In this document: one piece after another, positions 1 to 64,000 of the stretch | Layout: every line of letters starts with the position of its first letter | Position numbering within the stretch: position 1 is the stretch's first letter | Program-made: the position numbers and the translations under genes | The notes under the pieces: model-generated | Told to the model about the DNA's origin: nothing | Databases searched by the model: none | What the model saw: the letters and a program-made list of their open reading frames with translations, nothing else | NCBI GenBank assembly: GCA_019244185.1 | Contig: JAFATB010000013.1 | Location: 66,438-130,437 of the forward strand | Length of the DNA: 64,000 bases | Direction: 5' to 3' | Origin: Acidobacteriota bacterium | Lineage (GTDB): Bacteria; Acidobacteriota; Thermoanaerobaculia; Gp7-AA8

Positions 1-1
1 C

Positions 2-2015
<2,014 letters not shown>

Positions 2016-2029
2016 TCGAGGCGGGGATT

Positions 2030-2944
2030 TTAGACGGTGGTGAGCACCGCCCACAATCCGGCGGCCGAAATCACGATCCAGAGCGCGATGCCGAGGATCA
2101 GCGGACGCACGCCGACGGCGGCGAGACTCCGCCGCGAGAGCGCCGCGCCGATGAGAAACAGCGTCACCGTCAAGCCGATGCGCGCGAGGTGCACGAGCGT
2201 CTCGTAAACGGCCACCGGCAGTGCGACGTACGTGCGCACGACCGACGCGAGCACGAAGAAGAGGATGAACCACGGCCAGGCGATGCGCGCCGACTTGCGG
2301 CGGAACGCGAACGCCGTCGCCAGCGTCAGCGGCACGATCCAGAGCGCGCGCGTCAGCTTCACCGTCGTCGCAATCTGCAGTGCTTCTTTTCCGTACGCCG
2401 CGGCGGCGCCGACGACGGAGCTCGTGTCGTGAATCGCGATCGCGGCCCAGATGCCGAACTGCGTCTGCGTCAGATGCAGCGCTCGGCCGATGACGGGGAA
2501 GAGAAAGAGCGCGATCGAGTTGAGGATGAACACTGTGCCGAGCGAGACCGACATCTCTTCGTCGGATGCGCCGATGACAGGTCCCACGGCCGCGATCGCG
2601 CTGCCGCCGCAGATCGCGGTGCCGGACGAGATCAGATGCGCGGTGCCGTGGCCGATGTTCAGCGCGCGACCGAGGAGATAGCCGAGGAGCAGCGTGCCGG
2701 CGATGGTTGCGACCGTGAAGAGAATGCCGCGGCGTCCGGCGGCGATCACGCTGCTCAGATTCATGCTGAAGCCGAGGCCGACGACGGAGATCTGCAGCAG
2801 GCGCTTGGTCAGCCTCGACGTCTTGAACGGCGGCGGGCCGATGGTCAGCGCCATGGTCAGGCCGATCGCGAGCGCGATCGGCGGCGAGCACCACGGCGTG
2901 AGACAGAACAGCAGGCCGGCGGCGAAGACGATGCTGTGGATCAC
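2030..2944 (-). CDS. YeiH/UPF0324 family inner-membrane protein (putative sulfate exporter family)
   Basis: Multi-TM hydrophobic protein with Gly-rich motifs typical of UPF0324. The ORF start at 2980 (GTG) overlaps the upstream gene by 40 nt; an in-frame GTG at 2942-2944 gives a GTGA overlap with that gene's stop instead, which I think is more likely. Confidence 0.7.
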   Translation of the reverse strand: MIHSIVFAAGLLFCLTPWCSPPIALAIGLTMALTIGPPPFKTSRLTKRLLQISVVGLGFSMNLSSVIAAGRRGILFTVATIAGTLLLGYLLGRALNIGHGTAHLISSGTAICGGSAIAAVGPVIGASDEEMSVSLGTVFILNSIALFLFPVIGRALHLTQTQFGIWAAIAIHDTSSVVGAAAAYGKEALQIATTVKLTRALWIVPLTLATAFAFRRKSARIAWPWFILFFVLASVVRTYVALPVAVYETLVHLARIGLTVTLFLIGAALSRRSLAAVGVRPLILGIALWIVISAAGLWAVLTTV

Positions 2945-3618
2945 AGAGCGCGCCGGAACAGCGCGAGCGTCCGCTGCCACGCGTCGGCCGCCGCATCCGC
3001 GTTGTAGACCTCGGGACGCGCGTCATTGAAGAACGCGTGATCGGCATTCGGATACTCGATCGCCTCGGCGTCTTTGCCCATCTCGCGCAGCTTCTCCGCG
3101 AGCGCGCGGCCCTGCTCGTACGGCACGTTCTTGTCCTTCTCGCCGTGGATCAGCAGGACCGGACCGGCGAGGTTCTCCCACGGCATCTCCAGCTTGCGGA
3201 AGCCGCCGTAGAAGCTCACGGCGGCGCCGAAGACTCCCGGGCTCTTCACCGCCGCGTACTGCGCGAGCGCGCCGCCCATGCAGAAGCCGACGACGCCCAC
3301 TTTCTTCGAGGTACAGCCGGGCTGCTGCAGCAGATACGCGCCGGCGCCGGCGATCTCGGTCTCGGCGCGGTCGGCGTCGAGCTCCATCAGCAGTTTCATC
3401 GCGTCGTCGGGCGACTTGGTGGTCTTGCCGTGATACAGATCCGGCGCGATGGCGACGAAGCCGGCGGCGGCGAAGCGCTCGACGAGATCCTCGATGTGCG
3501 GCACGAGGCCCCACCACTCCTGAATGACCACGACGCCCGGGCCGCTGCCCGATTCCGGCGACGCGAAATAGCCCTGACACGTATGACCGTTGGAAGGAAA
3601 CGTTACGCGCTGTCCCAT
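2941..3618 (-). CDS. dienelactone hydrolase family protein
   Basis: 225 aa alpha/beta hydrolase with nucleophile elbow GFCMGG and the DLH-family pattern (VVVIQEWWGL, HGEKD...ADHAF). Confidence 0.85.
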   Translation of the reverse strand: MGQRVTFPSNGHTCQGYFASPESGSGPGVVVIQEWWGLVPHIEDLVERFAAAGFVAIAPDLYHGKTTKSPDDAMKLLMELDADRAETEIAGAGAYLLQQPGCTSKKVGVVGFCMGGALAQYAAVKSPGVFGAAVSFYGGFRKLEMPWENLAGPVLLIHGEKDKNVPYEQGRALAEKLREMGKDAEAIEYPNADHAFFNDARPEVYNADAAADAWQRTLALFRRAL

Positions 3619-3695
3619 GGCGGCGGATTCTAACGCCTTCGTGACGGATTGCGCGGCGTCAGGCTGTGCGAAAATCGGGAGGACGAGCGCGTCGC

Positions 3696-3950
3696 ATGCA
3701 CATGACGAAAGATGAGGTGAACGGTCTCGCGAAGCGGCGCAACTGCCCGCGTTGCGATCTCGACAAGACCGTCGGCAACGCGCTCTGCCGCCGCTGCCGC
3801 GCGAAGCTGCCGCCGCACATGCGCCTCGGCATCGAGAACATCCCCTCGAAAGACGGAGGCGTCGTCGGCAGCGCGCTCCGCGCCGCGGCGAACTACTTCA
3901 ACGTGCACTTCGCGTCCGTGCGCAAGTTCGGCGGCGGCAAGAAGCGCTAG
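3696..3950 (+). CDS. small hypothetical protein, putative zinc ribbon (CPRC...CRRC)
   Basis: 85-aa ORF from the internal ATG of ORF 3666..3950. Genome-typical GC3-rich codon usage, two CxxC pairs, basic C-terminus. No homolog recognised. Confidence 0.4.
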   Translation: MHMTKDEVNGLAKRRNCPRCDLDKTVGNALCRRCRAKLPPHMRLGIENIPSKDGGVVGSALRAAANYFNVHFASVRKFGGGKKR

Positions 3951-3966
3951 GGCGCCGCGCGCCGCG

Positions 3967-5493
3967 CTACATCCCCGCGCCCGACGAGGCGTTCGCCGCT
4001 GCCGCGAGCTCCTTCGCCCGCGCGTCGCGGCGATCCTGCAACGCGAGCTCCTCGGCGCGCCGTGCGATGTCCACGCCGCCGCCCGTCCCCTTCAGCGACT
4101 CGCCCCAGACGGCGCCGAGGGACGCGAGACGATGCCGGCGTGACGCCGCGGTCCACGGCCGCGTGAAGTCGCCCGCGTGGATCACGCGCTCGATCGTGTG
4201 CGTGCGGCCGTCGCTCACCGACGTGTAACGCAGACGGATCGTCGCCACGCGCTGCATCGCGCGCAGGCCGCTCTTCAGTTCGAGCGCGTAGAGCCCCGTG
4301 ACGGACACGTTGTGCAGCAGCGCCGACTCCGGCGCGATGTCGTCGCTCTCGCCGATGCGATGGAACGACGCGACCGCGTCGCCGTCGATGTCGACGTCGA
4401 GCGAGGCGTCCTTCGCGATCGGCGGCGTCGAGGCGCCGCCGGCGATCGGCATCGCTTCGGTGTCGACGGTGAAGCGCACGATGCCGCCGTTGCCCGACGT
4501 CTGCACCGGCGCTGGCGAGGCTTCGACTTCGAGGCGCACGCCGTGCTTCGGCGGCTTTGCCGGCGCGCCGGCGAAGTAGTTGACGAGCGCGTCGACGTTG
4601 ACGCGATTCGCCGCGGGACGGCCGCCGTTTTCGAGCGTGGTCTTGATCTGATGGAAGACGTCCGCGTCGACGGAGATGCCGAAGACCGCGCGGCGCGGGC
4701 CGAGATCGAGGTCGACCGCGTACGCTTCGCGCACGATCGACGACGAGTTCGCGGTTTTCGCCATGCGCGGCGCGGCGGTCGCCGCCGCGGTGGCAACAGG
4801 CGCCGCGGGCGGAGCGGCGGGCGCCGGCGCGTTGTCGGCCATCTGCTGCGGCGCGGACTGGACCACGATGCCTTCCGACACCGCGCCGCCGACCACGTTC
4901 CCGACGGTTCCACCGACCACGCCGCCTTCGACGCCGCCCGCGTTCTCCGCGAGCGCATCGCGCGCGGGCGCTGTTTCGTTGCGCGCCGCGACGCGCGCGT
5001 CGGCGAGTTGCTGCACCGGCGCCGCCTCGGCACGCGCGCGTTGGCGTTGCGCGGCGATTTCCGGCGCGGGAACTTCCGGCGCGGGAACTTCCGGCGCGGG
5101 AACGGCCACCGGCATCGCCGCCGGCGGCGCCTGCGCGATCTCGACGCGCACTTCGCTCGGCGTCGGCGAGGTCACGGTCACGTCGGCGGCGCGCTGCGGC
5201 GCGGCCATCGGCGCGCGCGGCGGCAGCGCGGCAGCCGTCTTCATCGAGACGAGGTTCGGGTCTCCTTCCCGCAGCAGATGCATGGTCACGAGGACCGACG
5301 ACACCAGGAGGATGATCGAGGCGGCGATGCGGAAGTTCAGCGTCATCGACCGCGACAGGCGGCGGCGTTCGTTTTCCGCGTCGAGGTACTTCGGGATATC
5401 GGCCTTGATGCGCTCCGCGAGTCCCGCCGGCGGACGCGGGACCGCCGTCAGGGACAACTTTCGCTGAAGCTCGGCTCTGCGCTTCACATTCAT
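3967..5493 (-). CDS. anti-sigma factor, single-pass membrane protein with large extracytoplasmic domain
   Basis: Its 5' end overlaps the upstream ECF sigma stop by 4 nt. One TM helix (IAASIILLVSSVLVTM) follows a short cytoplasmic N-terminus; then an Ala/Pro-rich linker with a (VPAPE)x3 repeat and a C-terminal globular domain. Confidence 0.7.
   Translation of the reverse strand: MNVKRRAELQRKLSLTAVPRPPAGLAERIKADIPKYLDAENERRRLSRSMTLNFRIAASIILLVSSVLVTMHLLREGDPNLVSMKTAAALPPRAPMAAPQRAADVTVTSPTPSEVRVEIAQAPPAAMPVAVPAPEVPAPEVPAPEIAAQRQRARAEAAPVQQLADARVAARNETAPARDALAENAGGVEGGVVGGTVGNVVGGAVSEGIVVQSAPQQMADNAPAPAAPPAAPVATAAATAAPRMAKTANSSSIVREAYAVDLDLGPRRAVFGISVDADVFHQIKTTLENGGRPAANRVNVDALVNYFAGAPAKPPKHGVRLEVEASPAPVQTSGNGGIVRFTVDTEAMPIAGGASTPPIAKDASLDVDIDGDAVASFHRIGESDDIAPESALLHNVSVTGLYALELKSGLRAMQRVATIRLRYTSVSDGRTHTIERVIHAGDFTRPWTAASRRHRLASLGAVWGESLKGTGGGVDIARRAEELALQDRRDARAKELAAAANASSGAGM
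5059..5103. repeat. 15-nt perfect tandem repeat x3 (ttccggcgcgggaac) inside the anti-sigma linker
   Basis: Directly visible as cgggaacttccggcgcgggaacttccggcgcgggaac. It encodes VPAPEVPAPEVPAPE on the minus strand. Confidence 0.7.
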
Positions 5494-6092
5494 GACAACA
5501 CTTCCTCGTCGAGCAGCGTCTCGAGGAGCGAGAACGCGCGATGCAGACGTTTCCGAATCGCAACCGTCGTGATGTTCTCGATCCTCGCGATCTCTTTCAC
5601 CGGCAGTCCTCCCCAGAAGTGCGCGGTGACGGTGAAGCGCAGATCGTCGGAGAGTTTCATGACTGCCTCGCGGAGGCGCTCGGCCTCCTCGGCGTCCGCC
5701 AGCAGTTCATCCGCCGCGGGACGCTCGTCTCGTACGTCGATGGCATCCGGCTCGTCGAGCGACGTCATGCGCCGCGGACGCCGGATGTGATTCAGAAACG
5801 TCGTGTAGGCGATACGGTAAAGCCAGGTGAAGAGTTGCGAGCGGCCGTCGAATCCCGACAGCGCCGCCCATGCTTTCTGATAGGTCTCCTGTGTCAGATC
5901 CGCCGCCAGATCGCGATCGCCGCAGAGGCGGAAGATCGATGCGAAGACGGCGGAGTAGGTTCGTTCGACGAGCTCCTCCGCGGCCGCGGTGTCGCCCGCG
6001 CGGATGTCCGCGAGGAGCTTCTGCTCCCCTCTGACGGGCGGGCTCGCATCCTGCTCCCGCTCGCGCGCCGGAAACGAAGCCACTTCGGCCAT
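5490..6092 (-). CDS. ECF (sigma-70 family group IV) RNA polymerase sigma factor
   Basis: 200 aa with region 2 (ELVERTYSAVFASIFRLCGDRDLAADLTQETYQKAW) and a region 4 HTH (LPVKEIARIENITTVAIRKRLHRA). It is coupled by a 4-nt overlap to the downstream anti-sigma. Confidence 0.85.
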   Translation of the reverse strand: MAEVASFPAREREQDASPPVRGEQKLLADIRAGDTAAAEELVERTYSAVFASIFRLCGDRDLAADLTQETYQKAWAALSGFDGRSQLFTWLYRIAYTTFLNHIRRPRRMTSLDEPDAIDVRDERPAADELLADAEEAERLREAVMKLSDDLRFTVTAHFWGGLPVKEIARIENITTVAIRKRLHRAFSLLETLLDEEVLS

Positions 6093-6148
6093 GTTCGTTC
6101 GACACCAACCGCGCTCGAAAGGAAACCTGTTGACGCTATGCTAGTCCC

Positions 6149-7048
6149 ATGAAAGCGTTCACCGCGATCGTTGTTGCTACGGTTTTCCTCGTTTCCTGCA
6201 AAAAGGAAGAGCAGCCTGCCGCCCCTGCCGCCGCCCCGCCTTCCGCCTCCGCGGCCAAAACGAGCGATCCCACGGCCGAGGTGATGGAGTGGCGCGCGAA
6301 CCGCGCAAAGCGCCTGCAGGCGGAGGATGGCTGGCTGTCGCTGGTCGGCCTCGACTGGCTCAAGGATGGCCCGAACCACTTCACGCCCGACCTCGGCACG
6401 ACGACTCTCGCGAACGGCAAGGTGACGCTGACGCCGGTCGCGGGCATGACCATCGACGACAAGCCGGTCACCGCGCCGGTCGCGCTGCGCGACGACTCCG
6501 ATGCGAACGGACCGACGATCGTGCGCATCGGCACGAAGCGCTTCAACGTCATCAAGCGCGGCGATCGCTACGCGCTGCGCGTGAAAGACAGCCAGGCGGA
6601 GACGCGCACGCACTTCAAAGGGCTCGACTACTTTCCGGTGAACGAGAAGTGGCGCGTCGTCGCGCACTTCGAGCCGTACAACCCGCCGAAGAAAATGCCG
6701 ATCGTCGACATCACCGGCCGCAACTACACGAGCGACTCGCCGGGCGCGCTCGTCTTCACCGTCGACGGCAAGGAGTACCGTCTCGATCCGATCGTCGAAG
6801 AAGGGGAGTCCGACTTCTTCATCATCTTCAAGGACGAGACGAGCCGCGACACGACGTATCAGGCCGCGCGCTATCTCTACGCGACGCCGCCGGGGAAAGA
6901 CGGCACGGTCGTCGTCGACTTCAACAAGGCGTACAACCCGCCGTGCGCGTTCACGTCGTTCGCCACGTGCCCGCTGCCGCCGCCGCAGAACCGGCTACCG
7001 GTGCGGATCGAGGCGGGGGAGAAGCGGTATGCGGGAGGACACGCGTAG
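6149..7048 (+). CDS. DUF1684 family lipoprotein
   Basis: Signal peptide with lipobox LVSC. Conserved DUF1684 motifs (LDWLKDGPNHF, C-terminal CAFTSFATCPLPP...IEAGEK). Confidence 0.7.
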   Translation: MKAFTAIVVATVFLVSCKKEEQPAAPAAAPPSASAAKTSDPTAEVMEWRANRAKRLQAEDGWLSLVGLDWLKDGPNHFTPDLGTTTLANGKVTLTPVAGMTIDDKPVTAPVALRDDSDANGPTIVRIGTKRFNVIKRGDRYALRVKDSQAETRTHFKGLDYFPVNEKWRVVAHFEPYNPPKKMPIVDITGRNYTSDSPGALVFTVDGKEYRLDPIVEEGESDFFIIFKDETSRDTTYQAARYLYATPPGKDGTVVVDFNKAYNPPCAFTSFATCPLPPPQNRLPVRIEAGEKRYAGGHA

Positions 7049-7054
7049 CGCGGG

Positions 7055-8488
<1,434 letters not shown>

Positions 8489-8609
8489 CAGAGGGTGGAT
8501 TCATGCGATGATCTCCATACATCCGTAAAATCTGATGCAAAGTGCGGTACTCTACGCGAGTCCAAGTCGTCGTCCGGAGAGAGGTCGTCGTCAAATCGCC
8601 GTCCACGGC

Positions 8610-8639
8610 AGAAAACGTGGTAACGTGAGATGGGTCTAA
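8610..8639 (+). promoter_or_regulatory. candidate ECF-type promoter (GAAAAC-N18-GTCTAA) for the sigma gene
   Basis: GTCTAA, the classic ECF -10 element, lies at about 8634-8639; an AAC-containing -35-like hexamer GAAAAC lies 18 nt upstream at 8606-8611. The region is locally AT-rich. If this promoter is real, translation should begin at the in-frame GTG at 8693, which has an AGGAAAGG Shine-Dalgarno. Confidence 0.3.
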
Positions 8640-9322
8640 AATCCGCGAATCTGCAACGTTCCGCCGAACAGGTGCGTGAAGGAAAGGCCGCCGTGCTGGA
8701 ACAGAACGCAAGCGATGGATCAACCGGCGCTTCCCCTCGGCGAAGCGAGAAGAAGCTGCAGGCCGATGCGAATCGCATCGAGAGCGAGCCGGGCGCGCAG
8801 CCGCTGCCGCCGACGCAAGCGGCCGACGACGTCGAGGCGCTCTACATCCAGCATCGCAAGCTCCTGCTCTATGTCGCGTGCCGCAAGTTCCGCATCCCGG
8901 AGAGCGACGCGGAGAGCCTGACCCAGGAAGTCTTCCTGTCCTTTCTGCAGAACGGCACGAAGATCGACAACGTCCGCGCGTGGCTCGTGGCCGCGATGTG
9001 CAATGCGAGCCGGCATTTCTGGCGCGCGTCGGGACGCACCGAGTCGCTGCCGGACGACTTCAACGATCACTCCGATCCCGATTCGGTCGGCCTCGCCGAT
9101 CAGTTCGCGATGCGCATGACCGTGCATCAGGCGCTCGAGTACCTCCAGCCGCGCTGCCGCGAGACGCTCTACCTGCACTACTTCGAAGGGCGTTCCGCGA
9201 ACGACGTCGCGCGCGAGCTCGAGACCACGAACCGCTACGCCGAAAAGCTGATCCACAACTGCCTCAAGCGCGTCCGTGAGATCTATCTCAACATCACGAA
9301 CGTGCAGAAATCGCCGAAGTGA
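8630..9322 (+). CDS. ECF RNA polymerase sigma factor (probable true start GTG 8693)
   Basis: Region 2 (EALYIQHRKLLLYVACRKFRIPESDAESLTQEVFLSF) and region 4 (LYLHYFEGRSANDVARELETTNRYAEKLIHNCLKRVR) are present. The N-terminal ~20 codons of the ORF overlap the putative promoter. Confidence 0.8.
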   Translation: MGLKSANLQRSAEQVREGKAAVLEQNASDGSTGASPRRSEKKLQADANRIESEPGAQPLPPTQAADDVEALYIQHRKLLLYVACRKFRIPESDAESLTQEVFLSFLQNGTKIDNVRAWLVAAMCNASRHFWRASGRTESLPDDFNDHSDPDSVGLADQFAMRMTVHQALEYLQPRCRETLYLHYFEGRSANDVARELETTNRYAEKLIHNCLKRVREIYLNITNVQKSPK

Positions 9323-9326
9323 TGTG

Positions 9327-10682
9327 ATGGATACGGCCATGGTCGAACGCCACTACGACGAAGAGGCCCTCATCCCGTTCCTCGACGCCGGCCGCGCCGC
9401 CGCCGACCTCCACCTGCTGGCCTGCGCCGAGTGCCGCGACAAGCTCGAGAACTTTCGCCAGCTCGCCGACACGCTGCGCGAAGAAGACGTGTGGGACACC
9501 CGCGTCCTCGCCGCCCCGCCCGTCCCCGAGACTATCCGCAGTCTGCGCGCATTCGCCGACCGTGCCGCCGCCGAAGACACCGCCGCCGAGGCGTTCGTGG
9601 CGGAGCTCCTCGCCGGCGATCGCGAAACCTGGATGCCGCGATTGCAGCAACACCCCGAATGGCGCACCGCCGGCATGGTCCGCCGCCTCCTCGCCGCATA
9701 CGAGCGAGCCCTCGACACCATGCCCTCCGACGCCGTGGCCATCACCTCCCTCGCGATCGACATCGCCGAGCAACTCCCCACCACGGCCCACCCCGGCGAC
9801 ACGGTGGCGAAGTTGCGGGGCGCGGCGTGGAGGGATCGGGCGTACGGACTGTTGTTCACGGGGCAGTTCGCGAAAGCGGAAGAGGCTCTTTTTGTCGCTG
9901 AAAGTCACTTTAGTGACTGCTTCATTGCCGACTATGACCTCGCGCGCGTCGGCATCGTGAAATCGTTGGTACTTCGTGCCTGCGAGCGCTTCGATGTCGC
10001 AACTGATGCGGCGCAGAAGAGCACGCGCACGTTCACGTTGTACGAAGACGACACGCGCGCAATGTCTGCCGGTCTAGCCGAGGCGCAATTACTGTTCAGC
10101 AGAAGCGAATTCGCCGAGGCGTTTACACGCCTTTCGAACTTGACGCGCCGGCTCGCGCAGTCGAGTGACACGCGCAACTATGCGCGCGTCCTTTCGAATC
10201 TCGGGTACTGCTGCTGGAAGCTCGGCCGGATCGAGGAAGCTTTGCAGCATCACCAAGTCGCGGCCGCTTTCATGGAGGCGGACAGCCGCAGTGAAGCCGC
10301 GAAAGAGAAGTGGAACATCGCGTCGATTCTCGCGAGCGAAGGCCGCTTCGCAGAAGCGCTCAATCGATTCGACGATCTTCTTCAAGAGTTCGAGTCCTTA
10401 GGGATGACGAACGCGTGGGCTCTCGTCAATCTCGAAATAGCGGAGATTCGTTTGTCGCTCGGCCAGTACGAAACGGTGGAAGACATCTGCCGCTCTGCCA
10501 TGCGAACGTTCGAAGCCGCGGGGTTGGCGCACACCGAGCGAGCCCTGCGGGCGCTCGCGTTCATGCGTGAGGCGGCACAAAATCGGACAGCGACGCCGGT
10601 CTTGGTTCGCCATGTCCGGGAGTACGTGCGGCGAGCTCCGAATGAGCCGCAACTTCTATTCGCTCCACTGCCGCTGGACTAA
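9327..10682 (+). CDS. cytoplasmic anti-sigma factor, zinc-finger (HxxxCxxC) N-terminus with TPR-like C-terminal repeats
   Basis: ATG at 9327 lies 4 nt after the sigma stop. The N-terminus carries the LHLLACAECRDKL putative-zinc-finger anti-sigma motif. There is no TM segment. The C-terminal half is a run of helical TPR-like repeats (NLGYCCWKLGRIEEALQHH...). Confidence 0.65.
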   Translation: MDTAMVERHYDEEALIPFLDAGRAAADLHLLACAECRDKLENFRQLADTLREEDVWDTRVLAAPPVPETIRSLRAFADRAAAEDTAAEAFVAELLAGDRETWMPRLQQHPEWRTAGMVRRLLAAYERALDTMPSDAVAITSLAIDIAEQLPTTAHPGDTVAKLRGAAWRDRAYGLLFTGQFAKAEEALFVAESHFSDCFIADYDLARVGIVKSLVLRACERFDVATDAAQKSTRTFTLYEDDTRAMSAGLAEAQLLFSRSEFAEAFTRLSNLTRRLAQSSDTRNYARVLSNLGYCCWKLGRIEEALQHHQVAAAFMEADSRSEAAKEKWNIASILASEGRFAEALNRFDDLLQEFESLGMTNAWALVNLEIAEIRLSLGQYETVEDICRSAMRTFEAAGLAHTERALRALAFMREAAQNRTATPVLVRHVREYVRRAPNEPQLLFAPLPLD

Positions 10683-10780
10683 ATCGAAAAATCCATTCGC
10701 CCGAGGTAGGGATTTGATGCGCTGCGTCACTCCCTATGGCAAGGGCGCGCCTTCCCAACCACCACCGCTAGGAGGGCGTT

Positions 10781-10978
10781 ATGAAATCGTACAAAATCCG
10801 TCTTGCCGCTGCCTGCTTTGCCGCGGTTCTGTCTCTGCCTGCGTTTGCTGCCGCTGATGTGCCGCGTGAGAATCCCGGACGCGATATCACCGCAAGGCTG
10901 ATCCGGATCATCAAGCAGATCGCCAAGCCGATCGGCATTGTCGCTCACGATGACCAGCCGCAGCTTCCCCGTCCCTGA
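10781..10978 (+). CDS. small secreted peptide precursor (65 aa; Sec signal peptide plus ~41-aa cationic amphipathic mature peptide)
   Basis: Strong Shine-Dalgarno (TAGGAGGGCG) 5 nt before the ATG. Signal peptide MKSYKIRLAAACFAAVLSLPAFA with an AFA|AAD cleavage context. The mature region ITARLIRIIKQIAKPIGIV is helical and amphipathic. Codon usage is T-ending and atypical for this genome. Confidence 0.55.
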   Translation: MKSYKIRLAAACFAAVLSLPAFAAADVPRENPGRDITARLIRIIKQIAKPIGIVAHDDQPQLPRP

Positions 10979-11020
10979 CCCGCAACCCAACCCCCGCCCG
11001 CCCGTACAATGTGCGCGGTA

Positions 11021-11052
11021 GCGCGCCGAAGCCCGGATGGGCTTCGGCGCGC
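11021..11052 (+). terminator. perfect 14-bp GC stem-loop (gcgcgccgaagccc-ggat-gggcttcggcgcgc) between the peptide gene and the ABC transporter
   Basis: The inverted repeat is directly visible. There is no U-tract after it, so it may be a partial terminator, attenuator or RNA-stability element rather than a canonical intrinsic terminator. Confidence 0.35.
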
Positions 11053-11077
11053 GCGCCGTGAGGAGCGTGCTTGGCTG

Positions 11078-12028
11078 ATGGGTGAGCGAATGGGGTCGCG
11101 GGAGATTCTCGCGGTACGGGACATCGTGAAAGTGTTTGGCGCCGTGCGGGCGGTGGATGGGATTTCGTTCACCGTGCGGCGGGGGACCATCACCGGGCTC
11201 CTCGGGCGCAACGGCGCGGGGAAGACGACGACGATCCGGATGATCACCGGCATCTTCATGCCGGACTCCGGGGAGATCCGCTGGCTCGGCGGCGAACACG
11301 GCGGCGCTTTCCAGGACCGCATCGCCTATCTGCCCGAAGAGCGCGGGCTCTACAAGCAGATGAAGATCATCGAGCATCTGCTGTTCCTCGCGGAGATCAA
11401 AGGCTGCCGCGGCAGCGATCTGCGCAAGAAAATCGACTACTGGCTCGACCGCTTCGAGCTCGGCGCGAAGCGCAATGCGAAGGTCGAGGAGCTGTCCAAA
11501 GGCAACCAGCAGAAGATCCAGCTCATCGGCACGCTGCTGCACGATCCCGATCTCATCATCCTCGACGAGCCGCAGTCGGGGCTCGATCCGGTCAACATGG
11601 TCCTCGTGCGCAACCTCCTACAGGAACTGCGGCAGGAGGGAAAGACGATTCTCCTCTCGACGCACATGATGGGAGAAGCGGAGCGCATGGCCGACGAGAT
11701 CATCCTCATCCACCGCGGCAAGGTCGTCCTCGACGGCACGCTCGAGGAAGTGCGCGCGTCGTTCGGCAAGAACACGCTGCATCTCGACTTCGAAGGCGAC
11801 GGCTCGTTCCTCGAGACGCTGCCGCAGGTGAAGCGCGCCACGGTGCTCAGCAACACCGCCGAGCTCGCGCTCGCGGAAGGCGCGGACCCGCAGCAGATCC
11901 TTGAGGCGTCGATGTCGCGCCTGCGCATCCGCCGCTTCGAAGTCGCCGCTCCGTCGCTCGAGTCGATCTTCATCGAAAAGGTCGGCACCGAGACGCTGTC
12001 GCAGCAGGAGGAGGCGGCGCAGCCATGA
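11078..12028 (+). CDS. ABC transporter ATP-binding protein (ABC-2 type exporter ATPase)
   Basis: Walker A (GRNGAGKTT), ABC signature (LSKGNQQK), Walker B (ILDEP), H-loop. ORF 11009 likely starts at the internal ATG at 11078, which is preceded by GAGGAG. Confidence 0.9.
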   Translation: MGERMGSREILAVRDIVKVFGAVRAVDGISFTVRRGTITGLLGRNGAGKTTTIRMITGIFMPDSGEIRWLGGEHGGAFQDRIAYLPEERGLYKQMKIIEHLLFLAEIKGCRGSDLRKKIDYWLDRFELGAKRNAKVEELSKGNQQKIQLIGTLLHDPDLIILDEPQSGLDPVNMVLVRNLLQELRQEGKTILLSTHMMGEAERMADEIILIHRGKVVLDGTLEEVRASFGKNTLHLDFEGDGSFLETLPQVKRATVLSNTAELALAEGADPQQILEASMSRLRIRRFEVAAPSLESIFIEKVGTETLSQQEEAAQP

Positions 12029-13359
12029 ACAAGATGATCGCGGTGCTCAAGCGCGAGTACCTTCAAGCCGTCCGCAAGAAGATGTTCATCATCATGACCT
12101 TCGCGTTCCCGTTCCTGATGGGCGCGATGATCACGCTGCCGGGCCTCATGGTCTCGCGCGGCCTCGGCACGAAGCGCATCGCGGTGCTCGACGGCACGGG
12201 CAGCCTGCGCGACGCGTTCAATCGTCCCAACGAGCAGCCGAAGAAGGACGCGAAAGACGAGGCGCGCGCCGCCCTCTCCGGCCGCCGTCAGATGGAGATC
12301 CCGTCCGAGCTCGACATCGAATACGTCGATCAGCAGAACATCGCGGACGTACAGCAGGCCGCCGATCCGTATCTCAAGAGCCTGCGCGCCGAAGGGAAGA
12401 ACGCGCACTACGACGGCGTCCTGGTCATTCCGCGCGACGCGATGACCTCGGACGACGCGAAGCTCACGTATTACAGCCGCAGCGCCACCGACCTCGTCAC
12501 GCAGGAGCGCCTCGGCCGCCTCGCGAACAAAGTCATCCAGCGCCACCGTCTCGCCGCGAACGGCATCAACATCGAGACCGTGGAGAAGCTGACGACGGAC
12601 GTTCCCGTCGAGAGCGTGCAGATCTCGCGGAGCGGCGAGCAGAAGAAAGGCGGCGACATGAACTTCATGCTCGCCTTCGTCTTCGCCGCGCTCCTGCTGC
12701 TGCCGTCGTTCATCTACGGCAACGACATCATGCGCGGCATCGTGCAGGAGAAGACGGAGCGCGTCGTCGAGGTGCTGATCTCGTCGATGAAGCCGTTCGA
12801 GCTGCTCACCGGCAAGATCCTCGGCGTGGCCAGCGTCGGCCTCACGCAGATCAGCGTCTGGATCGCGATGCTCGCCATCGCCGGCGCGTACGGCGTGGCC
12901 GCGGCGTCGATGGCGGGGATCAACGTCGCGCAGTTCCTCCGCCCGATCGTCTTCGTCTACTTCTTCGTCTTCTTCATCCTCGCGTACCTCACCTACGTCT
13001 GCGTCTACGCGATCGCCGGCGCGATCTCGAACTCGGAGAAAGAAGCGCAGCAGTTCGTCGCGCCGATCAGTCTCGTCATGATGGCGCCGTGGTTCATGAT
13101 GTTCCCGATCATCATGAATCCCGACTCGAAGCTGGCGGTGGCGTTCTCGCTGATGCCGGTGTTCGGACCGATCACGATGTTCGTGCGCACGCTCGTGTCG
13201 GAGCCGCCGCTGTGGCACATCGCGGTCTCGATCGCGGTGTCGCTCGTGACGATCGGCGTCTTCTTCTGGACCACCGGAAAGATCTTCCGCGTCGGCATCC
13301 TGTCGTACGGCAAGCGTCCGACGATTCCGGAGCTGTGGAGGTGGATGAAGGTGGCGTGA
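12025..13359 (+). CDS. ABC-2 family transporter permease (NatB-like)
   Basis: 4-nt overlap with the ATPase gene. N-terminal TM, large periplasmic loop, then a C-terminal 5-TM bundle typical of ABC-2 permeases. Confidence 0.85.
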   Translation: MNKMIAVLKREYLQAVRKKMFIIMTFAFPFLMGAMITLPGLMVSRGLGTKRIAVLDGTGSLRDAFNRPNEQPKKDAKDEARAALSGRRQMEIPSELDIEYVDQQNIADVQQAADPYLKSLRAEGKNAHYDGVLVIPRDAMTSDDAKLTYYSRSATDLVTQERLGRLANKVIQRHRLAANGINIETVEKLTTDVPVESVQISRSGEQKKGGDMNFMLAFVFAALLLLPSFIYGNDIMRGIVQEKTERVVEVLISSMKPFELLTGKILGVASVGLTQISVWIAMLAIAGAYGVAAASMAGINVAQFLRPIVFVYFFVFFILAYLTYVCVYAIAGAISNSEKEAQQFVAPISLVMMAPWFMMFPIIMNPDSKLAVAFSLMPVFGPITMFVRTLVSEPPLWHIAVSIAVSLVTIGVFFWTTGKIFRVGILSYGKRPTIPELWRWMKVA

Positions 13360-13422
13360 GCGGGCGGGCGCGTCGCGCTGATATCATCGGCGCCCTCAGC
13401 ACTATCCGAGGGAGACGCGTGC

Positions 13423-15240
13423 ATGCAGGAACCGAAGACTCTGAACGACATCTACGCGGTGACGTGTTCGATCGACCGACCCGCGATCATGAAGTCGAAG
13501 CGCGGCGGCAAATGGGTCGACGTGTCGGTCCCGGAGTTTCGCGACACCGTCCGCTGGCTCTCCTCGGCGCTGCATGAGCTCGGCGTGAAGCCGGGCGATC
13601 GCGTCGGCATCCTCTCCGAGAATCGTCCCGAGTGGACGATCGCCGACTTCGCGATCCTGACCGCCGGCGGCGTGAGCGTGCCGGTCTATCCGACGCTCCT
13701 CGGCTGGCAGATCGAGTACATCCTCAATGACGCCGGCACCGTCGCCGTCATCTGCTCGAATCAGGAGCAGCTCGACAAGGTGCTCGAGATCCGCCCGCAC
13801 GTGCCATGTCTGCACACGATAATCGTCTGCGATCCGCCCGCGAACCTTCCCGCGGGCGTGAAGACGTATCACGACGTCGTCGAGGCAGGCCGGCGTTGGG
13901 AGGCGGCGCACGGGCCGAACTGGTTCGAGCAGTCGCGCACGCGCGCGACGCCGGGCGATCTCGCGACGCTCGTCTATACGTCGGGCACGACGGGCAATCC
14001 GAAAGGCGCGATGCTGACGCACGGCAACATCACCAGCAACGTCGTCACCGTGCGCGACATCGTGCCGTTCCGCACCGGCGACACCGCGCTCTCGATCCTG
14101 CCGCTCTCGCACATTCTCGAGCGCATGACCGACTTCCTCTTCTTCTACAAGGGCGGCACGATCGCGTACGCGGAGAACGTCAACAAAGTCGCCGACAACC
14201 TCGCGGAGGTGCGGCCGCAGTACTTCGCGGCGGTGCCGCGGCTCTTCGAGAAAATGCGTTCGCGCATCCTCGACAACGTCGCCACCGCACCGGCGGTGCG
14301 GCAGAAGATCTTCCGCTGGGCGCTCGGCGTCGCGGAGGAGCGGCTGCCGATGATGGTGGAGAAGAAGCCGCTCACCGGCATGCTGAAGATCAAGTCCGCG
14401 ATCGCGGACAAACTGGTCTTCAGCAAGATCGTGGAGCGCCTCGGCGGCAACGTGAAGTACGTCGTCTCCGGCGGCGCGCCGCTCTCGGCCGACCTCGCGG
14501 CCTTCTTCATCGGCGCGGGCGTGGAGATCCTCGAAGGCTACGGCCTCACCGAAACGTCGCCGGTCATCGCGGTCAATCGTCCCGACAAGCGCCGCATCGG
14601 CAGCGTCGGTCCGATCATCCCCGGCATCGAGGTGAAGATCGCCGAGGACGGTGAGATCCTCACCCGCGGACCGCACGTGATGAAAGGCTACTGGAACAAT
14701 CCCGACGCGACGGCGCAGGCCATCGACGCGCAGGGCTGGTTCCATACCGGCGACATCGGCGAGATCGACCGCGACGGCTTCCTCAAGATCACCGACCGCA
14801 AGAAAGACATCATCATCAACGCGTATGGCAAGAACATCGCGCCGCAGCCGCTCGAGGCGCTGCTCAAGAGCTCTCCGTACGTCGGCACGCCGGTGCTCAT
14901 CGGCGACCGCCGCAAGTTCCTCACCGCGCTGATCGTGCCGAACTTCGAGAAGCTCGAGCGCGACGCGGCGTCGCTGGGCGTCTCCGTGCATTCGCGCGAG
15001 GAGCTCGTGAACAACGAGCGCATCCGCGCGCTGATCCAGGACGAGATCGACCGCTTCAACCAGAACCTCGACCGGCAGGAGAAGATCCGCCGCTTCGCGC
15101 TCCTTCCGCGCGACTTCACGATCGAGGAAGACGAGATCACGCCGTCGCTCAAGGTGAAGCGGAAGGTGATCGACAAAAAATACAAGCAGGTGATCGACTC
15201 GCTGTACGCGGACGAGAACCTCGTGGAAGCCTCCGCATGA
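13423..15240 (+). CDS. fadD: long-chain fatty acid--CoA ligase (AMP-dependent synthetase)
   Basis: AMP-binding signature LVYTSGTTGNPKGAMLTH, an A8-type motif (GWFHTGDIGEIDRDGFLKITDRKKD), and a long-chain-type insertion. Confidence 0.9.
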   Translation: MQEPKTLNDIYAVTCSIDRPAIMKSKRGGKWVDVSVPEFRDTVRWLSSALHELGVKPGDRVGILSENRPEWTIADFAILTAGGVSVPVYPTLLGWQIEYILNDAGTVAVICSNQEQLDKVLEIRPHVPCLHTIIVCDPPANLPAGVKTYHDVVEAGRRWEAAHGPNWFEQSRTRATPGDLATLVYTSGTTGNPKGAMLTHGNITSNVVTVRDIVPFRTGDTALSILPLSHILERMTDFLFFYKGGTIAYAENVNKVADNLAEVRPQYFAAVPRLFEKMRSRILDNVATAPAVRQKIFRWALGVAEERLPMMVEKKPLTGMLKIKSAIADKLVFSKIVERLGGNVKYVVSGGAPLSADLAAFFIGAGVEILEGYGLTETSPVIAVNRPDKRRIGSVGPIIPGIEVKIAEDGEILTRGPHVMKGYWNNPDATAQAIDAQGWFHTGDIGEIDRDGFLKITDRKKDIIINAYGKNIAPQPLEALLKSSPYVGTPVLIGDRRKFLTALIVPNFEKLERDAASLGVSVHSREELVNNERIRALIQDEIDRFNQNLDRQEKIRRFALLPRDFTIEEDEITPSLKVKRKVIDKKYKQVIDSLYADENLVEASA

Positions 15241-17390
15241 CCTCTGTCGCTGAAGTCCCTCATTCCGCCGCCGCGGGCGGCCGCGCCTTCATCGTGCAAC
15301 GCGACGGCGACACCGCCGTGGTCTGGTTCGATCTGCCGAACGAGAAGGTGAACAAGTTCTCGACGCCGGTGCTGCACGAGCTCTCATCGGTCGTCGACGA
15401 GCTCGCGTCGGCGAGCGAACTGCGCAGCGTGATCTTCGCCTCGCGCAAGTCCGGCATCTTCATCGCCGGCGCCGACGTCACGGAGTTCACGACCGTCGCC
15501 GGCCCGGAGCAGGCGCGCGCGTACGTCGAGCTCGGCCAGCAGGTGTTCACGAAAGTGGCGAATCTCCCGCAGACCACCGTCGCCGCGATCGACGGCGCGT
15601 GCCTCGGCGGCGGCTGCGAGCTCGCGCTCAGCTGCGACTGGCGCGTGATGACGGACTCGCCGCGGTCGCAGATCGGACTGCCCGAGGTGAAGCTCGGCAT
15701 CTTTCCGGCGTGGGGCGGCACGAGCAAACTGCCGCGTCTCATCGGATTGCCCGCGGCGCTCGACATCGTGCTGAACGGACGCACGCTCGACGCGAAACGC
15801 GCCAAGCGCACGGGACTCGTCGACGAGGTCGTCGAGCGCGGCATCCTCCTCGACACCGCCAGGAAGTTCGCGGCGCGCGGCAAGCGCAAACGCGGCTCCG
15901 GACGCACGAAGTTCTACATCGAAGGCAATCCGCTCGCGCGCAACGTCATCTTCGGCAAGGCGCGCAAGGCCGTGCTCGCGCAGACGCGCGGGCAGTATCC
16001 GGCGCCGCTCAAAGCGATCGAGGTGATGGAGTACGCGATGGCGAACGGCGTCGCGCGCGGCATGCAGCGCGAGGCCGAGGAAGCGGCGAAGCTCGTGTCG
16101 AACGACGTCGCGCAGAACCTCGTGCGGCTGTTCTTTCTCATGGAGTCGTCGAAGAAAGATCCGCTCGCGGCGAAGCCCGCGGACGTCTCGTACGTCGGCG
16201 TCCTCGGCGCGGGCGTGATGGGCGGCGGCATCGCGCAACTCGTGGCGGACAAGACCGACGCCGACGTGCGCATGCGCGACATCGCCTGGAAGGCGATCGG
16301 CGGCGGCATGAAGGCCGCGGCGAAGATCTGGAAGAAGAAAGTCGAGCGCCGGCGCATGACGCGCGGCGAGATGCAGCGCAAGCTCGCGCGCATCACCGCG
16401 ACGACGGACTGGAGCGGCTTCTCGCGCGCCGACGTCGTGATCGAAGCGGTCGTCGAGAACCTCAACATCAAGAGACAGGTCCTCGCGGAGTTCGAAGCGG
16501 TCGAGAAGCCGGGCGCGATCTTCGCGACGAACACGTCCACGATTCCCATCACGCAGATCGCCGCCGAGGCGAAGCATCCCGAGAACGTCGTCGGCATGCA
16601 CTTCTTCAATCCCGTCGACCGCATGCCGCTCGTCGAAGTGATCCGCGGCGAGAAGACGTCGGACGCGGCCATGGTCACCGTGGCGAACCTCGCGCGGAAG
16701 ATGGGCAAGACGGTCGTTTACTGCAACGACGGTCCGGGCTTCGTCGTCAACCGCATCCTCGGCCCGTACATGAACGAGTCGGGATTCCTGATCGAGGAAG
16801 GGAACTCGATCGAGTCGCTCGACAAGGCGATGGTCGACTTCGGGATGCCGATGGGACCGATGGCGCTGCTCGACGAAGTCGGCATCGACGTCGCGGCGAA
16901 AGTGGCGGGCATTCTCTCCGAGGCGTTCGGCGCGCGCATGGAGAAATCGGGCGTCGTCGAAAAACTCTATGCCGATGGTCGCTACGGCAAGAAGAACGGG
17001 AAAGGGTTGTACCTCTACGAGCACGGCAAGCGGACGAAGCCCGACGCTTCGGTCTACAAGCTCCTCGGCATCCGCGCGCCGCATCCGGCGGACGAGAAGG
17101 CGGTCGTCGAGCGGATGCTGCTGGCGATGATCAACGAGGCGTCGCTGATCCTCGACGAGAAGATCGTGGCCACGGCGGCCGAGCTCGATCTGGCGATGAT
17201 CATGGGCACCGGGTTTCCGCCGTTCCGCGGCGGACTGCTGCGTTACGCGGACTCTCTGGGATTGCCCTACGTGCTCGCGCGCCTCGACGAGCTGTCGTCG
17301 CGGGTGGGTCCGCGCTTCGCGCCGAACGCGCCGCTGAAGCGCCTCGCGGAACGCGACGGGAAGTTCCATCAGGCGTACGCGCGTTCGTAG
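15237..17390 (+). CDS. fadB: fatty acid oxidation complex alpha subunit (enoyl-CoA hydratase / 3-hydroxyacyl-CoA dehydrogenase)
   Basis: N-terminal crotonase fold (AAIDGACLGGGCELAL) followed by an NAD-binding 3HCDH domain (VGVLGAGVMGGGIA). Coupled to fadD by a 4-nt overlap. Confidence 0.9.
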   Translation: MTSVAEVPHSAAAGGRAFIVQRDGDTAVVWFDLPNEKVNKFSTPVLHELSSVVDELASASELRSVIFASRKSGIFIAGADVTEFTTVAGPEQARAYVELGQQVFTKVANLPQTTVAAIDGACLGGGCELALSCDWRVMTDSPRSQIGLPEVKLGIFPAWGGTSKLPRLIGLPAALDIVLNGRTLDAKRAKRTGLVDEVVERGILLDTARKFAARGKRKRGSGRTKFYIEGNPLARNVIFGKARKAVLAQTRGQYPAPLKAIEVMEYAMANGVARGMQREAEEAAKLVSNDVAQNLVRLFFLMESSKKDPLAAKPADVSYVGVLGAGVMGGGIAQLVADKTDADVRMRDIAWKAIGGGMKAAAKIWKKKVERRRMTRGEMQRKLARITATTDWSGFSRADVVIEAVVENLNIKRQVLAEFEAVEKPGAIFATNTSTIPITQIAAEAKHPENVVGMHFFNPVDRMPLVEVIRGEKTSDAAMVTVANLARKMGKTVVYCNDGPGFVVNRILGPYMNESGFLIEEGNSIESLDKAMVDFGMPMGPMALLDEVGIDVAAKVAGILSEAFGARMEKSGVVEKLYADGRYGKKNGKGLYLYEHGKRTKPDASVYKLLGIRAPHPADEKAVVERMLLAMINEASLILDEKIVATAAELDLAMIMGTGFPPFRGGLLRYADSLGLPYVLARLDELSSRVGPRFAPNAPLKRLAERDGKFHQAYARS

Positions 17391-17396
17391 CCGCGT

Positions 17397-19193
17397 TTGG
17401 ATTTCGCGCTGCCGGACCTGCTGACTCGCCGCGAGCGGACGATCGTCTGGATCGTCGCGCTCGTCTGTGCGGCGTCGCGCTTCCTGGCCATGGCGCGCTC
17501 GGTGTGGGACTGGGACGAGGCGCTCTTCTGCCTCGCCATGCGCGACTACGACGTCACGCTGCACCATCCGCATCCGCCGGGGTTCCCGCTGTACATCGCC
17601 ATGGCGAAGATGCTGCGCTTCGTCATTCCGAGCGACTTCCGCGCGCTGCAGGCGGTGAACCTCATCGCCGGGATGCTCGTCTTTCCGGCGATGTTCCTGC
17701 TCGCGCGCGAGCTGCGGCTGCGCTTCCGCACGTCGGTCATCGCCGCGGCGCTCTTCGCGTTTTTCCCGAACGTCTGGTTCTTCGGCGGCGGCGCGTTCAG
17801 CGACATCCCGTCGATCGTGGTGGTCGTGTTCGCGGCGGCGCTGCTGTTCCGCGGCGCGCGCGACCGCAACGCGTACTGGCTCGGTACGTTTCTCCTGGCG
17901 ATCGCGATCGGCATCCGTCCGCAGAATCTGCTGGTCGGACTCTTTCCCGGCATCTACGCGACGCGCAGACGGAAGCCGGGCGAGATCGCGGTCGCGCTGC
18001 TGATGGGCATCGTCATCACGGCCGCCGCATTCGGCGGCGCGGTGTACGCGACGGGCAACGCGCACGAGTACCTGCGCGTCGTGCGCGAGCATGGCGACTA
18101 CATCTCGCGGATTGATTCGTTCCGCAGTCCGGATCGTCCGCCGCTGTGGCGGCTCTTCGATCGCTTCTTCATCAAGCAGTACCAGTCGCCGGCGCTGAGC
18201 ATCCTCACGTCGATCGCCGTGGCGATCTCGATCGTGGGCGCGATCCGCACGCGCAGCAGGCCGATGCTCTGGAACGCGCTGACGTTCGGGCCGTTCGCGA
18301 TCTTCGCGTGGATGATGCTCGACCGCTTCAGCATCAGCCGCTTCTCGATCGGCTACGCGCCGATGTTCGCGTTCTTCGCCGCGGACGGTTTCGAGCGCAT
18401 CGAACGCTTCGTGACGATCCGCCGACCATCATGGAGAGTCGCGGTGCCGCTCGCGATCGCGCTGATCGCCGGTTTCATCGCGTACACGCTGCCGGCGCTG
18501 ACGCCGGTGCGCAACGAGGTCGCGCCGTCCATCCTCGCGGCGCGCGCGGTCGCGGAGCACGTCGATCCGCGGACCGATCAACTCTTCGCCGGACACACGA
18601 TGTCGAAGTTCCTCGACCTCGTGCTGCCGGGCATGCCGTACACGCGCGTGATGGACGACCGCGCCATGCCGCTCTCCGCGCGCGGCCGCGCGTGGCTGCT
18701 CGCGGAGATCACGGAGACGAAACCGGAGGGCTACGTCTTCACGCGCGAGCGCGGGCATCTCTGGAACATCGCGCGCCGGCATTACTTCGAGATCAAGCTC
18801 GCGCCGATCGTCGAGCGCCCGCGGTTCATCTCCGGCTGGTACGGCCCGGAAGTCACCGACATTCACGAGTGGCGCTGGATGGGACGCCGTTCCGTGACGC
18901 TGCTGCCGCCGATGCCGGAACGGACATCGGGCCGCACGCTGTTGCGGATGCACATCGGCATTCCGGGCGAGGTGATGCCGCTCAATCCGCGGATCACGAT
19001 CCGCCTCAACGGCCGCGTGGTCGACGAGTTCCACACGACCGAGGGATATCTCGAACGCGACTATCGCGTCGACGCGGCGCCGCGCGGACTGCCGAACGTG
19101 CTCGAGCTGTCGATCGACCGCACGGTCACTCCGAAGGACGACGGCCGCGAGCTGGGGCTGCGGGTGCGCTATCTCGGATGGGGACCAGCGTAG
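17397..19193 (+). CDS. GT39/ArnT-like membrane glycosyltransferase with C-terminal soluble domain
   Basis: TTG start. About 10 TM helices with the DxD-like DWDE loop near the N-terminus (SVWDWDEALF), typical of PMT/ArnT/GT83-GT39 glycosyltransferases, plus a ~200-aa C-terminal domain. Confidence 0.55.
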   Translation: MDFALPDLLTRRERTIVWIVALVCAASRFLAMARSVWDWDEALFCLAMRDYDVTLHHPHPPGFPLYIAMAKMLRFVIPSDFRALQAVNLIAGMLVFPAMFLLARELRLRFRTSVIAAALFAFFPNVWFFGGGAFSDIPSIVVVVFAAALLFRGARDRNAYWLGTFLLAIAIGIRPQNLLVGLFPGIYATRRRKPGEIAVALLMGIVITAAAFGGAVYATGNAHEYLRVVREHGDYISRIDSFRSPDRPPLWRLFDRFFIKQYQSPALSILTSIAVAISIVGAIRTRSRPMLWNALTFGPFAIFAWMMLDRFSISRFSIGYAPMFAFFAADGFERIERFVTIRRPSWRVAVPLAIALIAGFIAYTLPALTPVRNEVAPSILAARAVAEHVDPRTDQLFAGHTMSKFLDLVLPGMPYTRVMDDRAMPLSARGRAWLLAEITETKPEGYVFTRERGHLWNIARRHYFEIKLAPIVERPRFISGWYGPEVTDIHEWRWMGRRSVTLLPPMPERTSGRTLLRMHIGIPGEVMPLNPRITIRLNGRVVDEFHTTEGYLERDYRVDAAPRGLPNVLELSIDRTVTPKDDGRELGLRVRYLGWGPA

Positions 19194-21168
19194 ACGGATC
19201 GCCGTCGAGCTCCGGCGAGCGGATCCCGCGCACGAACCACTGCATCCACGCGACGTCCTGCGCATCGCGCAGCCGCAGATGCGCGGGCTGCCGCAGGTCG
19301 TGCTCCTCGTCGGGATAGCGGATGAGGCGCGCGGTGCGGCCGAAGCGGCGCAGCGCGACGAAGAAGTTCATCGACTGGAACGGCGCGCAGCTCGTGTCGA
19401 GATCGCCGTGATGCAGCAGCGTCGGCGTGTGCACGCGGTCAGCGTGCGTGAGGCTGCTGCGCTCGCGCCACGCGTCCGGGTTCGACCACGGATTGCCGCC
19501 GATGAACCAGCGCTCGTTGCTGTAGTAGGCGACGCTGCCGTAGTCGGCGATCCAGTCGCTGACCATCGCGCCGAGGGACGCGGCGCGGAAGCGGTTCGTC
19601 TTCGTGAGCGTGTAGCCGCCGAGGATCGCGCCGTAGGACCAGCCGTCGACGGCGAGGCGGTGCGGGTCGGCGATGCCGCGCGCGATCATCGCGTCGACGC
19701 CGGTCATCGCGTCGCGGCGATCGCCGCCGCCGAGGTCGAACTTGTTCGCGCGGATGAACGCGTCGTCGTAGTTGCTCGATCCGCGCACGACGACGGAGAG
19801 CTGCGCGTAGCCGAGTCCCGCGTAGACCTGGTTCTTCGTCGCGAACGTGTTCGTCCAGCCGCAGCCGGGGCCGCAGGGGAGGTGCACGATGAGCGGCAGC
19901 GGCTTTTTCACCGCGAGCTCGGGCGGCGGCAGGTACAGCAGCCCTTCGATGCGCAGGCCGTCGACGCTCTTCCAGTGCACGAGCTGCACGGAGCCGAGCG
20001 CGAGGTCGTTGGATATCCATGCATTGAGGTCGGTGATGCGGTGCTGGCGTTCGCCGCGGTCGTCGACATTGCCGATGTAGAGCTCGGGCGGCGTCGCGAA
20101 ATCCTGATACGTGTACGCGAACGTGCGCGCGTCCGCCGACCACGAGCTCGCGCGCGCGGAGCCATGCGTCGCGAGCAGTGGCGCAATCGCGCCGGTGGCG
20201 ACGTCGACCCGCACGGGGAAGCGCGCGGTACCGTAGCCGCTTTGCGTGAAGATCGACTTGCCGTCCGGCGAGAAAAACGGCGTTCCGGAGAAGCGGCCGG
20301 TGCGTTTCGGCGTGAGCAGTTGCGTCGTACCCGTGGCGACGTCCACGCGCCAGAAGTCGCCGTTGCCGAGCTCCCAGCGGTCGAGGCGCACGGCGTTGAA
20401 GAGGATCCACGTGCCGTCGGGCGACCAGCGCGGCGTCGATTCCGGCGCGGCGTTGTGCGTGAGCTGGCGTGTCGTGCCGCTGGCGAGGTCGACGACGAAG
20501 AGCTCTGTTTTCCAGCGCGTGTTGCGGCCGTTGTCGGGACGCGCGGCGACGACGGCGCGGCGGCCGTCGGGCGCGAGATCGGCGCTGTCGATCGACCACG
20601 CGCGCTGCGTGACGCGCGTCAGCGTTTCGGTTTTCAGGTCGTAGCGATAGAGGTTGTCCCACGCGACGCGCGTCTGGCCGTTCGAGCCTTCGTCGACGAA
20701 CGCGACGTCGCTCGTCGCGCCCGGCGCCGCAGGATGTTCGTCCGAACGGATCGCGAGCAGCGACGCGCCGCCGCGCGCGAGCTGCCACGACCACGGCACC
20801 TCGCCGTCGATGTGGCTGTGCTGGATCGCGCTCGTTTCGCCGACGCGTTGTTCGAAGAGCTGCCCTTTGCGCGTGAAGAACACCGACTTCGAATCGGGCG
20901 CCCACATCGGCGAGCGATCGCCTTCGGCGAGAAACAACTTCGCCGCGGGATCGCCATGCGACGACGCGAGCCACGTCGTCGCGTGCCGTGCGTTTTCATC
21001 AAGTGCGATGCGCTCGATCGTGTAGAGCACCCACTGCCCGTCCGGCGAGAGCTGCGGATTGCCGGGCTCGACGACGCGGAACTGATCGTCGATCGACATC
21101 GGCCGTTTGTGCGGTTGCGCGGACGCGAGCGCAGCGACGAGGCAGGAGAGGAGCACGAGGCGCTTCAT
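19126..21168 (-). CDS. S9 family serine peptidase (prolyl oligopeptidase/acylaminoacyl-peptidase type) with N-terminal beta-propeller
   Basis: Signal peptide. TolB-like propeller repeats (SPDG..W, WAPDSKS). C-terminal alpha/beta hydrolase with GWSYGA nucleophile elbow, D and H present. Confidence 0.85.
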   Translation of the reverse strand: MKRLVLLSCLVAALASAQPHKRPMSIDDQFRVVEPGNPQLSPDGQWVLYTIERIALDENARHATTWLASSHGDPAAKLFLAEGDRSPMWAPDSKSVFFTRKGQLFEQRVGETSAIQHSHIDGEVPWSWQLARGGASLLAIRSDEHPAAPGATSDVAFVDEGSNGQTRVAWDNLYRYDLKTETLTRVTQRAWSIDSADLAPDGRRAVVAARPDNGRNTRWKTELFVVDLASGTTRQLTHNAAPESTPRWSPDGTWILFNAVRLDRWELGNGDFWRVDVATGTTQLLTPKRTGRFSGTPFFSPDGKSIFTQSGYGTARFPVRVDVATGAIAPLLATHGSARASSWSADARTFAYTYQDFATPPELYIGNVDDRGERQHRITDLNAWISNDLALGSVQLVHWKSVDGLRIEGLLYLPPPELAVKKPLPLIVHLPCGPGCGWTNTFATKNQVYAGLGYAQLSVVVRGSSNYDDAFIRANKFDLGGGDRRDAMTGVDAMIARGIADPHRLAVDGWSYGAILGGYTLTKTNRFRAASLGAMVSDWIADYGSVAYYSNERWFIGGNPWSNPDAWRERSSLTHADRVHTPTLLHHGDLDTSCAPFQSMNFFVALRRFGRTARLIRYPDEEHDLRQPAHLRLRDAQDVAWMQWFVRGIRSPELDGDPSTLVPIRDSAPAAPARGRRPSE

Positions 21169-21217
21169 GCGCGAAGCATGAGCCGCGACCGCGCGCCGCG
21201 TCTTGTCAAAACGAAAG

Positions 21218-22054
21218 CTACGACTGAAACGCGCGGCGGAAGCGCGCCGGCGTCATGCCGGCGTGGCGGCGCAGCGCTTTCGTCAACTGGCTCTGATCGC
21301 TGAAGCCGCACTGCAGCGCGACGTCGGCGATTGGCGTTCGCGTCCGCGCGAGCAGCTCCGTCGCCTGCGCCACGCGCCGCTTGCGCAGGTATTCGCCGGG
21401 CGCGCAGCGCTGAAAGCGGCGGAAGACTTTCGCGAAGTGCAGCGGATGCACGCCGGCGGACGCGGCGAGCGCTTTCACCGTCAGCGGCTCGCGCGCAGCC
21501 TCGATCTCGTCCAACGCTCGACGCAGCCACCGCGGTGGTTGCCGCGCGGAGATCTCATCGTCGCGCGCCGCCCATACGAGCAAATCCAGCGTGAGATCCA
21601 CGAGAACTGCCGGCGAGAACGCGTCGCCGCGGCAGAACTCCTCGTACGCGCGGAACGCGAGCAAGCGCGACGCATGCGCATCGACGACCGCGGCATCCTC
21701 GCGTAAACGCGCACCGTCCGCGAGACGCGCGAGCGTCTCCGGCGCGATCGACATCGTGAAGAAGCTGCCGCCGCGCGCGGTGAAGCGATCGCGGTGCGTC
21801 GTCCAGCGCGGCACGAACAGCAGCGTCGCCGGACCGCACACGCCGTCCGCGCCGCGCGCGCTGGTCTCGTACGCGCCGCGCAGCAGCAGAAAAAAGTGCG
21901 CGTCGCGGTGCGTATGCAGCGGGATCTCGACGTCGGCGCGATCGATGACCTCGGAGAACGTCAGGCCGTCGCAACCGCACTGCCGCTTCAGGTCGCCGAG
22001 GAACGAGGCGGAGGGGAGCACGGGAGCGGCGGCGGAGTTCATACGCGGCGGCAA
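21218..22054 (-). CDS. AraC family transcriptional regulator with N-terminal cupin-type sensor domain
   Basis: C-terminal double HTH (LTVKALAASAGVHPLHFAKVFRR...IADVALQCGFSDQSQLTKALRRHAGMTPARFRR). Divergent from the gdh gene with a 40-nt intergenic region. The start may instead be the Met at 22042. Confidence 0.8.
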   Translation of the reverse strand: MPPRMNSAAAPVLPSASFLGDLKRQCGCDGLTFSEVIDRADVEIPLHTHRDAHFFLLLRGAYETSARGADGVCGPATLLFVPRWTTHRDRFTARGGSFFTMSIAPETLARLADGARLREDAAVVDAHASRLLAFRAYEEFCRGDAFSPAVLVDLTLDLLVWAARDDEISARQPPRWLRRALDEIEAAREPLTVKALAASAGVHPLHFAKVFRRFQRCAPGEYLRKRRVAQATELLARTRTPIADVALQCGFSDQSQLTKALRRHAGMTPARFRRAFQS

Positions 22055-22093
22055 CTATGATATGCAGCCGCCGCAGAATCTGGAGAACCTTCC

Positions 22094-25000
22094 ATGACCA
22101 TTACCGCTGAACAACGCCAGGTCGACATCGTCGATCGGCTCGCGGCCGAGGCGCGGCGCCGGGTGCCTGCCGAGCAGGCGGACAGCGTCGAGCATTTCGT
22201 TCGCCGTTACTTCGCGCACGTCGCGTCCGACGACATCATCTACACCTCTCACGAGACGCTCCTCGGCGGCGCGCTGTCGCTCTGGGACTTCGGCACGGAA
22301 CGCCAGCCGGGCCGCGCGAAGATCCGCCTCTTCAACCCCACCGTCGAGCAGAACGGCTGGTCCACCGAGCACACGGTCGTCGAGATCGTGAACGACGACA
22401 TGCCGTTCCTCGTCGACTCCGTCAGCGCCGAGATCAACCGGCGCGAGCGCAAGATCCATCTGCTGCTCCATCCGGTCGCGCGCGTGCGCCGCGACGCGGG
22501 CGGGCGGCGGATGGAGATCACCGACACGGCCGCCGCGCCGGCCGACGCGCTGGTCGAGTCGTACATGCACGTCGAGATCGACCAGGAGACCGAGCCCGCC
22601 GAGCTCGAGTCGATCCGCGCGTCGCTCGAGACGATCCTCAACGAAGTGCGCCTGGCGGTGCTCGACTGGCGCCCGATGCGCGCGCGGCTCACCGAAGACG
22701 TCGAAGAGCTCGACCGCGCGAAGCTGCCCATGCCCGCCGAGGAAGTGGCCGAGGCGCGCGCCTTCCTGCGCTGGCTCGACACCGGGAACTTCATCTTCCT
22801 CGGGCATCGCCGCTATCTCTTCGAGACGAAAGACGGCAAGGACTACCTCCGTCCGGTGCCGAACACGGGACTGGGAATCCTGCGCGACATGCGCCCGGAA
22901 TCGATCGAGCGCGGCAACGCGCCGCTGTCGGCCGAGTTCAGCGAATACGCGCGGCGCAAAGACCTCATCATCATCACGAAGGCGAACAGCCGCAGCCTGA
23001 TCCATCGCCCGGTGCCGATGGACCGCATCGGCATCAAGCGCTACGACGAAGCGGGGAACCTCATCGGCGAGGACCGCTTCCTCGGACTGTTCACGTCCGC
23101 CGCGTACATCCGCAGCGTGCGCGACATCCCGATGCTGCGGTTGAAGGCGACGCGCGCGCTCGACCGCGCCGGACTCGATCCGCATTCGCACAACGGCAAG
23201 GCGCTCGTCGACATCCTCGAGAACTTTCCGCGCGACGAGTTCTTCCAGATCACCGACGACGATCTCTTCGACATCTCGCGCGGCGTGCTGCTGCTGCAGG
23301 AACGCCAGCGCGTGGCGCTCTTCACACGCAAGGACGTCTTCGAGCGCTTCGTCGCCTGCTACGTCTTCGTGCCGCGCGACCGTTACACGCCCGAATTCAA
23401 AGAGCGCGCGCGGCAGGTGCTCGAAGAAGCGTTCAACGGACGCGACACCGTCATCTACGACCTCATCACCACGTCCCCGCTCGCGCGCGGACTCTTCATC
23501 GTGCGCACGAAGCCGGGACAGATCCCCGACGTCGACATCCGCCGCGTCGAGGCGCTGATCGGCGAAGTCGCGCGCACGTGGAGCGATCGCCTCCTCGACG
23601 CGCTGATCCACACGCACGGCGAAGAAGTCGGCATCGACCTCCACCATCGCTACAAACGAGCGTTCCCGATGGCGTACGCGGAGCGGTTCGCCGCCGAGGC
23701 CGCGCTGTACGACATCCAGCACGTCGAGCACGTGCTGGCGACGGGAGAGCTCGTCGTCGATCTGTACCGGCATCGCACAGACGAGCGGCAGTTCCACTGC
23801 AAGATCATCCATTCGGGTCCGCCGGTGCCGCTGTCGGAGATCATGCCGCGCCTCGAGAACATGGGGCTCAAGGTGCTGGCGGAAGTGCCGTACGAAGTGC
23901 AGCCGCACGGCGCGCCGTACGCGGTGCGCATCCGCGACTTCAGCCTCTCCGGCGAAGGGATGCAGGACGATCTCACGCCGATCAAGGAGAAGTTTCAGGA
24001 CGCGTTCATCCGCGTCTGGAAGAGCCAGGCGGAGAACGACGGATTCAACCGGCTCGTGCTCGGCGCGGGGCTGGAATGGGACGAAGTCGTCGTGCTGCGC
24101 GCGTATGCGAAGTATCTGCGCCAGGTCGGCGTCACGCTCAGCGAGGCGTACATCCAGGAGACGCTGGCGAAACATCCGGAGATCACGCGCAACATCATCA
24201 CGCTCTTCCGCAACTATTTCGATCCGGAGCTCGGTCCGTCCGCCTATCGCGGCGTGCAGAGCTCGACGGTCGGCATGGGACGGCAGGGCGCGGCGCTCGG
24301 CATCCGCTCGCAGATCGAGGACGCACTCGAGCGCGTCACGAATCCCGACGAAGACCGCATTCTGCGGCTGTACGTGAGCCTCATCGACGCCACGCTGCGG
24401 ACGAACTACTTCCAGCGCGACGCGAACGGCGCGCGCAAGTTGTACCTCTCGTTCAAGCTCGACTCGCAGGCCGTGCCCGAGCTGCCGCTTCCGCGGCCGC
24501 TGTTCGAGATCTTCGTGTACGCGCCCTGGATGGAAGGCATCCATCTGCGCGGCGGCAAGGTCGCGCGCGGCGGCATCCGCTGGTCCGATCGCCGCGAGGA
24601 CTTCCGCACGGAGATCCTCGGCCTGATGAAGGCGCAGATGGTCAAGAACGTCGTCATCGTGCCGGTCGGCTCGAAGGGCGGCTTCGTCGTGAAGAACCCG
24701 TCGCCCGATCGCGCGACGTTCCAGCAGGAAGGCATCGAGTCGTACAAGACGCTGCTGCGCGGCATGCTCGACATCACCGACAACCTGCGCGGCGCCGAAG
24801 TCATCCCGCCGCGCGACGTCGTGCGCCGCGATCCCGACGATCCGTACCTCGTCGTCGCCGCCGACAAAGGCACGGCCACGTTCTCCGACATCGCGAATGC
24901 GATCTCCGAGGAGTATGGCCACTGGCTCGGCGATGCGTTCGCGTCCGGCGGCTCCGCCGGCTACGACCACAAAGGCATGGGCATCACCGCGCGCGGCGGG

Positions 25001-26950
25001 TGGGAGGCGGTCAAGCGCCACTTCCGCGAGCTCGGTACGAACATTCAGGAAGAAGATTTCACCGTCGTCGGCGTCGGCGACATGGCCGGCGACGTCTTCG
25101 GCAACGCGATGCTGCTCTCGCCGCACACGAAACTTCTCGCGGCGTTCAACTACTCGCACATCTTCGTCGATCCGAATCCCGAGCCGGCGCCGACGTTCGT
25201 CGAGCGCAAGCGGATGTTCGACAACCGCCTGAACTGGAACGCGTTCAACGCGGATCTCTTGTCGAAGGGCGGCGCGATCTACGAGCGCAGCGCGAAGAGC
25301 ATCACCCTCAGCGAGGAAGTGCAGGCGCTCTTCGAGCTGCCGAAGAAGGTCGTGACGCCGAACGAGCTGATGCGCGCGATCCTGCTCGCGAAGGCGGACC
25401 TGCTGTGGCTCGGCGGCATCGGGACGTACGTCAAAGCGTCGTGGGAAGACCACGCCGCCGCGCGCGACCGCGCCAACGATGCGCTGCGCGTCAACGGCGA
25501 CGAACTGCGCGTGCGCGTCGTCGGCGAGGGCGCGAACCTCGGCTTCACGCAGCGCGCGCGCATCGAATACGCGCTGGCCGGCGGCAAGATCAACACCGAC
25601 GCCATCGACAACTCCGCCGGCGTCGACACGTCGGATCACGAGGTCAACATCAAGATCGCGCTCTACGACGCGGTCGGCAGCGGCGAGCTCGGCGATCTCA
25701 CGGAGCGCAACCGCATCCTCGCCGAGATGACCGACGAGGTCGCGCATCTCGTGCTGCGCGACAACTACGAACAGACGCAGGCCATCTCCGTCGTGCACGC
25801 CCTCGGCGAAGGCCTGCTCGACACGCAGGCGCGCTTCATGCGCGGCCTCGAGAAGCAGGGGAAGCTCGACCGCGCGCTCGAAGGTTTGCCCGACGACGAG
25901 ACCATCGGCGAGCGCCACGCGCGAGGCGTCGGCCTCACGCGTCCCGAGATCGCCGTGCTCCTCGCGTACGCGAAGCTCGTCCTGTATGAGGACCTGCTGA
26001 AGTCGAACCTGCCGGACGATCCGCAGCTCGTCGACGATCTCGTGCTGTACTTCCCCGAGCTGCTGCAGATGCGCTTCCGCGGCCCGATCGAACGGCATCG
26101 CCTGCGCCGCGAGATCATCGCCACCGTCGTCACCAACGCGATGATCAACCGCGTGCGGCCGACGTTCGCGTGGCAGATGTGCGAGGAGACCTCTCGCACG
26201 CCGGCCGACATCGCGCGCGCGTTCATCGTCATGCGCGAGGCGTTCGACCTCCGCACGATCTGGTCGGAGATCGAGGCGCTCGACAACAAACTCCCGGCCA
26301 GCGTGCAGACGGACATGATGATCAGCGTCGCGCGGCTGCTCGAGCGCGCGATCCTCTGGCTGCTGCGCAGCTCCGACGAACAGCTCGACATCGCCGCGTC
26401 GATCGCGGAGTTCCGTCCGCGCATCGCGTCCATCCAGGGCAACCTCGTCGACGTGCTTCCCGCCGGCGTGCTCGCGAACGTGCGCGTGCGCCAGGCGGAG
26501 CTGATGGAAGACCAGATCCCCGAGCCGCTCGCGCGGCGCGTGGCCAGTCTCGACATCATGAGCTCGGCCATGGACATCATCCGCATCTCGCGCACCGACG
26601 CCGCGCACGGCGTCGAGGACGTCGCGCGCATCTACTTCGGCCTCGGCGCGCGCCTCAGCCTCGACCGCCTGCGCAGCGCCAGCGCGAACATCGCCGCGGA
26701 AACTCCGTGGCAGAAGCAGGCGCTCTCGACGCTGGTCGACGATCTGTACAACTTCCAGAGCGCGCTCGCCTCGCGCGTCATCACCGAGACGAACGGCAGC
26801 GGCGATCCGGTCGACGCGTGGCTGGCGAAACGCCCGCGCGCGGTCGAGCGCGTCGATCAGACGATGTTCGAGCTGCGCGCGGCGACGCAGGTCGATCTGG
26901 CCATGCTCGCCGTCGCGTCGCGCCAGTTGCGCGCGCTCGTGGAGTCTTGA
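22094..26950 (+). CDS. gdhB: NAD-specific glutamate dehydrogenase, large (~180 kDa) form
   Basis: 1618-aa protein with the central catalytic domain conserved in the large bacterial NAD-GDH family (GGIRWSDRREDFRTEILGLMKAQMVKNVVIVPVGSKGGFVVK). Confidence 0.9.
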   Translation: MTITAEQRQVDIVDRLAAEARRRVPAEQADSVEHFVRRYFAHVASDDIIYTSHETLLGGALSLWDFGTERQPGRAKIRLFNPTVEQNGWSTEHTVVEIVNDDMPFLVDSVSAEINRRERKIHLLLHPVARVRRDAGGRRMEITDTAAAPADALVESYMHVEIDQETEPAELESIRASLETILNEVRLAVLDWRPMRARLTEDVEELDRAKLPMPAEEVAEARAFLRWLDTGNFIFLGHRRYLFETKDGKDYLRPVPNTGLGILRDMRPESIERGNAPLSAEFSEYARRKDLIIITKANSRSLIHRPVPMDRIGIKRYDEAGNLIGEDRFLGLFTSAAYIRSVRDIPMLRLKATRALDRAGLDPHSHNGKALVDILENFPRDEFFQITDDDLFDISRGVLLLQERQRVALFTRKDVFERFVACYVFVPRDRYTPEFKERARQVLEEAFNGRDTVIYDLITTSPLARGLFIVRTKPGQIPDVDIRRVEALIGEVARTWSDRLLDALIHTHGEEVGIDLHHRYKRAFPMAYAERFAAEAALYDIQHVEHVLATGELVVDLYRHRTDERQFHCKIIHSGPPVPLSEIMPRLENMGLKVLAEVPYEVQPHGAPYAVRIRDFSLSGEGMQDDLTPIKEKFQDAFIRVWKSQAENDGFNRLVLGAGLEWDEVVVLRAYAKYLRQVGVTLSEAYIQETLAKHPEITRNIITLFRNYFDPELGPSAYRGVQSSTVGMGRQGAALGIRSQIEDALERVTNPDEDRILRLYVSLIDATLRTNYFQRDANGARKLYLSFKLDSQAVPELPLPRPLFEIFVYAPWMEGIHLRGGKVARGGIRWSDRREDFRTEILGLMKAQMVKNVVIVPVGSKGGFVVKNPSPDRATFQQEGIESYKTLLRGMLDITDNLRGAEVIPPRDVVRRDPDDPYLVVAADKGTATFSDIANAISEEYGHWLGDAFASGGSAGYDHKGMGITARGGWEAVKRHFRELGTNIQEEDFTVVGVGDMAGDVFGNAMLLSPHTKLLAAFNYSHIFVDPNPEPAPTFVERKRMFDNRLNWNAFNADLLSKGGAIYERSAKSITLSEEVQALFELPKKVVTPNELMRAILLAKADLLWLGGIGTYVKASWEDHAAARDRANDALRVNGDELRVRVVGEGANLGFTQRARIEYALAGGKINTDAIDNSAGVDTSDHEVNIKIALYDAVGSGELGDLTERNRILAEMTDEVAHLVLRDNYEQTQAISVVHALGEGLLDTQARFMRGLEKQGKLDRALEGLPDDETIGERHARGVGLTRPEIAVLLAYAKLVLYEDLLKSNLPDDPQLVDDLVLYFPELLQMRFRGPIERHRLRREIIATVVTNAMINRVRPTFAWQMCEETSRTPADIARAFIVMREAFDLRTIWSEIEALDNKLPASVQTDMMISVARLLERAILWLLRSSDEQLDIAASIAEFRPRIASIQGNLVDVLPAGVLANVRVRQAELMEDQIPEPLARRVASLDIMSSAMDIIRISRTDAAHGVEDVARIYFGLGARLSLDRLRSASANIAAETPWQKQALSTLVDDLYNFQSALASRVITETNGSGDPVDAWLAKRPRAVERVDQTMFELRAATQVDLAMLAVASRQLRALVES

Positions 26951-26965
26951 GCGCGGAGGAACACG

Positions 26966-28084
26966 ATGCCCGTCCCGCAGCACGTCGATCCGAAACCTGG
27001 TGACGTTCTCGTGCTCGTCGGCACGATGAAAGGCGCGTTCATCTTCCGCGCGGATCGCGACCGCGCAAGGTGGGACGTCGGCGGTCCGTACTTTCCCGGC
27101 AGCGCCGTCTACGCGCTCGCGTACGACGGACGCGCCGGACGGCAGCGGCTGTGGGCGGGACCGCACAGCATGCACTGGGGCGCGCTGCTGCGGTCGAGCG
27201 ACGACTTCGGCCGCACGTGGACGAATCCCGAGTCGGCGAACGTGAAGTTCCCGGAAGGCGCGGGCGCGGCGCTGCAGCAGGTCTGGCAGATCGCGCCGGG
27301 CCGCGCGGACGAGCCGGACACGCTCTACTGCGGCATCGAGCCGGCGGCGCTCTTCGTCTCCCGCGACGCGGGCGAGACGTGGTCGCTGTGCGAGGGACTG
27401 TGGAACCATCCGCAGCGCGCGCGGTGGGAGCCGGGCGGCGGCGGGCTCTGCCTGCATACGATCCTGCTCGATCCCGCCGACCTGCAGCGCATCCGGATCG
27501 CCGTCTCCACCGCCGGGATGTACGTCAGCGAAGACGGAGGGACGTCGTGGCGTCCGTCGAATCAGGGCGTCCGCGCGCAGTTCCTTCCCGATCCCTATCC
27601 GGAGTTCGGGCAGTGCGTGCACAAGGTCGCGCAGTCGCGGCAGCGCCCCGAGCGCATGTTCCTGCAGAACCACTGGGGCCTCTATCGCAGCGACGATCGC
27701 GGCGAGTCGTGGATCGACGTGGCGAACGGAGTGCCGTCCGACTTCGGCTTCGCCGTGGCCATCCATCCCGAGAATCCCGACTCCGCGTGGATCGTGCCGC
27801 TCGAATCGGATCTCTTCCGCTGCACGCCGGAAGGGAAGCTGCGCGTCTACCGCACGCGCGACGCCGGCGCGAGCTGGCAGCCGCTCGGCGAAGGACTGCC
27901 GCAGCACGAGTCGTATCAGACGGTGCTCCGCGACGCGCTGGCCGCCGATCCGCTGTCGCCCGCCGGCGTCTACTTCGGCACGCGCAGCGGAAAAGTCTTC
28001 GCCACGGCGGACGAAGGCGAGCACTGGACCGAGATCGCCGACGGCCTGCCGCCGGTCGTCGCCGTGAAGACCGCGGTGGTCTGA
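26966..28084 (+). CDS. BNR/Asp-box repeat beta-propeller protein (sialidase-like fold, no signal peptide)
   Basis: Repeated SxDxGxTW motifs (SRDAGETWS, SEDGGTSWR, SDDRGESWI, TRDAGASWQ, ADEGEHWT). Confidence 0.7.
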   Translation: MPVPQHVDPKPGDVLVLVGTMKGAFIFRADRDRARWDVGGPYFPGSAVYALAYDGRAGRQRLWAGPHSMHWGALLRSSDDFGRTWTNPESANVKFPEGAGAALQQVWQIAPGRADEPDTLYCGIEPAALFVSRDAGETWSLCEGLWNHPQRARWEPGGGGLCLHTILLDPADLQRIRIAVSTAGMYVSEDGGTSWRPSNQGVRAQFLPDPYPEFGQCVHKVAQSRQRPERMFLQNHWGLYRSDDRGESWIDVANGVPSDFGFAVAIHPENPDSAWIVPLESDLFRCTPEGKLRVYRTRDAGASWQPLGEGLPQHESYQTVLRDALAADPLSPAGVYFGTRSGKVFATADEGEHWTEIADGLPPVVAVKTAVV

Positions 28085-28365
28085 TGCCGCTCACGTTCGT
28101 CATCTCGGGACCGCTGCGCGAGCTCGCCGGCAACCGCGACGAAGTGCGCGTCGGCGGCAGCGCGGGCTCCGTCTCGGACGCGCTGGCGCTGCTGTGGAAG
28201 GAGTGCCCGTCGTTCCGCGACCGCGTGATCACCGAGCTCGGCGAGCTCCGCCCGCACCTCAACATCTTCGTCGACGGCGAGAGCATCCGCTATTCCGGCG
28301 GCTTCGCCACGCCCGTGCACGACGGCGCCGAGATCGTGATCCTCCCCGCGCTCAGCGGCGGGTGA
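28084..28365 (+). CDS. MoaD/ThiS-family ubiquitin-like sulfur-carrier-type protein ending in Gly-Gly
   Basis: 93 aa. ATGA overlap with the preceding gene's stop. C-terminus ...GAEIVILPALSGG, diagnostic of the beta-grasp MoaD/ThiS/CysO family. Confidence 0.65.
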   Translation: MPLTFVISGPLRELAGNRDEVRVGGSAGSVSDALALLWKECPSFRDRVITELGELRPHLNIFVDGESIRYSGGFATPVHDGAEIVILPALSGG

Positions 28366-28380
28366 GGGGGCGGGGAAAAG

Positions 28381-28500
28381 ATGAATGAAGAACGCAGAAC
28401 CCAGAACGTAGAATGAAGAAAAGAGGCCGGCGGCGCTGAGCGTGCGCGGATCCCTTTCTACATTCTTCGTTCTGCGTTTGGCGTTCTTCATTCAGCTTCT
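28381..28500. repeat. AT-rich long imperfect inverted repeat / hairpin element downstream of the MoaD-like gene
   Basis: aatgaagaacgcagaac ... gttctgcgtttggcgttcttcatt, with internal direct repeats (gaatgaagaa x2, cagaac x2). GC content is far below the 70% background. Confidence 0.4.
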
Positions 28501-28562
28501 CTCTCAGACGCCCGCGCCTGCTTTGGGAACTCCTCTTGCAGTCGGCGCCCTCGTGGTGTCGG

Positions 28563-29768
28563 ATGACGATTACCTGCGCTGACTGTGGGGAGACGCAGAC
28601 GATCCCGCCCGTACCTCTCGGCGGGCGTGCCGAATGTCACCGCTGCGCGCGCGTGCTGGCGCGTCCGTCGCGGCTCGGCGTCGACATTCCGCTCGCGTGC
28701 GCCGCGGCCATCTTCATCCTCATGCCGCCCGCCGTGTTCATGCCGCTGCTCGACTCCACGATCAAGCACCTCGTCTTTCAGGAGAGCCGGCTCGTGTCGA
28801 GCGTCGGCGCGATCTACACCGAAGTGTGGTTCCCGTTCGCGTTCGGCTTCCTCTTCTTCGCGTTTCTCTTCCCCGCGTTGCGCGCGCTCTTTCAACTGCT
28901 CGTCCTCGGCTCGATTCGCTGGGGCTGGCGGATCTGGCAGCGCGGCCGGCTCTTCCGCTGGAGCGAAGAGCTGCGCGTCTGGAGCATGACCGACGTCGTG
29001 ATCATCGCCGGCCTCTTCGCCTACTTTCGCGCCGGCATCTCGGCGGACGTCACCGTGCGCGTCGGCGCGTGGTGCTATCTCGCCATCGGCGTGCTCGTGC
29101 TCCTCGGCGATCGCACGCTCGACCGGCGCGCGGTATGGAACGCGATCCTGCCCGATCTCACGACCATGGCCGACCGCCACATCGCGTCCTGCGACAGCTG
29201 CGAGATGGCCGTGCTGTCGCGCCGCTCGCACGATCCGTGTCCGCGCTGCGGCTCGCGTCTCGACCGCAACGTCGCGCCGCGTTTCGCGCCCGCGCTCGGC
29301 GCCGTCGCCGCGGTGATCCCGCTCTGCATCCCCGCGTACGCCGCGTCGGTCATGGTCAACGACCAGCTCACCGGCGTCCTCGAGCACACCGTCATCGGCA
29401 CCGTGCAGCTGCTCGCCGACCGCGGCTACCCGCAGTTCGGCGTGGTCGTGCTCGTCGCCGGCGTGGCCATTCCGTTCGTGGAGGCGGTCGGGCTGATGTG
29501 GCTCCTCGCGCGCGTGCGTTTTCCGTCGAAGCGCGGCCTCGTCGTCCGCACGCGCTTCTATCGCGTGCTGCACCGGCTCATGCGCTGGCCGATGATCATC
29601 CCGTTCATCGCTGCGATCGCCGCGCCGATCGTCGACTTCCGCGGCCTCGACGACATCGTGGCCGGCCCGGGCGCGACGCCGCTGTTCCTGCTGATTGCGC
29701 TGCTCATGCTCGCGGTGCGGATGTTCGAGCCGCGGCTGATGTGGAAAACCGCCGGAGAACCGATGTGA
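28563..29768 (+). CDS. pqiA: paraquat-inducible protein A (two PqiA repeats, zinc-ribbon-like CxxC pairs)
   Basis: Duplicated PqiA modules, each with CxxC...CxxC (CADCGE...CHRCAR and CDSCEM...CPRCGS) and multi-TM segments. Confidence 0.85.
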   Translation: MTITCADCGETQTIPPVPLGGRAECHRCARVLARPSRLGVDIPLACAAAIFILMPPAVFMPLLDSTIKHLVFQESRLVSSVGAIYTEVWFPFAFGFLFFAFLFPALRALFQLLVLGSIRWGWRIWQRGRLFRWSEELRVWSMTDVVIIAGLFAYFRAGISADVTVRVGAWCYLAIGVLVLLGDRTLDRRAVWNAILPDLTTMADRHIASCDSCEMAVLSRRSHDPCPRCGSRLDRNVAPRFAPALGAVAAVIPLCIPAYAASVMVNDQLTGVLEHTVIGTVQLLADRGYPQFGVVVLVAGVAIPFVEAVGLMWLLARVRFPSKRGLVVRTRFYRVLHRLMRWPMIIPFIAAIAAPIVDFRGLDDIVAGPGATPLFLLIALLMLAVRMFEPRLMWKTAGEPM

Positions 29769-31525
29769 GCGAATACGACGAACACGATCGCGAACGCAAA
29801 CAGGAGAGCCCGCGCGAGGCGCGCGTGCGCGTGACCAAGTGGTCGCCGTGGATCTGGGTCGTCCCCGCACTGGCGATCTTCTTCGTCGGCTATCTCATCG
29901 TCCGCTACGGTTTCTTCGGCGGCGGCGACATCACCGTACGCTTCGCCGACGCGCGCGGTCTCGAGCGCTACAGCCCGGTGCGATTCCGCGGCGCGAAGGT
30001 CGGCACGGTGCAGAAGATCACCATCGACGACAAGTCGCAGTCGGTCACCGTGCGCGTGTCGATGGACGCGTCGATGAACTACGCGCTGCGCACCGGCACG
30101 CGCTTCTGGATCGTGGAGCCGGGACTCGAAGGCGGCGGCATCGGCACGCTGCTGTCGGGAACGTACATCGGCATCGCGCCCGGCACCGGCGACGAGACGC
30201 GCGAGTTCAAAGGGCAGGAGTACGCGCCGGTCACGACGCCCGCCGAGGCGGGGAAGACGGTGATTCTCGAAGCGCATGGATTGGGATCGCTTTCGCTCGG
30301 CTCGCCCGTGCAGTTCGAAGGCATGCGCGTCGGCCGCATCCTCGGCTCGGAGCTCGATACCGCGCGCGGCGTGACGCTCATTCACGCGTTCGTCGTGCAG
30401 CGTTTCGCCGATCACGTGCGGCAGAGCACGCGCTTCTATCGCGCCGGCGGCTTCGCGTTGTCGCTCGGCGGCGGAGGCGTATCCGCGAACGGCCTCTCGG
30501 TCAGCTCTCTGCTCAACGCGCCGGTGTCGTTCTACACGCCGGATGTTTCGCCCGGCGCCGAAGTCGCGAACGGCACGCATTTCGATCTCTACGAAAACGA
30601 AGGCGCGGCGATCGCCGCCGCCGACGGGCCGCACCTCACGTATCTCACGTACTTTACGGGACCGGTGCAGGGACTCGCGCCCGGCACGCCGGTGCGCATG
30701 AAAGGCATTCAGGTCGGCCACGTGCGCGACGTGCGTCTGCGTTACGTCGCCTCGAGCGCGAGTCTCGAAACGCCGGTCACGCTCGAGATCGATCCGCGTC
30801 TCCTCGAGATCAACGCGCCGACGCGCGAGGAACTGCGTGCGCAGATGAACGACGCGCTCGCGCGGCTCGTGCAGAAGGGGATGCGCGCGACGCTCGCGAC
30901 GAGCCTCGTGTTGCCCGGCGCGAGCGGCGTGTCGCTGGACACCGTCGCGCGTCCCGGCACGGGACGGCTCGTGCTCGCGAACGATCCGCCGATCATTCCG
31001 GCGGCGTCGGCGGGCAACGGCCTCGAAGGCGCGCTGTCGGCGGTGAACGACGTCGCCGCGCGCATCCGCAATCTGCCCATCGAGGAGATCGCGGGACATT
31101 TGCGTAGCACGTCCGAACGCCTCGACTCGCTCGTGCACGATCCGCTGCTCACCGACAGCCTGCAGCGGCTGAATCGTTCGCTGGCGGATGTGGAGAAGGT
31201 GACGGCGACCGCGCGTGAGAACGCGGGACCGATCGTGAAGAGCGTGCGCAACGCCGCGGGCTCCGCGGAAGTCGCGGCGAAACGCGTCGAGACCGCGACC
31301 GAGAGCGTCGCGCCGATCGTCGAGTCGCTGCGCAATGCCGCCGGCTCCGCTGAAGCGGCCGCCTCGCGCGCGCAACAACTCCTCGGCAGCGCGCCGCGTC
31401 AGAACTACGACCTCGGCGCGCTCATCAAGGAGCTCACCCGCGCCGCCGAGTCCGTGCGCGCGCTCGCGTCGTACCTCGAGGAGAATCCCGACGCGCTGCT
31501 GAAGGGAAGGGGGAAGGCGAAATGA
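29765..31525 (+). CDS. pqiB: PqiB / multi-MCE-domain protein
   Basis: GTG start overlapping the pqiA stop. N-terminal TM anchor, then three MCE domains and a C-terminal coiled-coil needle region. The longer ORF 28634.. is an upstream read-through artifact. Confidence 0.85.
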   Translation: MSEYDEHDRERKQESPREARVRVTKWSPWIWVVPALAIFFVGYLIVRYGFFGGGDITVRFADARGLERYSPVRFRGAKVGTVQKITIDDKSQSVTVRVSMDASMNYALRTGTRFWIVEPGLEGGGIGTLLSGTYIGIAPGTGDETREFKGQEYAPVTTPAEAGKTVILEAHGLGSLSLGSPVQFEGMRVGRILGSELDTARGVTLIHAFVVQRFADHVRQSTRFYRAGGFALSLGGGGVSANGLSVSSLLNAPVSFYTPDVSPGAEVANGTHFDLYENEGAAIAAADGPHLTYLTYFTGPVQGLAPGTPVRMKGIQVGHVRDVRLRYVASSASLETPVTLEIDPRLLEINAPTREELRAQMNDALARLVQKGMRATLATSLVLPGASGVSLDTVARPGTGRLVLANDPPIIPAASAGNGLEGALSAVNDVAARIRNLPIEEIAGHLRSTSERLDSLVHDPLLTDSLQRLNRSLADVEKVTATARENAGPIVKSVRNAAGSAEVAAKRVETATESVAPIVESLRNAAGSAEAAASRAQQLLGSAPRQNYDLGALIKELTRAAESVRALASYLEENPDALLKGRGKAK

Positions 31526-32121
31526 GCCGGCGAATCGCTCTTCTGGGACTGCTGCTCGCCTTCGCGGGCTGCTCGTTTTTCTCACGCTCGAAGAGCCGCT
31601 TCTTCTCGCTCGAGCGCATTCCGCCGACGACATCGTCGGCCGCGGGTTCGACGAGCGTCACCGCGACCGCGACGCCGATGCGCGGTATCCCCATCGGCAT
31701 CGACGGCATCGAGCTCCCGCCCGGCGTCGACCGCCGCGAGATCGTCGTGCAAAAAGCCGATCACCAGCTCGAAGTCCGCAGCACCGACCAATGGTCCGCC
31801 GCATTCTCGGATGCGGTGCTGCACACGCTCGCCTTCGACCTCGCCGCCCGCATGCCCGAAGGAATGATGATCCTCCCCGGCGAAACGATTCCCGCCGGAG
31901 CTACGCGCGGCCTCTCGATCGCGGTAGCAGAGTTCTCCGCCGGCCCCGCCAACACGATCACCCTCGACGCCCACTGGACCCTGCGTGCCCCCGGCGTCGC
32001 CGCCATCTCGCATCGCGAGCAGATCACGATCGACATCGCCTCGCTCGACAGCGCGCAAATCGCAGACGGCATGAGCCGCGCCTTGGCCGCACTCGCGGAC
32101 CGGATCGCGGCGCAGGTGTAG
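31522..32121 (+). CDS. pqiC: PqiC/YmbA-like ABC-transport auxiliary lipoprotein (DUF330)
   Basis: 4-nt overlap with pqiB. Lipobox LAFAGCS. The size and position match the third gene of pqiABC. Confidence 0.7.
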   Translation: MSRRIALLGLLLAFAGCSFFSRSKSRFFSLERIPPTTSSAAGSTSVTATATPMRGIPIGIDGIELPPGVDRREIVVQKADHQLEVRSTDQWSAAFSDAVLHTLAFDLAARMPEGMMILPGETIPAGATRGLSIAVAEFSAGPANTITLDAHWTLRAPGVAAISHREQITIDIASLDSAQIADGMSRALAALADRIAAQV

Positions 32122-32151
32122 GGGAGTCGGAGGCCGAGGTACACTTTCTGT

Positions 32152-32316
32152 ATGGCGAAAGCGGCACGACTGCTCGACGAGGTGAAGCCCGGAGCGGGTG
32201 TTGATCGGACGTTGATCCGGGAGTTGCTGAAGCTCACGCCGACGGAGCGCGCGCATCTCGCGATCGCGGCGGCACGAAGCGTCGCGCGGCTGAAGACCAG
32301 TGCGCGACCGCTATGA
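32152..32316 (+). CDS. small ORF (54 aa) translationally coupled to the downstream nucleotidyltransferase; possible antitoxin-like partner
   Basis: Absent from the ORF track because it is below the size cutoff. ATG at 32152; the stop overlaps the next ATG as ATGA. Product is MAKAARLLDEVKPGAGVDRTLIRELLKLTPTERAHLAIAAARSVARLKTSARPL. Codon usage is genome-typical. Confidence 0.35.
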   Translation: MAKAARLLDEVKPGAGVDRTLIRELLKLTPTERAHLAIAAARSVARLKTSARPL

Positions 32317-32822
32317 AGCCGCGGTTCGATGCCATTGCCCTCCTCGACGTACTCGTTACGCACCGAGTTCGCTTCATCATCATCGGAGGCTTCGCCGCGA
32401 ATCTTCTCGGATCGCCGTCCGTGACCATGGACTTGGACATTTGTTACGACCGCAGTCGCGACAATCTCGAAGCCCTGGCCGCCGCGTTGAAGGACCTGGA
32501 CGCCACCTTGCGCGGTGCTCCAGCAGAGTTGCCCTTCATCATCGACGCGCGAACGCTCGCAATGGGCGACTCGTTCACATTCAATACGCGCGAAGGGGCG
32601 CTCGACTGTCTCGGTACTCCGTCGGGCACGAACGGATACGGTGATCTGGTCCGCCATGCATTGCCGTTCGGGATCGAGGAACTGCGCGTGCTTGTCGCGT
32701 CCGTCGATGACGTGATCCGCATGAAGCGCGCAGCCAGTCGTGGCAAGGATCTCATCGAGATCGATATTCTGACTGCCCTCAAGGAAGAGCGCGAGCGCCA
32801 GCCCCCCACCTCCGAGTTTTGA
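32313..32822 (+). CDS. nucleotidyltransferase-fold protein (Pol-beta superfamily, minimal NTase)
   Basis: N-terminus RFIIIGGFAANLLGSPSVTMDLDICYD is the hG[GS]...D.D NTase motif. Confidence 0.6.
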   Translation: MKPRFDAIALLDVLVTHRVRFIIIGGFAANLLGSPSVTMDLDICYDRSRDNLEALAAALKDLDATLRGAPAELPFIIDARTLAMGDSFTFNTREGALDCLGTPSGTNGYGDLVRHALPFGIEELRVLVASVDDVIRMKRAASRGKDLIEIDILTALKEERERQPPTSEF

Positions 32823-35191
32823 TGCTCTTCGCCGTCTACGCCGTCACCGCGGTGCTCGTGTTGTGGCTCGCGCATCGGTTCGTCGTGCGGCTCTCGCGGG
32901 GGGCGGCGGTGTTTCTGTTCCTGCTGCCGCTGGCGATCTGTGGATATCCATTGATCGCCAACCGGGCCATGGGGCCGATCGATGGGTCGTACATGGGGCC
33001 GCCGCTCGGGGTGATCCGGCAGCAGCGGGGGATCGGGGTGCCGCACAACCTCGTCACCACGGACATCTACACGCAGATGATTCCGTGGCGGCAGGTCTTG
33101 CGCGAATCGGTGGGGCGGGGGGAATGGCCGCTCTGGAATCCGTACATTCTGTCCGGCGACATCCTCGCCGCGGCGGCGCAGCCGGCGCCGTACAGTCCGT
33201 TCACGCTGATCGCGCTCGTGCTGCCGGCGGCGATGAGCTTCACGTTCACGGCGTCGATCGCGTTCCTCGTCGCGGGGCTCGGCGCGTTCGCGTTCGCGCG
33301 CGAGCTCGGATGTCGCGAGAGCACGGCCGCGATCGGGGCGGCGGGGTGGGCGCTCGCGAATCCGATGGTGTTGTACGTCCTCTGGCCGCTCGCGTTCTGC
33401 TGGGCGCTCTTTCCGCTCGTGCTGCTCGCGGCGCGTCGGGTCGTCCTCGCGCCGGGCGTGCGCGGCGGCGCACTGCTGATGGTCATCCTGACGCTGCTGC
33501 TGCTCGGCGGGCATCCGGAAACCGTCCTGCACGCCGTCATCCTCGGCGCGGTCTACGGCGCGATCGAGCTCGCGTTCGTGCGTCGCAACGCGTTGCGCGC
33601 GCTGGCCACCGCCGTCGTCGCCGGCGTCACGGCGCTGCTGCTCTCCGCGATCTTTCTGTTGCCCGTTTTCGAGGCGCTGCCGCAGACGGCCGAGTACTAC
33701 TGGCGCAACGTGCTGCGCTCGGTCGACCGGCTCGACACGAACCTGCAGGTGCTCGTCTCGCTCGGAACCGACTTTTTCCCCTTCCTCCACATCCGCGGCT
33801 GGCATCATCCACCGGGTGGCGGACTCAAGGCGGAGACCGCGGCAGTCGGCGGCATCGCCGTCGCGCTCGCGGTGTACGCGCTGATCCGCGCGCGCTCGCG
33901 GCAGACGTGGACCCTCGGCGGCTTCGCGCTCTTCGGGCTCCTCGCGCAGGCCGCATGGCCGCCGCTCATGTGGACGCTGCACCGCGTGCCCGGCTTCGAC
34001 GTCACGATCAACGAACGTCTCGGCTTCGCGGCCGCGTGCTCCCTCGCATTGCTCGCCGCGCTCGGCGCCGAACAGCTCCTCGCAACGCGCGACTTCCGCA
34101 ACGCCGCGCTCGTGATGACGTGCGTGCTGCTCGTGCTCACGGCCGGCACGCTCTGGATCACGCGTTCCTTTGATATCGAACCGATCGGCCACTGGGGCGA
34201 ATACCGCGTCTTCGCGGAGCTCGGCTGTCTCTCGCTCGCCGCGCTCGCCGTCATCGCGCGACCGCGCGGCGTCGCCATCGCGCTCGTCGCGTTGCTCGTC
34301 GCGCAGCGGGTGCTGAGCGAAGGCGGCGTGCACAAGTCGTTCGCGCAATCCGAGACCTTTCCGCCGATGCACATCTTCGATCCGCTGCCCCACGTCGCAG
34401 AGCCGTTCCGCGTCGTCGGCAAAGGCATCGCGCTCATCCCCGGCACGAACGCGATGTACGGACTCGAAGACGTGCGCGGCTACGAGGCGATGACGTTCCG
34501 GCCGTACTTTCAGACGTATCCCGTCTGGTCGGTGCATCAGACCGGTTTCTTCAACCAGGTGCACGACCTCACGCGGCCGCTGCTGTCGATGATGAACGTG
34601 CGCTTCGCCTTCGCCTCGAAATGGGATGGCATCCCGCCCGGCTGGCGGCTCCTCGGCGAACAAGGTTCCGCGACGCTGCTCGAGAACACGAACGTCATCG
34701 AGCGGGCGTTCGTCCCGGCGAACGTCAAGATCGGGCCGCTGGATGTCGACGCGACCGTGAACGAGATGGACGCATGTCCCGACTTCCGCAAGCAGGCGTG
34801 GATCACCGCGCCGGACGTGCGCACGTACGAGCGCGCGAACGGTCCCGGCCGCGTCACCGCGTTGCGGCGGCCTCGCTTCGGCGCGTACGAAGCCGACGTC
34901 GCGATGGACGGCGACGGCTGGCTCATCGTCAGCGACTCCGCGTGGCAGGGCTGGCGCGCGTACGTCGACGGCCGGCGCGTGAAAATCCAGCGCGCGAACC
35001 TCGCGTTTCTCTCCGTCTACCTGACGAAGGGAACGCATCGCGTGCGGCTGCGCTACTGGCCGCAATCGTTCGTGCGCGGGCGCATGATCAGCCTGCTCAC
35101 ATTTCTCGCCGTGGCGCTCTTCGCGTTCGTTTATAGTCGCGCCCCATGGCGCGAAAAGGACTCGTCTCCGCACTTTTCCTCTCGCTCGTAA
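32819..35191 (+). CDS. YfhO family membrane protein (putative membrane glycosyltransferase)
   Basis: 790 aa. N-terminal ~13 TM region, a large extracytoplasmic domain and a terminal TM, as in YfhO. Confidence 0.7.
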   Translation: MMLFAVYAVTAVLVLWLAHRFVVRLSRGAAVFLFLLPLAICGYPLIANRAMGPIDGSYMGPPLGVIRQQRGIGVPHNLVTTDIYTQMIPWRQVLRESVGRGEWPLWNPYILSGDILAAAAQPAPYSPFTLIALVLPAAMSFTFTASIAFLVAGLGAFAFARELGCRESTAAIGAAGWALANPMVLYVLWPLAFCWALFPLVLLAARRVVLAPGVRGGALLMVILTLLLLGGHPETVLHAVILGAVYGAIELAFVRRNALRALATAVVAGVTALLLSAIFLLPVFEALPQTAEYYWRNVLRSVDRLDTNLQVLVSLGTDFFPFLHIRGWHHPPGGGLKAETAAVGGIAVALAVYALIRARSRQTWTLGGFALFGLLAQAAWPPLMWTLHRVPGFDVTINERLGFAAACSLALLAALGAEQLLATRDFRNAALVMTCVLLVLTAGTLWITRSFDIEPIGHWGEYRVFAELGCLSLAALAVIARPRGVAIALVALLVAQRVLSEGGVHKSFAQSETFPPMHIFDPLPHVAEPFRVVGKGIALIPGTNAMYGLEDVRGYEAMTFRPYFQTYPVWSVHQTGFFNQVHDLTRPLLSMMNVRFAFASKWDGIPPGWRLLGEQGSATLLENTNVIERAFVPANVKIGPLDVDATVNEMDACPDFRKQAWITAPDVRTYERANGPGRVTALRRPRFGAYEADVAMDGDGWLIVSDSAWQGWRAYVDGRRVKIQRANLAFLSVYLTKGTHRVRLRYWPQSFVRGRMISLLTFLAVALFAFVYSRAPWREKDSSPHFSSRS

Positions 35192-38100
35192 CGCTCGCAC
35201 TGCACGCCGCATCGGCGTTCGATCCGGCGCTCTTCAAACCGCTCGCGTGGCGCGAAGTCGGCCCGTATCGCGGCGGCCGCGCCGACGCGGTCGAAGGCAT
35301 CGCCGCGCAGCCGAAGACCTACTACTTCGGCTCGACCGGCGGCGGCGTCTGGAAGACCACCGACGGCGGCGAAACGTGGAAGAACGTCAGCGACGGATTC
35401 TTCGGCGGCTCGATCGGCGCGGTCGCGGTCTCGGAGTGGGACCCGAACGTCGTCTACGTCGGCGGCGGCGAAGTGACCGTGCGCGGCAACGTCTCGCACG
35501 GCAACGGCATGTGGAAGTCGACCGACGCCGGCAAGACGTGGACGCACATCGGACTCGAGAACGCGCGGCAGATCCCGCGCGTGCGCATCCATCCGCGCAA
35601 TCCCGACATCGTCTACGCGGCGGTGCTCGGCCATCTCTTCGCGCCGAGCAAGGACCGCGGCGTCTACCGCTCGATGGACGGCGGCAAGACGTGGCAGCGC
35701 ATCCTCTACGCGAATGAAAACGCCGGCGCCGTCGATCTGGTCATGGACCCGGGCAATCCGCGCGTGCTGTACGCGTCGACGTGGCGCGTGCGGCGCACGC
35801 CGTACAGCCTCGAGAGCGGCGGCGAAGGCTCGGCGCTCTGGAAGTCGACCGACGGCGGCGACACGTGGAAGAACATCTCCCGCAACAAAGGGCTGCCGAA
35901 GAAGACGCTCGGCATCATCGGCGTCACGGTCTCGCCGTCGAATCCGCAGAACGTCTACGCGATCGTCGAGGCGGAGGACGGCGGCGTGTTCCGCTCGCGC
36001 GATGGCGGCGACACGTGGGAGAAGACGAACGAGAGCCGCGACCTGCGCCAGCGCGCGTGGTACTACTCGCGCATCTTCGCCGACCCGAAAGACGAGGACA
36101 CGGTTTACGTCGTCAACGTCCGCTTCCACAAATCGAAAGACGGCGGCAAGACCTTCAGCTCGATTCGCACGCCGCACGGCGACAACCACGATCTCTGGAT
36201 CGCCTCGAACGATCCGCTGCGGATGATCGAGGCCAACGACGGCGGCGTGAACGTCACCACCGACGGCGGCGTGAGCTGGACGGGGCAGGACAACCAGCCC
36301 ACCGCGCAGTTCTACCGCGTCTCCACCGACAACGCTTTCCCATACCGCCTCCTCGGCGCGCAGCAGGACAACACCGCGGTGCGCATCCGCAGCCGCGGCA
36401 GCGACGGCGGCATCGGTCCGCGCGACTGGGACGTCACCGCCGGCGGCGAGTCCGGCTACATCGTCGCCAAGCCGAACGATCCCGACGTCGTGTACGGCGG
36501 CTCGTACGGCGGCCTCCTGACGATGATCAATCACCGCACCGAGGAGCTGAGGGATGTGAATCCGTGGCCGGATAACCCGATGGGTCACGGCGCCGGCGAC
36601 ATCGCCGAGCGCTTCCAGTGGAACTACCCGATCATCACCTCGGTCTACGATCCGAACACGCTCTACGCGGCATCGCAGCATCTCTTCCGCTCGACCAACG
36701 GCGGCTCGAGCTGGGCGCGCATCAGCGACGACCTCACGCGCAACGATCCGACGAAGATGGGTCCCTCCGGCGGCCCGATTACGAAGGACAACACGTCGGT
36801 CGAGTACTACGGAACGATCTTCGCGCTCGCCGAATCGCCGACCGAGCGCGGCGTGCTCTGGACCGGCTCCGACGACGGCCTCGTGCACGTCTCGCGCGAC
36901 GACGGCAAGACGTGGACGAACGTCACGCCGAAGGGCATGCCCGAATGGATCATGATCAACGAGATCGAGGTCAGTCCGTTCGACAAGGGCGCCGCGTACG
37001 TCGCCGCGACGATGTACAAGTCCGACGACTTCCGGCCGTATCTCTACAAGACCACCGACTACGGCGCGACGTGGACGAAGATCGTCAACGGCATTCCGAA
37101 CGATCAGTTCACGCGCGTCGTCCGCAGCGACAAGCGCCGCAAGGGTTTGCTGTACGCCGGCACCGAAGAGGGGATGTACGTCTCGTTCGATGACGGCGCG
37201 AACTGGCAGACGCTGCAGCTCAATCTGCCGATCGTGCCGGTCACGGACCTGCTCCTGCGCGACGACGATCTCATCGCGGCGACGCAGGGCCGCGGCTTCT
37301 GGATCCTCGACGACGTCACGCCGCTGCAGCAGCTCGCCGGCGATCTCGCGGGCAAGGACGCGTTCCTCTTCGCGCCGCGTCCGACGTGGCGCATCGGCGG
37401 CTTCGGAGGTTTCGGCCGCGCGCCGCAGGGCTACGGCACGAATCCGCCGGGCGGCGTGATCGTCAACTACTGGACTGATGCGAAGCCGGGCACGAAGGTG
37501 AAGCTCGCGTTCCTCAACGCCGACGGCTCGCTCATCCGCGAATACAACGGCGAGGTCGCGCAGCCGGTCGAGGAAGTGAAGGCGCAGCGCGCGGCCGACG
37601 AGGCGGCGAAGGAAACGCCGAAGCAGCCGCCGCAACAGCCGGCGAAGACCATCGGCGTGAAGTCCGAAGGCGGACAGAAGGAGAACGCGACGCCGGCGGC
37701 GCAGGCGTCGAACGAGCCGGAGGAAGAACATCGCGGCGGCGCGAACGCGAACAAGGACGAAGACAAGCTCCCCGACGTGAAGCGCGGCTTCAACCGCTTC
37801 GCGTGGGATCTGCAGTATCCCGAGGCGAAAAAGTTCGAGGGGATGATCCTGTGGGGCGGCGGGACGGACGGACCGCGCGTGATTCCGGGCAACTACACGG
37901 TGCGGCTCACCGTCGGCGATCAGGCGCCGCTCACGGCGCCGTTCGTCGTCAAACAGGATCCGCGCTCGTCGACGTCAGCCGCGGATCTCAAGGCGCAGTT
38001 CGACTTCCTCCTCGCCGCGCGCGACAAGCTCTCCGAGATCAACTCGCAGATCGAGCACATCCGCACGGTGCGCGCGCAGCTCAACGATGTGAAGAAGCGC

Positions 38101-38457
38101 GCCGGCTCGGACGAGAAGGCGAAGCCGATCACCGACGCCGCGAATGCGATCGACAAAAAGATGACCGCGATCGAGGAAGCGCTGTACCAGACGAAGAACA
38201 AGAGTCCGCAGGATCCGCTGAACTATCCGATCCGCCTCAACGACAAGCTTGCGGCGGTCGCGGACTCGGCTTCGCTCGGTGATTTCGCGCCCACGGCGCA
38301 GCATCGCGCCGTTTACGCACAACTCGTGCAACAGATCGACGTGCAACTCGCGCAGCTGCGCGATATCTGGCAGAAAGATGTGCCCGCTTTCAACGACTTG
38401 GTCAAACAGTCGTCGACGCCCGCAATCCCCTTGCCGCAGGAGACGAAAACACCGTAA
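35146..38457 (+). CDS. secreted sortilin/VPS10-like BNR (Asp-box) repeat protein with C-terminal Lys/Glu-rich linker and helical domain
   Basis: Signal peptide. At least 8 Asp-box motifs (TTDGGETWK, STDAGKTWT, SMDGGKTWQ, STDGGDTWK, SRDGGDTWE, SKDGGKTFS, TTDGGVSWT, STNGGSSWA, SRDDGKTWT, TTDYGATWT, FDDGANWQ). Confidence 0.8.
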   Translation: MARKGLVSALFLSLVTLALHAASAFDPALFKPLAWREVGPYRGGRADAVEGIAAQPKTYYFGSTGGGVWKTTDGGETWKNVSDGFFGGSIGAVAVSEWDPNVVYVGGGEVTVRGNVSHGNGMWKSTDAGKTWTHIGLENARQIPRVRIHPRNPDIVYAAVLGHLFAPSKDRGVYRSMDGGKTWQRILYANENAGAVDLVMDPGNPRVLYASTWRVRRTPYSLESGGEGSALWKSTDGGDTWKNISRNKGLPKKTLGIIGVTVSPSNPQNVYAIVEAEDGGVFRSRDGGDTWEKTNESRDLRQRAWYYSRIFADPKDEDTVYVVNVRFHKSKDGGKTFSSIRTPHGDNHDLWIASNDPLRMIEANDGGVNVTTDGGVSWTGQDNQPTAQFYRVSTDNAFPYRLLGAQQDNTAVRIRSRGSDGGIGPRDWDVTAGGESGYIVAKPNDPDVVYGGSYGGLLTMINHRTEELRDVNPWPDNPMGHGAGDIAERFQWNYPIITSVYDPNTLYAASQHLFRSTNGGSSWARISDDLTRNDPTKMGPSGGPITKDNTSVEYYGTIFALAESPTERGVLWTGSDDGLVHVSRDDGKTWTNVTPKGMPEWIMINEIEVSPFDKGAAYVAATMYKSDDFRPYLYKTTDYGATWTKIVNGIPNDQFTRVVRSDKRRKGLLYAGTEEGMYVSFDDGANWQTLQLNLPIVPVTDLLLRDDDLIAATQGRGFWILDDVTPLQQLAGDLAGKDAFLFAPRPTWRIGGFGGFGRAPQGYGTNPPGGVIVNYWTDAKPGTKVKLAFLNADGSLIREYNGEVAQPVEEVKAQRAADEAAKETPKQPPQQPAKTIGVKSEGGQKENATPAAQASNEPEEEHRGGANANKDEDKLPDVKRGFNRFAWDLQYPEAKKFEGMILWGGGTDGPRVIPGNYTVRLTVGDQAPLTAPFVVKQDPRSSTSAADLKAQFDFLLAARDKLSEINSQIEHIRTVRAQLNDVKKRAGSDEKAKPITDAANAIDKKMTAIEEALYQTKNKSPQDPLNYPIRLNDKLAAVADSASLGDFAPTAQHRAVYAQLVQQIDVQLAQLRDIWQKDVPAFNDLVKQSSTPAIPLPQETKTP

Positions 38458-38532
38458 GGTCACGCTGACATGCCGTCCGCATCCGATTCGACACCAAGCC
38501 TGGAGGCCCGCGGCCTCATCCTCGAAGGCGAC

Positions 38533-39312
38533 GAGTTCGCGCTGCTCATCGACGCGGTCGAGGACTACGCGATCTTCCTGCTCAGTCCCGAGGGGATCAT
38601 TCGCTCGTGGAACCGCGGCGCGACGCGGACGATGGGGTACCAGGCGCCGGAGGTGATCGGCCGCCACTTCTCTGTCTTCTACTCGGCCGAGGACCTCGAG
38701 AACAGGAAGCCGGACCGGGAGCTCGAAGTCGCGGGACGCACGGGACGCATCGAGGACGAAGGCTGGCGCATCCGCAAGGACGGCACGCGCTTTTGGGCGA
38801 ACACGATCATCACGGCGCTGCGCGAGAAAGACGGCTCGGTCCGCGCGTTCGCGAAGGTCACGCGCGATCTCAGCGAGCGCCGCGCCGCGGAAGAGCGCCT
38901 GCGGCAGAGCGAGGAGATGTTCCGCCTGCTCGTGCAGTCGGTGCAGGAATATGCGATCTTCCTGCTCGATCCCACCGGCCACATCACGACGTGGAACGCG
39001 GGCGCCCGCCGCATCAAGGGCTACGAGCCGGAAGAGATCATCGGCAAGCACTTCTCGACGTTCTACGGCGAGGAAGACTTGCGCTCCGGCAAGCCGGAGC
39101 GCGAGCTGAAGATCGCGCGCGAAGTGGGCATGGTCGAGGACGAAGGGTGGCGCATCCGCAAGGACGGCACGCGCTTCTGGGCGAACGTGGTCATCACGGC
39201 GGTCTACGACGCGACCGGGCAACTGCGCGGCTTCACGAAAGTCACGCGCGACATGACCGAGCGCAAGCACGCCGAGGAGACGCAGCGCGCGCTCTACGAA
39301 CAGCGTGAGGCG
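38533..39312 (+). repeat. tandem duplication of a ~390-nt PAS module inside the histidine kinase gene
   Basis: The two copies stay highly similar at the nucleotide level, e.g. gaggacgaaggctggcgcatccgcaaggacggcacgcgcttttgggcgaac versus gaggacgaagggtggcgcatccgcaaggacggcacgcgcttctgggcgaac. Confidence 0.5.
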
Positions 39313-40435
39313 CGGTTGCTGGCGGAGGAAGAGCGCCGCCGCAGCGACGAGTCGTCGCGCGTCGCGCAGGAGGCCAACCGCGCCAAGGACGAGTTCCTGA
39401 TGACGCTGTCGCACGAGCTGCGCACGCCGATGACCGCGATCCTCGGCTGGGCGCGGCTGCTGCCGACGCTCACCGCCGACGACGCGATGTTTCACGAGGC
39501 GGTCGCCGCGATCGGCCGCGGTGCGCAGCTGCAGGCGCGCCTCATCGACGACGTGCTCGACGTCTCGCGCATCGTCAGCGGCAAGCTGCGCCTCACCACC
39601 GAGAGCATCGACGTCGCGCGCCTCATCGCGGCCGCGGTCGAAGCGGTGCAGCCCAGCGCCGACGCGAAGTACATCACGCTGTCGACGGATCTCGGGCCCG
39701 CGCTCGGCTCCGTCATCGTCGATCCGACGCGCATCCAGCAGGTGATCTGGAACCTGCTCACGAACGCGGTGAAGTTCACGCCGAAATACGGCGTCGTGCA
39801 GATCCAGGCGCGGCGCACGAACTCGCGGCTGCAGATCTCGGTCGTCGACACCGGAGAGGGCATCGAGCCGTCGTTTCTGCCGCACGTCTTCGAGCCGTTC
39901 CGCCAGGCCGAGAATCCGAGCACGCGCGTGCACGGCGGCCTCGGCCTCGGCCTCTCGATCGTGCGCTATCTCGTCGAGGCGCACGGCGGCACCGTCGCCG
40001 TCGAAAGCCGCGGCCGCGGCGCGGGCGCGACGTTCACCGTGACGCTGCCGATCACGTCCGTCGCCAGCGGCTCCGCGCCGGAAGTGCGCGCGCGGCAGGA
40101 GATCCCCGAACGCCGCGTCGAGCCCGATCGGTTGCAGGGTCTCGACATCGTGATCGTCGACGACGACCGCGAGGGCCGTGAGGTCGTGCGCGCGACGCTG
40201 CGCGCCGCCGGCGCGAATGTCGTCGCGTACGACTCGGCCGTGCAGGTGATGCGCGAGCTCGAGCGCCATCGCCCCGATCTGCTCATCAGCGACATCGCCA
40301 TGCCGGTCATGGACGGCTACGCGCTCGCGCGCGCGATCCACGAGAAGCCGGGACTCGAGACGCTGCCGATCGTCGCGCTGACGGCGTTCCCCGCCGGCCG
40401 TTCCGCCGCGGAGCGCAGCGGCTTCGTCGACTACC

Positions 40436-43216
<2,781 letters not shown>

Positions 43217-43248
43217 GCGCAGATTGTAGGCCTCAGTACAATGAAACG

Positions 43249-43935
43249 ATGCCCGCGGCAGTGCTGGTGGTGGAGGATGAGCTGCTCACGCGGCAGACGC
43301 TGGAGGCGCTGCTGGCGCGGGAAGGATTTCGCGTCACGACGGCGGGCACGATCGCCGAGGCGATGGCCGAAGTCGGACGCCGCGCGTACGACCTCATCCT
43401 CCTCGACCTCATGCTGCCCGACGGCGACGGCCTCAACGCCTGTCAGCGCATTCGCGCGCGCCATCAGACGCCGATCGTGATCCTCAGCACGCGCTCCGCG
43501 CTCGAAGACCGCGTGGTGGGACTCGAGACCGGCGCGGACGACTACATCGTCAAGCCGTTCGAGCCGCGCGAGGTTGTGGCGCGCGTGCGCGCGCAGCTGC
43601 GGCGCGCGCAGGAGCTGAGCCGCACGGAGCGCGCGGAGGTGCTGCACATCGGCCGGCTGGTCGTCGATGCCGCGCTGCAGGACGCGCTCGTCGACGGCAA
43701 GCCCGCGGGGCTGACGCAGAAGGAGTTCCAGCTCGTGCACCTGCTCGCCGCGCGCGGCGGCAAAGCGGTCAGCCGCGACTTCCTCATCGAGCAGCTGTGG
43801 GCCGAGGACGAGCTCGCGTCGGACAAGAACGTCGCGGTGTACATCCGCCGCATCCGCCAGAAGATCGAGCGCAACCCGGAAGAGCCGGAGATCCTGCTGA
43901 CGGTGCGCGGGTTCGGCTACCGCCTCGCGTCGTAA
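43249..43935 (+). CDS. OmpR-family response regulator (REC + winged-helix DNA-binding)
   Basis: REC motifs (VVEDE, DLILLDLMLPDGDG, KP) and C-terminal wHTH (LTQKEFQLVHLLAARGGKAVSRDFLIEQLW...VYIRRIRQKIE...TVRGFGYRL). Confidence 0.9.
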   Translation: MPAAVLVVEDELLTRQTLEALLAREGFRVTTAGTIAEAMAEVGRRAYDLILLDLMLPDGDGLNACQRIRARHQTPIVILSTRSALEDRVVGLETGADDYIVKPFEPREVVARVRAQLRRAQELSRTERAEVLHIGRLVVDAALQDALVDGKPAGLTQKEFQLVHLLAARGGKAVSRDFLIEQLWAEDELASDKNVAVYIRRIRQKIERNPEEPEILLTVRGFGYRLAS

Positions 43936-43969
43936 TCTTCGCGTAATCTCGCGTCGATAGCGTGCAGCC

Positions 43970-44635
43970 ATGGAGTTGCTCGCGGAGGGACCTCACGAAG
44001 CGGCGCGGCTCGATGCACTACGCCGCTGTCACGTGGTGGGCACGGAGCCGGAGGAAGCGTTCGACGCGCTGGCGGAGCTCGCGGCGATCGTCTGCGACAC
44101 GCCGATCGCGCTCGTCAGCCTCGTCGATGAAACGCGGCTCTGGTTCAAGTCGCGCATCGGCTTCGAGCACGACTCGGTGCCGCGCGAGCTGTCGTACTGC
44201 GACCGCGCCATTCGCGGCGACGACGTCTTCGTCGTGCACGACATTTCCAAGGACCCCGAAGTGGCGCATCATCCGCTCGTGGCCGGACCTCCGCATCTCC
44301 GGTTTTATGCCGGCGCGCCGCTCCGCACCTCCAGCGGTTTCAACCTCGGCACGCTCTGCGTCGTCGACCGCATTCCGCGCCGGCTGAGCGAGCGGCAGCT
44401 GCAGGCGTTGCGCACGCTGGCGCGGCACGTCGTCGACGAGCTCGAATCGCGCGCGGACGCGGCTCTCTTGCGCCACGAGCTGCGCACGCCGCTCACGTCG
44501 ATCCGCGGCGCACTCGGCCTGCTCGCGTCCGGCGCGATGGGCGAGCTCGGCCCGGAGGCGCGGAACCTCGTCACGATCGCCGAACGGAACGCCGTGCGGC
44601 TCGTCGGCGTCATTAACGGGATGCTGGACAAATGA
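43970..44635 (+). CDS. GAF domain protein with C-terminal HisKA (DHp) domain and no ATPase domain
   Basis: GAF region (RLDALRRCHVVGTEPEEAFD...YAGAPLRTSSGFNLGTLCVVD) followed by an H-box (LRHELRTPLTSIRGALGLL). The protein ends about 60 aa later with no N/G1/G2 boxes. Confidence 0.75.
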   Translation: MELLAEGPHEAARLDALRRCHVVGTEPEEAFDALAELAAIVCDTPIALVSLVDETRLWFKSRIGFEHDSVPRELSYCDRAIRGDDVFVVHDISKDPEVAHHPLVAGPPHLRFYAGAPLRTSSGFNLGTLCVVDRIPRRLSERQLQALRTLARHVVDELESRADAALLRHELRTPLTSIRGALGLLASGAMGELGPEARNLVTIAERNAVRLVGVINGMLDK

Positions 44636-45285
44636 AAGTGCTGGTCATCGACGACGAGGACGATGCGCGCTACATCGCGCGCGTGAGTCTCGGCCGCGTC
44701 GGCGGGATGAACGTCGTCGAGGCGGCGAACGGCGCGGACGGCGTCGCGCGCGCGGCCGCCGAGCAGCCCGACTGCATCCTCCTCGATCTGATGATGCCGG
44801 GCATGGACGGCGCGGCCACGCTGCGCGCGCTGCAGGCGAACGACGCGACCGCCGCGATTCCGGTGGTGTTCCTCACGGCCAACGCGATTGCCTCCGAGGT
44901 GGAGATGCTGCGCAAGCTGGGCGCGCGCGGCGTGCTGCTCAAGCCGTTCGATCCGATGGCGCTCGCCGGCGATCTGCGCGCGGTGGTCAACGACGACCAG
45001 CTCATGGCGGAACTGCGCGCGCGCTTTCGCGAGACCACCGCGTCGCGCCTCGACGACATGCAGCGGCTGCTCGACGCGGAGACGCTCGACCTCCCCGCGC
45101 TCGCGCGCCACTTCCACGCGCTGGCCGGCCTCGGCACCACGTACGGCCATCCGCGCGTGACGCGGCTCGGCGAGGAAGGGGAGAACGCCGCGAAGCCGCT
45201 GCTGCGTGAGGGGCGCGCACCGTCGGCGGACGACCTTCGCGCGTGGCGCGCGCTCGTCGCCGCCGTGCGCGCGGAGATCGGCTGA
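44632..45285 (+). CDS. response regulator receiver fused to a C-terminal Hpt phosphotransfer domain
   Basis: 4-nt overlap with the upstream gene. REC motifs (VLVIDDEDD, ILLDLMMPGMDG, KP). The C-terminus carries a helical Hpt-like HFHALAGLGTTYG motif (HxxxGxxxxxG). Confidence 0.8.
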   Translation: MKVLVIDDEDDARYIARVSLGRVGGMNVVEAANGADGVARAAAEQPDCILLDLMMPGMDGAATLRALQANDATAAIPVVFLTANAIASEVEMLRKLGARGVLLKPFDPMALAGDLRAVVNDDQLMAELRARFRETTASRLDDMQRLLDAETLDLPALARHFHALAGLGTTYGHPRVTRLGEEGENAAKPLLREGRAPSADDLRAWRALVAAVRAEIG

Positions 45286-45306
45286 TTTGTGCTAGAAAGC
45301 GCGCGC

Positions 45307-45819
45307 ATGTGGACCGCGCGCCGTATCTTCAAAGAGCTGACCGACCCCGATCTCCGCCGCACCATCCTCACGTCGTTCTGGAAGCACGGCGAGAACAACT
45401 CGCGCCTCATGGCGCAGATGCAGCTCGCCAAGGCCCTGCACTTCCGCGACGAGACCATTCGCAAGATGCCGCCGGAGAAGAAGGCGGACCTCCTCGCGTC
45501 GCGCGCCGCCTCGCCCGACTTCGAGCAGTTTCTCGAGATCGCGCTGATGCAGTACCACACGCACGATCAGGCGAACATGCTCGGGGCGTTCCTCGACCAG
45601 TGGCAGATCCCGCACGAGAACGGCGCGATCGAGACCGACGACTACACGCCGCCGACGGAAGAGCAGGTGCGCAACGCCGTCGCCGCGCTGCGCGAGCAGT
45701 ACGACCCGCGGCAGATCCGCGTGTACCTCGCCACCGCCGGGCTGCTCATGGCCGGGCCGTGGCGCGATGCGACGTGGCCGGTCGTCGAAGAGATGGGCGA
45801 GGAGACGGGCGCGGCGTAG
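45307..45819 (+). CDS. hypothetical protein (last gene of the signalling operon)
   Basis: Genome-typical codon bias. No recognisable domain. The start was chosen at the internal Met of ORF 45289. Confidence 0.45.
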   Translation: MWTARRIFKELTDPDLRRTILTSFWKHGENNSRLMAQMQLAKALHFRDETIRKMPPEKKADLLASRAASPDFEQFLEIALMQYHTHDQANMLGAFLDQWQIPHENGAIETDDYTPPTEEQVRNAVAALREQYDPRQIRVYLATAGLLMAGPWRDATWPVVEEMGEETGAA

Positions 45820-45825
45820 TCGCGG

Positions 45826-46401
45826 TCACTCGATCCGCAGCACGCTCCACGTTTTGCCGTCCCAGATCAGCGTCGCGCGCGACTGCCGCGAACGCATGAA
45901 GCGGTCGTGCACCTCGCCGGTCGTGAACGCGTTGCCGACGTCGTTCGCGATCCACGCCCACGCGAAGTCCGCGGTCGCGGTGCCGTCGGGATTCGCGCGC
46001 ACGTCGGTGACGCCGCGCAGCTCTTTCTTCGCCAGCGGCACGATGTCGAGGATGCCGTTCGCGCGCAGGAGGAAGCGTTTGTCGTCGCGCGCCTTCGGCG
46101 TCAGCATCACGCCGCCCGAGCCGTCGACGGCGAGCCAGCCGGCGCGCTGCAGGTCTTTCAGCGCCGCGCGCGTGGGATCGTTCATCACCGAAGTCTGCAT
46201 CGGCAGCGAGTACGCGGCGTCGGTGAACTGAAACTCGCCGAGCTCCGGCGCGTTCTCGAGGAGCGTCTTCGCCTCCGCGACGGTCGGCGGCGGCGGTGTC
46301 GCCGGCTTCGCGGGCGCGGTCGTGGTGCTCGTGTTCGTCGCGGCAGGCTCGTGGCCGCCGCACGCGGCGAGGAAGATCAGCAGGAAGGCGACGCGCTTCA
46401 T
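45826..46401 (-). CDS. hypothetical lipoprotein
   Basis: Signal peptide with lipobox LAAC, followed by a Thr/Pro-rich linker. Confidence 0.55.
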   Translation of the reverse strand: MKRVAFLLIFLAACGGHEPAATNTSTTTAPAKPATPPPPTVAEAKTLLENAPELGEFQFTDAAYSLPMQTSVMNDPTRAALKDLQRAGWLAVDGSGGVMLTPKARDDKRFLLRANGILDIVPLAKKELRGVTDVRANPDGTATADFAWAWIANDVGNAFTTGEVHDRFMRSRQSRATLIWDGKTWSVLRIE

Positions 46402-46408
46402 GTGCGCA

Positions 46409-47161
46409 TTATCGGCGCAAGACGTCGACTTCGTCGCGCGTCAGCTCGCGCGTCGCGCCGGCGGCGAGCTCGCCGATCTCGATCGGACCGATCGCCGTGC
46501 GCACGAGCTTCAGCACCTTCGCGTCGAGCGCTTCCACCATCCGCCGCACCTGCCGGTTGCGTCCCTCGGTGATCGTGATCGTGAAGACGGTTCGGCCGCC
46601 GGACTCGCGCACGCGCGTGACGATCGCGGGGCGCGTCGGTCCGTCGCGTAGCTCGACGCCGCGCCGCAGCGAGTCGAGCTGCTCGTCGCTGAGGTGCGTC
46701 GACGCTTTGACGAGATACGTCTTCGGCACGTGGTAGTCGGGATTCGTCAGCCGCTCGGCGAACGCGGTGTCGTTCGTCAGGATCAGCAGGCCGCTCGTGT
46801 CGAGGTCGAGCCGTCCCACCGGAAAGAGGTACTGCTGGCGATCGGGAAGGAGGTCGTAGATCGTCTTCCGCCCTTCCGGATCGCGATAGGTCGTGAGGTA
46901 TCCCTTCGGCTTGTGAAGCAGCAGATATACGTGCTCCTGCTTCTCGATGGGACGGTCGTCGAGGAGCACGCGGTCGCGCTCGAGATCGATCCAGCGATTC
47001 GGATCGCCTTCGACGCGGCCGTTCACCTTCACGCGCCCTTCGCCGACCCAGCGCCGCGCCTCGCTGCGCGAGCCGAGTCCCGCGCGCGAGAGCACGCGTT
47101 CGAGCGTCTTGATCGGACGGTCGCCGGGCGGCGGCGTCTGCGCCGCGTTGCGCTTGCTCAC
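46409..47161 (-). CDS. pseudouridine synthase, RsuA/RluB family (S4 domain + catalytic domain)
   Basis: S4 domain (IKTLERVLSRAGLGSRSEARRWVGEGRVKVNG) and the catalytic motif VGRLDLDTSGLLILTND. The likely GTG start forms a GTGA overlap with the upstream gene; the 5' part of ORF 46409..47440 is spurious. Confidence 0.8.
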   Translation of the reverse strand: MSKRNAAQTPPPGDRPIKTLERVLSRAGLGSRSEARRWVGEGRVKVNGRVEGDPNRWIDLERDRVLLDDRPIEKQEHVYLLLHKPKGYLTTYRDPEGRKTIYDLLPDRQQYLFPVGRLDLDTSGLLILTNDTAFAERLTNPDYHVPKTYLVKASTHLSDEQLDSLRRGVELRDGPTRPAIVTRVRESGGRTVFTITITEGRNRQVRRMVEALDAKVLKLVRTAIGPIEIGELAAGATRELTRDEVDVLRR

Positions 47162-47799
47162 TCGAGGATCCGCAGTTCCATGACGCCGCCGATGGTCATC
47201 TTCGTGATGTGCGACCGCGGCGTGACCCAGACGTCGTGCACGTGATTCGTGTTCGCGTCGGTGAAGCGGTAGTGGCCCGGCTCGACGAGCTGCGCCGTCC
47301 CTTCTTTCTTCTGCGGATCGAAGGCGAGCGTGACGCGCTGGTAGAAGCGCACGCCGTACGGCGGCGCATCGACGTGCTGCCATTGTCCGCCGATGCGCTT
47401 CTCCCACGGCACGCCGCGCGGTCCCGCCGCCGCGCGCCACTCCGTGCCGTCCGCGCGGAACGTCACCCGCTCCTGCCCGATGCGCGCACGCGTCATCTCG
47501 CCTTCCGCGTGCACGCCGCTCTCATCGAGGACGAAGCGAAAGCGCGGCACGGACTTGAACCACAGCAGCGCGTCGTCGTACGTGCCGCCGACCGGCGGCG
47601 GCACCGCCGGCATCGTCGCGGTGGGAATCGTGCTGGTCGGGATCGTCGCGGTCGTTGACGTCGTCGGCGCGGTTGGTGCGGATCGCGTGGCAGTCGATTG
47701 CGTCGCGGTCGATGCGGCCGGCTGCTCGCGCGAGCATGCGGCGAGCAGCAGCGCGACGAGCAGAACAGGTTTACGGAAACGTTCGCATTGCATTGGCAA
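47158..47799 (-). CDS. hypothetical lipoprotein with Thr/Pro/Ala-rich linker
   Basis: Lipobox LLAACS and a low-complexity linker (TSTTATIPTSTIPTATMP). Confidence 0.5.
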   Translation of the reverse strand: MPMQCERFRKPVLLVALLLAACSREQPAASTATQSTATRSAPTAPTTSTTATIPTSTIPTATMPAVPPPVGGTYDDALLWFKSVPRFRFVLDESGVHAEGEMTRARIGQERVTFRADGTEWRAAAGPRGVPWEKRIGGQWQHVDAPPYGVRFYQRVTLAFDPQKKEGTAQLVEPGHYRFTDANTNHVHDVWVTPRSHITKMTIGGVMELRILE

Positions 47800-47833
47800 G
47801 AGCGAATGCTACTCTGACCCCGAGGCCCTGATC

Positions 47834-49096
47834 ATGCGGAACCAATGGTGGTGGTGGGTGTTGACCGGCGTCGCGCTCGGCGTCGCCGTCTTCGGAGTTA
47901 CGCGCTTGCCTCTCGGCGACGATCCGATCGTCGAGCTCGCGCAACTCGCACCGCCCAATCGTCCCGCACCGCCGCTGCCGTTCTTCGTTCCCGAAACGCC
48001 GTCGCTCGAACCGCCACCCGAGGCGTCGGCGAACATTCCGACGCTGGGCGAGGCCTCGCAGGCGAAGATCGAGCTGCGCATCAAGTCCCTCGGGCGCGAG
48101 CTCGCGGAGATGTGGACGCGCGATCCGGAGAAGCTCGTGGTCGTGATCGACGACGCCGCGCGTTCGTTCCCGAGCGCGCCGTCCGTCACGCTGCTCCTCG
48201 CCATCGCGCACGCGGAGACGAACGGCAAGATCCTCGACGTCTCCGAGGCGGGCGCCGTCGGACTCGCGCAGGCGACGCCGGTCGCGTATCGCCAGGAGCA
48301 TTTCGACGGGAAGCTCTTCGTCACGAAGGACTATCTCATCGGCTCGCGCGCCTACATCATGAAGAAGCCCCTCGGCGATGCCGACACGATCGCCACGCTC
48401 ATCGTCGATCAGGACTCGCCCGCGCGCCGCAAGCGCGCGAAGCATCTGCTGCACGCGGCGAAGGAGCTCCGCCGCGAAGGCATCGACGAGCTCGATCTGC
48501 TCTCGCCGTTTGGGTCGAAGAAGTACTACGCCGACATCAAACACGCGGACGAGCACAACAAGGCCGCGCTCAAAGAGCTCGAGCATCTGCTCGACCACGG
48601 CTCGCGCGCCGAACTGCGCGCGTTCCGCAACCGCGTGCGGACGGAATACCGCTCGCTGAAGGCGACGCAGCTCGCGTCGTGGGCGCGCTATCAGAAAGAC
48701 CTCATCGCGAAGCGCGACCGCATGCTCGAACAGCACTTCGGCGTCGACCGCCGCACGGTCACGCGCACGATGGCCTACGAGGCGAGCGAGTACCTCGGCG
48801 AGCATCTCGACGACCGCTTCTCGGCGAAGAGCATGGCGAAGTTCCTCGTGCGTCATCTCGAGCGGAAAGCGGTCGAGGCGCGGAAGCTCGCGCCGCCGGA
48901 CGCCGACGTCGAGGAGATGACCGCGGCGCTCTACAACGGCGGCTCGCACAACGTGAAGCGGATGCTGGCGGGGCTCATCCGCACGCTGCCCGAGACCGAG
49001 AAGTACATGCGCAAAGTGCCCGCGACGCGGCGCCGCCTCGACAGCGTGATCGCCGGCGCGTCGCTCGGCGAAACGCCGGTGCGGACGCTGCGCTGA
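47834..49096 (+). CDS. membrane-anchored lytic transglycosylase (SLT domain) family protein
   Basis: Internal ATG at 47834 (MRNQWWWWVLTGVALGV = TM anchor). SLT catalytic signature AHAETNG...SEAGAVGLAQATP. Confidence 0.6.
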   Translation: MRNQWWWWVLTGVALGVAVFGVTRLPLGDDPIVELAQLAPPNRPAPPLPFFVPETPSLEPPPEASANIPTLGEASQAKIELRIKSLGRELAEMWTRDPEKLVVVIDDAARSFPSAPSVTLLLAIAHAETNGKILDVSEAGAVGLAQATPVAYRQEHFDGKLFVTKDYLIGSRAYIMKKPLGDADTIATLIVDQDSPARRKRAKHLLHAAKELRREGIDELDLLSPFGSKKYYADIKHADEHNKAALKELEHLLDHGSRAELRAFRNRVRTEYRSLKATQLASWARYQKDLIAKRDRMLEQHFGVDRRTVTRTMAYEASEYLGEHLDDRFSAKSMAKFLVRHLERKAVEARKLAPPDADVEEMTAALYNGGSHNVKRMLAGLIRTLPETEKYMRKVPATRRRLDSVIAGASLGETPVRTLR

Positions 49097-49106
49097 GCGA
49101 GTCGAG

Positions 49107-49721
49107 CTACGCGCGTCGCGCGGCGCGGTGCTTGGCCGACTTTTCGCGATTGCCGCAGCCGCTCATCGTGCACCAGCGCCGCGTGCCGCTCTTCGACGTG
49201 TCGTAAAAGAAGCGGATGCAGCGCGCACCGCCGCAGAGGTGCAGGCGCTGCGGGTTCGCTTCCGCGAGAAACGTGGCGGCCATGCGCGCGAGCACGAAGC
49301 GCGCATCCTTCGCCGCGTCGCCGCGCGGCTGAAACGACGCCGCGAGCTTGCCGTCCGCGAGCGTCAACGCGAGCGCGCCCGGCGCGCGCGCGAGCTCCGC
49401 GTCGATCGCGCCGACGTCCTGCCGACGCGGTGGTTTGTCCTCGGACATCGCGGTGACGATCCGCCGCAGCGCCGCGCGCAGCGTGCGCACGGCGTCGAGC
49501 GTGCGCGCGTCGAGGCGGCCGCGGACGTCGCGCGGCGCGAGAAGATCCGCCGCGATCAGCCACTCCTCGAGCGCCTCCGGGCCATCGAGCAGGTCGATCG
49601 GCTTGCCGTCGCGCAGTCCTTCGGTATTCACGAAGTCGATGGCCGTCGCGCCGCCGATGAAGGAGAAGTGACGTTTCGGTTTCACGGTTGACAGTGTACG
49701 TTGCGGCGGTGTAACTAGCAA
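49107..49721 (-). CDS. CGNR zinc-finger domain protein (ABATE + zf-CGNR)
   Basis: C-terminal CxxxxC...CGNREK motif (CGGARCIRFFYDTSKSGTRRWCTMSGCGNREKSAKHR). Confidence 0.75.
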   Translation of the reverse strand: MLVTPPQRTLSTVKPKRHFSFIGGATAIDFVNTEGLRDGKPIDLLDGPEALEEWLIAADLLAPRDVRGRLDARTLDAVRTLRAALRRIVTAMSEDKPPRRQDVGAIDAELARAPGALALTLADGKLAASFQPRGDAAKDARFVLARMAATFLAEANPQRLHLCGGARCIRFFYDTSKSGTRRWCTMSGCGNREKSAKHRAARRA

Positions 49722-49723
49722 AA

Positions 49724-50968
49724 ATGCTTTTGATGGTTACTTTGCTTTCGGCGGCGCTATCTACGTTGATCGACGTGCATTGGGACTGCCGCGCGCTCAC
49801 GCCGCCGCAACGCCAGTGGTGCGAGACGTTCGCGCGCGCGGCGACGACGCTCACGACGCCCGCCGCGCCGCCGTCGGTGCGCATCGACGCCATGCGCGCG
49901 CAGGCCGCGGCGGCGCGCGCCGCGGAGCTGCCGCTCGTCGCGACGTATCTCGAGCGCGTCAGCGACGCCGCGGCGGGAGGTGATGCCGTGGCCGCCGAGA
50001 CGGCGCTGCGCGCGGCGGCGCACAGTCCGGTGCTGGTGCTCGTGCGTGTGCAGAAAGCGAGCGCGGATGCGAGCCCGTTCGGCGACGTCATCGTCGGCGT
50101 GCGCGATCCCGACGACGCGTGGCTGCTCTCGTTTCAGCAGCGGCTCGACGCGTTCGCGCGCACGCTGTCGCCGGCATCGGCCGCGTGGGACAAGGGCACG
50201 GTGCCGCCGGGCGTCAGCGCCATCGGCGACCTCGTCGCGCGCGCGGGCGCGTCCGCGCAGTCGACCGCGCCGGCGAGCTATCCGCCGTTCGACGCGTCGC
50301 TGCGCCCGGTCGTCGGCCGCAGCTGGATTCACTGGAAGAACATGACCGTCGCCGGCTGGTTCGAACGGCAGGTGAAGCCGGCCGGCGTCGCGTCGCTCGA
50401 TGGCGCCGCGGTGCGCGCGCTCGACGGCGCCGCGCTCTCGCGCTGGTATGCGCTGCGGTACGTGACCTCCGACCTCGGGCCGAAGGTCGTGAACGGAAAG
50501 CCGCTGCAGGACGCGCTCGGCGACGCGTGGGCGCCGATCGTGATCGTGAAGGCCGACGTGACGGCGGTGCTCGCGTCGCAGTGGCTGCGGCGCGGATCGC
50601 TCGACACGGATCTCGCGACGTTCCTCGGCGTCACGATCCACACGCTCAACGACGTCGTGCGCGGCGACGCGCCGCCGCAGCATCGCGCGTCGACCTGCAT
50701 CGCGCTCAACTGGTGCCTGCGCCACGGCGGCCTCGTCGCACGCAAGAACGGCTGGCACATCGCGCCGCGGGCGATGCTCGCGTCGCTGCGTACGCTCGCG
50801 TCGGAGGTGCTCGCCATTGAGACCGCGGGCGATCGCGAGCGCGCGGCGAAGCTGATCGCCGAGTACGGAACCGTGACGCCGGAGATCCAGACGATGCTCG
50901 ATCGGCTGCCGCCGCCGACACCGCCGAAAGCCACGGTGCATTACGACATTCTGGAGAGCGCGCGATGA
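49724..50968 (+). CDS. hypothetical protein
   Basis: 414-aa ORF with consistent GC3 bias. Coupled by a 4-nt overlap to the downstream metallo-beta-lactamase-fold gene. No domain recognised. Confidence 0.45.
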   Translation: MLLMVTLLSAALSTLIDVHWDCRALTPPQRQWCETFARAATTLTTPAAPPSVRIDAMRAQAAAARAAELPLVATYLERVSDAAAGGDAVAAETALRAAAHSPVLVLVRVQKASADASPFGDVIVGVRDPDDAWLLSFQQRLDAFARTLSPASAAWDKGTVPPGVSAIGDLVARAGASAQSTAPASYPPFDASLRPVVGRSWIHWKNMTVAGWFERQVKPAGVASLDGAAVRALDGAALSRWYALRYVTSDLGPKVVNGKPLQDALGDAWAPIVIVKADVTAVLASQWLRRGSLDTDLATFLGVTIHTLNDVVRGDAPPQHRASTCIALNWCLRHGGLVARKNGWHIAPRAMLASLRTLASEVLAIETAGDRERAAKLIAEYGTVTPEIQTMLDRLPPPTPPKATVHYDILESAR

Positions 50969-51798
50969 TCTCGCGCCGCGCGTTTTCTTCCACGCTCGTC
51001 GCCGGAGCGGCCGCAATGGCGTCGCCGCTGCGACTCGCTGCCGCGACGCCGGCTGCAGCGGTCGCGCCGCTGCGCATCCAACGCCTGTCGTGGGCGGGCA
51101 TCCGCCTGGAGACGCCGGAGACGACGCTCTTCATCGATCCGTGGACGTCGAAGGCGGCGTGGGGCGGCACGTGGCCGCGCCCGATCGTGCCGCTCGAGGC
51201 GTCGAGCAAGCGCCGCTCGGTGCTCATCACGCACCTGCACAACGATCACTTCGACGCGGCGGCGCTGAAGCTGCTGCTGGCCGAAGGCGGCGCGGTGTTC
51301 TGCCTCGACAAGCTCGCGCCGGTCGTCGCGTCGAAAGGGCTCGTCGCGCGGCCGGTCGAGCTCTTTCATCCCGAGGCGTTCGGCGACTTCGTGTTCATCC
51401 CCGTGTCCGCCGCGGACGGCTTCGGCGAGACGCAGGTGTCGTGGATCGTGAAGGCCGCGGGCATGAACCTCATCCACTGCGGCGACACCGTTTGGCACAG
51501 CGGCTTCGAGCTCGACGGCCGCGCGTACGGTCCGTTCGACGTCGCGTTTCTGCCGATGAACGGCGCCGTGATCCGCGGACGCCCGATCGACGTCGACGTC
51601 CCCGCGACAATGACGCCCACGCAGGCGGTCGCCGCGGCGCTGCTGCTGCGCGCGAAGCTGGTCGTGCCGATCCACTACGGCGTCTCCGAGGACGACTACC
51701 GCGAAGAGCCGAACGCGATCGAGGAGACGAAGCAGCTCGCCGCAGCGAAAGGCGTCGCGGTGCGCTTCGTCGATGAAGGCGAGTGGGTGATCAAGTAG
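50965..51798 (+). CDS. metallo-beta-lactamase-fold metallo-hydrolase with Tat signal peptide
   Basis: Twin-arginine motif (SRRAFSS...AAAMA). HxHxDH metal-binding motif (THLHNDHFD) and the downstream His/Asp pattern of the metallo-beta-lactamase fold. Confidence 0.75.
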   Translation: MISRRAFSSTLVAGAAAMASPLRLAAATPAAAVAPLRIQRLSWAGIRLETPETTLFIDPWTSKAAWGGTWPRPIVPLEASSKRRSVLITHLHNDHFDAAALKLLLAEGGAVFCLDKLAPVVASKGLVARPVELFHPEAFGDFVFIPVSAADGFGETQVSWIVKAAGMNLIHCGDTVWHSGFELDGRAYGPFDVAFLPMNGAVIRGRPIDVDVPATMTPTQAVAAALLLRAKLVVPIHYGVSEDDYREEPNAIEETKQLAAAKGVAVRFVDEGEWVIK

Positions 51799-53065
51799 TT
51801 GACCTTCCGTCGCGCGTCCGGTCGCCGATTCGTTCACCGGTGATGAGGCGCGCGCCGCGCTGATAGGTGAGGTACGCCCATGCCCACTGCGTGATGACGA
51901 GGAAGCGGTTGCGGAAGCCGATGAGAAAGAAGATGTGGATGACCAGCCAGGCCAGCCACGCGAAGAAGCCGCCGAAGCGGATGCGTCCGAAGTCGGCGAC
52001 GGCGGCGGCGCGGCCGATCGTCGCCAGGGAGCCTTTGTCGCGGTAGCGGAACGCGCGCAGCGGCTGTCCTTCGAGCGCGCGCTCGAGATTGCGCGCGGTG
52101 TGCTGTCCTTCCTGAATCGCGGCCGGCGCGACGCCGGGCACGAACGCGCCGTCGCGCTGCTTCGCCGCGGCGAGATCGCCGATTACGAAAACGTCGCGGT
52201 GTCCCGGAATCGTCAGCTCCGGCTCGACGAGTACGCGTCCGGCGCGATCGAGCGGCACGCCGAGCGAATGCGCGAGCGGCGAGGCCTGCACGCCCGCGCC
52301 CCACAGCACCGTCCGCGTCGCAATCGAACGCTCGCCGATGCAGACCTCGGTATCGTTGACGCCAGTGACGATCGCGCCGGTGATGACCTCGACGCCGAGG
52401 TGGACGAGTTGCTTGCGCGCGCTCTCGGAGAGCGAGGGAGGATACGGAGGCAGCACGCGCTCGCGCCCTTCGGTGAGGATGACGCGCGCGCCTTCGGGAT
52501 GGATGCGGCGGAAGTCGCGGAGCATGGTCTGGCGCGCGATCTCGGAGAGCGCGCCCGCGAGCTCGACGCCGGTGGGTCCGCCGCCGATCACGACGAACGT
52601 GAGCAGCGCCTGCTGCGTCGCGGGATCCTCCTCGCGTTCGGCGGCCTCGAAGGCGAGCAGCACGCGGCGGCGGATCTCGAGCGCGTCGTCGATGGTCTTG
52701 AGCCCCGGCGCGAAGCGCTCCCATTCGGGATGGCCAAAGTACGAATGCGTGGCGCCGGTGGCGATGACGAGATAGTCGTACGCGAGCGTCGCGCCGTCGG
52801 CGAGGTGCACCTGTTTCTGTGCAGCGTCGACGGACGTGGCGTCGCCGAGGATCACCTCGACGTTTTTCTGGTGGCGCAGGATCGCGCGGATCGGCGCGGC
52901 GATGTCGCTCGGATTCAGCGCCGCGGTGGCGACCTGATAGAGCAGGGGCTGGAAGAGATGGTAGTTGTGGCGGTCGACGAGCGTGATCGCGCAGTCGGCG
53001 TGCGCGAGACCGCGCGCGGCGTAGAGGCCGGCGAAGCCGCCACCGAGGATGACGACGTGAGACAT
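51791..53065 (-). CDS. ndh: type II NADH dehydrogenase (NDH-2) / NAD(P)/FAD-dependent oxidoreductase
   Basis: Two Rossmann GxGxxG motifs (VVILGGGFAGL; VVIGGGPTGVELAG) and a C-terminal amphipathic membrane-anchor helix. Confidence 0.9.
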   Translation of the reverse strand: MSHVVILGGGFAGLYAARGLAHADCAITLVDRHNYHLFQPLLYQVATAALNPSDIAAPIRAILRHQKNVEVILGDATSVDAAQKQVHLADGATLAYDYLVIATGATHSYFGHPEWERFAPGLKTIDDALEIRRRVLLAFEAAEREEDPATQQALLTFVVIGGGPTGVELAGALSEIARQTMLRDFRRIHPEGARVILTEGRERVLPPYPPSLSESARKQLVHLGVEVITGAIVTGVNDTEVCIGERSIATRTVLWGAGVQASPLAHSLGVPLDRAGRVLVEPELTIPGHRDVFVIGDLAAAKQRDGAFVPGVAPAAIQEGQHTARNLERALEGQPLRAFRYRDKGSLATIGRAAAVADFGRIRFGGFFAWLAWLVIHIFFLIGFRNRFLVITQWAWAYLTYQRGARLITGERIGDRTRDGRSTT

Positions 53066-53075
53066 CGCGGTGAGT

Positions 53076-53366
53076 TTATGCGGGGTCGTTGCCGAAGCGT
53101 TCCGCGAACTCGCGCACGATGCGGCGCATGTCGTCGAGCAACGCGGGATCTTCCGCGAGGCGCTGTTTGACGGCGACGAGGAACGGCACGTCCGGCTCGT
53201 CTTCGGGCGACCCGTTGCGCTCGATGAACTCGAGCCAGCTATCCGGGTTTCCGTCGAAGACGTTGAGCAGGATCTGAACGCGGGCGAAGTTCTCGGCCAC
53301 TCCCCAGAAACTCCAACGCGGAGCCCAATCGATCACATCGACCGAGTCGTGCGCACCAAAAGCCAA
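53076..53366 (-). CDS. hypothetical small acidic protein
   Basis: 96-aa ORF, genome-typical codon usage, no domain recognised. Confidence 0.4.
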   Translation of the reverse strand: MAFGAHDSVDVIDWAPRWSFWGVAENFARVQILLNVFDGNPDSWLEFIERNGSPEDEPDVPFLVAVKQRLAEDPALLDDMRRIVREFAERFGNDPA

Positions 53367-53428
53367 TCAACACCCCTTCACTACGACACTCAACTGAAGG
53401 AGTGACGGAGAGAGGGCGTTCCCTACCA

Positions 53429-53830
53429 TCAATCCTTGCCGATCTTTGCGAGCTCAGGCTTGCCGACCCAGCGGCCCCACGAAAAGCAGCGCGTGCAGGT
53501 GAAGGTGTAGTCGGTTACGCCGGTCTCGGGATTCTCCTTCGCCGCGGTCTCCATCTTGGCCTGGCAGCGGTAGCAGAGGATGGCGTCGCCGCGCTGCAGG
53601 TTCTCGACGAAGCCCTCGACCTGCTGGTCGTAGAACTCCATCTGCTTCGGCCGCTGCGGGATCGTGAGCGTCTCCTTGCCGCGCGAGCAGGTGAGGAAGA
53701 TGTGATCGGCGAAGGTGGTCTGGACGAAGCTGCCGGTGAGCGTGGCGCCGGGATGGCGCGGGCAGGCGATCGGTTTCCCGGCCCAGAACGCGCGGGCGAG
53801 CTCGCGGGACTGTTCGACTTCGGTCGGCAT
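53429..53830 (-). CDS. hypothetical Cys-rich protein (two zinc-ribbon-like CxxC pairs)
   Basis: 133 aa with CPRH...C, CYRC and CTRC pairs. Confidence 0.45.
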   Translation of the reverse strand: MPTEVEQSRELARAFWAGKPIACPRHPGATLTGSFVQTTFADHIFLTCSRGKETLTIPQRPKQMEFYDQQVEGFVENLQRGDAILCYRCQAKMETAAKENPETGVTDYTFTCTRCFSWGRWVGKPELAKIGKD

Positions 53831-53864
53831 GCGCGCCGAATTGTAGCGGACGCCGCCGCCGCCG

Positions 53865-54992
53865 TTACCGCCGCGCCGCTTCGATCGCGCGAAAGACGCG
53901 GAGGAAGTTCCCGCCGAGGACTTTCGCGACGTCGCCTTCGCTCATGCCGCGATCGAGGAGACGCGCGGTGAGCAGCGGCAGCCCGGCCGCGGTCGCGAGC
54001 TCGGTGGGCAGCGCCGGCACGCCGTCGAAGTCGCTGCCGATGCCGACGTGATCGATGCCCGCGACTTCCGCCGCGTGGAAGATGTGATCGGCGACCTGGT
54101 CGAGCGTCGCGGACGGACAGCCGAGCGTCTGGAACCACTTCAGGTACGTGTCCCAGTCCGTGCGATCGTCCGGCAGCTCCTCGGTACCGCCGGTGCCGTC
54201 GCGATAGGGATCGGCGCGGCGCTTCTGCGCCTTCATGATCACCTGCGCGACGTCATCGCTGATGAACGCGGAGAAGAAGTTGATCATGCAGACGCCGCCG
54301 TTCTCCGCGAGCGCGCGGAGCATGTCGTCGGTCATGTTGCGCGGATGGCGGCAGAGCGCGCGGCACGACGAGTGCGTCGCGACGACCGGCACGCGCGTGG
54401 TCTCGATGACGGCGCGGAACGCGTCGTCGGAGACGTGCGAGACGTCGACGATCATGCCGAGGTCGTTCATCGTGCGCACGACGTCGCGCCCGAAGTCGGT
54501 GAGGCCGCCGTGGCGCGGCGCGTCGCCGGACGAGTCGCACCAGTTGTTCGTGTTCACGTGCGTGAGGGTCAAGTAGCGCGCGCCGCTGGCGTAAAGCTCG
54601 CGCAGGATGTCGAGCGAGTCTTCAATGGCGTGGCCGCCTTCGACGCCGATCATGAGCGCGAGCTTGCCGTCGCGTTTCGCCGCGACGATGCCGTCGCTGT
54701 CGTCCGCGAACGTGAGCACGTCGGTGCGGCGCGCAGCTTCCTCGCGGATGATGCGGATCAGCTTCCGCGCGAAGTCCGCCGCGCCGCGGTTCGCGTAAAA
54801 CGGCGGGACGTACGCGGCGAAGAACGACGCGGTCACGCCCCCCGCGCTCAGCGACTGCAAATCCGCCTGCGCCTCGGTATCGTGCTCGTCGAGATGGACG
54901 TTGTGCCGGAAGAGGCGATAGGGCGTGTCGCAGTGGGTGTCGACGACGATCGCGCGGCGATGGACGTCGTCACTCTTCGCTGAGATAGGCAT
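53865..54992 (-). CDS. membrane dipeptidase, peptidase family M19
   Basis: Renal-dipeptidase fold motifs (VVDTHCDT, GVEGGHAIEDSL, THVNTNNW, DVSHVSD, GIGSDFDG). Confidence 0.9.
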   Translation of the reverse strand: MPISAKSDDVHRRAIVVDTHCDTPYRLFRHNVHLDEHDTEAQADLQSLSAGGVTASFFAAYVPPFYANRGAADFARKLIRIIREEAARRTDVLTFADDSDGIVAAKRDGKLALMIGVEGGHAIEDSLDILRELYASGARYLTLTHVNTNNWCDSSGDAPRHGGLTDFGRDVVRTMNDLGMIVDVSHVSDDAFRAVIETTRVPVVATHSSCRALCRHPRNMTDDMLRALAENGGVCMINFFSAFISDDVAQVIMKAQKRRADPYRDGTGGTEELPDDRTDWDTYLKWFQTLGCPSATLDQVADHIFHAAEVAGIDHVGIGSDFDGVPALPTELATAAGLPLLTARLLDRGMSEGDVAKVLGGNFLRVFRAIEAARR

Positions 54993-55644
54993 CGATCCGG
55001 TCGAGCTCCTTCACCATCGACGTGAAGTCCGCGAAGAGAAACTCCGCCTTCCCGAGGAGCTCGCGGGGGAAGCCGCCGCTGAGCACCGCGATGATCGGGA
55101 TGGGGATGCGATGCGCGGAGAGGATGTCGTACGGCGTGTCGCCGACGGCGAAGGTCCGTTCCGGATCGCTGCCCACCTGATCGAGCGCGGCCTGAAAAAT
55201 CTCGGGAGACGGTTTCGAGAACTGCGCGTCTTTCTTCGACGTCGATCCCTCGAGGAGATCGGCGGCGTCGAGAAGCTCGACATAGTACTCGACCTCGTCC
55301 GGATTCGAAGACGATGCGAAGGCGAGCTTGATGCCGCGCGCGGCGAGGACGTCGAGCCCCTCGCGCACGCCGGGGAACGGCTGCACCGTGCGCATGTAGG
55401 TCTCGGTCCAGAGCTTGCCGCGGAACTTCTTCAGCTCTTCGCCGAAGCGCTGCATCTCGCGCGCGCTGAGCGTGTCGGGCACGAGGAGATCGCCGCCCTT
55501 GCCGATCTGCGCGCGGATGACGTCGCGCGGGATGTCTTTCCCGAATTTCGCGAACGCCTCGATCCAGCAGTCGGCGTGTTTGTCGTTGGAGTCGACGAGC
55601 GTGCCGTCGATGTCGAGAAGGAGCGCTTCGATGTGTCGCGTCAC
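54970..55644 (-). CDS. HAD-superfamily hydrolase (subfamily IA)
   Basis: Motif I DxD (LLLDIDGTLVD), motif II S/T, and a C-terminal GDTPYD motif. Confidence 0.85.
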   Translation of the reverse strand: MTRHIEALLLDIDGTLVDSNDKHADCWIEAFAKFGKDIPRDVIRAQIGKGGDLLVPDTLSAREMQRFGEELKKFRGKLWTETYMRTVQPFPGVREGLDVLAARGIKLAFASSSNPDEVEYYVELLDAADLLEGSTSKKDAQFSKPSPEIFQAALDQVGSDPERTFAVGDTPYDILSAHRIPIPIIAVLSGGFPRELLGKAEFLFADFTSMVKELDRIDAYLSEE

Positions 55645-56363
55645 GCGCGCGGACGTAGCAACTTCTGTGCGATGTAGACGGCGTGCCCTTTCGGCACCCG
55701 CGCGCCCGCGCCGTAGCCGCGCGCGACGCGCACGCGGAATCCGGCGCCGCGCAGCAATGCGAGCAACTCGGCGCGGTCGTACAGCTCGAGCGTATGCGTC
55801 TCGTCGTCGCGCGCGACGCGGCCGTCGAGCTCGCGAAAGCTGAGCACGCGCCGCGTCAGCGTCCGCCCATCACTTTCACGCACGACGATGACGCTCCAGT
55901 CCTTGCCATCGACGCGATGCTCGTCGTGCGCCGGATACGAGTCGCGTTCGGCGACGTCGAAGAGCAGGAGTCCGTTCGCGCGCAATGCCGTCGAGGCGCG
56001 CGCGACGAACGCGCGGACGTCGTCGAACGTGCCGTAGTTCAGCACCTCGCCGACGGCGACGATCGCGTTCGCATCCGGCAGCTCGGCGCTCGCGAACGAA
56101 CCCTGAGCGAACCGCGCACGCGGCGCCGTTTCCCTCGCGATCGCCAGCATCGCCTCGGAGGCATCGATGCCGAAGACGTCGAAGCCCGCGTGCGTCAGCT
56201 CGCGCGCGAGGACGCCGCTGCCGCAGCCGGTGTCGACGACGAGTCCCTCGCGAATACCGTTCCGCCAAAGCCGCTCGAGGATGCCGAGCGAAGCCGCCTC
56301 CGCGAACCCGGTGAACCCTACGTGATGGATGTACGCAAGATCATCGCGATAGTGACTCGTCAT
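55641..56363 (-). CDS. class I SAM-dependent methyltransferase
   Basis: SAM-binding motif I VVDTGCGSGVL and a post-I acidic residue. 4-nt overlap with the HAD gene. Confidence 0.85.
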   Translation of the reverse strand: MTSHYRDDLAYIHHVGFTGFAEAASLGILERLWRNGIREGLVVDTGCGSGVLARELTHAGFDVFGIDASEAMLAIARETAPRARFAQGSFASAELPDANAIVAVGEVLNYGTFDDVRAFVARASTALRANGLLLFDVAERDSYPAHDEHRVDGKDWSVIVVRESDGRTLTRRVLSFRELDGRVARDDETHTLELYDRAELLALLRGAGFRVRVARGYGAGARVPKGHAVYIAQKLLRPRA

Positions 56364-56447
56364 CGAGAAATTCAGTGCAGCCGCACGTGCCGATAGGCTA
56401 GGCCCTAAGCGCAGCCGGCCGCGCCGGCCCGCCGGAGGCGCTCCCCG

Positions 56448-57863
56448 TCAATGTTCGTGCGCCCTGAGAAACGTCTCCGGCTTCGAGAACACCTTCGCGA
56501 TGTTCATCCCCTTGCGCACGGCGCTCAGCGTCACCTTGCGGGTCGCGAGCGCGGCGCCGAGCTGGAGATACGTCTTCACCTTGCCCTTGTAGCGGTAGCG
56601 GACGTCGAGCGCGTGGCGCCAGAGCGCGGAGTATTCGGCGTAGAACTCGTCGAGCGGCAGCTTCGTCGGCAGCACGGTGTGGACGATGTCGTACATCTCC
56701 CACTCGTGCGTCGTCACCTGCTTCTTCGCGTGGTCCCAGAGATCGGTGCCGGGGAGCGGCGTGAGGATCGAGAAGCCGCTGTTGTAAGCGCCGGTCTGAT
56801 CGATCCAGTCGCGGAGGCGCGCGAAATCGTCGCGGTCCCACGCGGGATCGACGATGAAGTTCGGCGTGAAGCCGACGCCGAGGTCCTTGAGGATCTGGAT
56901 CGCGCGGACGTTGTTGTCGGCGGTGTTCTTCTTGTTGACCGCTTTGAGGCCTTCGTCGGTGACGGATTCGAGGCCGAGGAAGATCGCGAGGTCGCCGCAG
57001 TCCTTCCACTGCTCGATGAGATGCGGGAACTTGCAGATGATGTCGGTGCGCGTCTGCACGGTGAAGTACTTGCGGATGCCGGACGCCTTGATCTGCTTCG
57101 CCATCTCCTCGCCGCGGCGCACGTTCATCCAGAAGATGTCGTCGGTGATGAAGACGTTCGGCGCGGCGATCTGCTCGAGCTCCTTCACCACGCGCTCGGG
57201 CGACTTCTCGCGGAACGTCGACTCGTGAAACTTCCAGACCGAGCAGAAGTTGCACTTGAACGGGCAGCCGCGCGCGGTCTCCATGAGCGCGAGCGGCTTG
57301 CGGAAGTTGATGTAGTAGTGATCGGCATAGCGCGCGATGAGATGGCGCGCCGGCATCGGATACGAGTCGAGGTTCGGACGCGCGTCGGCGGCGCCGGTGT
57401 AGACCCACGCGCCGTTGCGCGGCACCTCGATGCCCTTGATCGCGGTGAGGTCCTTGCCGCGCGCGAGCGCGTCGACGAGCGGCGGCAGCACTTCCTCGCC
57501 GTCGCCGGCCGCGATCGCGTCGATGGCCGGATTGCGGAACCAGTCGGGATCGCGCGAGGCGTCGTGGCCGCCGATGACGATGAATGCGCGCGGCATCTCG
57601 CGGCGGATGCGCTGCGCGAGGCGGATCGTGCGGTTGCGCTCCGTCGTGAAGTTGCACTGCAGCCCGACCACGTCGGGATTGAACGTGCGGCAATCGGCCA
57701 TGCCGCGTTCCTCGCCGTCGATGCGCAGATCGAACACCGCGCACGTGTGCCCTTCCGCCTCGAGGCACGCCGCCACGCAGATCGGCCCGAGCGGCTCGAC
57801 GAACGTGAGCATCTCCAGGCCGAGAATGCCGCCGACCGGCGGCTTCAGAAACGCGATTTTCAT
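56448..57863 (-). CDS. B12-binding-domain radical SAM protein
   Basis: N-terminal cobalamin-binding Rossmann-like domain, then the radical SAM cluster motif CPFKCNFC (CxxxCxxC). Length about 470 aa, typical of class B radical SAM enzymes. Confidence 0.9.
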   Translation of the reverse strand: MKIAFLKPPVGGILGLEMLTFVEPLGPICVAACLEAEGHTCAVFDLRIDGEERGMADCRTFNPDVVGLQCNFTTERNRTIRLAQRIRREMPRAFIVIGGHDASRDPDWFRNPAIDAIAAGDGEEVLPPLVDALARGKDLTAIKGIEVPRNGAWVYTGAADARPNLDSYPMPARHLIARYADHYYINFRKPLALMETARGCPFKCNFCSVWKFHESTFREKSPERVVKELEQIAAPNVFITDDIFWMNVRRGEEMAKQIKASGIRKYFTVQTRTDIICKFPHLIEQWKDCGDLAIFLGLESVTDEGLKAVNKKNTADNNVRAIQILKDLGVGFTPNFIVDPAWDRDDFARLRDWIDQTGAYNSGFSILTPLPGTDLWDHAKKQVTTHEWEMYDIVHTVLPTKLPLDEFYAEYSALWRHALDVRYRYKGKVKTYLQLGAALATRKVTLSAVRKGMNIAKVFSKPETFLRAHEH

Positions 57864-57928
57864 CTGACGGTGCCGCCACGGTAGCAGATGCGCCGGGACT
57901 TCACGATGGCGATTACAATCCGCGCCGC

Positions 57929-59152
57929 ATGAATCTGGCGCGCGCGATCGCGTGGCGTTACCTCCGCCGGCCGACCGACAACCTCGTGTCCGCCGTCGGC
58001 GTGGTCTCCGTTCTCGGCCTAATCATCGGCGTCATGGCGCTCGTGATCTCGATGGCGCTGATGACCGGCTATCGCCGCGATCTGCAGGAGAAGTTGCTGG
58101 GCGGCAACGCCGAAGTCTTCGTCTACTCCGTCAGCGGGATGATGAACGATCCCGCCCGCGTCCTCGGACTCGTGCGCGGCGCGAGCGGCGTGCAGGAAGC
58201 GTCGCCAGTTCTGTATCAACATGCAGTCGTGACGACCGAGACGAACCGCACCGGTTCCGAGGTCATGCTCAAAGGCATCGAGCCGGGACGCGGGAAAACG
58301 TCGCAGATGCTCGCGAAGATCATCGGTCCGCGCGCGCGTTTCGAGACGGCATCGGGGGAGCGCGGCGTCTCGATCGGCAAGTACCTCGCGACGAAGCTCG
58401 GCGTGAAAGCGGGCGACGCGATCAGCATCACCGTCGCCGCGGGCACGCAGGAAGGCTTCCTCCCGCGCAGCGGCACGTTCCTCGTGACGAACGTCTTCGC
58501 CACCGGCTTCTACGAATTCGACGCGCGCTGGCTCTTCGTCGATCTGCGCGACGCGCAGAGTCTCGTCGGCCCCGGCTCGGCGTCGAATCTCATCGAGGTG
58601 AAACTGAAGCCCGGCGCGGACATCGACCGCGTCGTCACCGACATCGAACGGCGCACCGGCGGGCGTTACGCCGTGAGCGACTGGCGCGAGATGAACCGGC
58701 CGCTCTTCTCGATGTTGCGCCTGCAGCAGCGCATCCTCTTCATCGTCATCGGCCTCATCGTCTTCGTCTCGACGTTCAACATCGTTTCGACCCTGATCAT
58801 GACCGTGCAGGAGAAGCGGCGCGAGATCGGGATCCTGCGCTCGATGGGCGCGGAAGGGCGGATGGTGCGGCGCATCTTCATCTGGTACGGCACGATGGTC
58901 GGCGTCGCGGGGACGGCGGCGGGCGTCGCGTTCGGGACGCTCATCTGCTGGATCCTCACGCGCTTCGAGCTCGTGTCGTTCCCGCCGGAGATCGCCGAGG
59001 TGTACTTCGTGTCGTCGATTCCGTTCGTCACGCGGCCTGGCGATCTTGCGGTGATCGCGCTGTTCTCGATGTTCGTCTCGTTCGCGGCGACGATCCTGCC
59101 GAGCATGCGCGCGGCGCGGCTCGATCCGGTCGAAGCATTGCGCTACGAATGA
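57929..59152 (+). CDS. lipoprotein-releasing system permease, LolC/LolE (FtsX-like) family
   Basis: MacB/FtsX topology: N-terminal TM, periplasmic domain, and a C-terminal 3-TM FtsX module (REIGILRSMGAEGRMV). Confidence 0.85.
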   Translation: MNLARAIAWRYLRRPTDNLVSAVGVVSVLGLIIGVMALVISMALMTGYRRDLQEKLLGGNAEVFVYSVSGMMNDPARVLGLVRGASGVQEASPVLYQHAVVTTETNRTGSEVMLKGIEPGRGKTSQMLAKIIGPRARFETASGERGVSIGKYLATKLGVKAGDAISITVAAGTQEGFLPRSGTFLVTNVFATGFYEFDARWLFVDLRDAQSLVGPGSASNLIEVKLKPGADIDRVVTDIERRTGGRYAVSDWREMNRPLFSMLRLQQRILFIVIGLIVFVSTFNIVSTLIMTVQEKRREIGILRSMGAEGRMVRRIFIWYGTMVGVAGTAAGVAFGTLICWILTRFELVSFPPEIAEVYFVSSIPFVTRPGDLAVIALFSMFVSFAATILPSMRAARLDPVEALRYE

Positions 59153-59175
59153 CGCCCGTATAATCGCGCCGGTCC

Positions 59176-60276
59176 ATGACACGCGCACGACTCGTTCTCG
59201 AAGACGGCACGGTGTACGAAGGCGAATCGTTCGGAGCGACCGCCGACGCCATCGGCGAAGTCGTCTTCAACACTTCTCTCACCGGCTACCAGGAGATCGC
59301 GACCGATCCGTCGTACCGCTTCCAGATCGTCGTGATGACCTATCCGCACATCGGCAACTACGGCGTGGAAGACCTCGTGCGGCAGAGCGACGCGCCGCAG
59401 GTGGCCGGCTTCGTCGTCCGCGACGCGGTGGAAGAGCCGTCGAACGCACGCGCGGAGATGTCGCTCGGCGACTACTTCGCGCGCACGCGCATTTCCGCGA
59501 TCTCCGGCATCGACACGCGCGCGCTGACGCGGCGCATCCGCAACGAGGGCGCGATGCGCGGCATGATCACGACCGACGTCACGCGCTCGGTCGACGCGAT
59601 CGTCGGCGAGCTGCGGCAGTCGCCGTCGATGGCGGGACTCGACCTCGTGCAGCGCGTGACGGCGCTGCGGCCCTATCCGTTCGAAGAAGAGCCGCACGAG
59701 CGCAAGCTCAATGTTGCCGTGTATGACTTCGGCGTCAAGCGCGACATCCTCCGCCAGCTCGTGCGGCAGGGATGCAACGTCACGGTGTATCCCGCGACGA
59801 CGCACGCCGACGAGATCCTCGCGCGCGACTACGACGGCGTGCTGCTCTCGAACGGCCCCGGCGATCCCGAGCCGGTGACGTACGCACACGAGAACATCCG
59901 CCAGCTCGTCGGCAAGCTCCCTGTCTTCGGCATCTGCCTCGGCCACCAGCTCCTCGGCATCGCCCTCGGCGGCCGGACGTACAAGCTCAAGTTCGGCCAC
60001 CGCGGCGGCAACCATCCGGTCAAGGACCTGCGCAGCGGCCGCGTCGAGATCACCGCGCAGAACCACGGCTTCTCCGTCGATCCCGACTCGCTCAGCGAGA
60101 ACGATGTCGAGTACACGCACATCAATCTCAACGACCAGACGCTGGAAGGCTTCCGCCACCGGCGCGAGCCGGTCGTGGCCGTGCAATACCACCCCGAGTC
60201 CGCGCCCGGACCGCATGACTCGTTCTATCTCTTCGACGACTTCGTCGCGATGATGAAGGAGTGGAAGAAGGAGTGA
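59176..60276 (+). CDS. carA: carbamoyl-phosphate synthase small (glutaminase) subunit
   Basis: CPSase small-subunit N-domain followed by a class I glutamine amidotransferase domain with catalytic GICLGHQ and HPE. Confidence 0.95.
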   Translation: MTRARLVLEDGTVYEGESFGATADAIGEVVFNTSLTGYQEIATDPSYRFQIVVMTYPHIGNYGVEDLVRQSDAPQVAGFVVRDAVEEPSNARAEMSLGDYFARTRISAISGIDTRALTRRIRNEGAMRGMITTDVTRSVDAIVGELRQSPSMAGLDLVQRVTALRPYPFEEEPHERKLNVAVYDFGVKRDILRQLVRQGCNVTVYPATTHADEILARDYDGVLLSNGPGDPEPVTYAHENIRQLVGKLPVFGICLGHQLLGIALGGRTYKLKFGHRGGNHPVKDLRSGRVEITAQNHGFSVDPDSLSENDVEYTHINLNDQTLEGFRHRREPVVAVQYHPESAPGPHDSFYLFDDFVAMMKEWKKE

Positions 60277-60280
60277 GGCG

Positions 60281-61042
60281 ATGCTGCGCGCGCTCACGTG
60301 CCTGCTGCTCGCCATCGCGCTGCCGCCGAAGCCCGTGCAGTACGTCACCGACCAGGCCGGGGTGCTCGACGCGCAGCGCCGCCTCGCGCTGAACGAGAAG
60401 CTTGCGCAGTTCGAGCGCGACACGTCCGATCAGATCCTCGTTTACGTCGAGCGCAATCTTCCGCCGGGCACCACGCTCGAGGAGCTCGGCGCGGATGCGA
60501 TCCACACGTGGGGCGTCGGGCAGAAGGGAAAGAACAACGGCGCGATCCTCTTTGTGTTCACCGACGCGCATCGGCTGCGCATCGAAGTCGGGTACGGACT
60601 CGAAGGCGCGCTGACGGACGCGAAGTCGAAGGAGATCACCTCGACCGTGATCAAGCCGCTGCTCGCGCAGGGCGACTACAACGGTGCGGTCGAACGCGGC
60701 GCGGACGCAATGGTCGCGGCGATTCGCGGCGAGCCGTATCGGGGCACGGGCGCCACGGTGGCGGAGCCGGAACGACCGCGGGAGGATGACAACGGCATTC
60801 CGTGGGGCGCGCTGCTCGCCATTGCCGGCGCGATCGTCGCAGTCGGCGCCTTCGCGTGGTTCATGGACTGGGCGTCGGACGGGAGTGGGAACGGCAGCGG
60901 CGACGACGACTCGCGCTCTTCGCTGTGGACTTCGTCGACGCGGTCCTCGTCCTCCGATTCCTCATCGTCATCGTCGAGTTCCTCCGACTTCTCCGGGGGC
61001 GGCGGAGACGGCGGCGGTGGCGGCGCGAGCGATCGCTGGTAG
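60281..61042 (+). CDS. TPM-domain (YgcG-like) protein with C-terminal TM helix and Ser/Gly/Asp-rich tail
   Basis: TPM phosphatase-like domain (VTDQAGVLD...ILVYVERNLPPGTTLEELGADAIHTWGVGQKGKNNGAILFV), then a TM helix and an SSSDSSSSSSSSSDFSGGGGDGGGGG tail. Confidence 0.75.
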   Translation: MLRALTCLLLAIALPPKPVQYVTDQAGVLDAQRRLALNEKLAQFERDTSDQILVYVERNLPPGTTLEELGADAIHTWGVGQKGKNNGAILFVFTDAHRLRIEVGYGLEGALTDAKSKEITSTVIKPLLAQGDYNGAVERGADAMVAAIRGEPYRGTGATVAEPERPREDDNGIPWGALLAIAGAIVAVGAFAWFMDWASDGSGNGSGDDDSRSSLWTSSTRSSSSDSSSSSSSSSDFSGGGGDGGGGGASDRW

Positions 61043-61447
61043 TCAGCGCGCCGCGAACCACGCCTCGAGCGTCTCGCCGAATGCGCGCGGATCGACGCCC
61101 GGCGGCGTGACGAAGTAACGCGCGCCGTTGAGCACCTCGATCGACGCGCCAAAGTCCTCGCGGAGTACGCGTACGACATGCGCGCGCGGAATCGTGTAGG
61201 CGCGGAAGAACGTGCGCAGGAGCAGCGCGTCACGCTGGAACTCAATCTCGCGCACTTCTGCGCGGAGTCCCGCGATCGCGCCGCCGATGAACGCGAGCGG
61301 CAGCAGCAGGCCGGCCCACGTGTCGTACACCGCCCGCACGGCGAGCGCGAGATCGGCGAAGCCGGCCAGCAGTAGGACGATCGCCGCGACGTCGGCGGGC
61401 GGATGGCGGCGGCCGAACCGTTGCGGCTCCGGGTGTTCGTCCACCAC
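61043..61447 (-). CDS. small membrane protein, bacterial PH-domain-like (2 TM + soluble domain)
   Basis: This is the 3' part of frame ORF 61043..63049. Two TM helices (AAIVLLLAGFADLALAV, AGLLLPLAFIGGAIAGL) precede a ~70-aa soluble region. GTG start inferred downstream of the mutase gene's stop. Confidence 0.4.
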   Translation of the reverse strand: MVDEHPEPQRFGRRHPPADVAAIVLLLAGFADLALAVRAVYDTWAGLLLPLAFIGGAIAGLRAEVREIEFQRDALLLRTFFRAYTIPRAHVVRVLREDFGASIEVLNGARYFVTPPGVDPRAFGETLEAWFAAR

Positions 61448-61452
61448 GTGCG

Positions 61453-63012
61453 TCAGAACCCCTGCTCGATGTGCTCGCCGAATGTCCGCTTCAAGGTCGC
61501 GACGATCTCGCCGATCGTGCTCTCGTTGCGCACCGCGTCGACGATGTGCGGCATGAGGTTCTCGCCGGAGCGCGCGGCGTCGTCGAGACGCGCGAGCGCG
61601 GACTGCCAGTCGCGCGTGCGGCTCGCGCGGAACGCCTGCAGCCGCGCGACCTGCTCGCGCTCGACGCTCTCGTCGATGACGAGGATCGGCAGCGTAGCGT
61701 CCTGCTCGTCGACGAACTCGTTCACGCCGACCACGATCGCGCTCTTGTCTTCCAGCGCGCGCTGCGCGCGGTAGGCCGAGTCGCCGATCTCGTGCTGCAT
61801 GAAGCCCGACTCGATGGCCGCGCGCGCGCCGCCCATCGCATCGATCTTCTCGATGAGGGCGCGCGCCTCGCGCTCGATGTCGAGCGTCAGCGCCTCGATC
61901 GCGTACGAGCCGGCGAGCGGATCGACGATCGCCGGCACGCCGCTCTCGTAGGCGAGGATCTGCTGCGTGCGCAGCGCGATCTTCACAGACTCTTCGGTCG
62001 GCAGCGCGAGCGCCTCGTCGCGGCTGTTCGTGTGCAGCGACTGGCAGCCGCCGAGGACCGCGGCGAGGGCCTGGTAGGCCACGCGGATCACGTTGTTCTC
62101 CGGCTGCTGCGCGGTGAGCGTGGAGCCCGCGGTCTGCGCGTGGAAGCGCAGCGCCAGCGAGCGCGGGTCTTTCGGCGCGTAACGCTCCCGCATCAGCTCC
62201 GCCCACAGCTTGCGCGCCGCGCGGAACTTCGCGACTTCTTCGATGAAATCGTTGTGCGCGTTGAAGAAGAACGAGATGCGCGGCGCAAAGGCGTCGACGT
62301 CGAGCCCGCGCTCGACCGCCGCCTGCACGTACTGCAGTCCGTTCGCGAGCGTGAACGCGACCTCCTGCACCGCCGTCGAACCGGCCTCGCGGATGTGATA
62401 GCCGGACACCGAGATCGTGTTCCAGCGCGGCACGTTCCTCGCGCAGAACTCGAAGATGTCGGTGACGATGCGCAGCGACGGCGCGGGCGGGAAGATGTAC
62501 GTGCCGCGCGCCGCGTACTCCTTGAGGATGTCGTTCTGGATCGTGCCGGAGAGCGTCTTCCAGTCCGTGCCGCGGCGTTCCGCGACGACGAGCAGCAGCG
62601 CGAGCAGAATCGACGCCGGCGCGTTGATGGTCATCGAGATCGACACCTTGTCGAGCGGGATCGCCTCGAGCAGCGTCTCCATGTCCGCGATCGAGTCGAT
62701 CGCCACGCCGACCTTGCCGACCTCGCCGCGTGCGCGTGCGTCGTCCGAGTCCATGCCGATCTGCGTTGGGAGATCGAAGGCGACGGAGAGTCCGGTCGTG
62801 CCGCGCTCGAGCAGATACCGGTAGCGCGCGTTCGATTCCGCGGCGGTCGAGAAGCCGGCGTACTGCCGCATCGTCCACAACTTGCCGCGGTACATCGACG
62901 CCTGTGGACCGCGCGTATACGGGAACGCGCCCGGAGCGGCGAGATCGGTTTCGGGATCGAAGCTGCGTTGGGCGAGGTCGGATTGCGTGTAAAGAGACTG
63001 CCGGTCGGCCAT
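61453..63012 (-). CDS. methylmalonyl-CoA mutase family, catalytic (substrate-binding TIM barrel) subunit only, no fused B12-binding domain
   Basis: 519 aa with conserved mutase N-domain motifs ([51 protein letters not shown]). The sequence ends without the C-terminal cobalamin-binding domain. Confidence 0.9.
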
Positions 63013-63119
63013 CGGCGTGCAGTCTAGCGTGAGCGGCGCGCGCGTTCACCGTGTCAAGGAACGCATACTTTCCACGTTCGCGGGTTTACAACGGAGTTCC
63101 GCAGGACCATACTTCGCGC

Positions 63120-64000
63120 ATGCGTTCACAATTGAGAGTGATTCTGGCGGTCGTTCTCTGTCTGCTTGCGCTTCCGCTGCTTGCCGACGAGATCACCGGG
63201 GTGTCGCCGTCGCAGCTGACGGTGTTCGATATTGAATCCTTCGTCACGCTGCGAGGCTCCGGCTTCCTCGGCGCGACCGCGCCGCCCGATTCGCCGGGCG
63301 ACAACACGGTGGTCACGTTCGCCGGAGACGCGGGAAGCTTCTCCGTGAACGCGAGCAACGTCGACAACAACACGCTCATCGTGTGGGTGCCGATCGAGGT
63401 GGCCATCAACGAAGGTCATTACCAGATCTTCGTCGACGTCGATGATGGCGGCGGCGTCATCCGCCACATCGGCCCCGCGGAGTTTGACGTCGTGCCGCAG
63501 CCGGTCATCGCCGGTCCGCCGACGATCAACGTGCCGGAGACCGTCATCGGCGAAGTCGCGAACGACCGCGGCGCGCCGGTATCGTTCGACGTGACGGCCC
63601 AGAGCTACGACGGCACGCCGCTGACGCCGTCCTGCGACCACGACTCGGGTAGCTTCTTCTCCTTCGGCGCCACCCGCGTGCAGTGCACCGCGACCGATGC
63701 GAACGGCAGCGCGACGGCGAGCTTCGTCGTCCTCGTCACCGACACGACGCCTCCGGTGCTGACGCTGCCGGCCGACTTCGCGACGAACGATACGACCGTG
63801 AACTACAGCGTCTCCGCCGTGGATGCGTTCGACGGTCCGGTCGACGTCACGTGCGATCCGCCGTCCGGCGCGACGTTCCCGCGCGGCACGGTCGAAGTGA
63901 TGTGCGTGGCCGTCGACTCGAGCCTCAACCCGGTCTTCGGCTCGTTCCTCGTGCACGTCGCCGAGCCGCCGGTGCTGAACCTGCCCGGCAACATCACCGC
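63120..64000 (+). CDS. secreted HYR (hyalin repeat) domain-containing protein, 3'-truncated at window end
   Basis: Not in the ORF track because there is no stop inside the window. ATG at 63120; signal peptide MRSQLRVILAVVLCLLALPLLA. Repeated HYR-like units (TPPVLTLPADF...VDVTCDPPSGATFPRGTVEVMCVAVD) with strong GC3 bias. The opposite-strand ORF 63126..63956 is its shadow. Confidence 0.7.
   Translation, partial: MRSQLRVILAVVLCLLALPLLADEITGVSPSQLTVFDIESFVTLRGSGFLGATAPPDSPGDNTVVTFAGDAGSFSVNASNVDNNTLIVWVPIEVAINEGHYQIFVDVDDGGGVIRHIGPAEFDVVPQPVIAGPPTINVPETVIGEVANDRGAPVSFDVTAQSYDGTPLTPSCDHDSGSFFSFGATRVQCTATDANGSATASFVVLVTDTTPPVLTLPADFATNDTTVNYSVSAVDAFDGPVDVTCDPPSGATFPRGTVEVMCVAVDSSLNPVFGSFLVHVAEPPVLNLPGNIT

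Follow-up and report, generated by a model that had tools for sequence, protein, structure and literature searches.

The window is a 64,000-nt stretch of a Thermoanaerobaculia (Acidobacteriota) genome (GCA_019244185.1, contig JAFATB010000013.1, positions 66,438-130,437, forward strand). The region under study covers window positions 8,610-13,359, and all of its features lie on the (+) strand:

8611..8639 (+): GAAAAC-N17-GTCTAA, an ECF-promoter-like site; sole match in the window, with GTCTAA conserved 5' of sigma in relatives
8630..9322 (+): ECF (group IV) sigma factor; Pfam Sigma70_r2 and r4_2, and TIGR02937, above cut-off
9327..10682 (+): cytoplasmic anti-sigma candidate, 451 aa; ChrR-like H...HxxxCxxC plus TPR_12/TPR_1
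10705..10733 (+): GGTAGGGA-N15-CACTCC bipartite motif; fixed spacing, variable spacer, 95 copies 5' of peptide genes
10747..10779 (+): 5' leader of the peptide mRNA; an anti-SD box GCGCCUUCC (10747-10755) pairs with the SD region GGAGGGCGU (10771-10779) when folded
10781..10978 (+): 65-aa pre-peptide gene, from family alignments, profile search, dN/dS and helices
11005..11010 (+): TACAAT, -10-like box of the ABC-2 transcription unit; present in 80/84 unique leaders, including cassette-less loci
11016..11058 (+): GC-rich stem-loop close to where the ABC transcript is predicted to begin; its 14-bp core (11021-11052) is perfectly paired
11078..12028 (+): ABC ATPase, DrrA/NatA type; ABC_tran plus DrrA1-3_C
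12025..13359 (+): ABC-2 permease, ABC2_membrane_3 (Pfam E-value 6.6e-54); a neighbour of the cassette, outside it

The first-pass annotation had read five elements here, namely a sigma gene, an anti-sigma gene, a small peptide gene, a hairpin and an ABC-2 exporter, as one functional unit. All five are present at the positions listed. They do not form one unit, however: the peptide gene groups with the sigma and anti-sigma genes, and the ABC pair is independent, with its own promoter-like box. The conserved unit, here called the cassette, consists of three genes coding for an ECF sigma, a soluble anti-sigma candidate and a small Sec-type peptide. The ABC-2 pair and the fatty-acid genes beyond it are syntenic neighbours of the cassette with -10-like boxes of their own.

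The three genes of the cassette

Of the sigma-70 regions, only 2 and 4 are found in the sigma protein, in keeping with an ECF (group IV) factor. Sigma70_r2 (residues 71-136) and Sigma70_r4_2 (163-213) exceed the Pfam cut-offs, and TIGR02937 scores 54 bits against a cut-off of 42.9. Relatives at about 100 loci share 56-83% identity, and the N-terminal extension of ~60 aa is poorly conserved. PMC8999054 lists ECF270 as an Acidobacteria sigma whose soluble ZAS partner works by an unknown mechanism. The GTCTAA of the upstream site falls within codons 2-3 of the longest sigma ORF. Judged by eye, relatives seem to differ mostly by synonymous changes at the start of the sigma gene; the variable columns number 10, 11 and 12 at codon positions 1, 2 and 3, with no third-position excess, so that a role for GTCTAA as sigma's own -10 stays a candidate one. 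The stretch CGTGGTAACGTG (TGnTAnnnT), which is invariant in relatives, overlaps the GAAAAC-N17-GTCTAA site immediately 5' of the sigma ATG and looks like an extended -10.

The anti-sigma candidate gene begins 4 nt beyond the sigma stop, and the gap or overlap between the two genes is a few nt in nearly all loci. Database copies begin at 9339, and the protein is 447-451 aa long; public records call it no more than a "tetratricopeptide repeat protein" and give the peptide as a "hypothetical protein". Its N-terminus carries H29-x3-C33-x2-C36 together with H9, nearly invariant among homologues: H9, H29, C33 and C36 show conservation of 90% or more, and H5, H25, C29 and C32 invariant (43 homologues). 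With helices at residues 8-17, 24-28, 30-47 and 63-90, this end of the protein has the ZAS hallmarks of HxxxCxxC, an upstream fourth zinc ligand and a helical N-terminal domain. No Pfam model, the anti-sigma zinc finger included, matched the N-terminal 104-110 residues in four members at a threshold as loose as E <= 10, and the alignment with ChrR is in register but not significant, with an hhalign probability of 5%.

In the AlphaFold2 model (mean pLDDT 90), about eight TPRs build a superhelix that spans residues ~150-447, and TPR_12 and TPR_1 lie above the Pfam cut-off. The closest bacterial folds are the Rap and NprR peptide receptors, although eukaryotic LGN/Pins outscores Rap; the TPR domain is similar in fold to peptide-bound Rap. 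No membrane segment was found (top 19-aa Kyte-Doolittle mean 1.26). The earlier description of a soluble HxxxCxxC protein with TPR-like repeats is thus borne out. The accompanying proposal that it senses envelope stress is unlikely, because the anti-sigma has no membrane or periplasmic part.

The peptide gene has the features first ascribed to it: an SD (AGGAGGG, 4 nt 5' of the ATG), a Sec-type signal peptide and a cationic amphipathic mature part. The 65-aa pre-peptide divides into a signal peptide of ~24-26 aa, with a K/R-rich start, a hydrophobic core and an AxA site, and a mature part of about 38-40 aa; helices span residues 3-21 and 34-48. A median of 3 K/R in the first 10 residues marks the signal-peptide region of the family as Sec type by sequence features, and a double-glycine leader is absent. 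The mature peptide runs from an RD motif through the amphipathic helix and an acidic pair to a P-x-P end, nearly invariant as P-[KRH]-P, with the terminal Pro missing in some members. Its net charge is about +2 (family range -2 to +5). The amphipathic helix is the best-conserved part, with a hydrophobic moment of 0.8 versus 0.5 for shuffled sequences.

As had been noted, the peptide fits no named family: database and profile searches matched none, and the family is unannotated. It comprises 96 unique members of 57-74 aa from 101 related loci, all of which combine a Sec-type signal peptide with an amphipathic helix and an end rich in Pro. A profile search returned 403 cluster representatives, nearly all of 57-76 aa and matching over their full length. 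The dN/dS of about 0.2 (0.05-0.39 across 18 pairs) indicates purifying selection, and the small ORF is conserved in relatives. As far as sequence can tell, it is truly a gene and codes for a secreted peptide.

Conservation of the cassette and the separate ABC-2 pair

In the window and in 26/26 genome loci having the pair, the anti-sigma gene is followed by the peptide gene, as it is in 71 of the 80 metagenome loci, which were fetched with the anti-sigma. Eight of the nine peptide-less loci were inspected, L116 being left out. The contig stops at or just past the anti-sigma in seven, one of which (L053) ends in the bipartite motif; in L074 a 1.7-kb insertion follows the anti-sigma and then the motif, at the contig end. 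Nearly every anti-sigma gene with readable downstream DNA has the peptide gene next to it, and the two are neighbours in about 97 related loci as well as in the window. One contig has the peptide gene beside the TPR gene but convergent with it, so that it needs a promoter of its own. A functional tie between the peptide gene and the ECF sigma/anti-sigma pair is supported.

Synteny of the peptide gene with the ABC-2 pair is broken both ways. The pair stands beside an M20 gene without sigma, anti-sigma or peptide in L012, L026 and L030, an outcome that the first-pass annotation had itself named as refuting its reading, while L055, L073, L046 and the P0107 contig carry the cassette without the ABC pair. 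The TACAAT box sits between the peptide stop and the hairpin, and in L026 and L030 the ATPase start codon lies 7 nt after it, a leaderless arrangement. The perfect 14-bp GC stem-loop reported earlier was recovered, with arms at 11021-11034 and 11039-11052, a GGAU loop and a z of -3.5 for the fold of the region. No U-tract lies 3' of the hairpin, and a terminator scan makes no call. Relatives have hairpins in the same position, with arms that vary by locus yet remain complementary (judged by eye, unscored), and the distance from peptide stop to hairpin varies widely. The hairpin is best placed as a 5'-leader element of the ABC transcript, because TACAAT lies upstream of it and occurs in peptide-less loci too, and because of the ATPase starts in L026 and L030. 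A role as intrinsic terminator or attenuator was rejected on the missing U-run, the silent scan and the -10-like box upstream of the stem.

The ATPase and permease genes overlap by 4 nt (ATGA), as first described, and the ATPase start homologous to relatives is probably 11090. All named NCBIfam equivalogs for the ATPase (GldA, DrrA, NodI, lantibiotic protection, PmtA) fall under cut-off, the best scores being 211.1 for GldA (cut-off 402.6) and 202.9 for DrrA (cut-off 312.45). The best permease equivalog reaches 67 against a cut-off of 435. No solved-structure relative of the permease and no peptidase domain in either protein were found.

The locus had been proposed to hold a bacteriocin or signalling precursor and, for its export or for immunity, a dedicated ABC-2 pump, with a hairpin that limits read-through into the pump genes and the ECF pair in control of the whole. 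In most loci the genes do lie close together, in this order and on one strand, which agrees with the proposal, and the ATPase is distantly similar to lantibiotic-protection and PSM-export ATPases, though far under cut-offs. Nevertheless, the parts occur apart from one another, a conserved -10-like box separates the peptide gene from a hairpin that has no U-tract, and the ABC genes of L026 and L030 are leaderless. An ABC exporter is moreover unneeded, because the peptide has a Sec-type signal peptide. Because precursor and transporter each occur alone, and because a double-glycine leader and a peptidase domain are lacking, a bacteriocin or pheromone locus that exports through its own ABC transporter was rejected; we regard the proposal as very improbable, and the neighbouring ABC-2 pair should not carry annotation as the peptide's exporter.

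Beyond the 95 copies at peptide genes, only 4 matches to GGTAGGGA-N15-CACTCC were found in 1.09 Mb of loci, all 3' of an anti-sigma gene; two of them (L079, L080) adjoin, just 5', peptide genes overlooked by the HMM step. The motif is absent 5' of the sigma gene. It is a candidate promoter for the cassette's sigma, to which it is linked by adjacency alone. The window holds a second copy:

53399..53427 (-): second exact GGTAGGGA-N15-CACTCC copy, ~32 nt 5' of the 96-aa ORF, followed by the NDH-2 gene; ~42 kb from the first
53076-53366 (-): 96-aa ORF downstream of the second motif copy
51791-53065 (-): type II NADH dehydrogenase (NDH-2) gene, after the 96-aa ORF

By our own calculation, the probability of an exact match in the window by chance is ~1e-3 at 67.6% GC. 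For 91 of 92 unique leaders of the peptide gene, the structure of minimum energy pairs the SD with the 5' box.

The upstream boxes might instead belong to a structured, riboswitch-like leader, with the three genes forming one operon off the sigma promoter. G-rich and C-rich boxes do alternate (GGUAGGGA, CACUCC, AGGGCGC, CCCUCC, GGAGGG), and at the second motif copy CACUCCUUCA can pair with UGAAGGGGUG. The fixed 15-nt spacer, however, shows no column covariation in 90 leaders. Rigid spacing with free sequence between boxes is as promoters have it, the downstream boxes are missing at the second copy, and Rfam gave no match. Together with the convergent peptide gene, which requires its own promoter, these points make an RNA element distinctly improbable.

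Co-variation and models of peptide function

Co-variation was assessed by partial correlations after removal of phylogeny and by separate Mantel tests. The peptide co-varied with the TPR domain (partial r = 0.55), but not with the sigma-binding domain (-0.01), sigma (0.00) or a fast-evolving permease loop (-0.05). As a positive control, the sigma-binding domain and sigma gave a partial r of 0.34. Mantel tests of the mature part against the TPR domain gave r = 0.44-0.45 (p = 0.0002-0.001), and the signal-peptide part was as strong (r = 0.47). The co-variation is explained equally well if the DNA for the TPR domain and the peptide is inherited as one block, or if the precursor is bound before export. 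The peptide is probably the partner of the anti-sigma's peptide-binding repeat domain.

We tentatively favour, with somewhat under even confidence, a peptide/TPR-receptor signalling cassette that would control the ECF sigma, RRNPP-like in layout and with an anti-sigma output, in a diderm acidobacterium. The N-terminal domain of the anti-sigma would hold sigma, and the TPR domain would act as the sensor, with the adjacent-encoded peptide as its cognate partner. The peptide gene would be read from GGTAGGGA-N15-CACTCC, probably by the cassette's sigma; the motif also stands before the 96-aa ORF and NDH-2. Since the CCCUCC box at the start of the peptide mRNA is predicted to mask the SD beyond promoter control, output would be gated twice. 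Once exported by Sec, the peptide, whole or as a C-terminal fragment, would re-enter the cytoplasm, or else be caught before export, and bind in the TPR groove. There it would alter the grip on sigma and so close a feedback loop.

Several points weigh against this peptide/receptor reading. The steps of binding, re-import and sigma release are ones that we infer, TPR folds look alike, LGN/Pins scores above Rap, and a diderm cell would require outer-membrane passage and an importer. The ~38-aa mature peptide, with its conserved helix and P-[KRH]-P, differs from the short, variable RRNPP pheromones. The bipartite motif is missing 5' of the sigma gene, the signal-peptide part co-varies as strongly as the mature part, the anti-sigma N-terminus has no Pfam match and its ChrR alignment is not significant. 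The narrower version, a pheromone of RRNPP design outside Firmicutes, is doubtful; here the returning peptide or C-terminal fragment would free sigma, which would transcribe the peptide gene (auto-induction) and a small regulon.

Alternatively, the peptide may be output only. As the main local product of the ECF regulon, it would be amphipathic, weakly cationic and periplasmic, with the envelope or neighbour cells as its target, and the TPR domain would sense something else, for example another protein, or thiol/redox state via the zinc motif. The promoter-like motif dedicated to the peptide gene, the strict translational gating and the conserved helix with its raised hydrophobic moment fit this, and the copy before NDH-2 would suit a redox regulon under a zinc-motif anti-sigma. 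Nevertheless, the charge of ~+2 is low for a membrane-active peptide, and the reading leaves unexplained why the peptide diverges in step with the TPR domain and not with sigma or the domain that binds it. We consider this somewhat unlikely, though a serious contender.

Secretion-coupled partner switching has precedents in ExsE/ExsC and FlgM. On such a scheme, the TPR domain would bind the unexported precursor, signal peptide included, and slowed Sec would let precursor build up, occupy the anti-sigma and free sigma. The entirely cytoplasmic anti-sigma and the co-variation of the signal-peptide segment are consistent with this, and an importer is unnecessary. However, block co-inheritance accounts for the signal-peptide correlation just as well, and no Sec or envelope genes lie under the motif, the 96-aa ORF plus NDH-2 being the sole second target found. 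A monitor of export appears improbable.

Signalling by secreted peptides and cytoplasmic TPR receptors is regarded as a Gram-positive (and phage) trait. If the RRNPP-type pheromone reading is true, it would bring peptide quorum sensing to a diderm soil phylum, wired straight into RNA polymerase. How soluble ECF anti-sigmas with large sensor domains receive signals is mostly unknown in the field; the cassette provides a sensor with a candidate ligand encoded next to it, a promoter that may be its target and, for studies of specificity, naturally occurring receptor-peptide variants in the hundreds. The hosts are abundant uncultured soil Acidobacteriota.

Comparison with known systems

The ABC-2 pair shares its domain make-up (ABC2_membrane_3 with a DrrA-type ATPase) and 4-nt coupling with NatAB/DrrAB-type systems, but reaches no equivalog cut-off and is unlinked to the peptide. 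SecM, VemP and MifM are secretion-monitor arrest peptides. As in their loci, the small ORF here codes for an N-terminal export signal and a Pro-rich C-terminus, and a hairpin and membrane-protein genes come after it. The peptide locus differs in its widely varying stop-to-hairpin distance with a -10-like box between, in downstream genes that are not Sec/YidC, and in members without the terminal Pro.

Soluble ZAS anti-sigmas (ChrR-RpoE of Rhodobacter, ECF11; RsrA/RshA, ECF12) resemble the cassette in a gene right after the ECF sigma, no membrane segment, H...HxxxCxxC in a helical N-terminal domain and a separate, presumed sensor C-terminus. The sensor of the cassette is a superhelix of about eight TPRs, whereas that of the ChrR type is a cupin, and the cassette anti-sigma, unlike these, is accompanied by a secreted-peptide gene.

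The RRNPP signature has five criteria (PMC10075063), and the cassette shows, or for Sec export is predicted to show, all five. The pro-peptides, at 57-74 aa in 96 unique members, fall within 10-100 aa; the cytoplasmic, TPR-bearing receptor, at 447-451 aa, falls within 250-500 aa; the genes are direct neighbours in the window and the related loci counted above, one convergent; and Sec export is predicted from the signal-peptide features described above. Common descent with the Firmicutes RRNPP receptors, or their output domains, is not seen in the anti-sigma candidate. Like RRNPP systems (Rap/Phr, NprR/NprX, PlcR/PapR and AimR/AimP, of Firmicutes and phages), the cassette has a Sec-type pro-peptide gene beside a TPR receptor whose nearest bacterial folds are Rap and NprR, and its sensor domain and peptide diverge together. 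Unlike them, it has a diderm acidobacterial host, and its mature peptide, at ~38 aa, contains a conserved helix and finishes in a near-invariant Pro-rich stretch. RRNPP output runs through a helix-turn-helix or a phosphatase, that of the cassette through an anti-sigma domain that bears the zinc motif and has an ECF sigma as its partner.

Gene order and the peptide family

The source genome is an acidobacterial MAG of the class Thermoanaerobaculia. The ORF listing and the raw sequence confirmed that all five elements claimed by the first-pass annotation are present.

Elements of the locus in the window
8630-9322: ECF sigma factor; Sigma70_r2 and r4_2 domains, TIGR02937 above cut-off
9327-10682: anti-sigma candidate; HxxxCxxC motif and TPR model matches, without a membrane segment
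10781-10978: peptide ORF of 65 aa, preceded by AGGAGGG
11021-11052: hairpin with a perfect 14-bp GC stem
3' of the peptide gene: ABC genes, a DrrA-type ATPase and an ABC2_membrane_3 permease, overlapping by ATGA

The anti-sigma candidate starts 4 nt past the sigma stop. DUF1684 comes first, then an M20 peptidase on the opposite strand, then sigma and anti-sigma; beyond a gap of ~400 bp lie the ATPase, permease, acyl-CoA ligase and FadB genes. Using the permease as the query, a genome scan gave 33 related loci. An ORF of 60-74 aa and of one design occupies the ~400-bp gap in the window and in 26/26 loci with the sigma/anti-sigma pair. The product begins with K/R-rich residues, followed by a hydrophobic core and an AxA site. 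Then come an RD motif, an amphipathic helix resembling RIVRIIKKI, two acidic residues and a Pro-rich end that is usually P-[KRH]-P.

Because a single-sequence search with the window peptide matched only itself, the family was found only with a profile. A profile search gave 37 members and an exhaustive one 403 representatives of clusters at 50% identity; almost all of these are 57-76 aa long and matched end to end. Pfam, NCBIfam and PADLOC gave no match for the window peptide, and a Pfam domain or name is absent from all 403 representatives. The 96 unique members have a signal peptide of ~26 aa, a mature part of ~38 aa, a median net charge of +2 and almost no cysteine. The helical hydrophobic moment is 0.8, compared with 0.5 in shuffled sequences, and dN/dS lies at 0.05-0.39 in 18/18 usable pairs. 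The AlphaFold2 model places helices at 3-21 and 34-48 with low confidence. On this comparative sequence evidence, the small ORF represents a genuine gene that is widespread.

The best match in the profile search, P0038 (1164 aa), owes its rank to positions 8-37 of the profile, matched 20 times over, and is probably no relative but a repeat or low-complexity protein. A short metagenome contig (L034) carries three tandem, slightly differing copies of the peptide gene, each encoding 57 aa (33-206, 215-388 and 397-570), followed by a convergent gene and not by an ABC ATPase. Two functional candidates were discarded. For a defence system, PADLOC showed generic ATPase similarity only. For a ribosome-arrest or secretion-monitor peptide, the distance from stop codon to hairpin varies widely, a -10-like box lies between them, and some members have no terminal Pro.

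Distribution of the peptide gene and the ABC pair

The first-pass annotation had interpreted the locus as a peptide precursor, an attenuator hairpin and a dedicated ABC-2 exporter under the ECF pair. In three loci (L012, L026 and L030) the ABC pair directly adjoins the M20 gene, and sigma, anti-sigma and peptide genes are missing. In L024 a sigma homologue (4076-4561) precedes the ABC pair without an anti-sigma or peptide gene. A metagenome scan with a 7-sequence anti-sigma alignment as the query returned 80 loci; in 71 of these the peptide gene lies 3' of the anti-sigma gene. The contig stops at or just past the anti-sigma gene in 7 of the other 9, among them L053, which ends in the bipartite motif that precedes the peptide gene. 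L074 has a 1.7-kb insertion (3261-4971) between the anti-sigma gene and this motif, which is located at the contig end, and the remaining locus (L116) was left out of inspection.

Within this metagenome set, the ABC pair proves dispensable. The acyl-CoA ligase gene is directly 3' of the peptide gene in L055 and L073, ABC genes are absent within 3 kb in L046, and insertions of 0.6-1.8 kb separate the peptide and ATPase genes in L048 (3113-4853), L050 (7663-9452) and L060 (7640-8252). On a more distant contig, that of P0107 (Logan SRR33394504), a 382-aa TPR gene and a 191-aa gene, the latter presumably encoding the sigma factor, lie on the opposite strand and converge on the peptide gene, and there is no ABC pair nearby. 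The peptide gene goes with the sigma/anti-sigma pair rather than the transporter, and the independence of the ABC pair from the peptide is close to settled. What stood of the earlier reading is a real peptide family, predicted to be secreted, that is linked to the ECF pair. Its exporter and attenuator parts did not hold, and the exporter model is now most improbable.

The ATPase gene has a leader of its own. A CCCG-TACAAT-AC box is found upstream in 80/84 unique leaders, cassette-less loci included. In L026 (about 7070-7084) and L030 (about 2105-2120), both lacking the cassette of sigma, anti-sigma and peptide genes, the ATPase ATG is 7 nt past the TACAAT box, which suggests a leaderless transcript. 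The leaders in cassette-bearing loci are 25-100 nt long and contain a stem; in the usual fold its 3' arm abuts the start codon. The arms vary by locus but remain complementary (ACCCG/CGGGU, ACGCCGC/GCGGCGU), as read by eye and unscored. The window hairpin is an enlarged 14-bp version of this stem. It was rejected as a terminator, having no U-tract and no call in the terminator scan, and may help to protect the peptide transcript at its 3' end. Rfam returned noise only for 8300-13600 of the window. The acyl-CoA ligase gene likewise has its own conserved box, TATGAT/TATCAT, ~35-45 nt upstream of the ATG with or without a preceding ABC pair, as compared in the window (13360-13422) and in the same gap of L001, L003, L016, L055 and L073.

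Sequences upstream of the peptide and sigma genes

The layout common to 92 unique peptide leaders is GGGTAGGGA, a free-sequence spacer of exactly 15 nt, CACTCC and, after 6-10 nt, the downstream boxes AGGGCGC(GC)CCTCC, a variable loop, GGAGGG(C/T)G and the ATG. No column covariation was seen in the spacer. The fixed spacing, the free spacer and the lack of covariation point to GGTAGGGA-N15-CACTCC as a candidate promoter. In 1.09 Mb of related loci, the motif (≤1 mismatch) has 95 copies upstream of peptide genes and only 4 further matches, likewise downstream of an anti-sigma gene.

A second exact copy in the window, at 53399-53427 (-), lies in the gap that follows a 133-aa Cys-rich ORF; ~32 nt downstream come a 96-aa ORF (53076-53366, -) and an NDH-2 gene (51791-53065, -). 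The estimated chance of such a copy is ~1e-3 at 67.6% GC. The 96-aa ORF has no family match; together with the NDH-2-type NADH dehydrogenase it is a possible further member of the cassette regulon.

In 91/92 peptide leaders the minimum-energy fold joins the CCCUCC box to the Shine-Dalgarno site. A reading of the upstream boxes as structured RNA was rejected as the main explanation and is quite improbable: the spacer does not covary, the second motif copy lacks the downstream boxes, and one contig carries the peptide gene in convergent orientation.

The sequence GAAAAC-N17-GTCTAA upstream of sigma differs from the motif that precedes the peptide gene and, as the first-pass annotation observed, resembles an RpoE-type ECF promoter. 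An invariant TGnTAnnnT overlaps it, with GTCTAA lying within codons 2-3 of the conserved MGLKS... sigma N-terminus. The differences among relatives around these codons look mostly synonymous by eye, but the column count has no third-position excess. More distant relatives retain GTCTAA where the frame of this N-terminus is closed. GTCTAA may be sigma's own -10 element.

Within 8617-8662 of the window, the sigma ATG has no Shine-Dalgarno site and is 3 nt past an invariant CGTGGTAACGTG. The encoded N-terminus is a conserved MGLKSxNLQRS followed by a variable extension of ~60 aa. Translation of sigma may be leaderless or otherwise unusual.

The anti-sigma candidate and its relation to the peptide

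Residues H9, H29, C33 and C36 are nearly invariant in anti-sigma homologues. An hhalign alignment lined them up with the ChrR zinc ligands, though it carries no statistical weight. Pfam models gave no match to the N-terminus. The AlphaFold2 model (mean pLDDT 90) has four N-terminal helices and then about sixteen paired helices. Public records label the protein only as "tetratricopeptide repeat protein" or "hypothetical protein".

Co-variation was measured over 50 non-redundant loci, with phylogeny removed via the M20, ATPase and permease distances. The TPR domain correlated with the mature peptide (partial r = 0.44-0.45, Mantel p = 0.0002-0.001) and with the whole peptide (partial r = 0.55); sigma and the anti-sigma N-terminal domain, the expected interacting pair, gave 0.34. 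Values for the peptide were about 0 with the predicted N-terminal sigma-binding domain, 0.06 with the anti-sigma linker, 0.00 with sigma and -0.05 with the fast-evolving permease loop.

The signal-peptide segment correlated with the TPR domain at 0.47, as strongly as the mature segment, so that joint inheritance of a TPR-plus-peptide DNA block and binding of the precursor are both compatible with the data. A peptide that is an output only is a somewhat unlikely reading, and an export monitor is improbable. Tentatively, we prefer a cassette in which the peptide and its TPR receptor would control the ECF sigma, the peptide gene being a sigma target.

According to a review (PMC8999054), ECF270 of an Acidobacteria bacterium has a soluble zinc-motif anti-sigma whose mechanism is unknown, and the cassette may belong to this group. 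Five features make up the published RRNPP signature (PMC10075063): a small pro-peptide, its export by Sec, a receptor of 250-500 aa, TPRs and adjacent genes. The cassette fits all five, Sec export being predicted from sequence. Compared with RRNPP systems, both its host phylum and its output are new, the output being an anti-sigma domain with a paired ECF sigma.

Follow-up and report, generated by a model that had tools for sequence, protein, structure and literature searches.

A family of small, predicted Sec-exported peptides encoded beside an ECF sigma factor and a putative TPR anti-sigma factor in Acidobacteriota

Does a short open reading frame (ORF) that follows the genes for a sigma factor and a TPR protein encode a real product, and what might that product do? 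The ORF lies at positions 10781–10978 on the forward strand of the window, by which we mean the whole 64,000-nucleotide stretch of Acidobacteriota DNA that was analysed. It had been described as the gene for a small secreted peptide with an antimicrobial-like mature region, and the translation given in that original prediction matches the DNA exactly (65 aa plus a TGA stop codon). The lack of a homologous ORF at the same position in related genomes had been named as the mark of a chance ORF; a homologue of 59–83 aa was present there in 48 of the 48 related loci with enough downstream DNA. It stands about 100 nt downstream of the sigma and ZAS-TPR gene pair, the gap in the window being 98 nt, on the same strand. 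Peptide identity among these loci is only 21–58%, yet all 48 preserve frame, length, start context and architecture. The small ORF, including its whole mature sequence, is under purifying selection: dN/dS ranges from 0.12 to 0.39, below 0.4 in all 18 informative pairs. Four further loci identical to the window come from the same strain and add no information.

These comparisons show the small ORF to be a genuine gene, a member of an unannotated family of pre-peptides of about 65 aa. The peptide has no match in Pfam, NCBIfam or PADLOC. A word-indexed protein search with the single peptide as query returned only itself, and a 46-member profile retrieved just 13 proteins from the indexed protein database, so that an exhaustive profile search was required. 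This yielded 273 clusters at 50% identity, none of them annotated; the matches are full-length small proteins, essentially all of 59–76 aa, with one member of 101 aa. All family members with a readable genomic context come from Acidobacteriota MAGs, mostly labelled Thermoanaerobaculia, and their ORFs sit directly 3′ of an ECF sigma gene and a gene for a soluble HxxxCxxC (ZAS)-TPR protein. Whatever its mechanism, the locus delivers a new small-protein family that gene callers mostly overlook.

The pre-peptide opens with a predicted Sec/SPase I signal peptide, MKSYKIRLAAACFAAVLSLPAFA (10781–10849, +), assigned by n/h/c heuristics and an AxA context. Its n-region carries K2, K5 and R7 (+3), its h-region averages 2.43 on the Kyte-Doolittle (KD) scale across 12 residues, and cleavage is predicted at AFA/A or, two residues later, at AAA/D. 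By the same heuristics, 47 of 47 homologues have the n/h/c pattern and the AxA site, and Ala at −1 (3.6 bits) is among the best-conserved columns of the family profile. An AlphaFold2 model of the peptide (mean pLDDT 62) has helices at residues 3–25 and 33–51 and a disordered tail. The second of these is a basic amphipathic helix, GRDITARLIRIIKQIAKPI (10877–10933, +), picked out both by hydrophobic moment and by AlphaFold2; its family consensus is ERIVRIIKKIQKFF, and its length is about 15–19 aa across the family. The calculation bears out the amphipathic cationic helix that had been proposed: RLIRIIKQIAK has a hydrophobic moment of 0.98, versus 0.63 for shuffles of the mature peptide, a value reached by 0 of 200 shuffles. 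For the family as a whole the mean is 0.87 versus 0.61 in shuffles, with p < 0.05 in 68% of members; the other 32% are no more amphipathic than shuffles. The net charge of the mature peptide is +2 in the window and averages +2.9 in the family (range −2 to +6).

At its C terminus the peptide has the acidic, Pro-rich tail that had been described, HDDQPQLPRP (10946–10975, +), delimited here by the family profile, in which the consensus reads DD-x-P-x-P-P-[K/R]-P-COOH. The C-terminal residue is Pro in 93% of 198 unique members and the end is [KR]P in 75%; the PP[K/R]P-COOH columns, at 4.1 bits, are the most informative of the profile. Some members continue for 5–25 further residues past PPxP. Taken together, these features support the prediction that the small ORF encodes a peptide exported by a Sec-type route, in which a cationic, amphipathic helix is joined to a tail that is acidic and rich in Pro.

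The first of the two genes upstream encodes an ECF-type sigma factor (8630–9322, +). A stretch of about 60 aa precedes regions 2 and 4, which match Sigma70_r2 and Sigma70_r4_2 in Pfam and TIGR02937 (sigma70-ECF) in NCBIfam, the latter at 54 bits versus a cut-off of 42.9. The presence of regions 2 and 4 only is the mark of an ECF factor; identity to relatives is 52–83%. Starting 5 nt past the sigma stop codon is the gene for a ZAS-TPR protein of 447–451 aa (9327–10682, +; the start may be 9339), a putative anti-sigma factor and candidate receptor. The motif H29-x3-C33-x2-C36, which reads HLLACAEC from residue 29, is invariant in 35 homologues, and an H-x3-C-x2-C in an N-terminal helical domain encoded beside a sigma factor is what defines a ZAS anti-sigma factor; the Pfam zf-HC2 model found no match in the protein. 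Pfam TPR_12 (E 4.9e-8) and TPR_1 (E 7.8e-7) both score above their cut-offs. We saw no transmembrane segment in the protein (maximum KD over 19 residues, 1.26). From the invariant HxxxCxxC, the position immediately behind the sigma gene and the predicted solubility, we infer that the TPR protein acts as an anti-sigma factor.

An AlphaFold2 model of the ZAS-TPR protein (pLDDT 88) is all-helical, with about eight TPR-like pairs, and its top Foldseek matches are the peptide-binding LGN/Pins TPR and Rap proteins. The similarity to Rap exists at the fold level only (TM ranges of 0.41–0.51 and 0.45–0.55, 9–14% identity) and is of a kind shared by TPR proteins in general. Within the locus, evolution is fastest in the TPR domain and in the peptide, and the distances of the two correlate when M20 peptidase distance is controlled (partial r 0.25, permutation p 0.001). 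The signal-peptide part, taken as a control, co-varies equally strongly (partial r 0.30); the correlation is therefore possibly a rate artefact, and we set aside mirror-tree co-evolution as a specific signal of a peptide–TPR pairing.

What might drive the small gene? The region upstream of it is conserved better than the ORF itself and contains a bipartite, promoter-like motif, GGTAGGGA-N14-TCACTCC (10705–10733, +), which is invariant and fixed in spacing in 47 aligned loci and which we propose as the cognate ECF promoter of the small ORF. A looser core, TAGGG-N12-22-CACTCC, has 2 matches in the window versus 0.03 expected. The full motif occurs in at least 119 metagenome loci, where conservation extends to positions that the search left unspecified. 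Its orientation is strongly biased toward downstream start codons (50 of 95 in the forward versus 8 of 95 in the reverse direction), at a median distance of 24 nt. In soil metagenomes it also precedes genes for TIR-domain proteins, Ser/Thr kinases and small secreted proteins, and several of the metagenome genes that it appears to drive encode small secreted Cys-rich proteins. It lies directly upstream of six distant sigma/ZAS-TPR operons from other lineages and is absent, in the window's lineage, from the sigma gene itself.

A structured RNA or riboswitch was considered for GGTAGGGA...TCACTCC and rejected: RNAalifold gave −6.9 kcal/mol, to which covariation contributes −0.14, none of the paired columns varies, the spacing is fixed and the motif stands ahead of many unrelated genes. 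Rfam had no match between 9500 and 12500 at E <= 1, a scan of 10600–11120 for consensus sigma-70 promoters and intrinsic terminators found neither, and a literature search on the motif strings returned unrelated matches only. Fixed spacing, lack of RNA covariation, orientation toward start codons and many genomic targets show that the motif behaves, at the level of sequence, as a promoter. Its presence ahead of the distant sigma/ZAS-TPR operons is likely the signature of an autoregulated ECF promoter. Independently of what the peptide does, an uncharacterised ECF group, whose putative anti-sigma factor is a soluble ZAS-TPR protein, now has a candidate for its cognate promoter.

Between motif and start codon lies a second conserved element. 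The unusually strong Shine-Dalgarno sequence (SD) that had been pointed out is indeed there, as AGGAGGG, 6 nt ahead of the ATG. The SD region, AGGAGGGCGT (10770–10779, +), forms the 3′ arm of a leader hairpin, and its partner in the minimum-free-energy fold of the window leader is an anti-SD element, GCGCCTTCC (10747–10755, +), which belongs to a near-palindrome, AAGGGCGCGCCTT (10741–10753). SD and anti-SD can pair in 93% of alignment cells, and the SD pairs with a 5′-proximal anti-SD in 39 of 46 loci (mean z −1.04). The feature rests on conserved complementarity, not covariation, and the window leader alone is no more stable than its shuffles (z −0.1). A conserved SD-masking leader is another result that holds regardless of mechanism.

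The strength of the SD, together with an excess of T-ending codons, had been taken to suggest very high expression, recent acquisition or both. The codon bias is real: the small ORF has a GC3 of 0.64 and a T3 of 0.29. The contrast with neighbours at about 90% GC3 applies to the downstream ABC and acyl-CoA genes (GC3 0.88–0.94, T3 0.03–0.05), not to the upstream sigma gene (0.83 and 0.10) or TPR gene (0.75 and 0.12). The T3/A3 shift runs through the whole family and is concentrated in the codons of the signal peptide (GC3 0.51 versus 0.72 in the mature part); the TPR gene, itself fast-evolving, shares it less markedly. Codon effects at the 5′ end and in the signal peptide, with weak codon selection, fit this pattern better than high expression does, and the perfect SD is one arm of the conserved hairpin; the inference of very high expression finds no support on either count. 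Recent horizontal acquisition is rejected because synteny is conserved: the order M20 peptidase, sigma, ZAS-TPR, peptide, ABC is constant across relatives whose TPR proteins are just 33–76% identical. In a genome rich in GC, then, a gene with low GC3 and a perfect SD is not necessarily a product of horizontal transfer or highly expressed.

In our judgement the best reading of the locus, held tentatively and at somewhat less than even confidence, is that the peptide is a feedback ligand of the TPR anti-sigma factor, by analogy with Rap-Phr and other RRNPP systems. The adjacent sigma factor, linked to the GGTAGGGA-N14-TCACTCC promoter by association, would recognise it, and the peptide gene would therefore be a dedicated target in cis. 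The ZAS-TPR protein would hold the sigma factor as its anti-sigma factor. The pre-peptide would be exported by Sec and cleaved at AFA/A, and the product of about 42 aa, or a C-terminal fragment of it, would be the ligand of the TPR domain, acting either after re-uptake or as an un-exported precursor. Binding would free the sigma factor for transcription of the peptide gene and other targets, closing an autoinducing or feedback loop, to which the leader hairpin may add translational gating. The logic would be that of Rap-Phr/RRNPP systems, found here in a diderm phylum and acting through an anti-sigma factor. A free, conserved C-terminal PP[K/R]P is what TPR recognition of the carboxylate-clamp type predicts. 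A point against the feedback reading is that, in contrast to Phr and PapR propeptides, conservation is high in the central helix too, which hints that all of the 40-mer has a role.

The receptor in this scheme is cytoplasmic whereas the peptide is exported, in a diderm cell, so re-import or binding before export must be assumed, which counts against the feedback reading; no peptide importer was found in the neighbourhood. The lack of the motif at the sigma gene in the window's lineage also tells against it. A broader version, in which RRNPP-like cell–cell or feedback signalling operates outside the Firmicutes, in Thermoanaerobaculia-labelled MAGs, with PP[K/R]P as the part read in the ligand and an ECF regulon under the GGTAGGGA-N14-TCACTCC promoter as output, we regard as doubtful. 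Should the proposed feedback mechanism be right, the locus would be the first case of an ECF anti-sigma factor with a genetically encoded peptide as ligand. It would also be the first of RRNPP-type architecture from a Gram-negative phylum, and would provide a testable handle on signalling in the Acidobacteria, an abundant and barely tractable soil group.

How close is the feedback arrangement to known systems? The RRNPP signature comprises a small propeptide (10–100 aa), Sec secretion, a receptor of 250–500 aa with TPRs, and adjacency of the two genes (Bernard et al. 2023, PMC10075063). All five RRNPP criteria of that study (PMC10075063) formally apply here, the one on Sec secretion only as a prediction from n/h/c heuristics. 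As in Rap-Phr systems, the putative inhibitor of a transcription factor is a TPR protein that is cytoplasmic and some 450 aa long, and a Sec-type pro-peptide of 60–70 aa is encoded directly downstream; the best fold matches of the anti-sigma model include Rap structures. The peptide gene also appears to have its own alternative-sigma-type promoter; phr genes have sigma-H promoters. In Pfam and NCBIfam, no homology of the TPR receptor to Rap, Rgg, NprR, PlcR, PrgX or AimR was found. Where RRNPP proteins have an HTH or the Rap three-helix bundle as effector domain, the protein here has a putative ZAS anti-sigma domain. The host, unlike that of Firmicutes RRNPP systems, is a diderm acidobacterium without an Opp-type importer linked to the locus, and, unlike in Phr-type peptides, conservation extends beyond a short C-terminal signal to the central helix of the pro-peptide.

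On the sigma side, soluble ZAS anti-sigma factors with a C-terminal sensor domain have a precedent in ChrR (PMC8999054). ChrR-RpoE, RsrA-SigR and RshA-SigH resemble the present locus in that an ECF sigma gene is followed by one for a soluble protein with an N-terminal HxxxCxxC; the ZAS protein here has a separate C-terminal domain, and in some lineages the putative cognate promoter lies ahead of the sigma operon. Unlike in those systems, the C-terminal domain here, neither a cupin nor absent, forms a predicted TPR superhelix some 340 aa long, and in the window's lineage the promoter would drive the gene for a small secreted peptide, not the sigma operon. In ECF42 a TPR extension is fused to the sigma factor itself, which is thought to be regulated by an interacting protein (PMC7826278, PMC8999054). 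The present locus shares with ECF42 a cytoplasmic TPR domain presumed to bind another protein or peptide, but carries it on a separate anti-sigma protein, with a candidate ligand gene adjacent.

Several alternatives to a feedback ligand must be weighed, and for these the downstream genes matter. A DrrA-type ATPase and an ABC2_membrane_3 permease follow the small ORF in 39 of 47 loci; the ATPase also gives matches, short of the cut-offs, to models for lantibiotic protection and PSM export. Within 1.5–4 kb downstream, no ABC homologue was found in L013, L014, L019, L022, L024, L026 or L036. L005 does have the ABC pair, but about 1.8 kb farther downstream. All eight of these loci keep the peptide ORF. 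A conserved −10-like box, CGTACAAT, stands between the small ORF and the ABC gene, and only where ABC genes follow. Judging by this box, the ABC operon has its own predicted promoter, and the small ORF appears to be linked to the sigma/TPR genes rather than to the ABC pair. Co-transcription with the transporter, or a leader role for it, was rejected on the evidence of this −10-like box and of the ORFs present without an ABC pair.

The alternative that survives best is that the exported cationic peptide is itself the main output of the sigma regulon, a membrane-active effector that is antimicrobial or bacteriocin-like or acts on the cell's own envelope; the adjacent ABC-2 transporter could then be an exporter or an immunity system. 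We consider this possible, while leaning against it. Like cationic alpha-helical antimicrobial peptides and Sec-dependent bacteriocins, the peptide combines a signal peptide with a short cationic amphipathic helix, and this much of the antimicrobial-like label stands. The family's high hydrophobic moments and mean positive charge, the frequent ATPase and permease genes with their sub-cut-off matches to lantibiotic protection and PSM export, and the small secreted Cys-rich proteins encoded by other motif-driven metagenome genes all favour an effector. The rest of the label fits poorly. Unlike in antimicrobial peptides, the charge is variable and sometimes negative, the helix is short and flanked by acidic residues, with a Pro-rich tail, and the C-terminal PP[K/R]P, not the helix, is most constrained, in a peptide encoded in the context of a sigma/anti-sigma module. 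Sec in a diderm reaches only the periplasm, and there are no outer-membrane export or maturation genes; indeed, no bacteriocin maturation or export cluster was found around the locus. The ABC pair has its own predicted promoter and goes undetected downstream in seven loci that keep the peptide, and SD sequestration speaks against mass production.

A periplasmic protein that assists an envelope-related stress response or feeds back on it, following the logic of CpxP, Spy or ZraP and perhaps the most strongly induced member of its regulon, is in our view unlikely. Its helix and C terminus would bind a periplasmic or membrane partner, such as a PDZ protease or the ABC-2 permease with its large periplasmic loop. 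An export signal, a dedicated sigma-type promoter adjoining the regulator genes and a gene order with the ABC-2 transporter that is kept in most loci would all suit such a protein, and its conserved free C terminus could be read by periplasmic PDZ-type domains, as is known from DegS and Prc. Against it, the putative anti-sigma factor is soluble and cytoplasmic, so that periplasmic feedback has no obvious path; the partner is only hypothetical; and a 40-aa helix with a disordered tail is small for a chaperone-like protein.

Very improbable is a regulatory leader or arrest peptide, in which PPxP before the stop codon would stall ribosomes in a secretion-dependent way, as in SecM, MifM and VemP, and so control the ABC transporter. 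What recommends it is an N-terminal signal peptide joined to a near-invariant Pro-rich C terminus right at the stop codon, in an ORF that lies 50–100 nt upstream of the gene for the ABC ATPase, the leader of which folds into a hairpin that includes the SD. The conserved −10-like box of the ABC operon lies between the two genes, however, so the ORF is not an upstream, co-transcribed leader, and it persists where no ABC pair is detected downstream. Nor is the identity of the stop codon conserved, since TGA, TAA and TAG are all used, and the extra residues past PPxP in some members and purifying selection on the entire mature sequence also tell against arrest. From signal peptide to stop there are about 40 residues, which is short for a force-sensing arrest peptide. 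Finally, a chance ORF within a conserved non-coding regulatory region, which low GC3 for this genome, flanking non-coding DNA conserved better than the ORF in the closest relatives, and the lack of a gene call in many annotations might suggest, is effectively refuted by the preserved frame and architecture, the dN/dS values and the full-length profile matches described above.

The window contains a second copy of the promoter-like motif, GGTAGGGAACGCCCTCTCTCCGTCACTCC (53399–53427, −), upstream of a 96-aa ORF (53366–53076). Beyond that ORF, on the same strand, is a gene resembling type II NADH dehydrogenase (53065–51791, −). The arrangement of a 133-aa ORF, the motif and a homologue of the 96-aa ORF recurs in six other loci, and the NADH dehydrogenase gene completes it wherever the contig extends far enough.

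The small ORF at 10781-10978 (+) is a real, conserved gene under purifying selection and belongs to an undescribed family, a conclusion that follows from homologues at the same position, low dN/dS and end-to-end profile matches. Its translation is identical to the one originally predicted. A single-sequence query of the indexed protein database with the peptide returned only itself, a 'hypothetical protein' in the Acidobacteria MAG GCA_019233985.1; the remaining contigs that carry the peptide are identical. The neighboring TPR protein has numerous homologues in MAGs labelled Thermoanaerobaculia or Acidobacteriota, and we compared 54 genome loci plus the two nearest relatives, with TPR proteins of 75-76% identity. 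An ORF of 59-83 aa lies about 100 nt 3' of the TPR gene in 48 of the 48 loci with enough downstream DNA (46 genome loci and the related loci L059 and L060). The homologues are 19-58% identical to the window peptide, and dN/dS is 0.12-0.39 (Nei-Gojobori) in the 18 close pairs that were evaluable. When 1.84 billion representatives were searched exhaustively with an HMM, 273 clusters scored E <= 0.001; of the 150 clusters listed, all but one are 59-76 aa long and match end to end. Pfam, NCBIfam and PADLOC hold no model for the peptide, and the indexed protein database contains only 13 family members: the family is undescribed and mostly uncalled.

The family has a common architecture: after the Met come a basic n-region, a hydrophobic core, AxA and (A)PR[D/E], then a basic amphipathic helix (consensus ERIVRIIKKIQKFF), DD and a terminal x-P-x-P-P-[K/R]-P. 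Heuristics agree with the predicted signal peptide of the window peptide: the n-region has a charge of +3, the h-region averages 2.43 on the Kyte-Doolittle (KD) scale across 12 residues, and the following cleavage context is AFA|A or AAA|D. The predicted amphipathic helix also held up, as the hydrophobic moment of RLIRIIKQIAK is 0.98 versus 0.63 in shuffles of the mature peptide, and 0 of 200 shuffles reached 0.98. An AlphaFold2 model, built from an alignment of 13 sequences, places helices at residues 3-25 and 33-51 and a disordered tail, with low confidence (pLDDT 62). The most informative feature of the peptide is its extreme C-terminus: no profile columns are more informative than those of PP-x-P (4.1 bits), family proteins nearly always stop exactly there, and among 198 unique members the final residue is Pro in 93% and the final pair [K/R]P in 75%. 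Homologues at L010, L022, L052, L036 and L006, all related loci, run beyond PPxP with poly-Pro/Thr tails such as PTPPPPPPTTTT.

The original prediction had taken T-ending codons and a strong SD as signs of very high expression, recent acquisition or both. The SD is indeed strong (AGGAGGG, 6 nt 5' of the ATG). The contrast with neighbors of ~90% GC3 holds downstream but not upstream: the small ORF has GC3 0.64 and T3 0.29, the downstream ABC, acyl-CoA synthetase and FadB-like genes 0.88-0.94 and 0.03-0.05, and the upstream genes are intermediate (GC3 0.83 for sigma and 0.75 for the TPR gene). Pooling the family gives T3 0.234 and A3 0.123, against 0.05-0.08 and ~0.05 in neighbors, with the pooled TPR gene again intermediate (0.14 and 0.11). 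Signal-peptide codons show the largest shift (T3 0.34, GC3 0.51), and codons of the mature part a smaller one (GC3 0.72). Because the skew is family-wide and peaks in the signal-peptide codons, it is an old property, tied to the 5'/signal-peptide part and to fast-evolving genes, and not a mark of recent acquisition. Nor is skew alone evidence of very high expression. The original observation holds and its interpretation is partly supported: the secreted peptide is real, but neither of these interpretations, nor that of antimicrobial function discussed below, is supported.

Conservation at the locus is highest in the regulatory region: in the closest relatives, the DNA on either side of the ORF is almost unchanged, whereas the encoded protein is only 52-58% identical. 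Upstream of the ORF, 47 loci share an invariant GGTAGGG(A), exactly 14 variable bases and an invariant TCAC(T)CC, followed by 5-8 nt, AAGGGCG(CG)CCCTCC, 12-35 variable nt, AGGAGGG and the ATG. The SD can pair with a 5' element, CGCCCTCC being the exact complement of GGAGGGCG. In the alignment, 93% of cells allow this pairing, but conservation of both sides leaves little covariation. The minimum free energy fold pairs the SD with the 5'-proximal element in 39 of 46 loci (mean z -1.04), and across the 46 the hairpin loops vary in length and sequence, some with nested hairpins. In the window, 10747-10755 pairs with 10771-10779 (-15.2 kcal/mol), a fold no better than shuffles (z = -0.1), and an Rfam scan of 9500-12500 at E <= 1 gave no match. 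We read the leader as a probable conserved SD-masking element, the opposite of a maximal-translation signal.

The genes are usually arranged as M20 peptidase (-), sigma, TPR, peptide, ABC ATPase, ABC permease and acyl-CoA synthetase. In the window, an ECF-type sigma gene (8630-9322) and a gene for a 451 aa TPR protein (9327-10682) lie upstream of the peptide gene, and a DrrA-type ABC ATPase and ABC2_membrane_3 permease downstream. The ABC pair is displaced in locus L005 and was not detected in the downstream DNA examined of seven others (L013, L014, L019, L022, L024, L026 and L036), with the acyl-CoA synthetase following directly in L024 and L026; all eight keep the peptide ORF. Loci with ABC genes have a conserved C-rich stretch and CGTACAAT between the peptide stop and the ABC start (TACAAT at 11005-11010 in the window), and loci lacking the ABC genes also lack this box. 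The peptide gene thus groups with sigma and TPR, and the ABC operon seems to be transcribed from a promoter of its own. The ABC leader (10979-11090; hairpin 11021-11052, SD GAGGAG 11060-11065, ATG 11078) has a conserved layout of C-rich tract, CGTACAAT and GC-rich hairpin. The hairpin 3' of the box varies in sequence between species but keeps its pairing, and in most loci it includes the ABC SD and start codon; it resembles a distinct element for translational control, one that has undergone compensatory changes. A few kb upstream of the peptide locus, on the opposite strand, gene calls on the identical contig L001 include a second ECF sigma gene (Sigma70_r2, r4_2; 5490-6092) followed by a ~500-aa protein with a faint vWF_A match (3967-5493).

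Regions 2 and 4 are both present in the sigma protein, which fits the ECF superfamily model. The TPR gene starts 5 nt after the sigma stop, and its product has an invariant H29-x3-C33-x2-C36 near the N-terminus, the ZAS anti-sigma motif, and no hydrophobic segment (maximum KD over 19 residues 1.26). AlphaFold2 predicts an N-terminal helical domain and then about eight TPR-like helix pairs (pLDDT 88). Foldseek against the PDB ranked LGN/Pins complexes first, followed by RapH, RapI, RapF, RapJ, pLS20 Rap and phi3T Rap, all peptide-binding TPR superhelices; with TM-scores of 0.45-0.55 and 9-17% identity, this likeness of the model is a generic TPR resemblance and no proof of homology. Other soluble ZAS anti-sigmas, such as ChrR (PMC8999054), carry a sensor domain set apart at the C-terminus, and ECF42 sigmas have a TPR domain fused to them, whose presumed binding partner is an unknown protein (PMC8999054, PMC7826278).

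RNAalifold on the GGTAGGG...TCACTCC element found no supported structure (-6.9 kcal/mol, covariation term -0.14), and all paired columns were invariant. TAGGG-N12-22-CACTCC has 2 matches in the 64-kb window versus 0.03 expected. The second, an exact GGTAGGGA-N14-TCACTCC at 53399-53427 (-), lies between a Cys-rich 133-aa ORF (53830-53429) and a 96-aa ORF (53366-53076), followed by an NADH dehydrogenase-like gene (53065-51791), all (-). The two small proteins have no Pfam or PADLOC match; the arrangement recurs in metagenome loci L066, L084, L106, L130, L141 and L147. A scan of metagenome contigs for GGTAGGGA-N14-TCACTCC found at least 119 loci, at least four of them canonical TPR-peptide loci. 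Among the matches listed, unspecified positions are also conserved (G before the motif 67%, A after GGGA 61%, G before TCAC 77%, T after CC 84%), and 50 of 95 evaluable matches are followed within 100 nt (median 24 nt) by the start of an ORF that has an SD and is at least 50 aa long, against 8 of 95 in reverse orientation. The motif is also shared with distantly related sigma operons: in L090, L114, L118, L151, L154 and L170 it lies ~45 nt 5' of a sigma gene (26-34% identity), followed, where the contig allows, by an HxxxCxxC-TPR protein. Autoregulated ECF promoters are classically recognized by such a bipartite element with fixed spacing 5' of their own sigma/anti-sigma operon. Because the motif precedes sigma/ZAS-TPR operons in these other lineages, we infer that this sigma family has it as cognate promoter; in Thermoanaerobaculia-type loci it would drive the peptide gene and not the sigma operon, whose upstream region has other conserved elements but no motif copy. 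That region, 8489-8660, is highly conserved across loci (TTCATGCGATGATCTCCATACATCC ... GAAACGTGGTAACGTGAGA-ATGGGTCTAAA). There TGGTAACGT resembles an extended -10 box and ends ~5 nt before the annotated sigma ATG, with no SD, so the sigma mRNA may be leaderless or its start codon may lie 3' of the annotated one. In the alignment, several distant homologues lack the first ~60 sigma codons.

Comparison of the loci thus establishes a gene for a putatively exported peptide, tied to a sigma/ZAS-TPR pair and carrying a promoter-like motif and a likely SD-masking leader. In Rap-Phr systems, a TPR protein sequesters a transcription factor until a Sec-exported, processed and re-imported peptide binds it. 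The present locus likewise encodes a TPR protein predicted to control a transcription factor, with a Sec-type propeptide alongside, and it formally agrees with all five published RRNPP cassette criteria (PMC10075063), Sec secretion being judged by heuristics. By this analogy we tentatively favor the peptide as a ligand or feedback signal that would bind the TPR anti-sigma; because its gene carries a putatively sigma-dependent promoter, the loop would be autoinducing. The proposed system would be a variation on both soluble ZAS anti-sigma systems and RRNPP-type peptide cassettes, each already known. Against this, the receptor is cytoplasmic whereas the peptide is exported in a diderm, no importer is linked to the locus, and the central helix is conserved, unlike that of typical Phr or PapR propeptides. 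A co-evolution test is ambiguous: distances of the mature peptide and TPR domain correlate (partial r 0.25 controlling for M20 distance, p 0.001) and the values for the anti-sigma N-terminal domain and for sigma are ~0, but the signal-peptide part gives 0.30.

A membrane-active effector or antimicrobial peptide, which broadens the original AMP-like reading, is only slightly less likely than the favored reading; the amphipathic helix and frequent ABC-2 neighbor fit it, but the variable charge, periplasmic destination, SD masking and C-terminal constraint weaken it. We consider a periplasmic accessory protein unlikely, since, for all its export signal and dedicated promoter, it would have no feedback route to a cytoplasmic anti-sigma. 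An arrest or leader peptide for the ABC operon is highly improbable given the separate promoter box and the peptides retained where no ABC pair was detected, and a chance ORF is effectively refuted by the conservation and dN/dS. What is demonstrated is a new peptide family with a defined regulatory context; our literature searches did not find the sigma/ZAS-TPR/peptide triad described and returned only unrelated matches to the motif strings.

Finally, the motif has other targets. In soil metagenomes it lies 5' of TIR-like genes (L068, L121, L175, L140, L078), Ser/Thr kinase-like genes (L076, L168), genes for small Cys-rich secreted proteins (L070, L094) and two recurrent small-protein families without known function, of ~130 aa and ~55-85 aa (L087, L112, L143, L174, L082, L115; L079, L096, L102, L111, L144, L153, L155, L164, L137). 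Together, these targets hint at a broad regulon.

Follow-up and report, generated by a model that had tools for sequence, protein, structure and literature searches.

The six minus-strand genes at positions 53076-57863 of the window (the whole analysed stretch of 64,000 nt from an uncultured Acidobacteriota bacterium of the Thermoanaerobaculia) are probably not one pathway but three or four independent units that happen to lie in a collinear row. The first of them, encoding a radical SAM enzyme with a B12-binding domain (rSAM), stands alone in the majority of relatives. About 150 related loci were compared and point to four evolutionary units: the rSAM gene; a methyltransferase gene (MT); the pair of a HAD hydrolase with an M19 dipeptidase; and the M19 gene with two small genes, Cys133 and hyp96. 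These units are presumably also functionally independent.

Within the run the rSAM gene (56448-57863, 471 aa; PF02310 B12-binding and PF04055 Radical_SAM) is followed by MT, a class I SAM-dependent methyltransferase (55641-56363, 240 aa; Methyltransf_25/23/11), HAD, a HAD-IA family hydrolase/phosphatase (54970-55644, 224 aa; HAD_2, 101.6 bits), M19, a renal-dipeptidase-type dipeptidase (53865-54992, 375 aa; Peptidase_M19, 351 bits), the Cys/His-rich protein Cys133 (53429-53830, 133 aa; no Pfam/NCBIfam match), and the small conserved hypothetical protein hyp96 (53076-53366, 96 aa if read from the first start codon, and 74 aa, 53076-53300, in the public gene call), which has no family match. All six ORFs carry a coding signature (GC3 0.81-0.93, GC2 0.40-0.49), the GC3 of hyp96 being 0.81, and no transmembrane segment was predicted in any of the six proteins. 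As read off the sequence, rSAM and MT are separated by 84 nt and MT and HAD overlap by 4 nt (GTGA); HAD and M19 overlap by 23 nt, and gaps of 34 nt and 62 nt follow between M19 and Cys133 and between Cys133 and hyp96. Thus the six tightly spaced same-strand genes of the preliminary description were borne out in their coordinates, overlaps, and motifs, its domain assignments (B12-rSAM, methyltransferase, HAD, M19) agree with the Pfam matches, and the small protein with paired CxxC motifs is indeed present as Cys133, with CYRC at residues 87-90 and CTRC at 112-115. Two details required correction: the run does not end at 53076, since a seventh co-directional gene outside the first coordinates, the type II NADH dehydrogenase NDH-2 (51791-53065, minus strand, 424 aa; Pyr_redox_2 173.8 bits and NDH2_C), starts 10 nt past hyp96; and of the term "membrane dipeptidase" the M19 family holds, while "membrane" comes from the Pfam name only. 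The remainder of the window consists of chromosomal housekeeping genes. No terminator-like site was found on the minus strand, and in a run whose genes overlap twice and are nowhere more than 84 nt apart this makes co-transcription plausible, so that the seven genes may be transcribed together in this genome.

The same co-directional packing, with its 4-nt and 23-nt overlaps and no terminator-like site, favours the earlier proposal of a single tailoring pathway encoded by the six genes as an operon, in which radical C-methylation, O/N-methylation, dephosphorylation, and peptide-bond hydrolysis, aided by small accessory proteins, would act on one small molecule, lipid, or peptide. The neighbourhood conservation suggested as a check gave a divided answer: the order rSAM-MT-HAD-M19-Cys133-hyp96-NDH-2 is syntenic in about 24 related species, some of them (L005, L013, L011, L014, L023) with arrays as compact as that of the window, but among 63 informative GTDB species-level loci, for each of which 3-8 kb of downstream sequence was available, MT lies downstream of rSAM in 24, and MT, HAD, and M19 are all missing from this interval in the other 39 (62%), where partner genes may still lie elsewhere in the genome. 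The closest relative (L004, 87% identity) has a subtilase, a Zn-ADH, and hypothetical proteins downstream in place of the partners, in the relatives at 80-83% identity the neighbouring genes are unrelated, and one sub-group is adjoined instead by MglA/MglB/RecR/DnaX-like genes (assigned by eye from translations). Homologues at 63%, 40%, and 39% identity are also solitary, as are all more distant ones examined.

Where the partners are present, their contiguity is not stable. In one relative or another, every junction but HAD/M19 is interrupted by inserts of 0.4-4.4 kb, many of which lie on the opposite strand. They carry unrelated genes, among them those for HYR-like repeat proteins, FA_hydroxylase, and a DCC1/HTTM fusion. 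Moreover, two relatives (L097, L154) have M19-Cys133-hyp96 at this chromosomal position but lack rSAM, MT, and HAD there; the three genes follow CarA and LolCE, which face the opposite direction. MT is also found without rSAM. The dipeptidase itself is of a generic Sco3058-like type: it matches PF01244 nearly end to end (351.4 bits, positions 2-318 of 319), and homologues 43-48% identical to it are widespread across soil metagenomes, where, but for isolated distant matches, they stand without the partner genes. A dedicated biosynthetic operon or cluster was rejected for the array, the neighbourhood being kept in only 24 of the 63 loci and broken by inserts, and the single tailoring pathway appears largely refuted by the synteny data and is regarded as very improbable.

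The only junction that withstands the inserts is that of HAD and M19. Of 18 HAD-bearing relatives, 17 have these two genes overlapping by 23-29 nt, and the exception (L006) has only a truncated HAD remnant. HAD thus appears to be translationally coupled to M19, and the two would form a unit of a phosphatase with a dipeptidase; the HAD protein has only sub-threshold matches to the PGP and PpaX models. In one relative (L094) neither rSAM nor MT lies in the 8.3 kb upstream of the pair, the distance from MT to HAD ranges from 10 to 3924 nt, and HAD is missing in five loci (L024, L027, L053, L097, L154).

For the MT gene a narrower association has to be weighed, in which rSAM and MT, together with a 171-aa ORF present in relatives, would be a two-step module of one sub-lineage acting on the same substrate, for example by C- and then O- or N-methylation, and HAD-M19-Cys133-hyp96-NDH-2 would be unrelated to it. 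Where both genes occur in one locus, MT is always downstream of rSAM (24 GTDB loci and L090, L091, L093, L108). The 171-aa ORF, which the window lacks, abuts MT upstream in 11 relatives, and in L091 rSAM, this ORF, and MT are mutually abutting. Apparent rSAM/MT overlaps in L005 (-13 nt) and L009 (-11 nt) point in the same direction, but these values were extrapolated from tblastn alignments with unverified start codons, and the spacing reaches 4074 nt at the other end of the range, inserts of 1.8-4.1 kb parting the genes in L006, L022, and L053. Furthermore, rSAM (76-87% identity) is far more conserved and widespread than MT (56-68%), which is also less conserved than its other neighbours, and rSAM is alone in 62% of loci. 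In L092, MT is present with no rSAM within 6 kb and adjoins a DCC1/HTTM-149aa-FA_hydroxylase block, the same block that flanks MT in L090. The two-step module is therefore considered unlikely, though the least unlikely of the alternatives, and MT, which matches no NCBIfam equivalog, is better described by its distribution as a lineage-specific accessory gene; as a separate unit it would be an accessory class I methyltransferase standing behind rSAM in one sub-lineage only.

Downstream of HAD, the putative unit comprises M19, the lineage-specific Cys133 with its two predicted zinc sites, and hyp96, followed by NDH-2 in most syntenic relatives. No other gene accompanies M19 as persistently as Cys133 does: the adjacency is kept down to 57% identity, also without rSAM, with gaps of 7 to 2727 nt, and hyp96 is conserved downstream of Cys133 at 40-70% identity, including in the two loci devoid of rSAM. 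Only 518 homologues of Cys133 were found in 5.8 billion proteins, and the family appears to be confined to the Thermoanaerobaculia. It is conserved over the full length, with invariant C23/H26/H43/C48 and C87/C90/C112/C115, and its AF2 model consists of two helix-plus-three-strand repeats, for which no fold match was found in the PDB. This makes Cys133 a second, minor lineage-specific protein of interest.

The two family-less small ORFs in the same run, together with a weak match of rSAM to TIGR03975, a model of RiPP rSAM C-methyltransferases (98.7 bits; cutoff 281.85), bring to mind a RiPP-type system, where rSAM would be a peptide C-methyltransferase, one small protein the precursor, and M19 the maturation peptidase. 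However, Cys133 is uniformly conserved (75-88% identity, 56 invariant positions) and has a confidently predicted fold (pLDDT 83.9), both small genes track M19 and are present without rSAM (L097, L154), neither of them adjoins rSAM, and an ORF of this kind is missing from the surroundings of most rSAM loci; the probability of this explanation is close to negligible.

With the array resolved into separate units, the rSAM protein remains its most distinctive member. The N-terminal B12-binding Rossmann domain (PF02310, 61 bits, residues 17-127) is combined with a radical SAM core (PF04055, 67.5 bits), in which the CPFKCNFC motif occupies residues 200-207 and the cysteines C200-x3-C204-x2-C207 (CxxxCxxC) are invariant across 30 orthologues. 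The AF2 model (pTM 0.79) retrieved CysS, OxsB, MgmA, TokK, and TsrM in a Foldseek comparison with E values of about 1e-17 to 3e-15 and TM of 0.55-0.64. Domain, core motif, and predicted fold all match and assign the protein to the cobalamin-dependent (class B) radical SAM enzymes. The host encodes another B12 enzyme in the window, methylmalonyl-CoA mutase (61453-63012).

The preliminary description had asked for phylogenetic placement against HpnR, and the protein fell into no characterised clade. In a 50%-identity library one full-length relative at 63% (P0121) is followed by nothing above 41%, so that the clade is isolated, with at least 63% identity inside and at most 41% outside. In the NJ tree of 122 representative sequences, a distance tree with no bootstrap, it includes only the orthologues, P0121, and P0215, and is split from HpnR at the root; a neighbour family at about 35% identity comes from the archaeon Ca. 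Methanosuratincola. The clade was found in hundreds of Thermoanaerobaculia species, to which it appears to be restricted as an uncharacterised, orphan "HpnR-like" group, and in the sub-lineage where both are comparable its conservation is close to that of CarA (84-87% and 79-83%).

Methylation is the commonest outcome in the cobalamin-dependent rSAM class, whereas OxsB, BchE, Grs, and Ted perform other chemistries, and by analogy with the majority the stand-alone enzyme of this clade is most likely a C-methylase, which would methylate an unactivated carbon. In such a reaction one SAM would methylate cob(I)alamin, a second SAM would be cleaved at the [4Fe-4S] cluster to give the 5'-deoxyadenosyl radical that abstracts a hydrogen atom, and the methyl group would then pass from methylcobalamin to the substrate. 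A general cellular molecule, possibly a lipid, is the probable substrate, as opposed to a natural product encoded by a gene cluster.

A more specific proposal is that in the Thermoanaerobaculia the enzyme C-methylates lipid tails, or modifies lipids by some other radical reaction, aided by the adjacent MT in one sub-lineage. It would then correspond, in bacteria, to the archaeal GDGT/GMGT methylases and be a candidate for adding brGDGT-type extra methyl branches to acidobacterial membrane-spanning lipids. In this full form the proposal, drawn by analogy, is given a low probability. The lipid-methylase reading draws on class membership, HpnR-like similarity, and housekeeping-like genomic placement. 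Bacterial branched tetraether lipids serve as palaeoclimate proxies, and to our knowledge the enzymes methylating them have still not been identified. Since the cobalamin-dependent rSAM class is known for difficult chemistry on inert carbons, several of its lipid-modifying members were discovered only recently, and the tetraether enzymes are still sought, the family is a reasonable but unproven candidate for this role. A conserved pathway of the six genes would have meant chemistry not yet explored, in a soil lineage that is very abundant but uncultured; the comparison of loci speaks against it and the cluster itself is therefore ordinary, the lasting value being in the uncharacterised cobalamin-dependent rSAM family that is tied to no gene cluster.

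Among known systems, the closest solved structure for M19 is the Streptomyces Sco3058 renal dipeptidase (3id7; 245.7 bits, full length). Both proteins are soluble; the M19 gene differs in having an overlapping HAD gene before it and a gene for a lineage-specific zinc-site protein after it.

For rSAM, the second-best curated model is BchE (TIGR02026), which has the same domain order and reaches 138.8 bits against a cutoff of 481.35; no photosynthesis genes were found within the window. The archaeal Gmm, GDGT methylases, GrsA/B, and Ted are comparable by enzyme class alone. These archaeal B12-rSAM enzymes modify inert lipid tails (PMC11214058; bioRxiv 10.1101/2025.10.20.683597). The NCBIfam lipid B12-rSAM model TIGR04072 gives 77.9 bits with rSAM against a cutoff of 360, and no Tes, Mss, or Gms gene was found near rSAM. 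The structurally characterised CysS (9n1b), TokK (7kdx; E 6e-18 in sequence similarity), MgmA (9ccb), TsrM (6wte), and OxsB (5ul4) share the overall fold of the rSAM model, but the identity is only 16-20% and none of them stands out as the closest. Their substrates are antibiotics, a protein side chain, or a nucleoside, and most of them are cluster-encoded, whereas the rSAM gene is solitary.

The best curated NCBIfam model is that of the hopanoid C-3 methylase HpnR (TIGR04367), which agrees with the early remark that rSAM has a hopanoid-methylase architecture with other partners. The two have in common the N-terminal B12-binding Rossmann domain and the CxxxCxxC radical SAM core; yet rSAM reaches only 309.5 bits where the cutoff is 650, its residues 18-412 aligning to model positions 16-406 of 490 with the C-terminal region unmatched, and the 63% relative P0121 also remains below the cutoff (326.9 bits). 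The verified HpnR P0196, by comparison, reaches 788.7 bits over positions 1-488 of 490; it is 33% identical to rSAM, and their most recent common ancestor is the root of the NJ tree. The assignment of rSAM as HpnR was rejected on the score of less than half the cutoff, the partial alignment, and this root-level split. In the related acidobacterial subdivisions 10 and 23, cultured members reportedly make no hopanoids (PMC5462960). No shc-like (squalene-hopene cyclase) gene was seen within the 64-kb window, which is only part of the genome. In its genomic setting the rSAM gene resembles hpnR, which likewise often stands by itself and not in a dedicated cluster.

The minus-strand genes at 53076–57863, which the preliminary description had taken for members of one tailoring pathway, are real: all six open reading frames (ORFs) are present with a clear coding signature (GC3 of 0.81–0.93) in a high-GC chromosome segment of about 67% G+C. 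From upstream to downstream they encode a B12-binding radical SAM protein (rSAM, 56448–57863), a class I methyltransferase (MT, 55641–56363), a HAD hydrolase (54970–55644), an M19 dipeptidase (53865–54992), a 133-aa Cys/His-rich protein (Cys133, 53429–53830), and a protein of about 96 aa (hyp96, 53076–53366). The four enzyme assignments made earlier were borne out by Pfam, and neither of the two small proteins has a Pfam or NCBIfam match. Direct reading of the sequence also shows the CPFKCNFC motif, the GTGA overlap between MT and HAD, the 23-nt overlap between HAD and M19, and the CYRC/CTRC pairs. The genes are co-directional as was described, but the run does not end at 53076, since a seventh minus-strand gene encoding NDH-2 (51791–53065) starts 10 nt after hyp96. 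The term “membrane dipeptidase” proved to be a family name only, because the six proteins are all without a hydrophobic segment of membrane-spanning length.

A deposited protein 100% identical to rSAM is labelled “Acidobacteria bacterium”, and the best 80 genomic relatives of rSAM all belong to Thermoanaerobaculia or to Acidobacteriota MAGs. The remaining window carries housekeeping genes, among them a large NAD-specific glutamate dehydrogenase of 1618 aa (22094–26950, plus strand; full ACT and helical-motif domain set, Bac_GDH_CD 823.7 bits), acyl-CoA synthetase, a FadB-type enzyme, peptidases, kinases, methylmalonyl-CoA mutase, CarA, and LolC/E. Two plus-strand ORFs with good coding signature, 17397–19193 (598 aa) and 47393–49096 (567 aa), gave no Pfam match at E ≤ 1e-5.

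The whole window contains zero Rfam families and zero tRNAs and hence no riboswitch or other RNA upstream of the run, and the searches for sigma-70-like promoters and for minus-strand terminator-like sites found none of either. A GC-rich hairpin in the 84-nt rSAM–MT spacer was rejected as a terminator, being no stabler than shuffled sequence (z = 0.46). As no minus-strand terminator-like site was found, the gene units may well be co-transcribed in this genome; such possible co-transcription is no evidence for shared function.

The conservation of the neighbourhood was assessed with rSAM as the anchor in 80 species-representative GTDB loci and in contigs of selected homologues, onto which the window proteins were mapped by tblastn; the 63 loci that offered 3 kb or more of downstream sequence were informative. 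The gene order was syntenic in part of this set: MT lies downstream of rSAM in 24 loci, most of which, given enough flank, continue in the window's order with HAD, M19, Cys133, hyp96, and NDH-2. The other 39 of the 63 have neither MT nor any other partner gene within the available 3–8 kb downstream. They include the closest GTDB relative (L004, 87% identity), where hypothetical genes, a subtilase, and a zinc alcohol dehydrogenase follow instead. In a sub-group of about 16 loci rSAM adjoins translations that by eye, with no family search, look MglA-, MglB-, RecR-, YbaB-, and DnaX-like. Outside the group of close orthologues the sole full-length relative (P0121, 63% identity) is solitary among unrelated neighbours, as are two homologues of 39–40% identity. 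When flanking ORFs of 83 rSAM loci were clustered, no partner, antisense artefacts aside, recurred in more than 21 loci.

Even in the 24 syntenic loci most junctions are unstable, the gap ranging from −13 to 4074 nt between rSAM and MT, from 10 to 3924 nt between MT and HAD, and from 7 to 2727 nt between M19 and Cys133. Which genes were inserted varies by lineage, and many are on the opposite strand; among their products are secreted repeat proteins of HYR-like type, a DCC1/HTTM fusion, FA_hydroxylase, an amidohydrolase, a LysE-type protein, and an ankyrin-repeat protein. The only stable junction is that of HAD and M19, with an overlap of 23–29 nt in 17 of the 18 HAD-bearing relatives, the exception being L006, where HAD is reduced to a truncated remnant. 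This overlap (54970–54992 in the window) suggests that the phosphatase-type enzyme and the dipeptidase are translationally coupled; no known pathway explaining their pairing was found.

Two features of these junctions deserve separate mention. Eleven relatives carry, between rSAM and MT, a conserved ORF of about 171 aa that directly precedes MT and abuts or overlaps its start (L091:5486–6001, L006:12376–12885, L090:5498–6019, and 8 further loci); it has 43 invariant positions, no Pfam match, and no PDB match by sequence or by profile. In this genome, where the rSAM–MT spacer (56364–56447) is 84 nt long, the ORF was lost or never present. The large secreted proteins with HYR-like repeats of “TFALGTT...C” type were inserted at different junctions in 8 relatives (L006, at 9742–12312, L009, L016, L022, L026, L035, L053, and L064) and give the impression of a gene family that is mobile or expanding rapidly. 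A faint HYR match was also seen in a window protein at about 63120–64541 (converted from L084:3323–4744), about 5 kb from rSAM.

The second comparison, anchored on M19 in metagenome contigs, revealed the downstream genes without the upstream ones. In L097 and L154 (M19 identity 75–77%) the chromosomal site is the same, with CarA and LolCE pointing away from it just as they do in the window, and LolCE is followed directly by M19, Cys133, and hyp96, while rSAM, MT, and HAD are absent. In L094 the HAD–M19 pair is present and neither rSAM nor MT occurs in the 8.3 kb upstream. The most durable link is the adjacency of M19 and Cys133, seen in the window (53429–54992), L097, L099–L107, and L154 and kept down to 68% identity of M19 and 57% of Cys133. 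More distant M19 homologues of 43–48% identity abound in soil metagenomes and stand without the partner genes, except in L133 (a 60%-identical NDH-2) and in L114, a single metagenome contig where a 67%-identical rSAM homologue (1848–3260) lies 7 kb upstream of a 48%-identical M19. The latter is the only case of both families near each other outside the sub-lineage and is probably a coincidence.

On the rSAM-anchored, junction, and M19-anchored evidence together, the run resolves into the units rSAM, MT, HAD–M19, and M19–Cys133–hyp96 followed by NDH-2, whose common order in one sub-lineage probably reflects shared descent. The proposal of a single six-gene pathway is not supported, given the 39 of 63 rSAM loci that lack partners, the unstable junctions, and the existence of M19–Cys133–hyp96 without rSAM, MT, and HAD. 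A narrower alternative is a two-gene rSAM–MT module confined to one sub-lineage; the 24 loci with MT downstream would agree with it, and the contig L092, which carries MT with no rSAM within 6 kb, would not. The module is considered unlikely, and separate units are preferred. What is left of the finding is a single uncharacterised enzyme family that is typical of its class, together with a lineage-specific small protein of minor weight.

In L092, as in L090, MT is accompanied by a convergent opposite-strand block encoding a DCC1-like/HTTM fusion, a 149-aa protein, and FA_hydroxylase (L090:6683–9020, L092:6693–9059), which is also found in L024, L026, L027, and L048, is absent from the window, and may be the real functional partner of MT. 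An actinobacterial origin of L092 (ENA ERZ25039588 contig_28952), raised by Lsr2 and DUF4193 calls, was rejected: the contig belongs to a close relative whose assembly is rich in frameshifts. Across the homologues of three adjacent genes the alignments are spread over several frames, therefore the contig contains numerous frameshift errors, for which long-read assembly is the probable cause, and neither its gene calls nor its Pfam labels should be trusted.

Among the partner proteins MT has generic class I matches only, HAD, for which no equivalog was found, belongs to the family IA phosphatase-type hydrolases, and M19 is related over its full length to the Streptomyces Sco3058 dipeptidase. 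The Cys133 family comprises 518 sequences, all from Thermoanaerobaculia, with invariant residues C23/H26/H43/C48 and C87/C90/C112/C115. Its structural model is confident (pLDDT 83.9) and consists of two helix-plus-three-strand repeats with no fold match in PDB (best E 0.05, TM 0.22). Cys133 looks like a folded protein with two predicted zinc sites and not like a peptide precursor, and it may serve the M19 dipeptidase as a partner or regulator specific to this lineage. A RiPP reading of the run was ruled out because Cys133 appears folded and tracks M19, not rSAM.

Together, model scores, homologue search, tree, and structure matches establish the membership of rSAM in the cobalamin-dependent radical SAM class, and membership in HpnR or any other characterised subfamily is rejected. 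Its likeness to hopanoid methylases, pointed out earlier, is real but falls short of identity: HpnR is the best curated model, yet the score is 309.5 bits versus a cutoff of 650, and the alignment (positions 16–406 of 490) matches only the B12 and radical SAM core. The BchE model gave 138.8 bits versus a cutoff of 481 and all other named families scored lower, so that BchE, PhpK, TsrM, GenK-type, and RiPP families were dismissed, every score being far under its cutoff. Among 1.84 billion representatives of 50%-identity clusters, searched exhaustively, the rSAM group consisted of one full-length sequence (63% identity) and fragments, the next matches being at most 41% identical; ten of these nearest families likewise scored only 238–349 bits with the HpnR model. 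The genuine HpnR in this set (P0196, 788.7 bits, full-length match) is 33% identical to rSAM and meets it only at the root of a neighbour-joining tree of 122 representatives. HpnR identity was accordingly excluded by score, alignment coverage, and tree position. The AF2 model of rSAM (pLDDT 73.7, pTM 0.79) is about equally close to all solved cobalamin-dependent enzymes, CysS, OxsB, MgmA, TokK, and TsrM, plus AprD4 (E 1e-17 to 1e-15, TM 0.55–0.64), and a subfamily name from structure was dropped as these matches do not discriminate.

Within the class-level taxon rSAM is 76–87% identical, comparable to CarA in the same loci (79–83%), which indicates strong purifying selection. Its solitary housekeeping-gene setting speaks for a general cellular substrate rather than for a natural product encoded by a gene cluster. 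The HpnR-like affinity and the recent series of archaeal lipid-modifying B12-radical SAM enzymes (PMC11214058; bioRxiv 10.1101/2025.10.20.683597) are the only hints at a lipid substrate. Aerobic Acidobacteria are stated to lack Mss, and their pathway to membrane-spanning lipids to be unresolved (PMC13159169). The literature searched holds no publication tying a Thermoanaerobaculia radical SAM enzyme to lipid synthesis, and the works on Mss/Tes/Ger and Gms/Gmm and a 2026 review of lipid radical SAM enzymes name no bacterial homologue of the rSAM clade; a role of rSAM as a bacterial methylase of lipid tails, relevant to branched tetraether lipids, is regarded as quite improbable. The commonest chemistry of the class is methylation of unactivated carbon via methylcobalamin (PMC8992657; PMC13459092), and by analogy with these enzymes the best guess is that rSAM would do the same.
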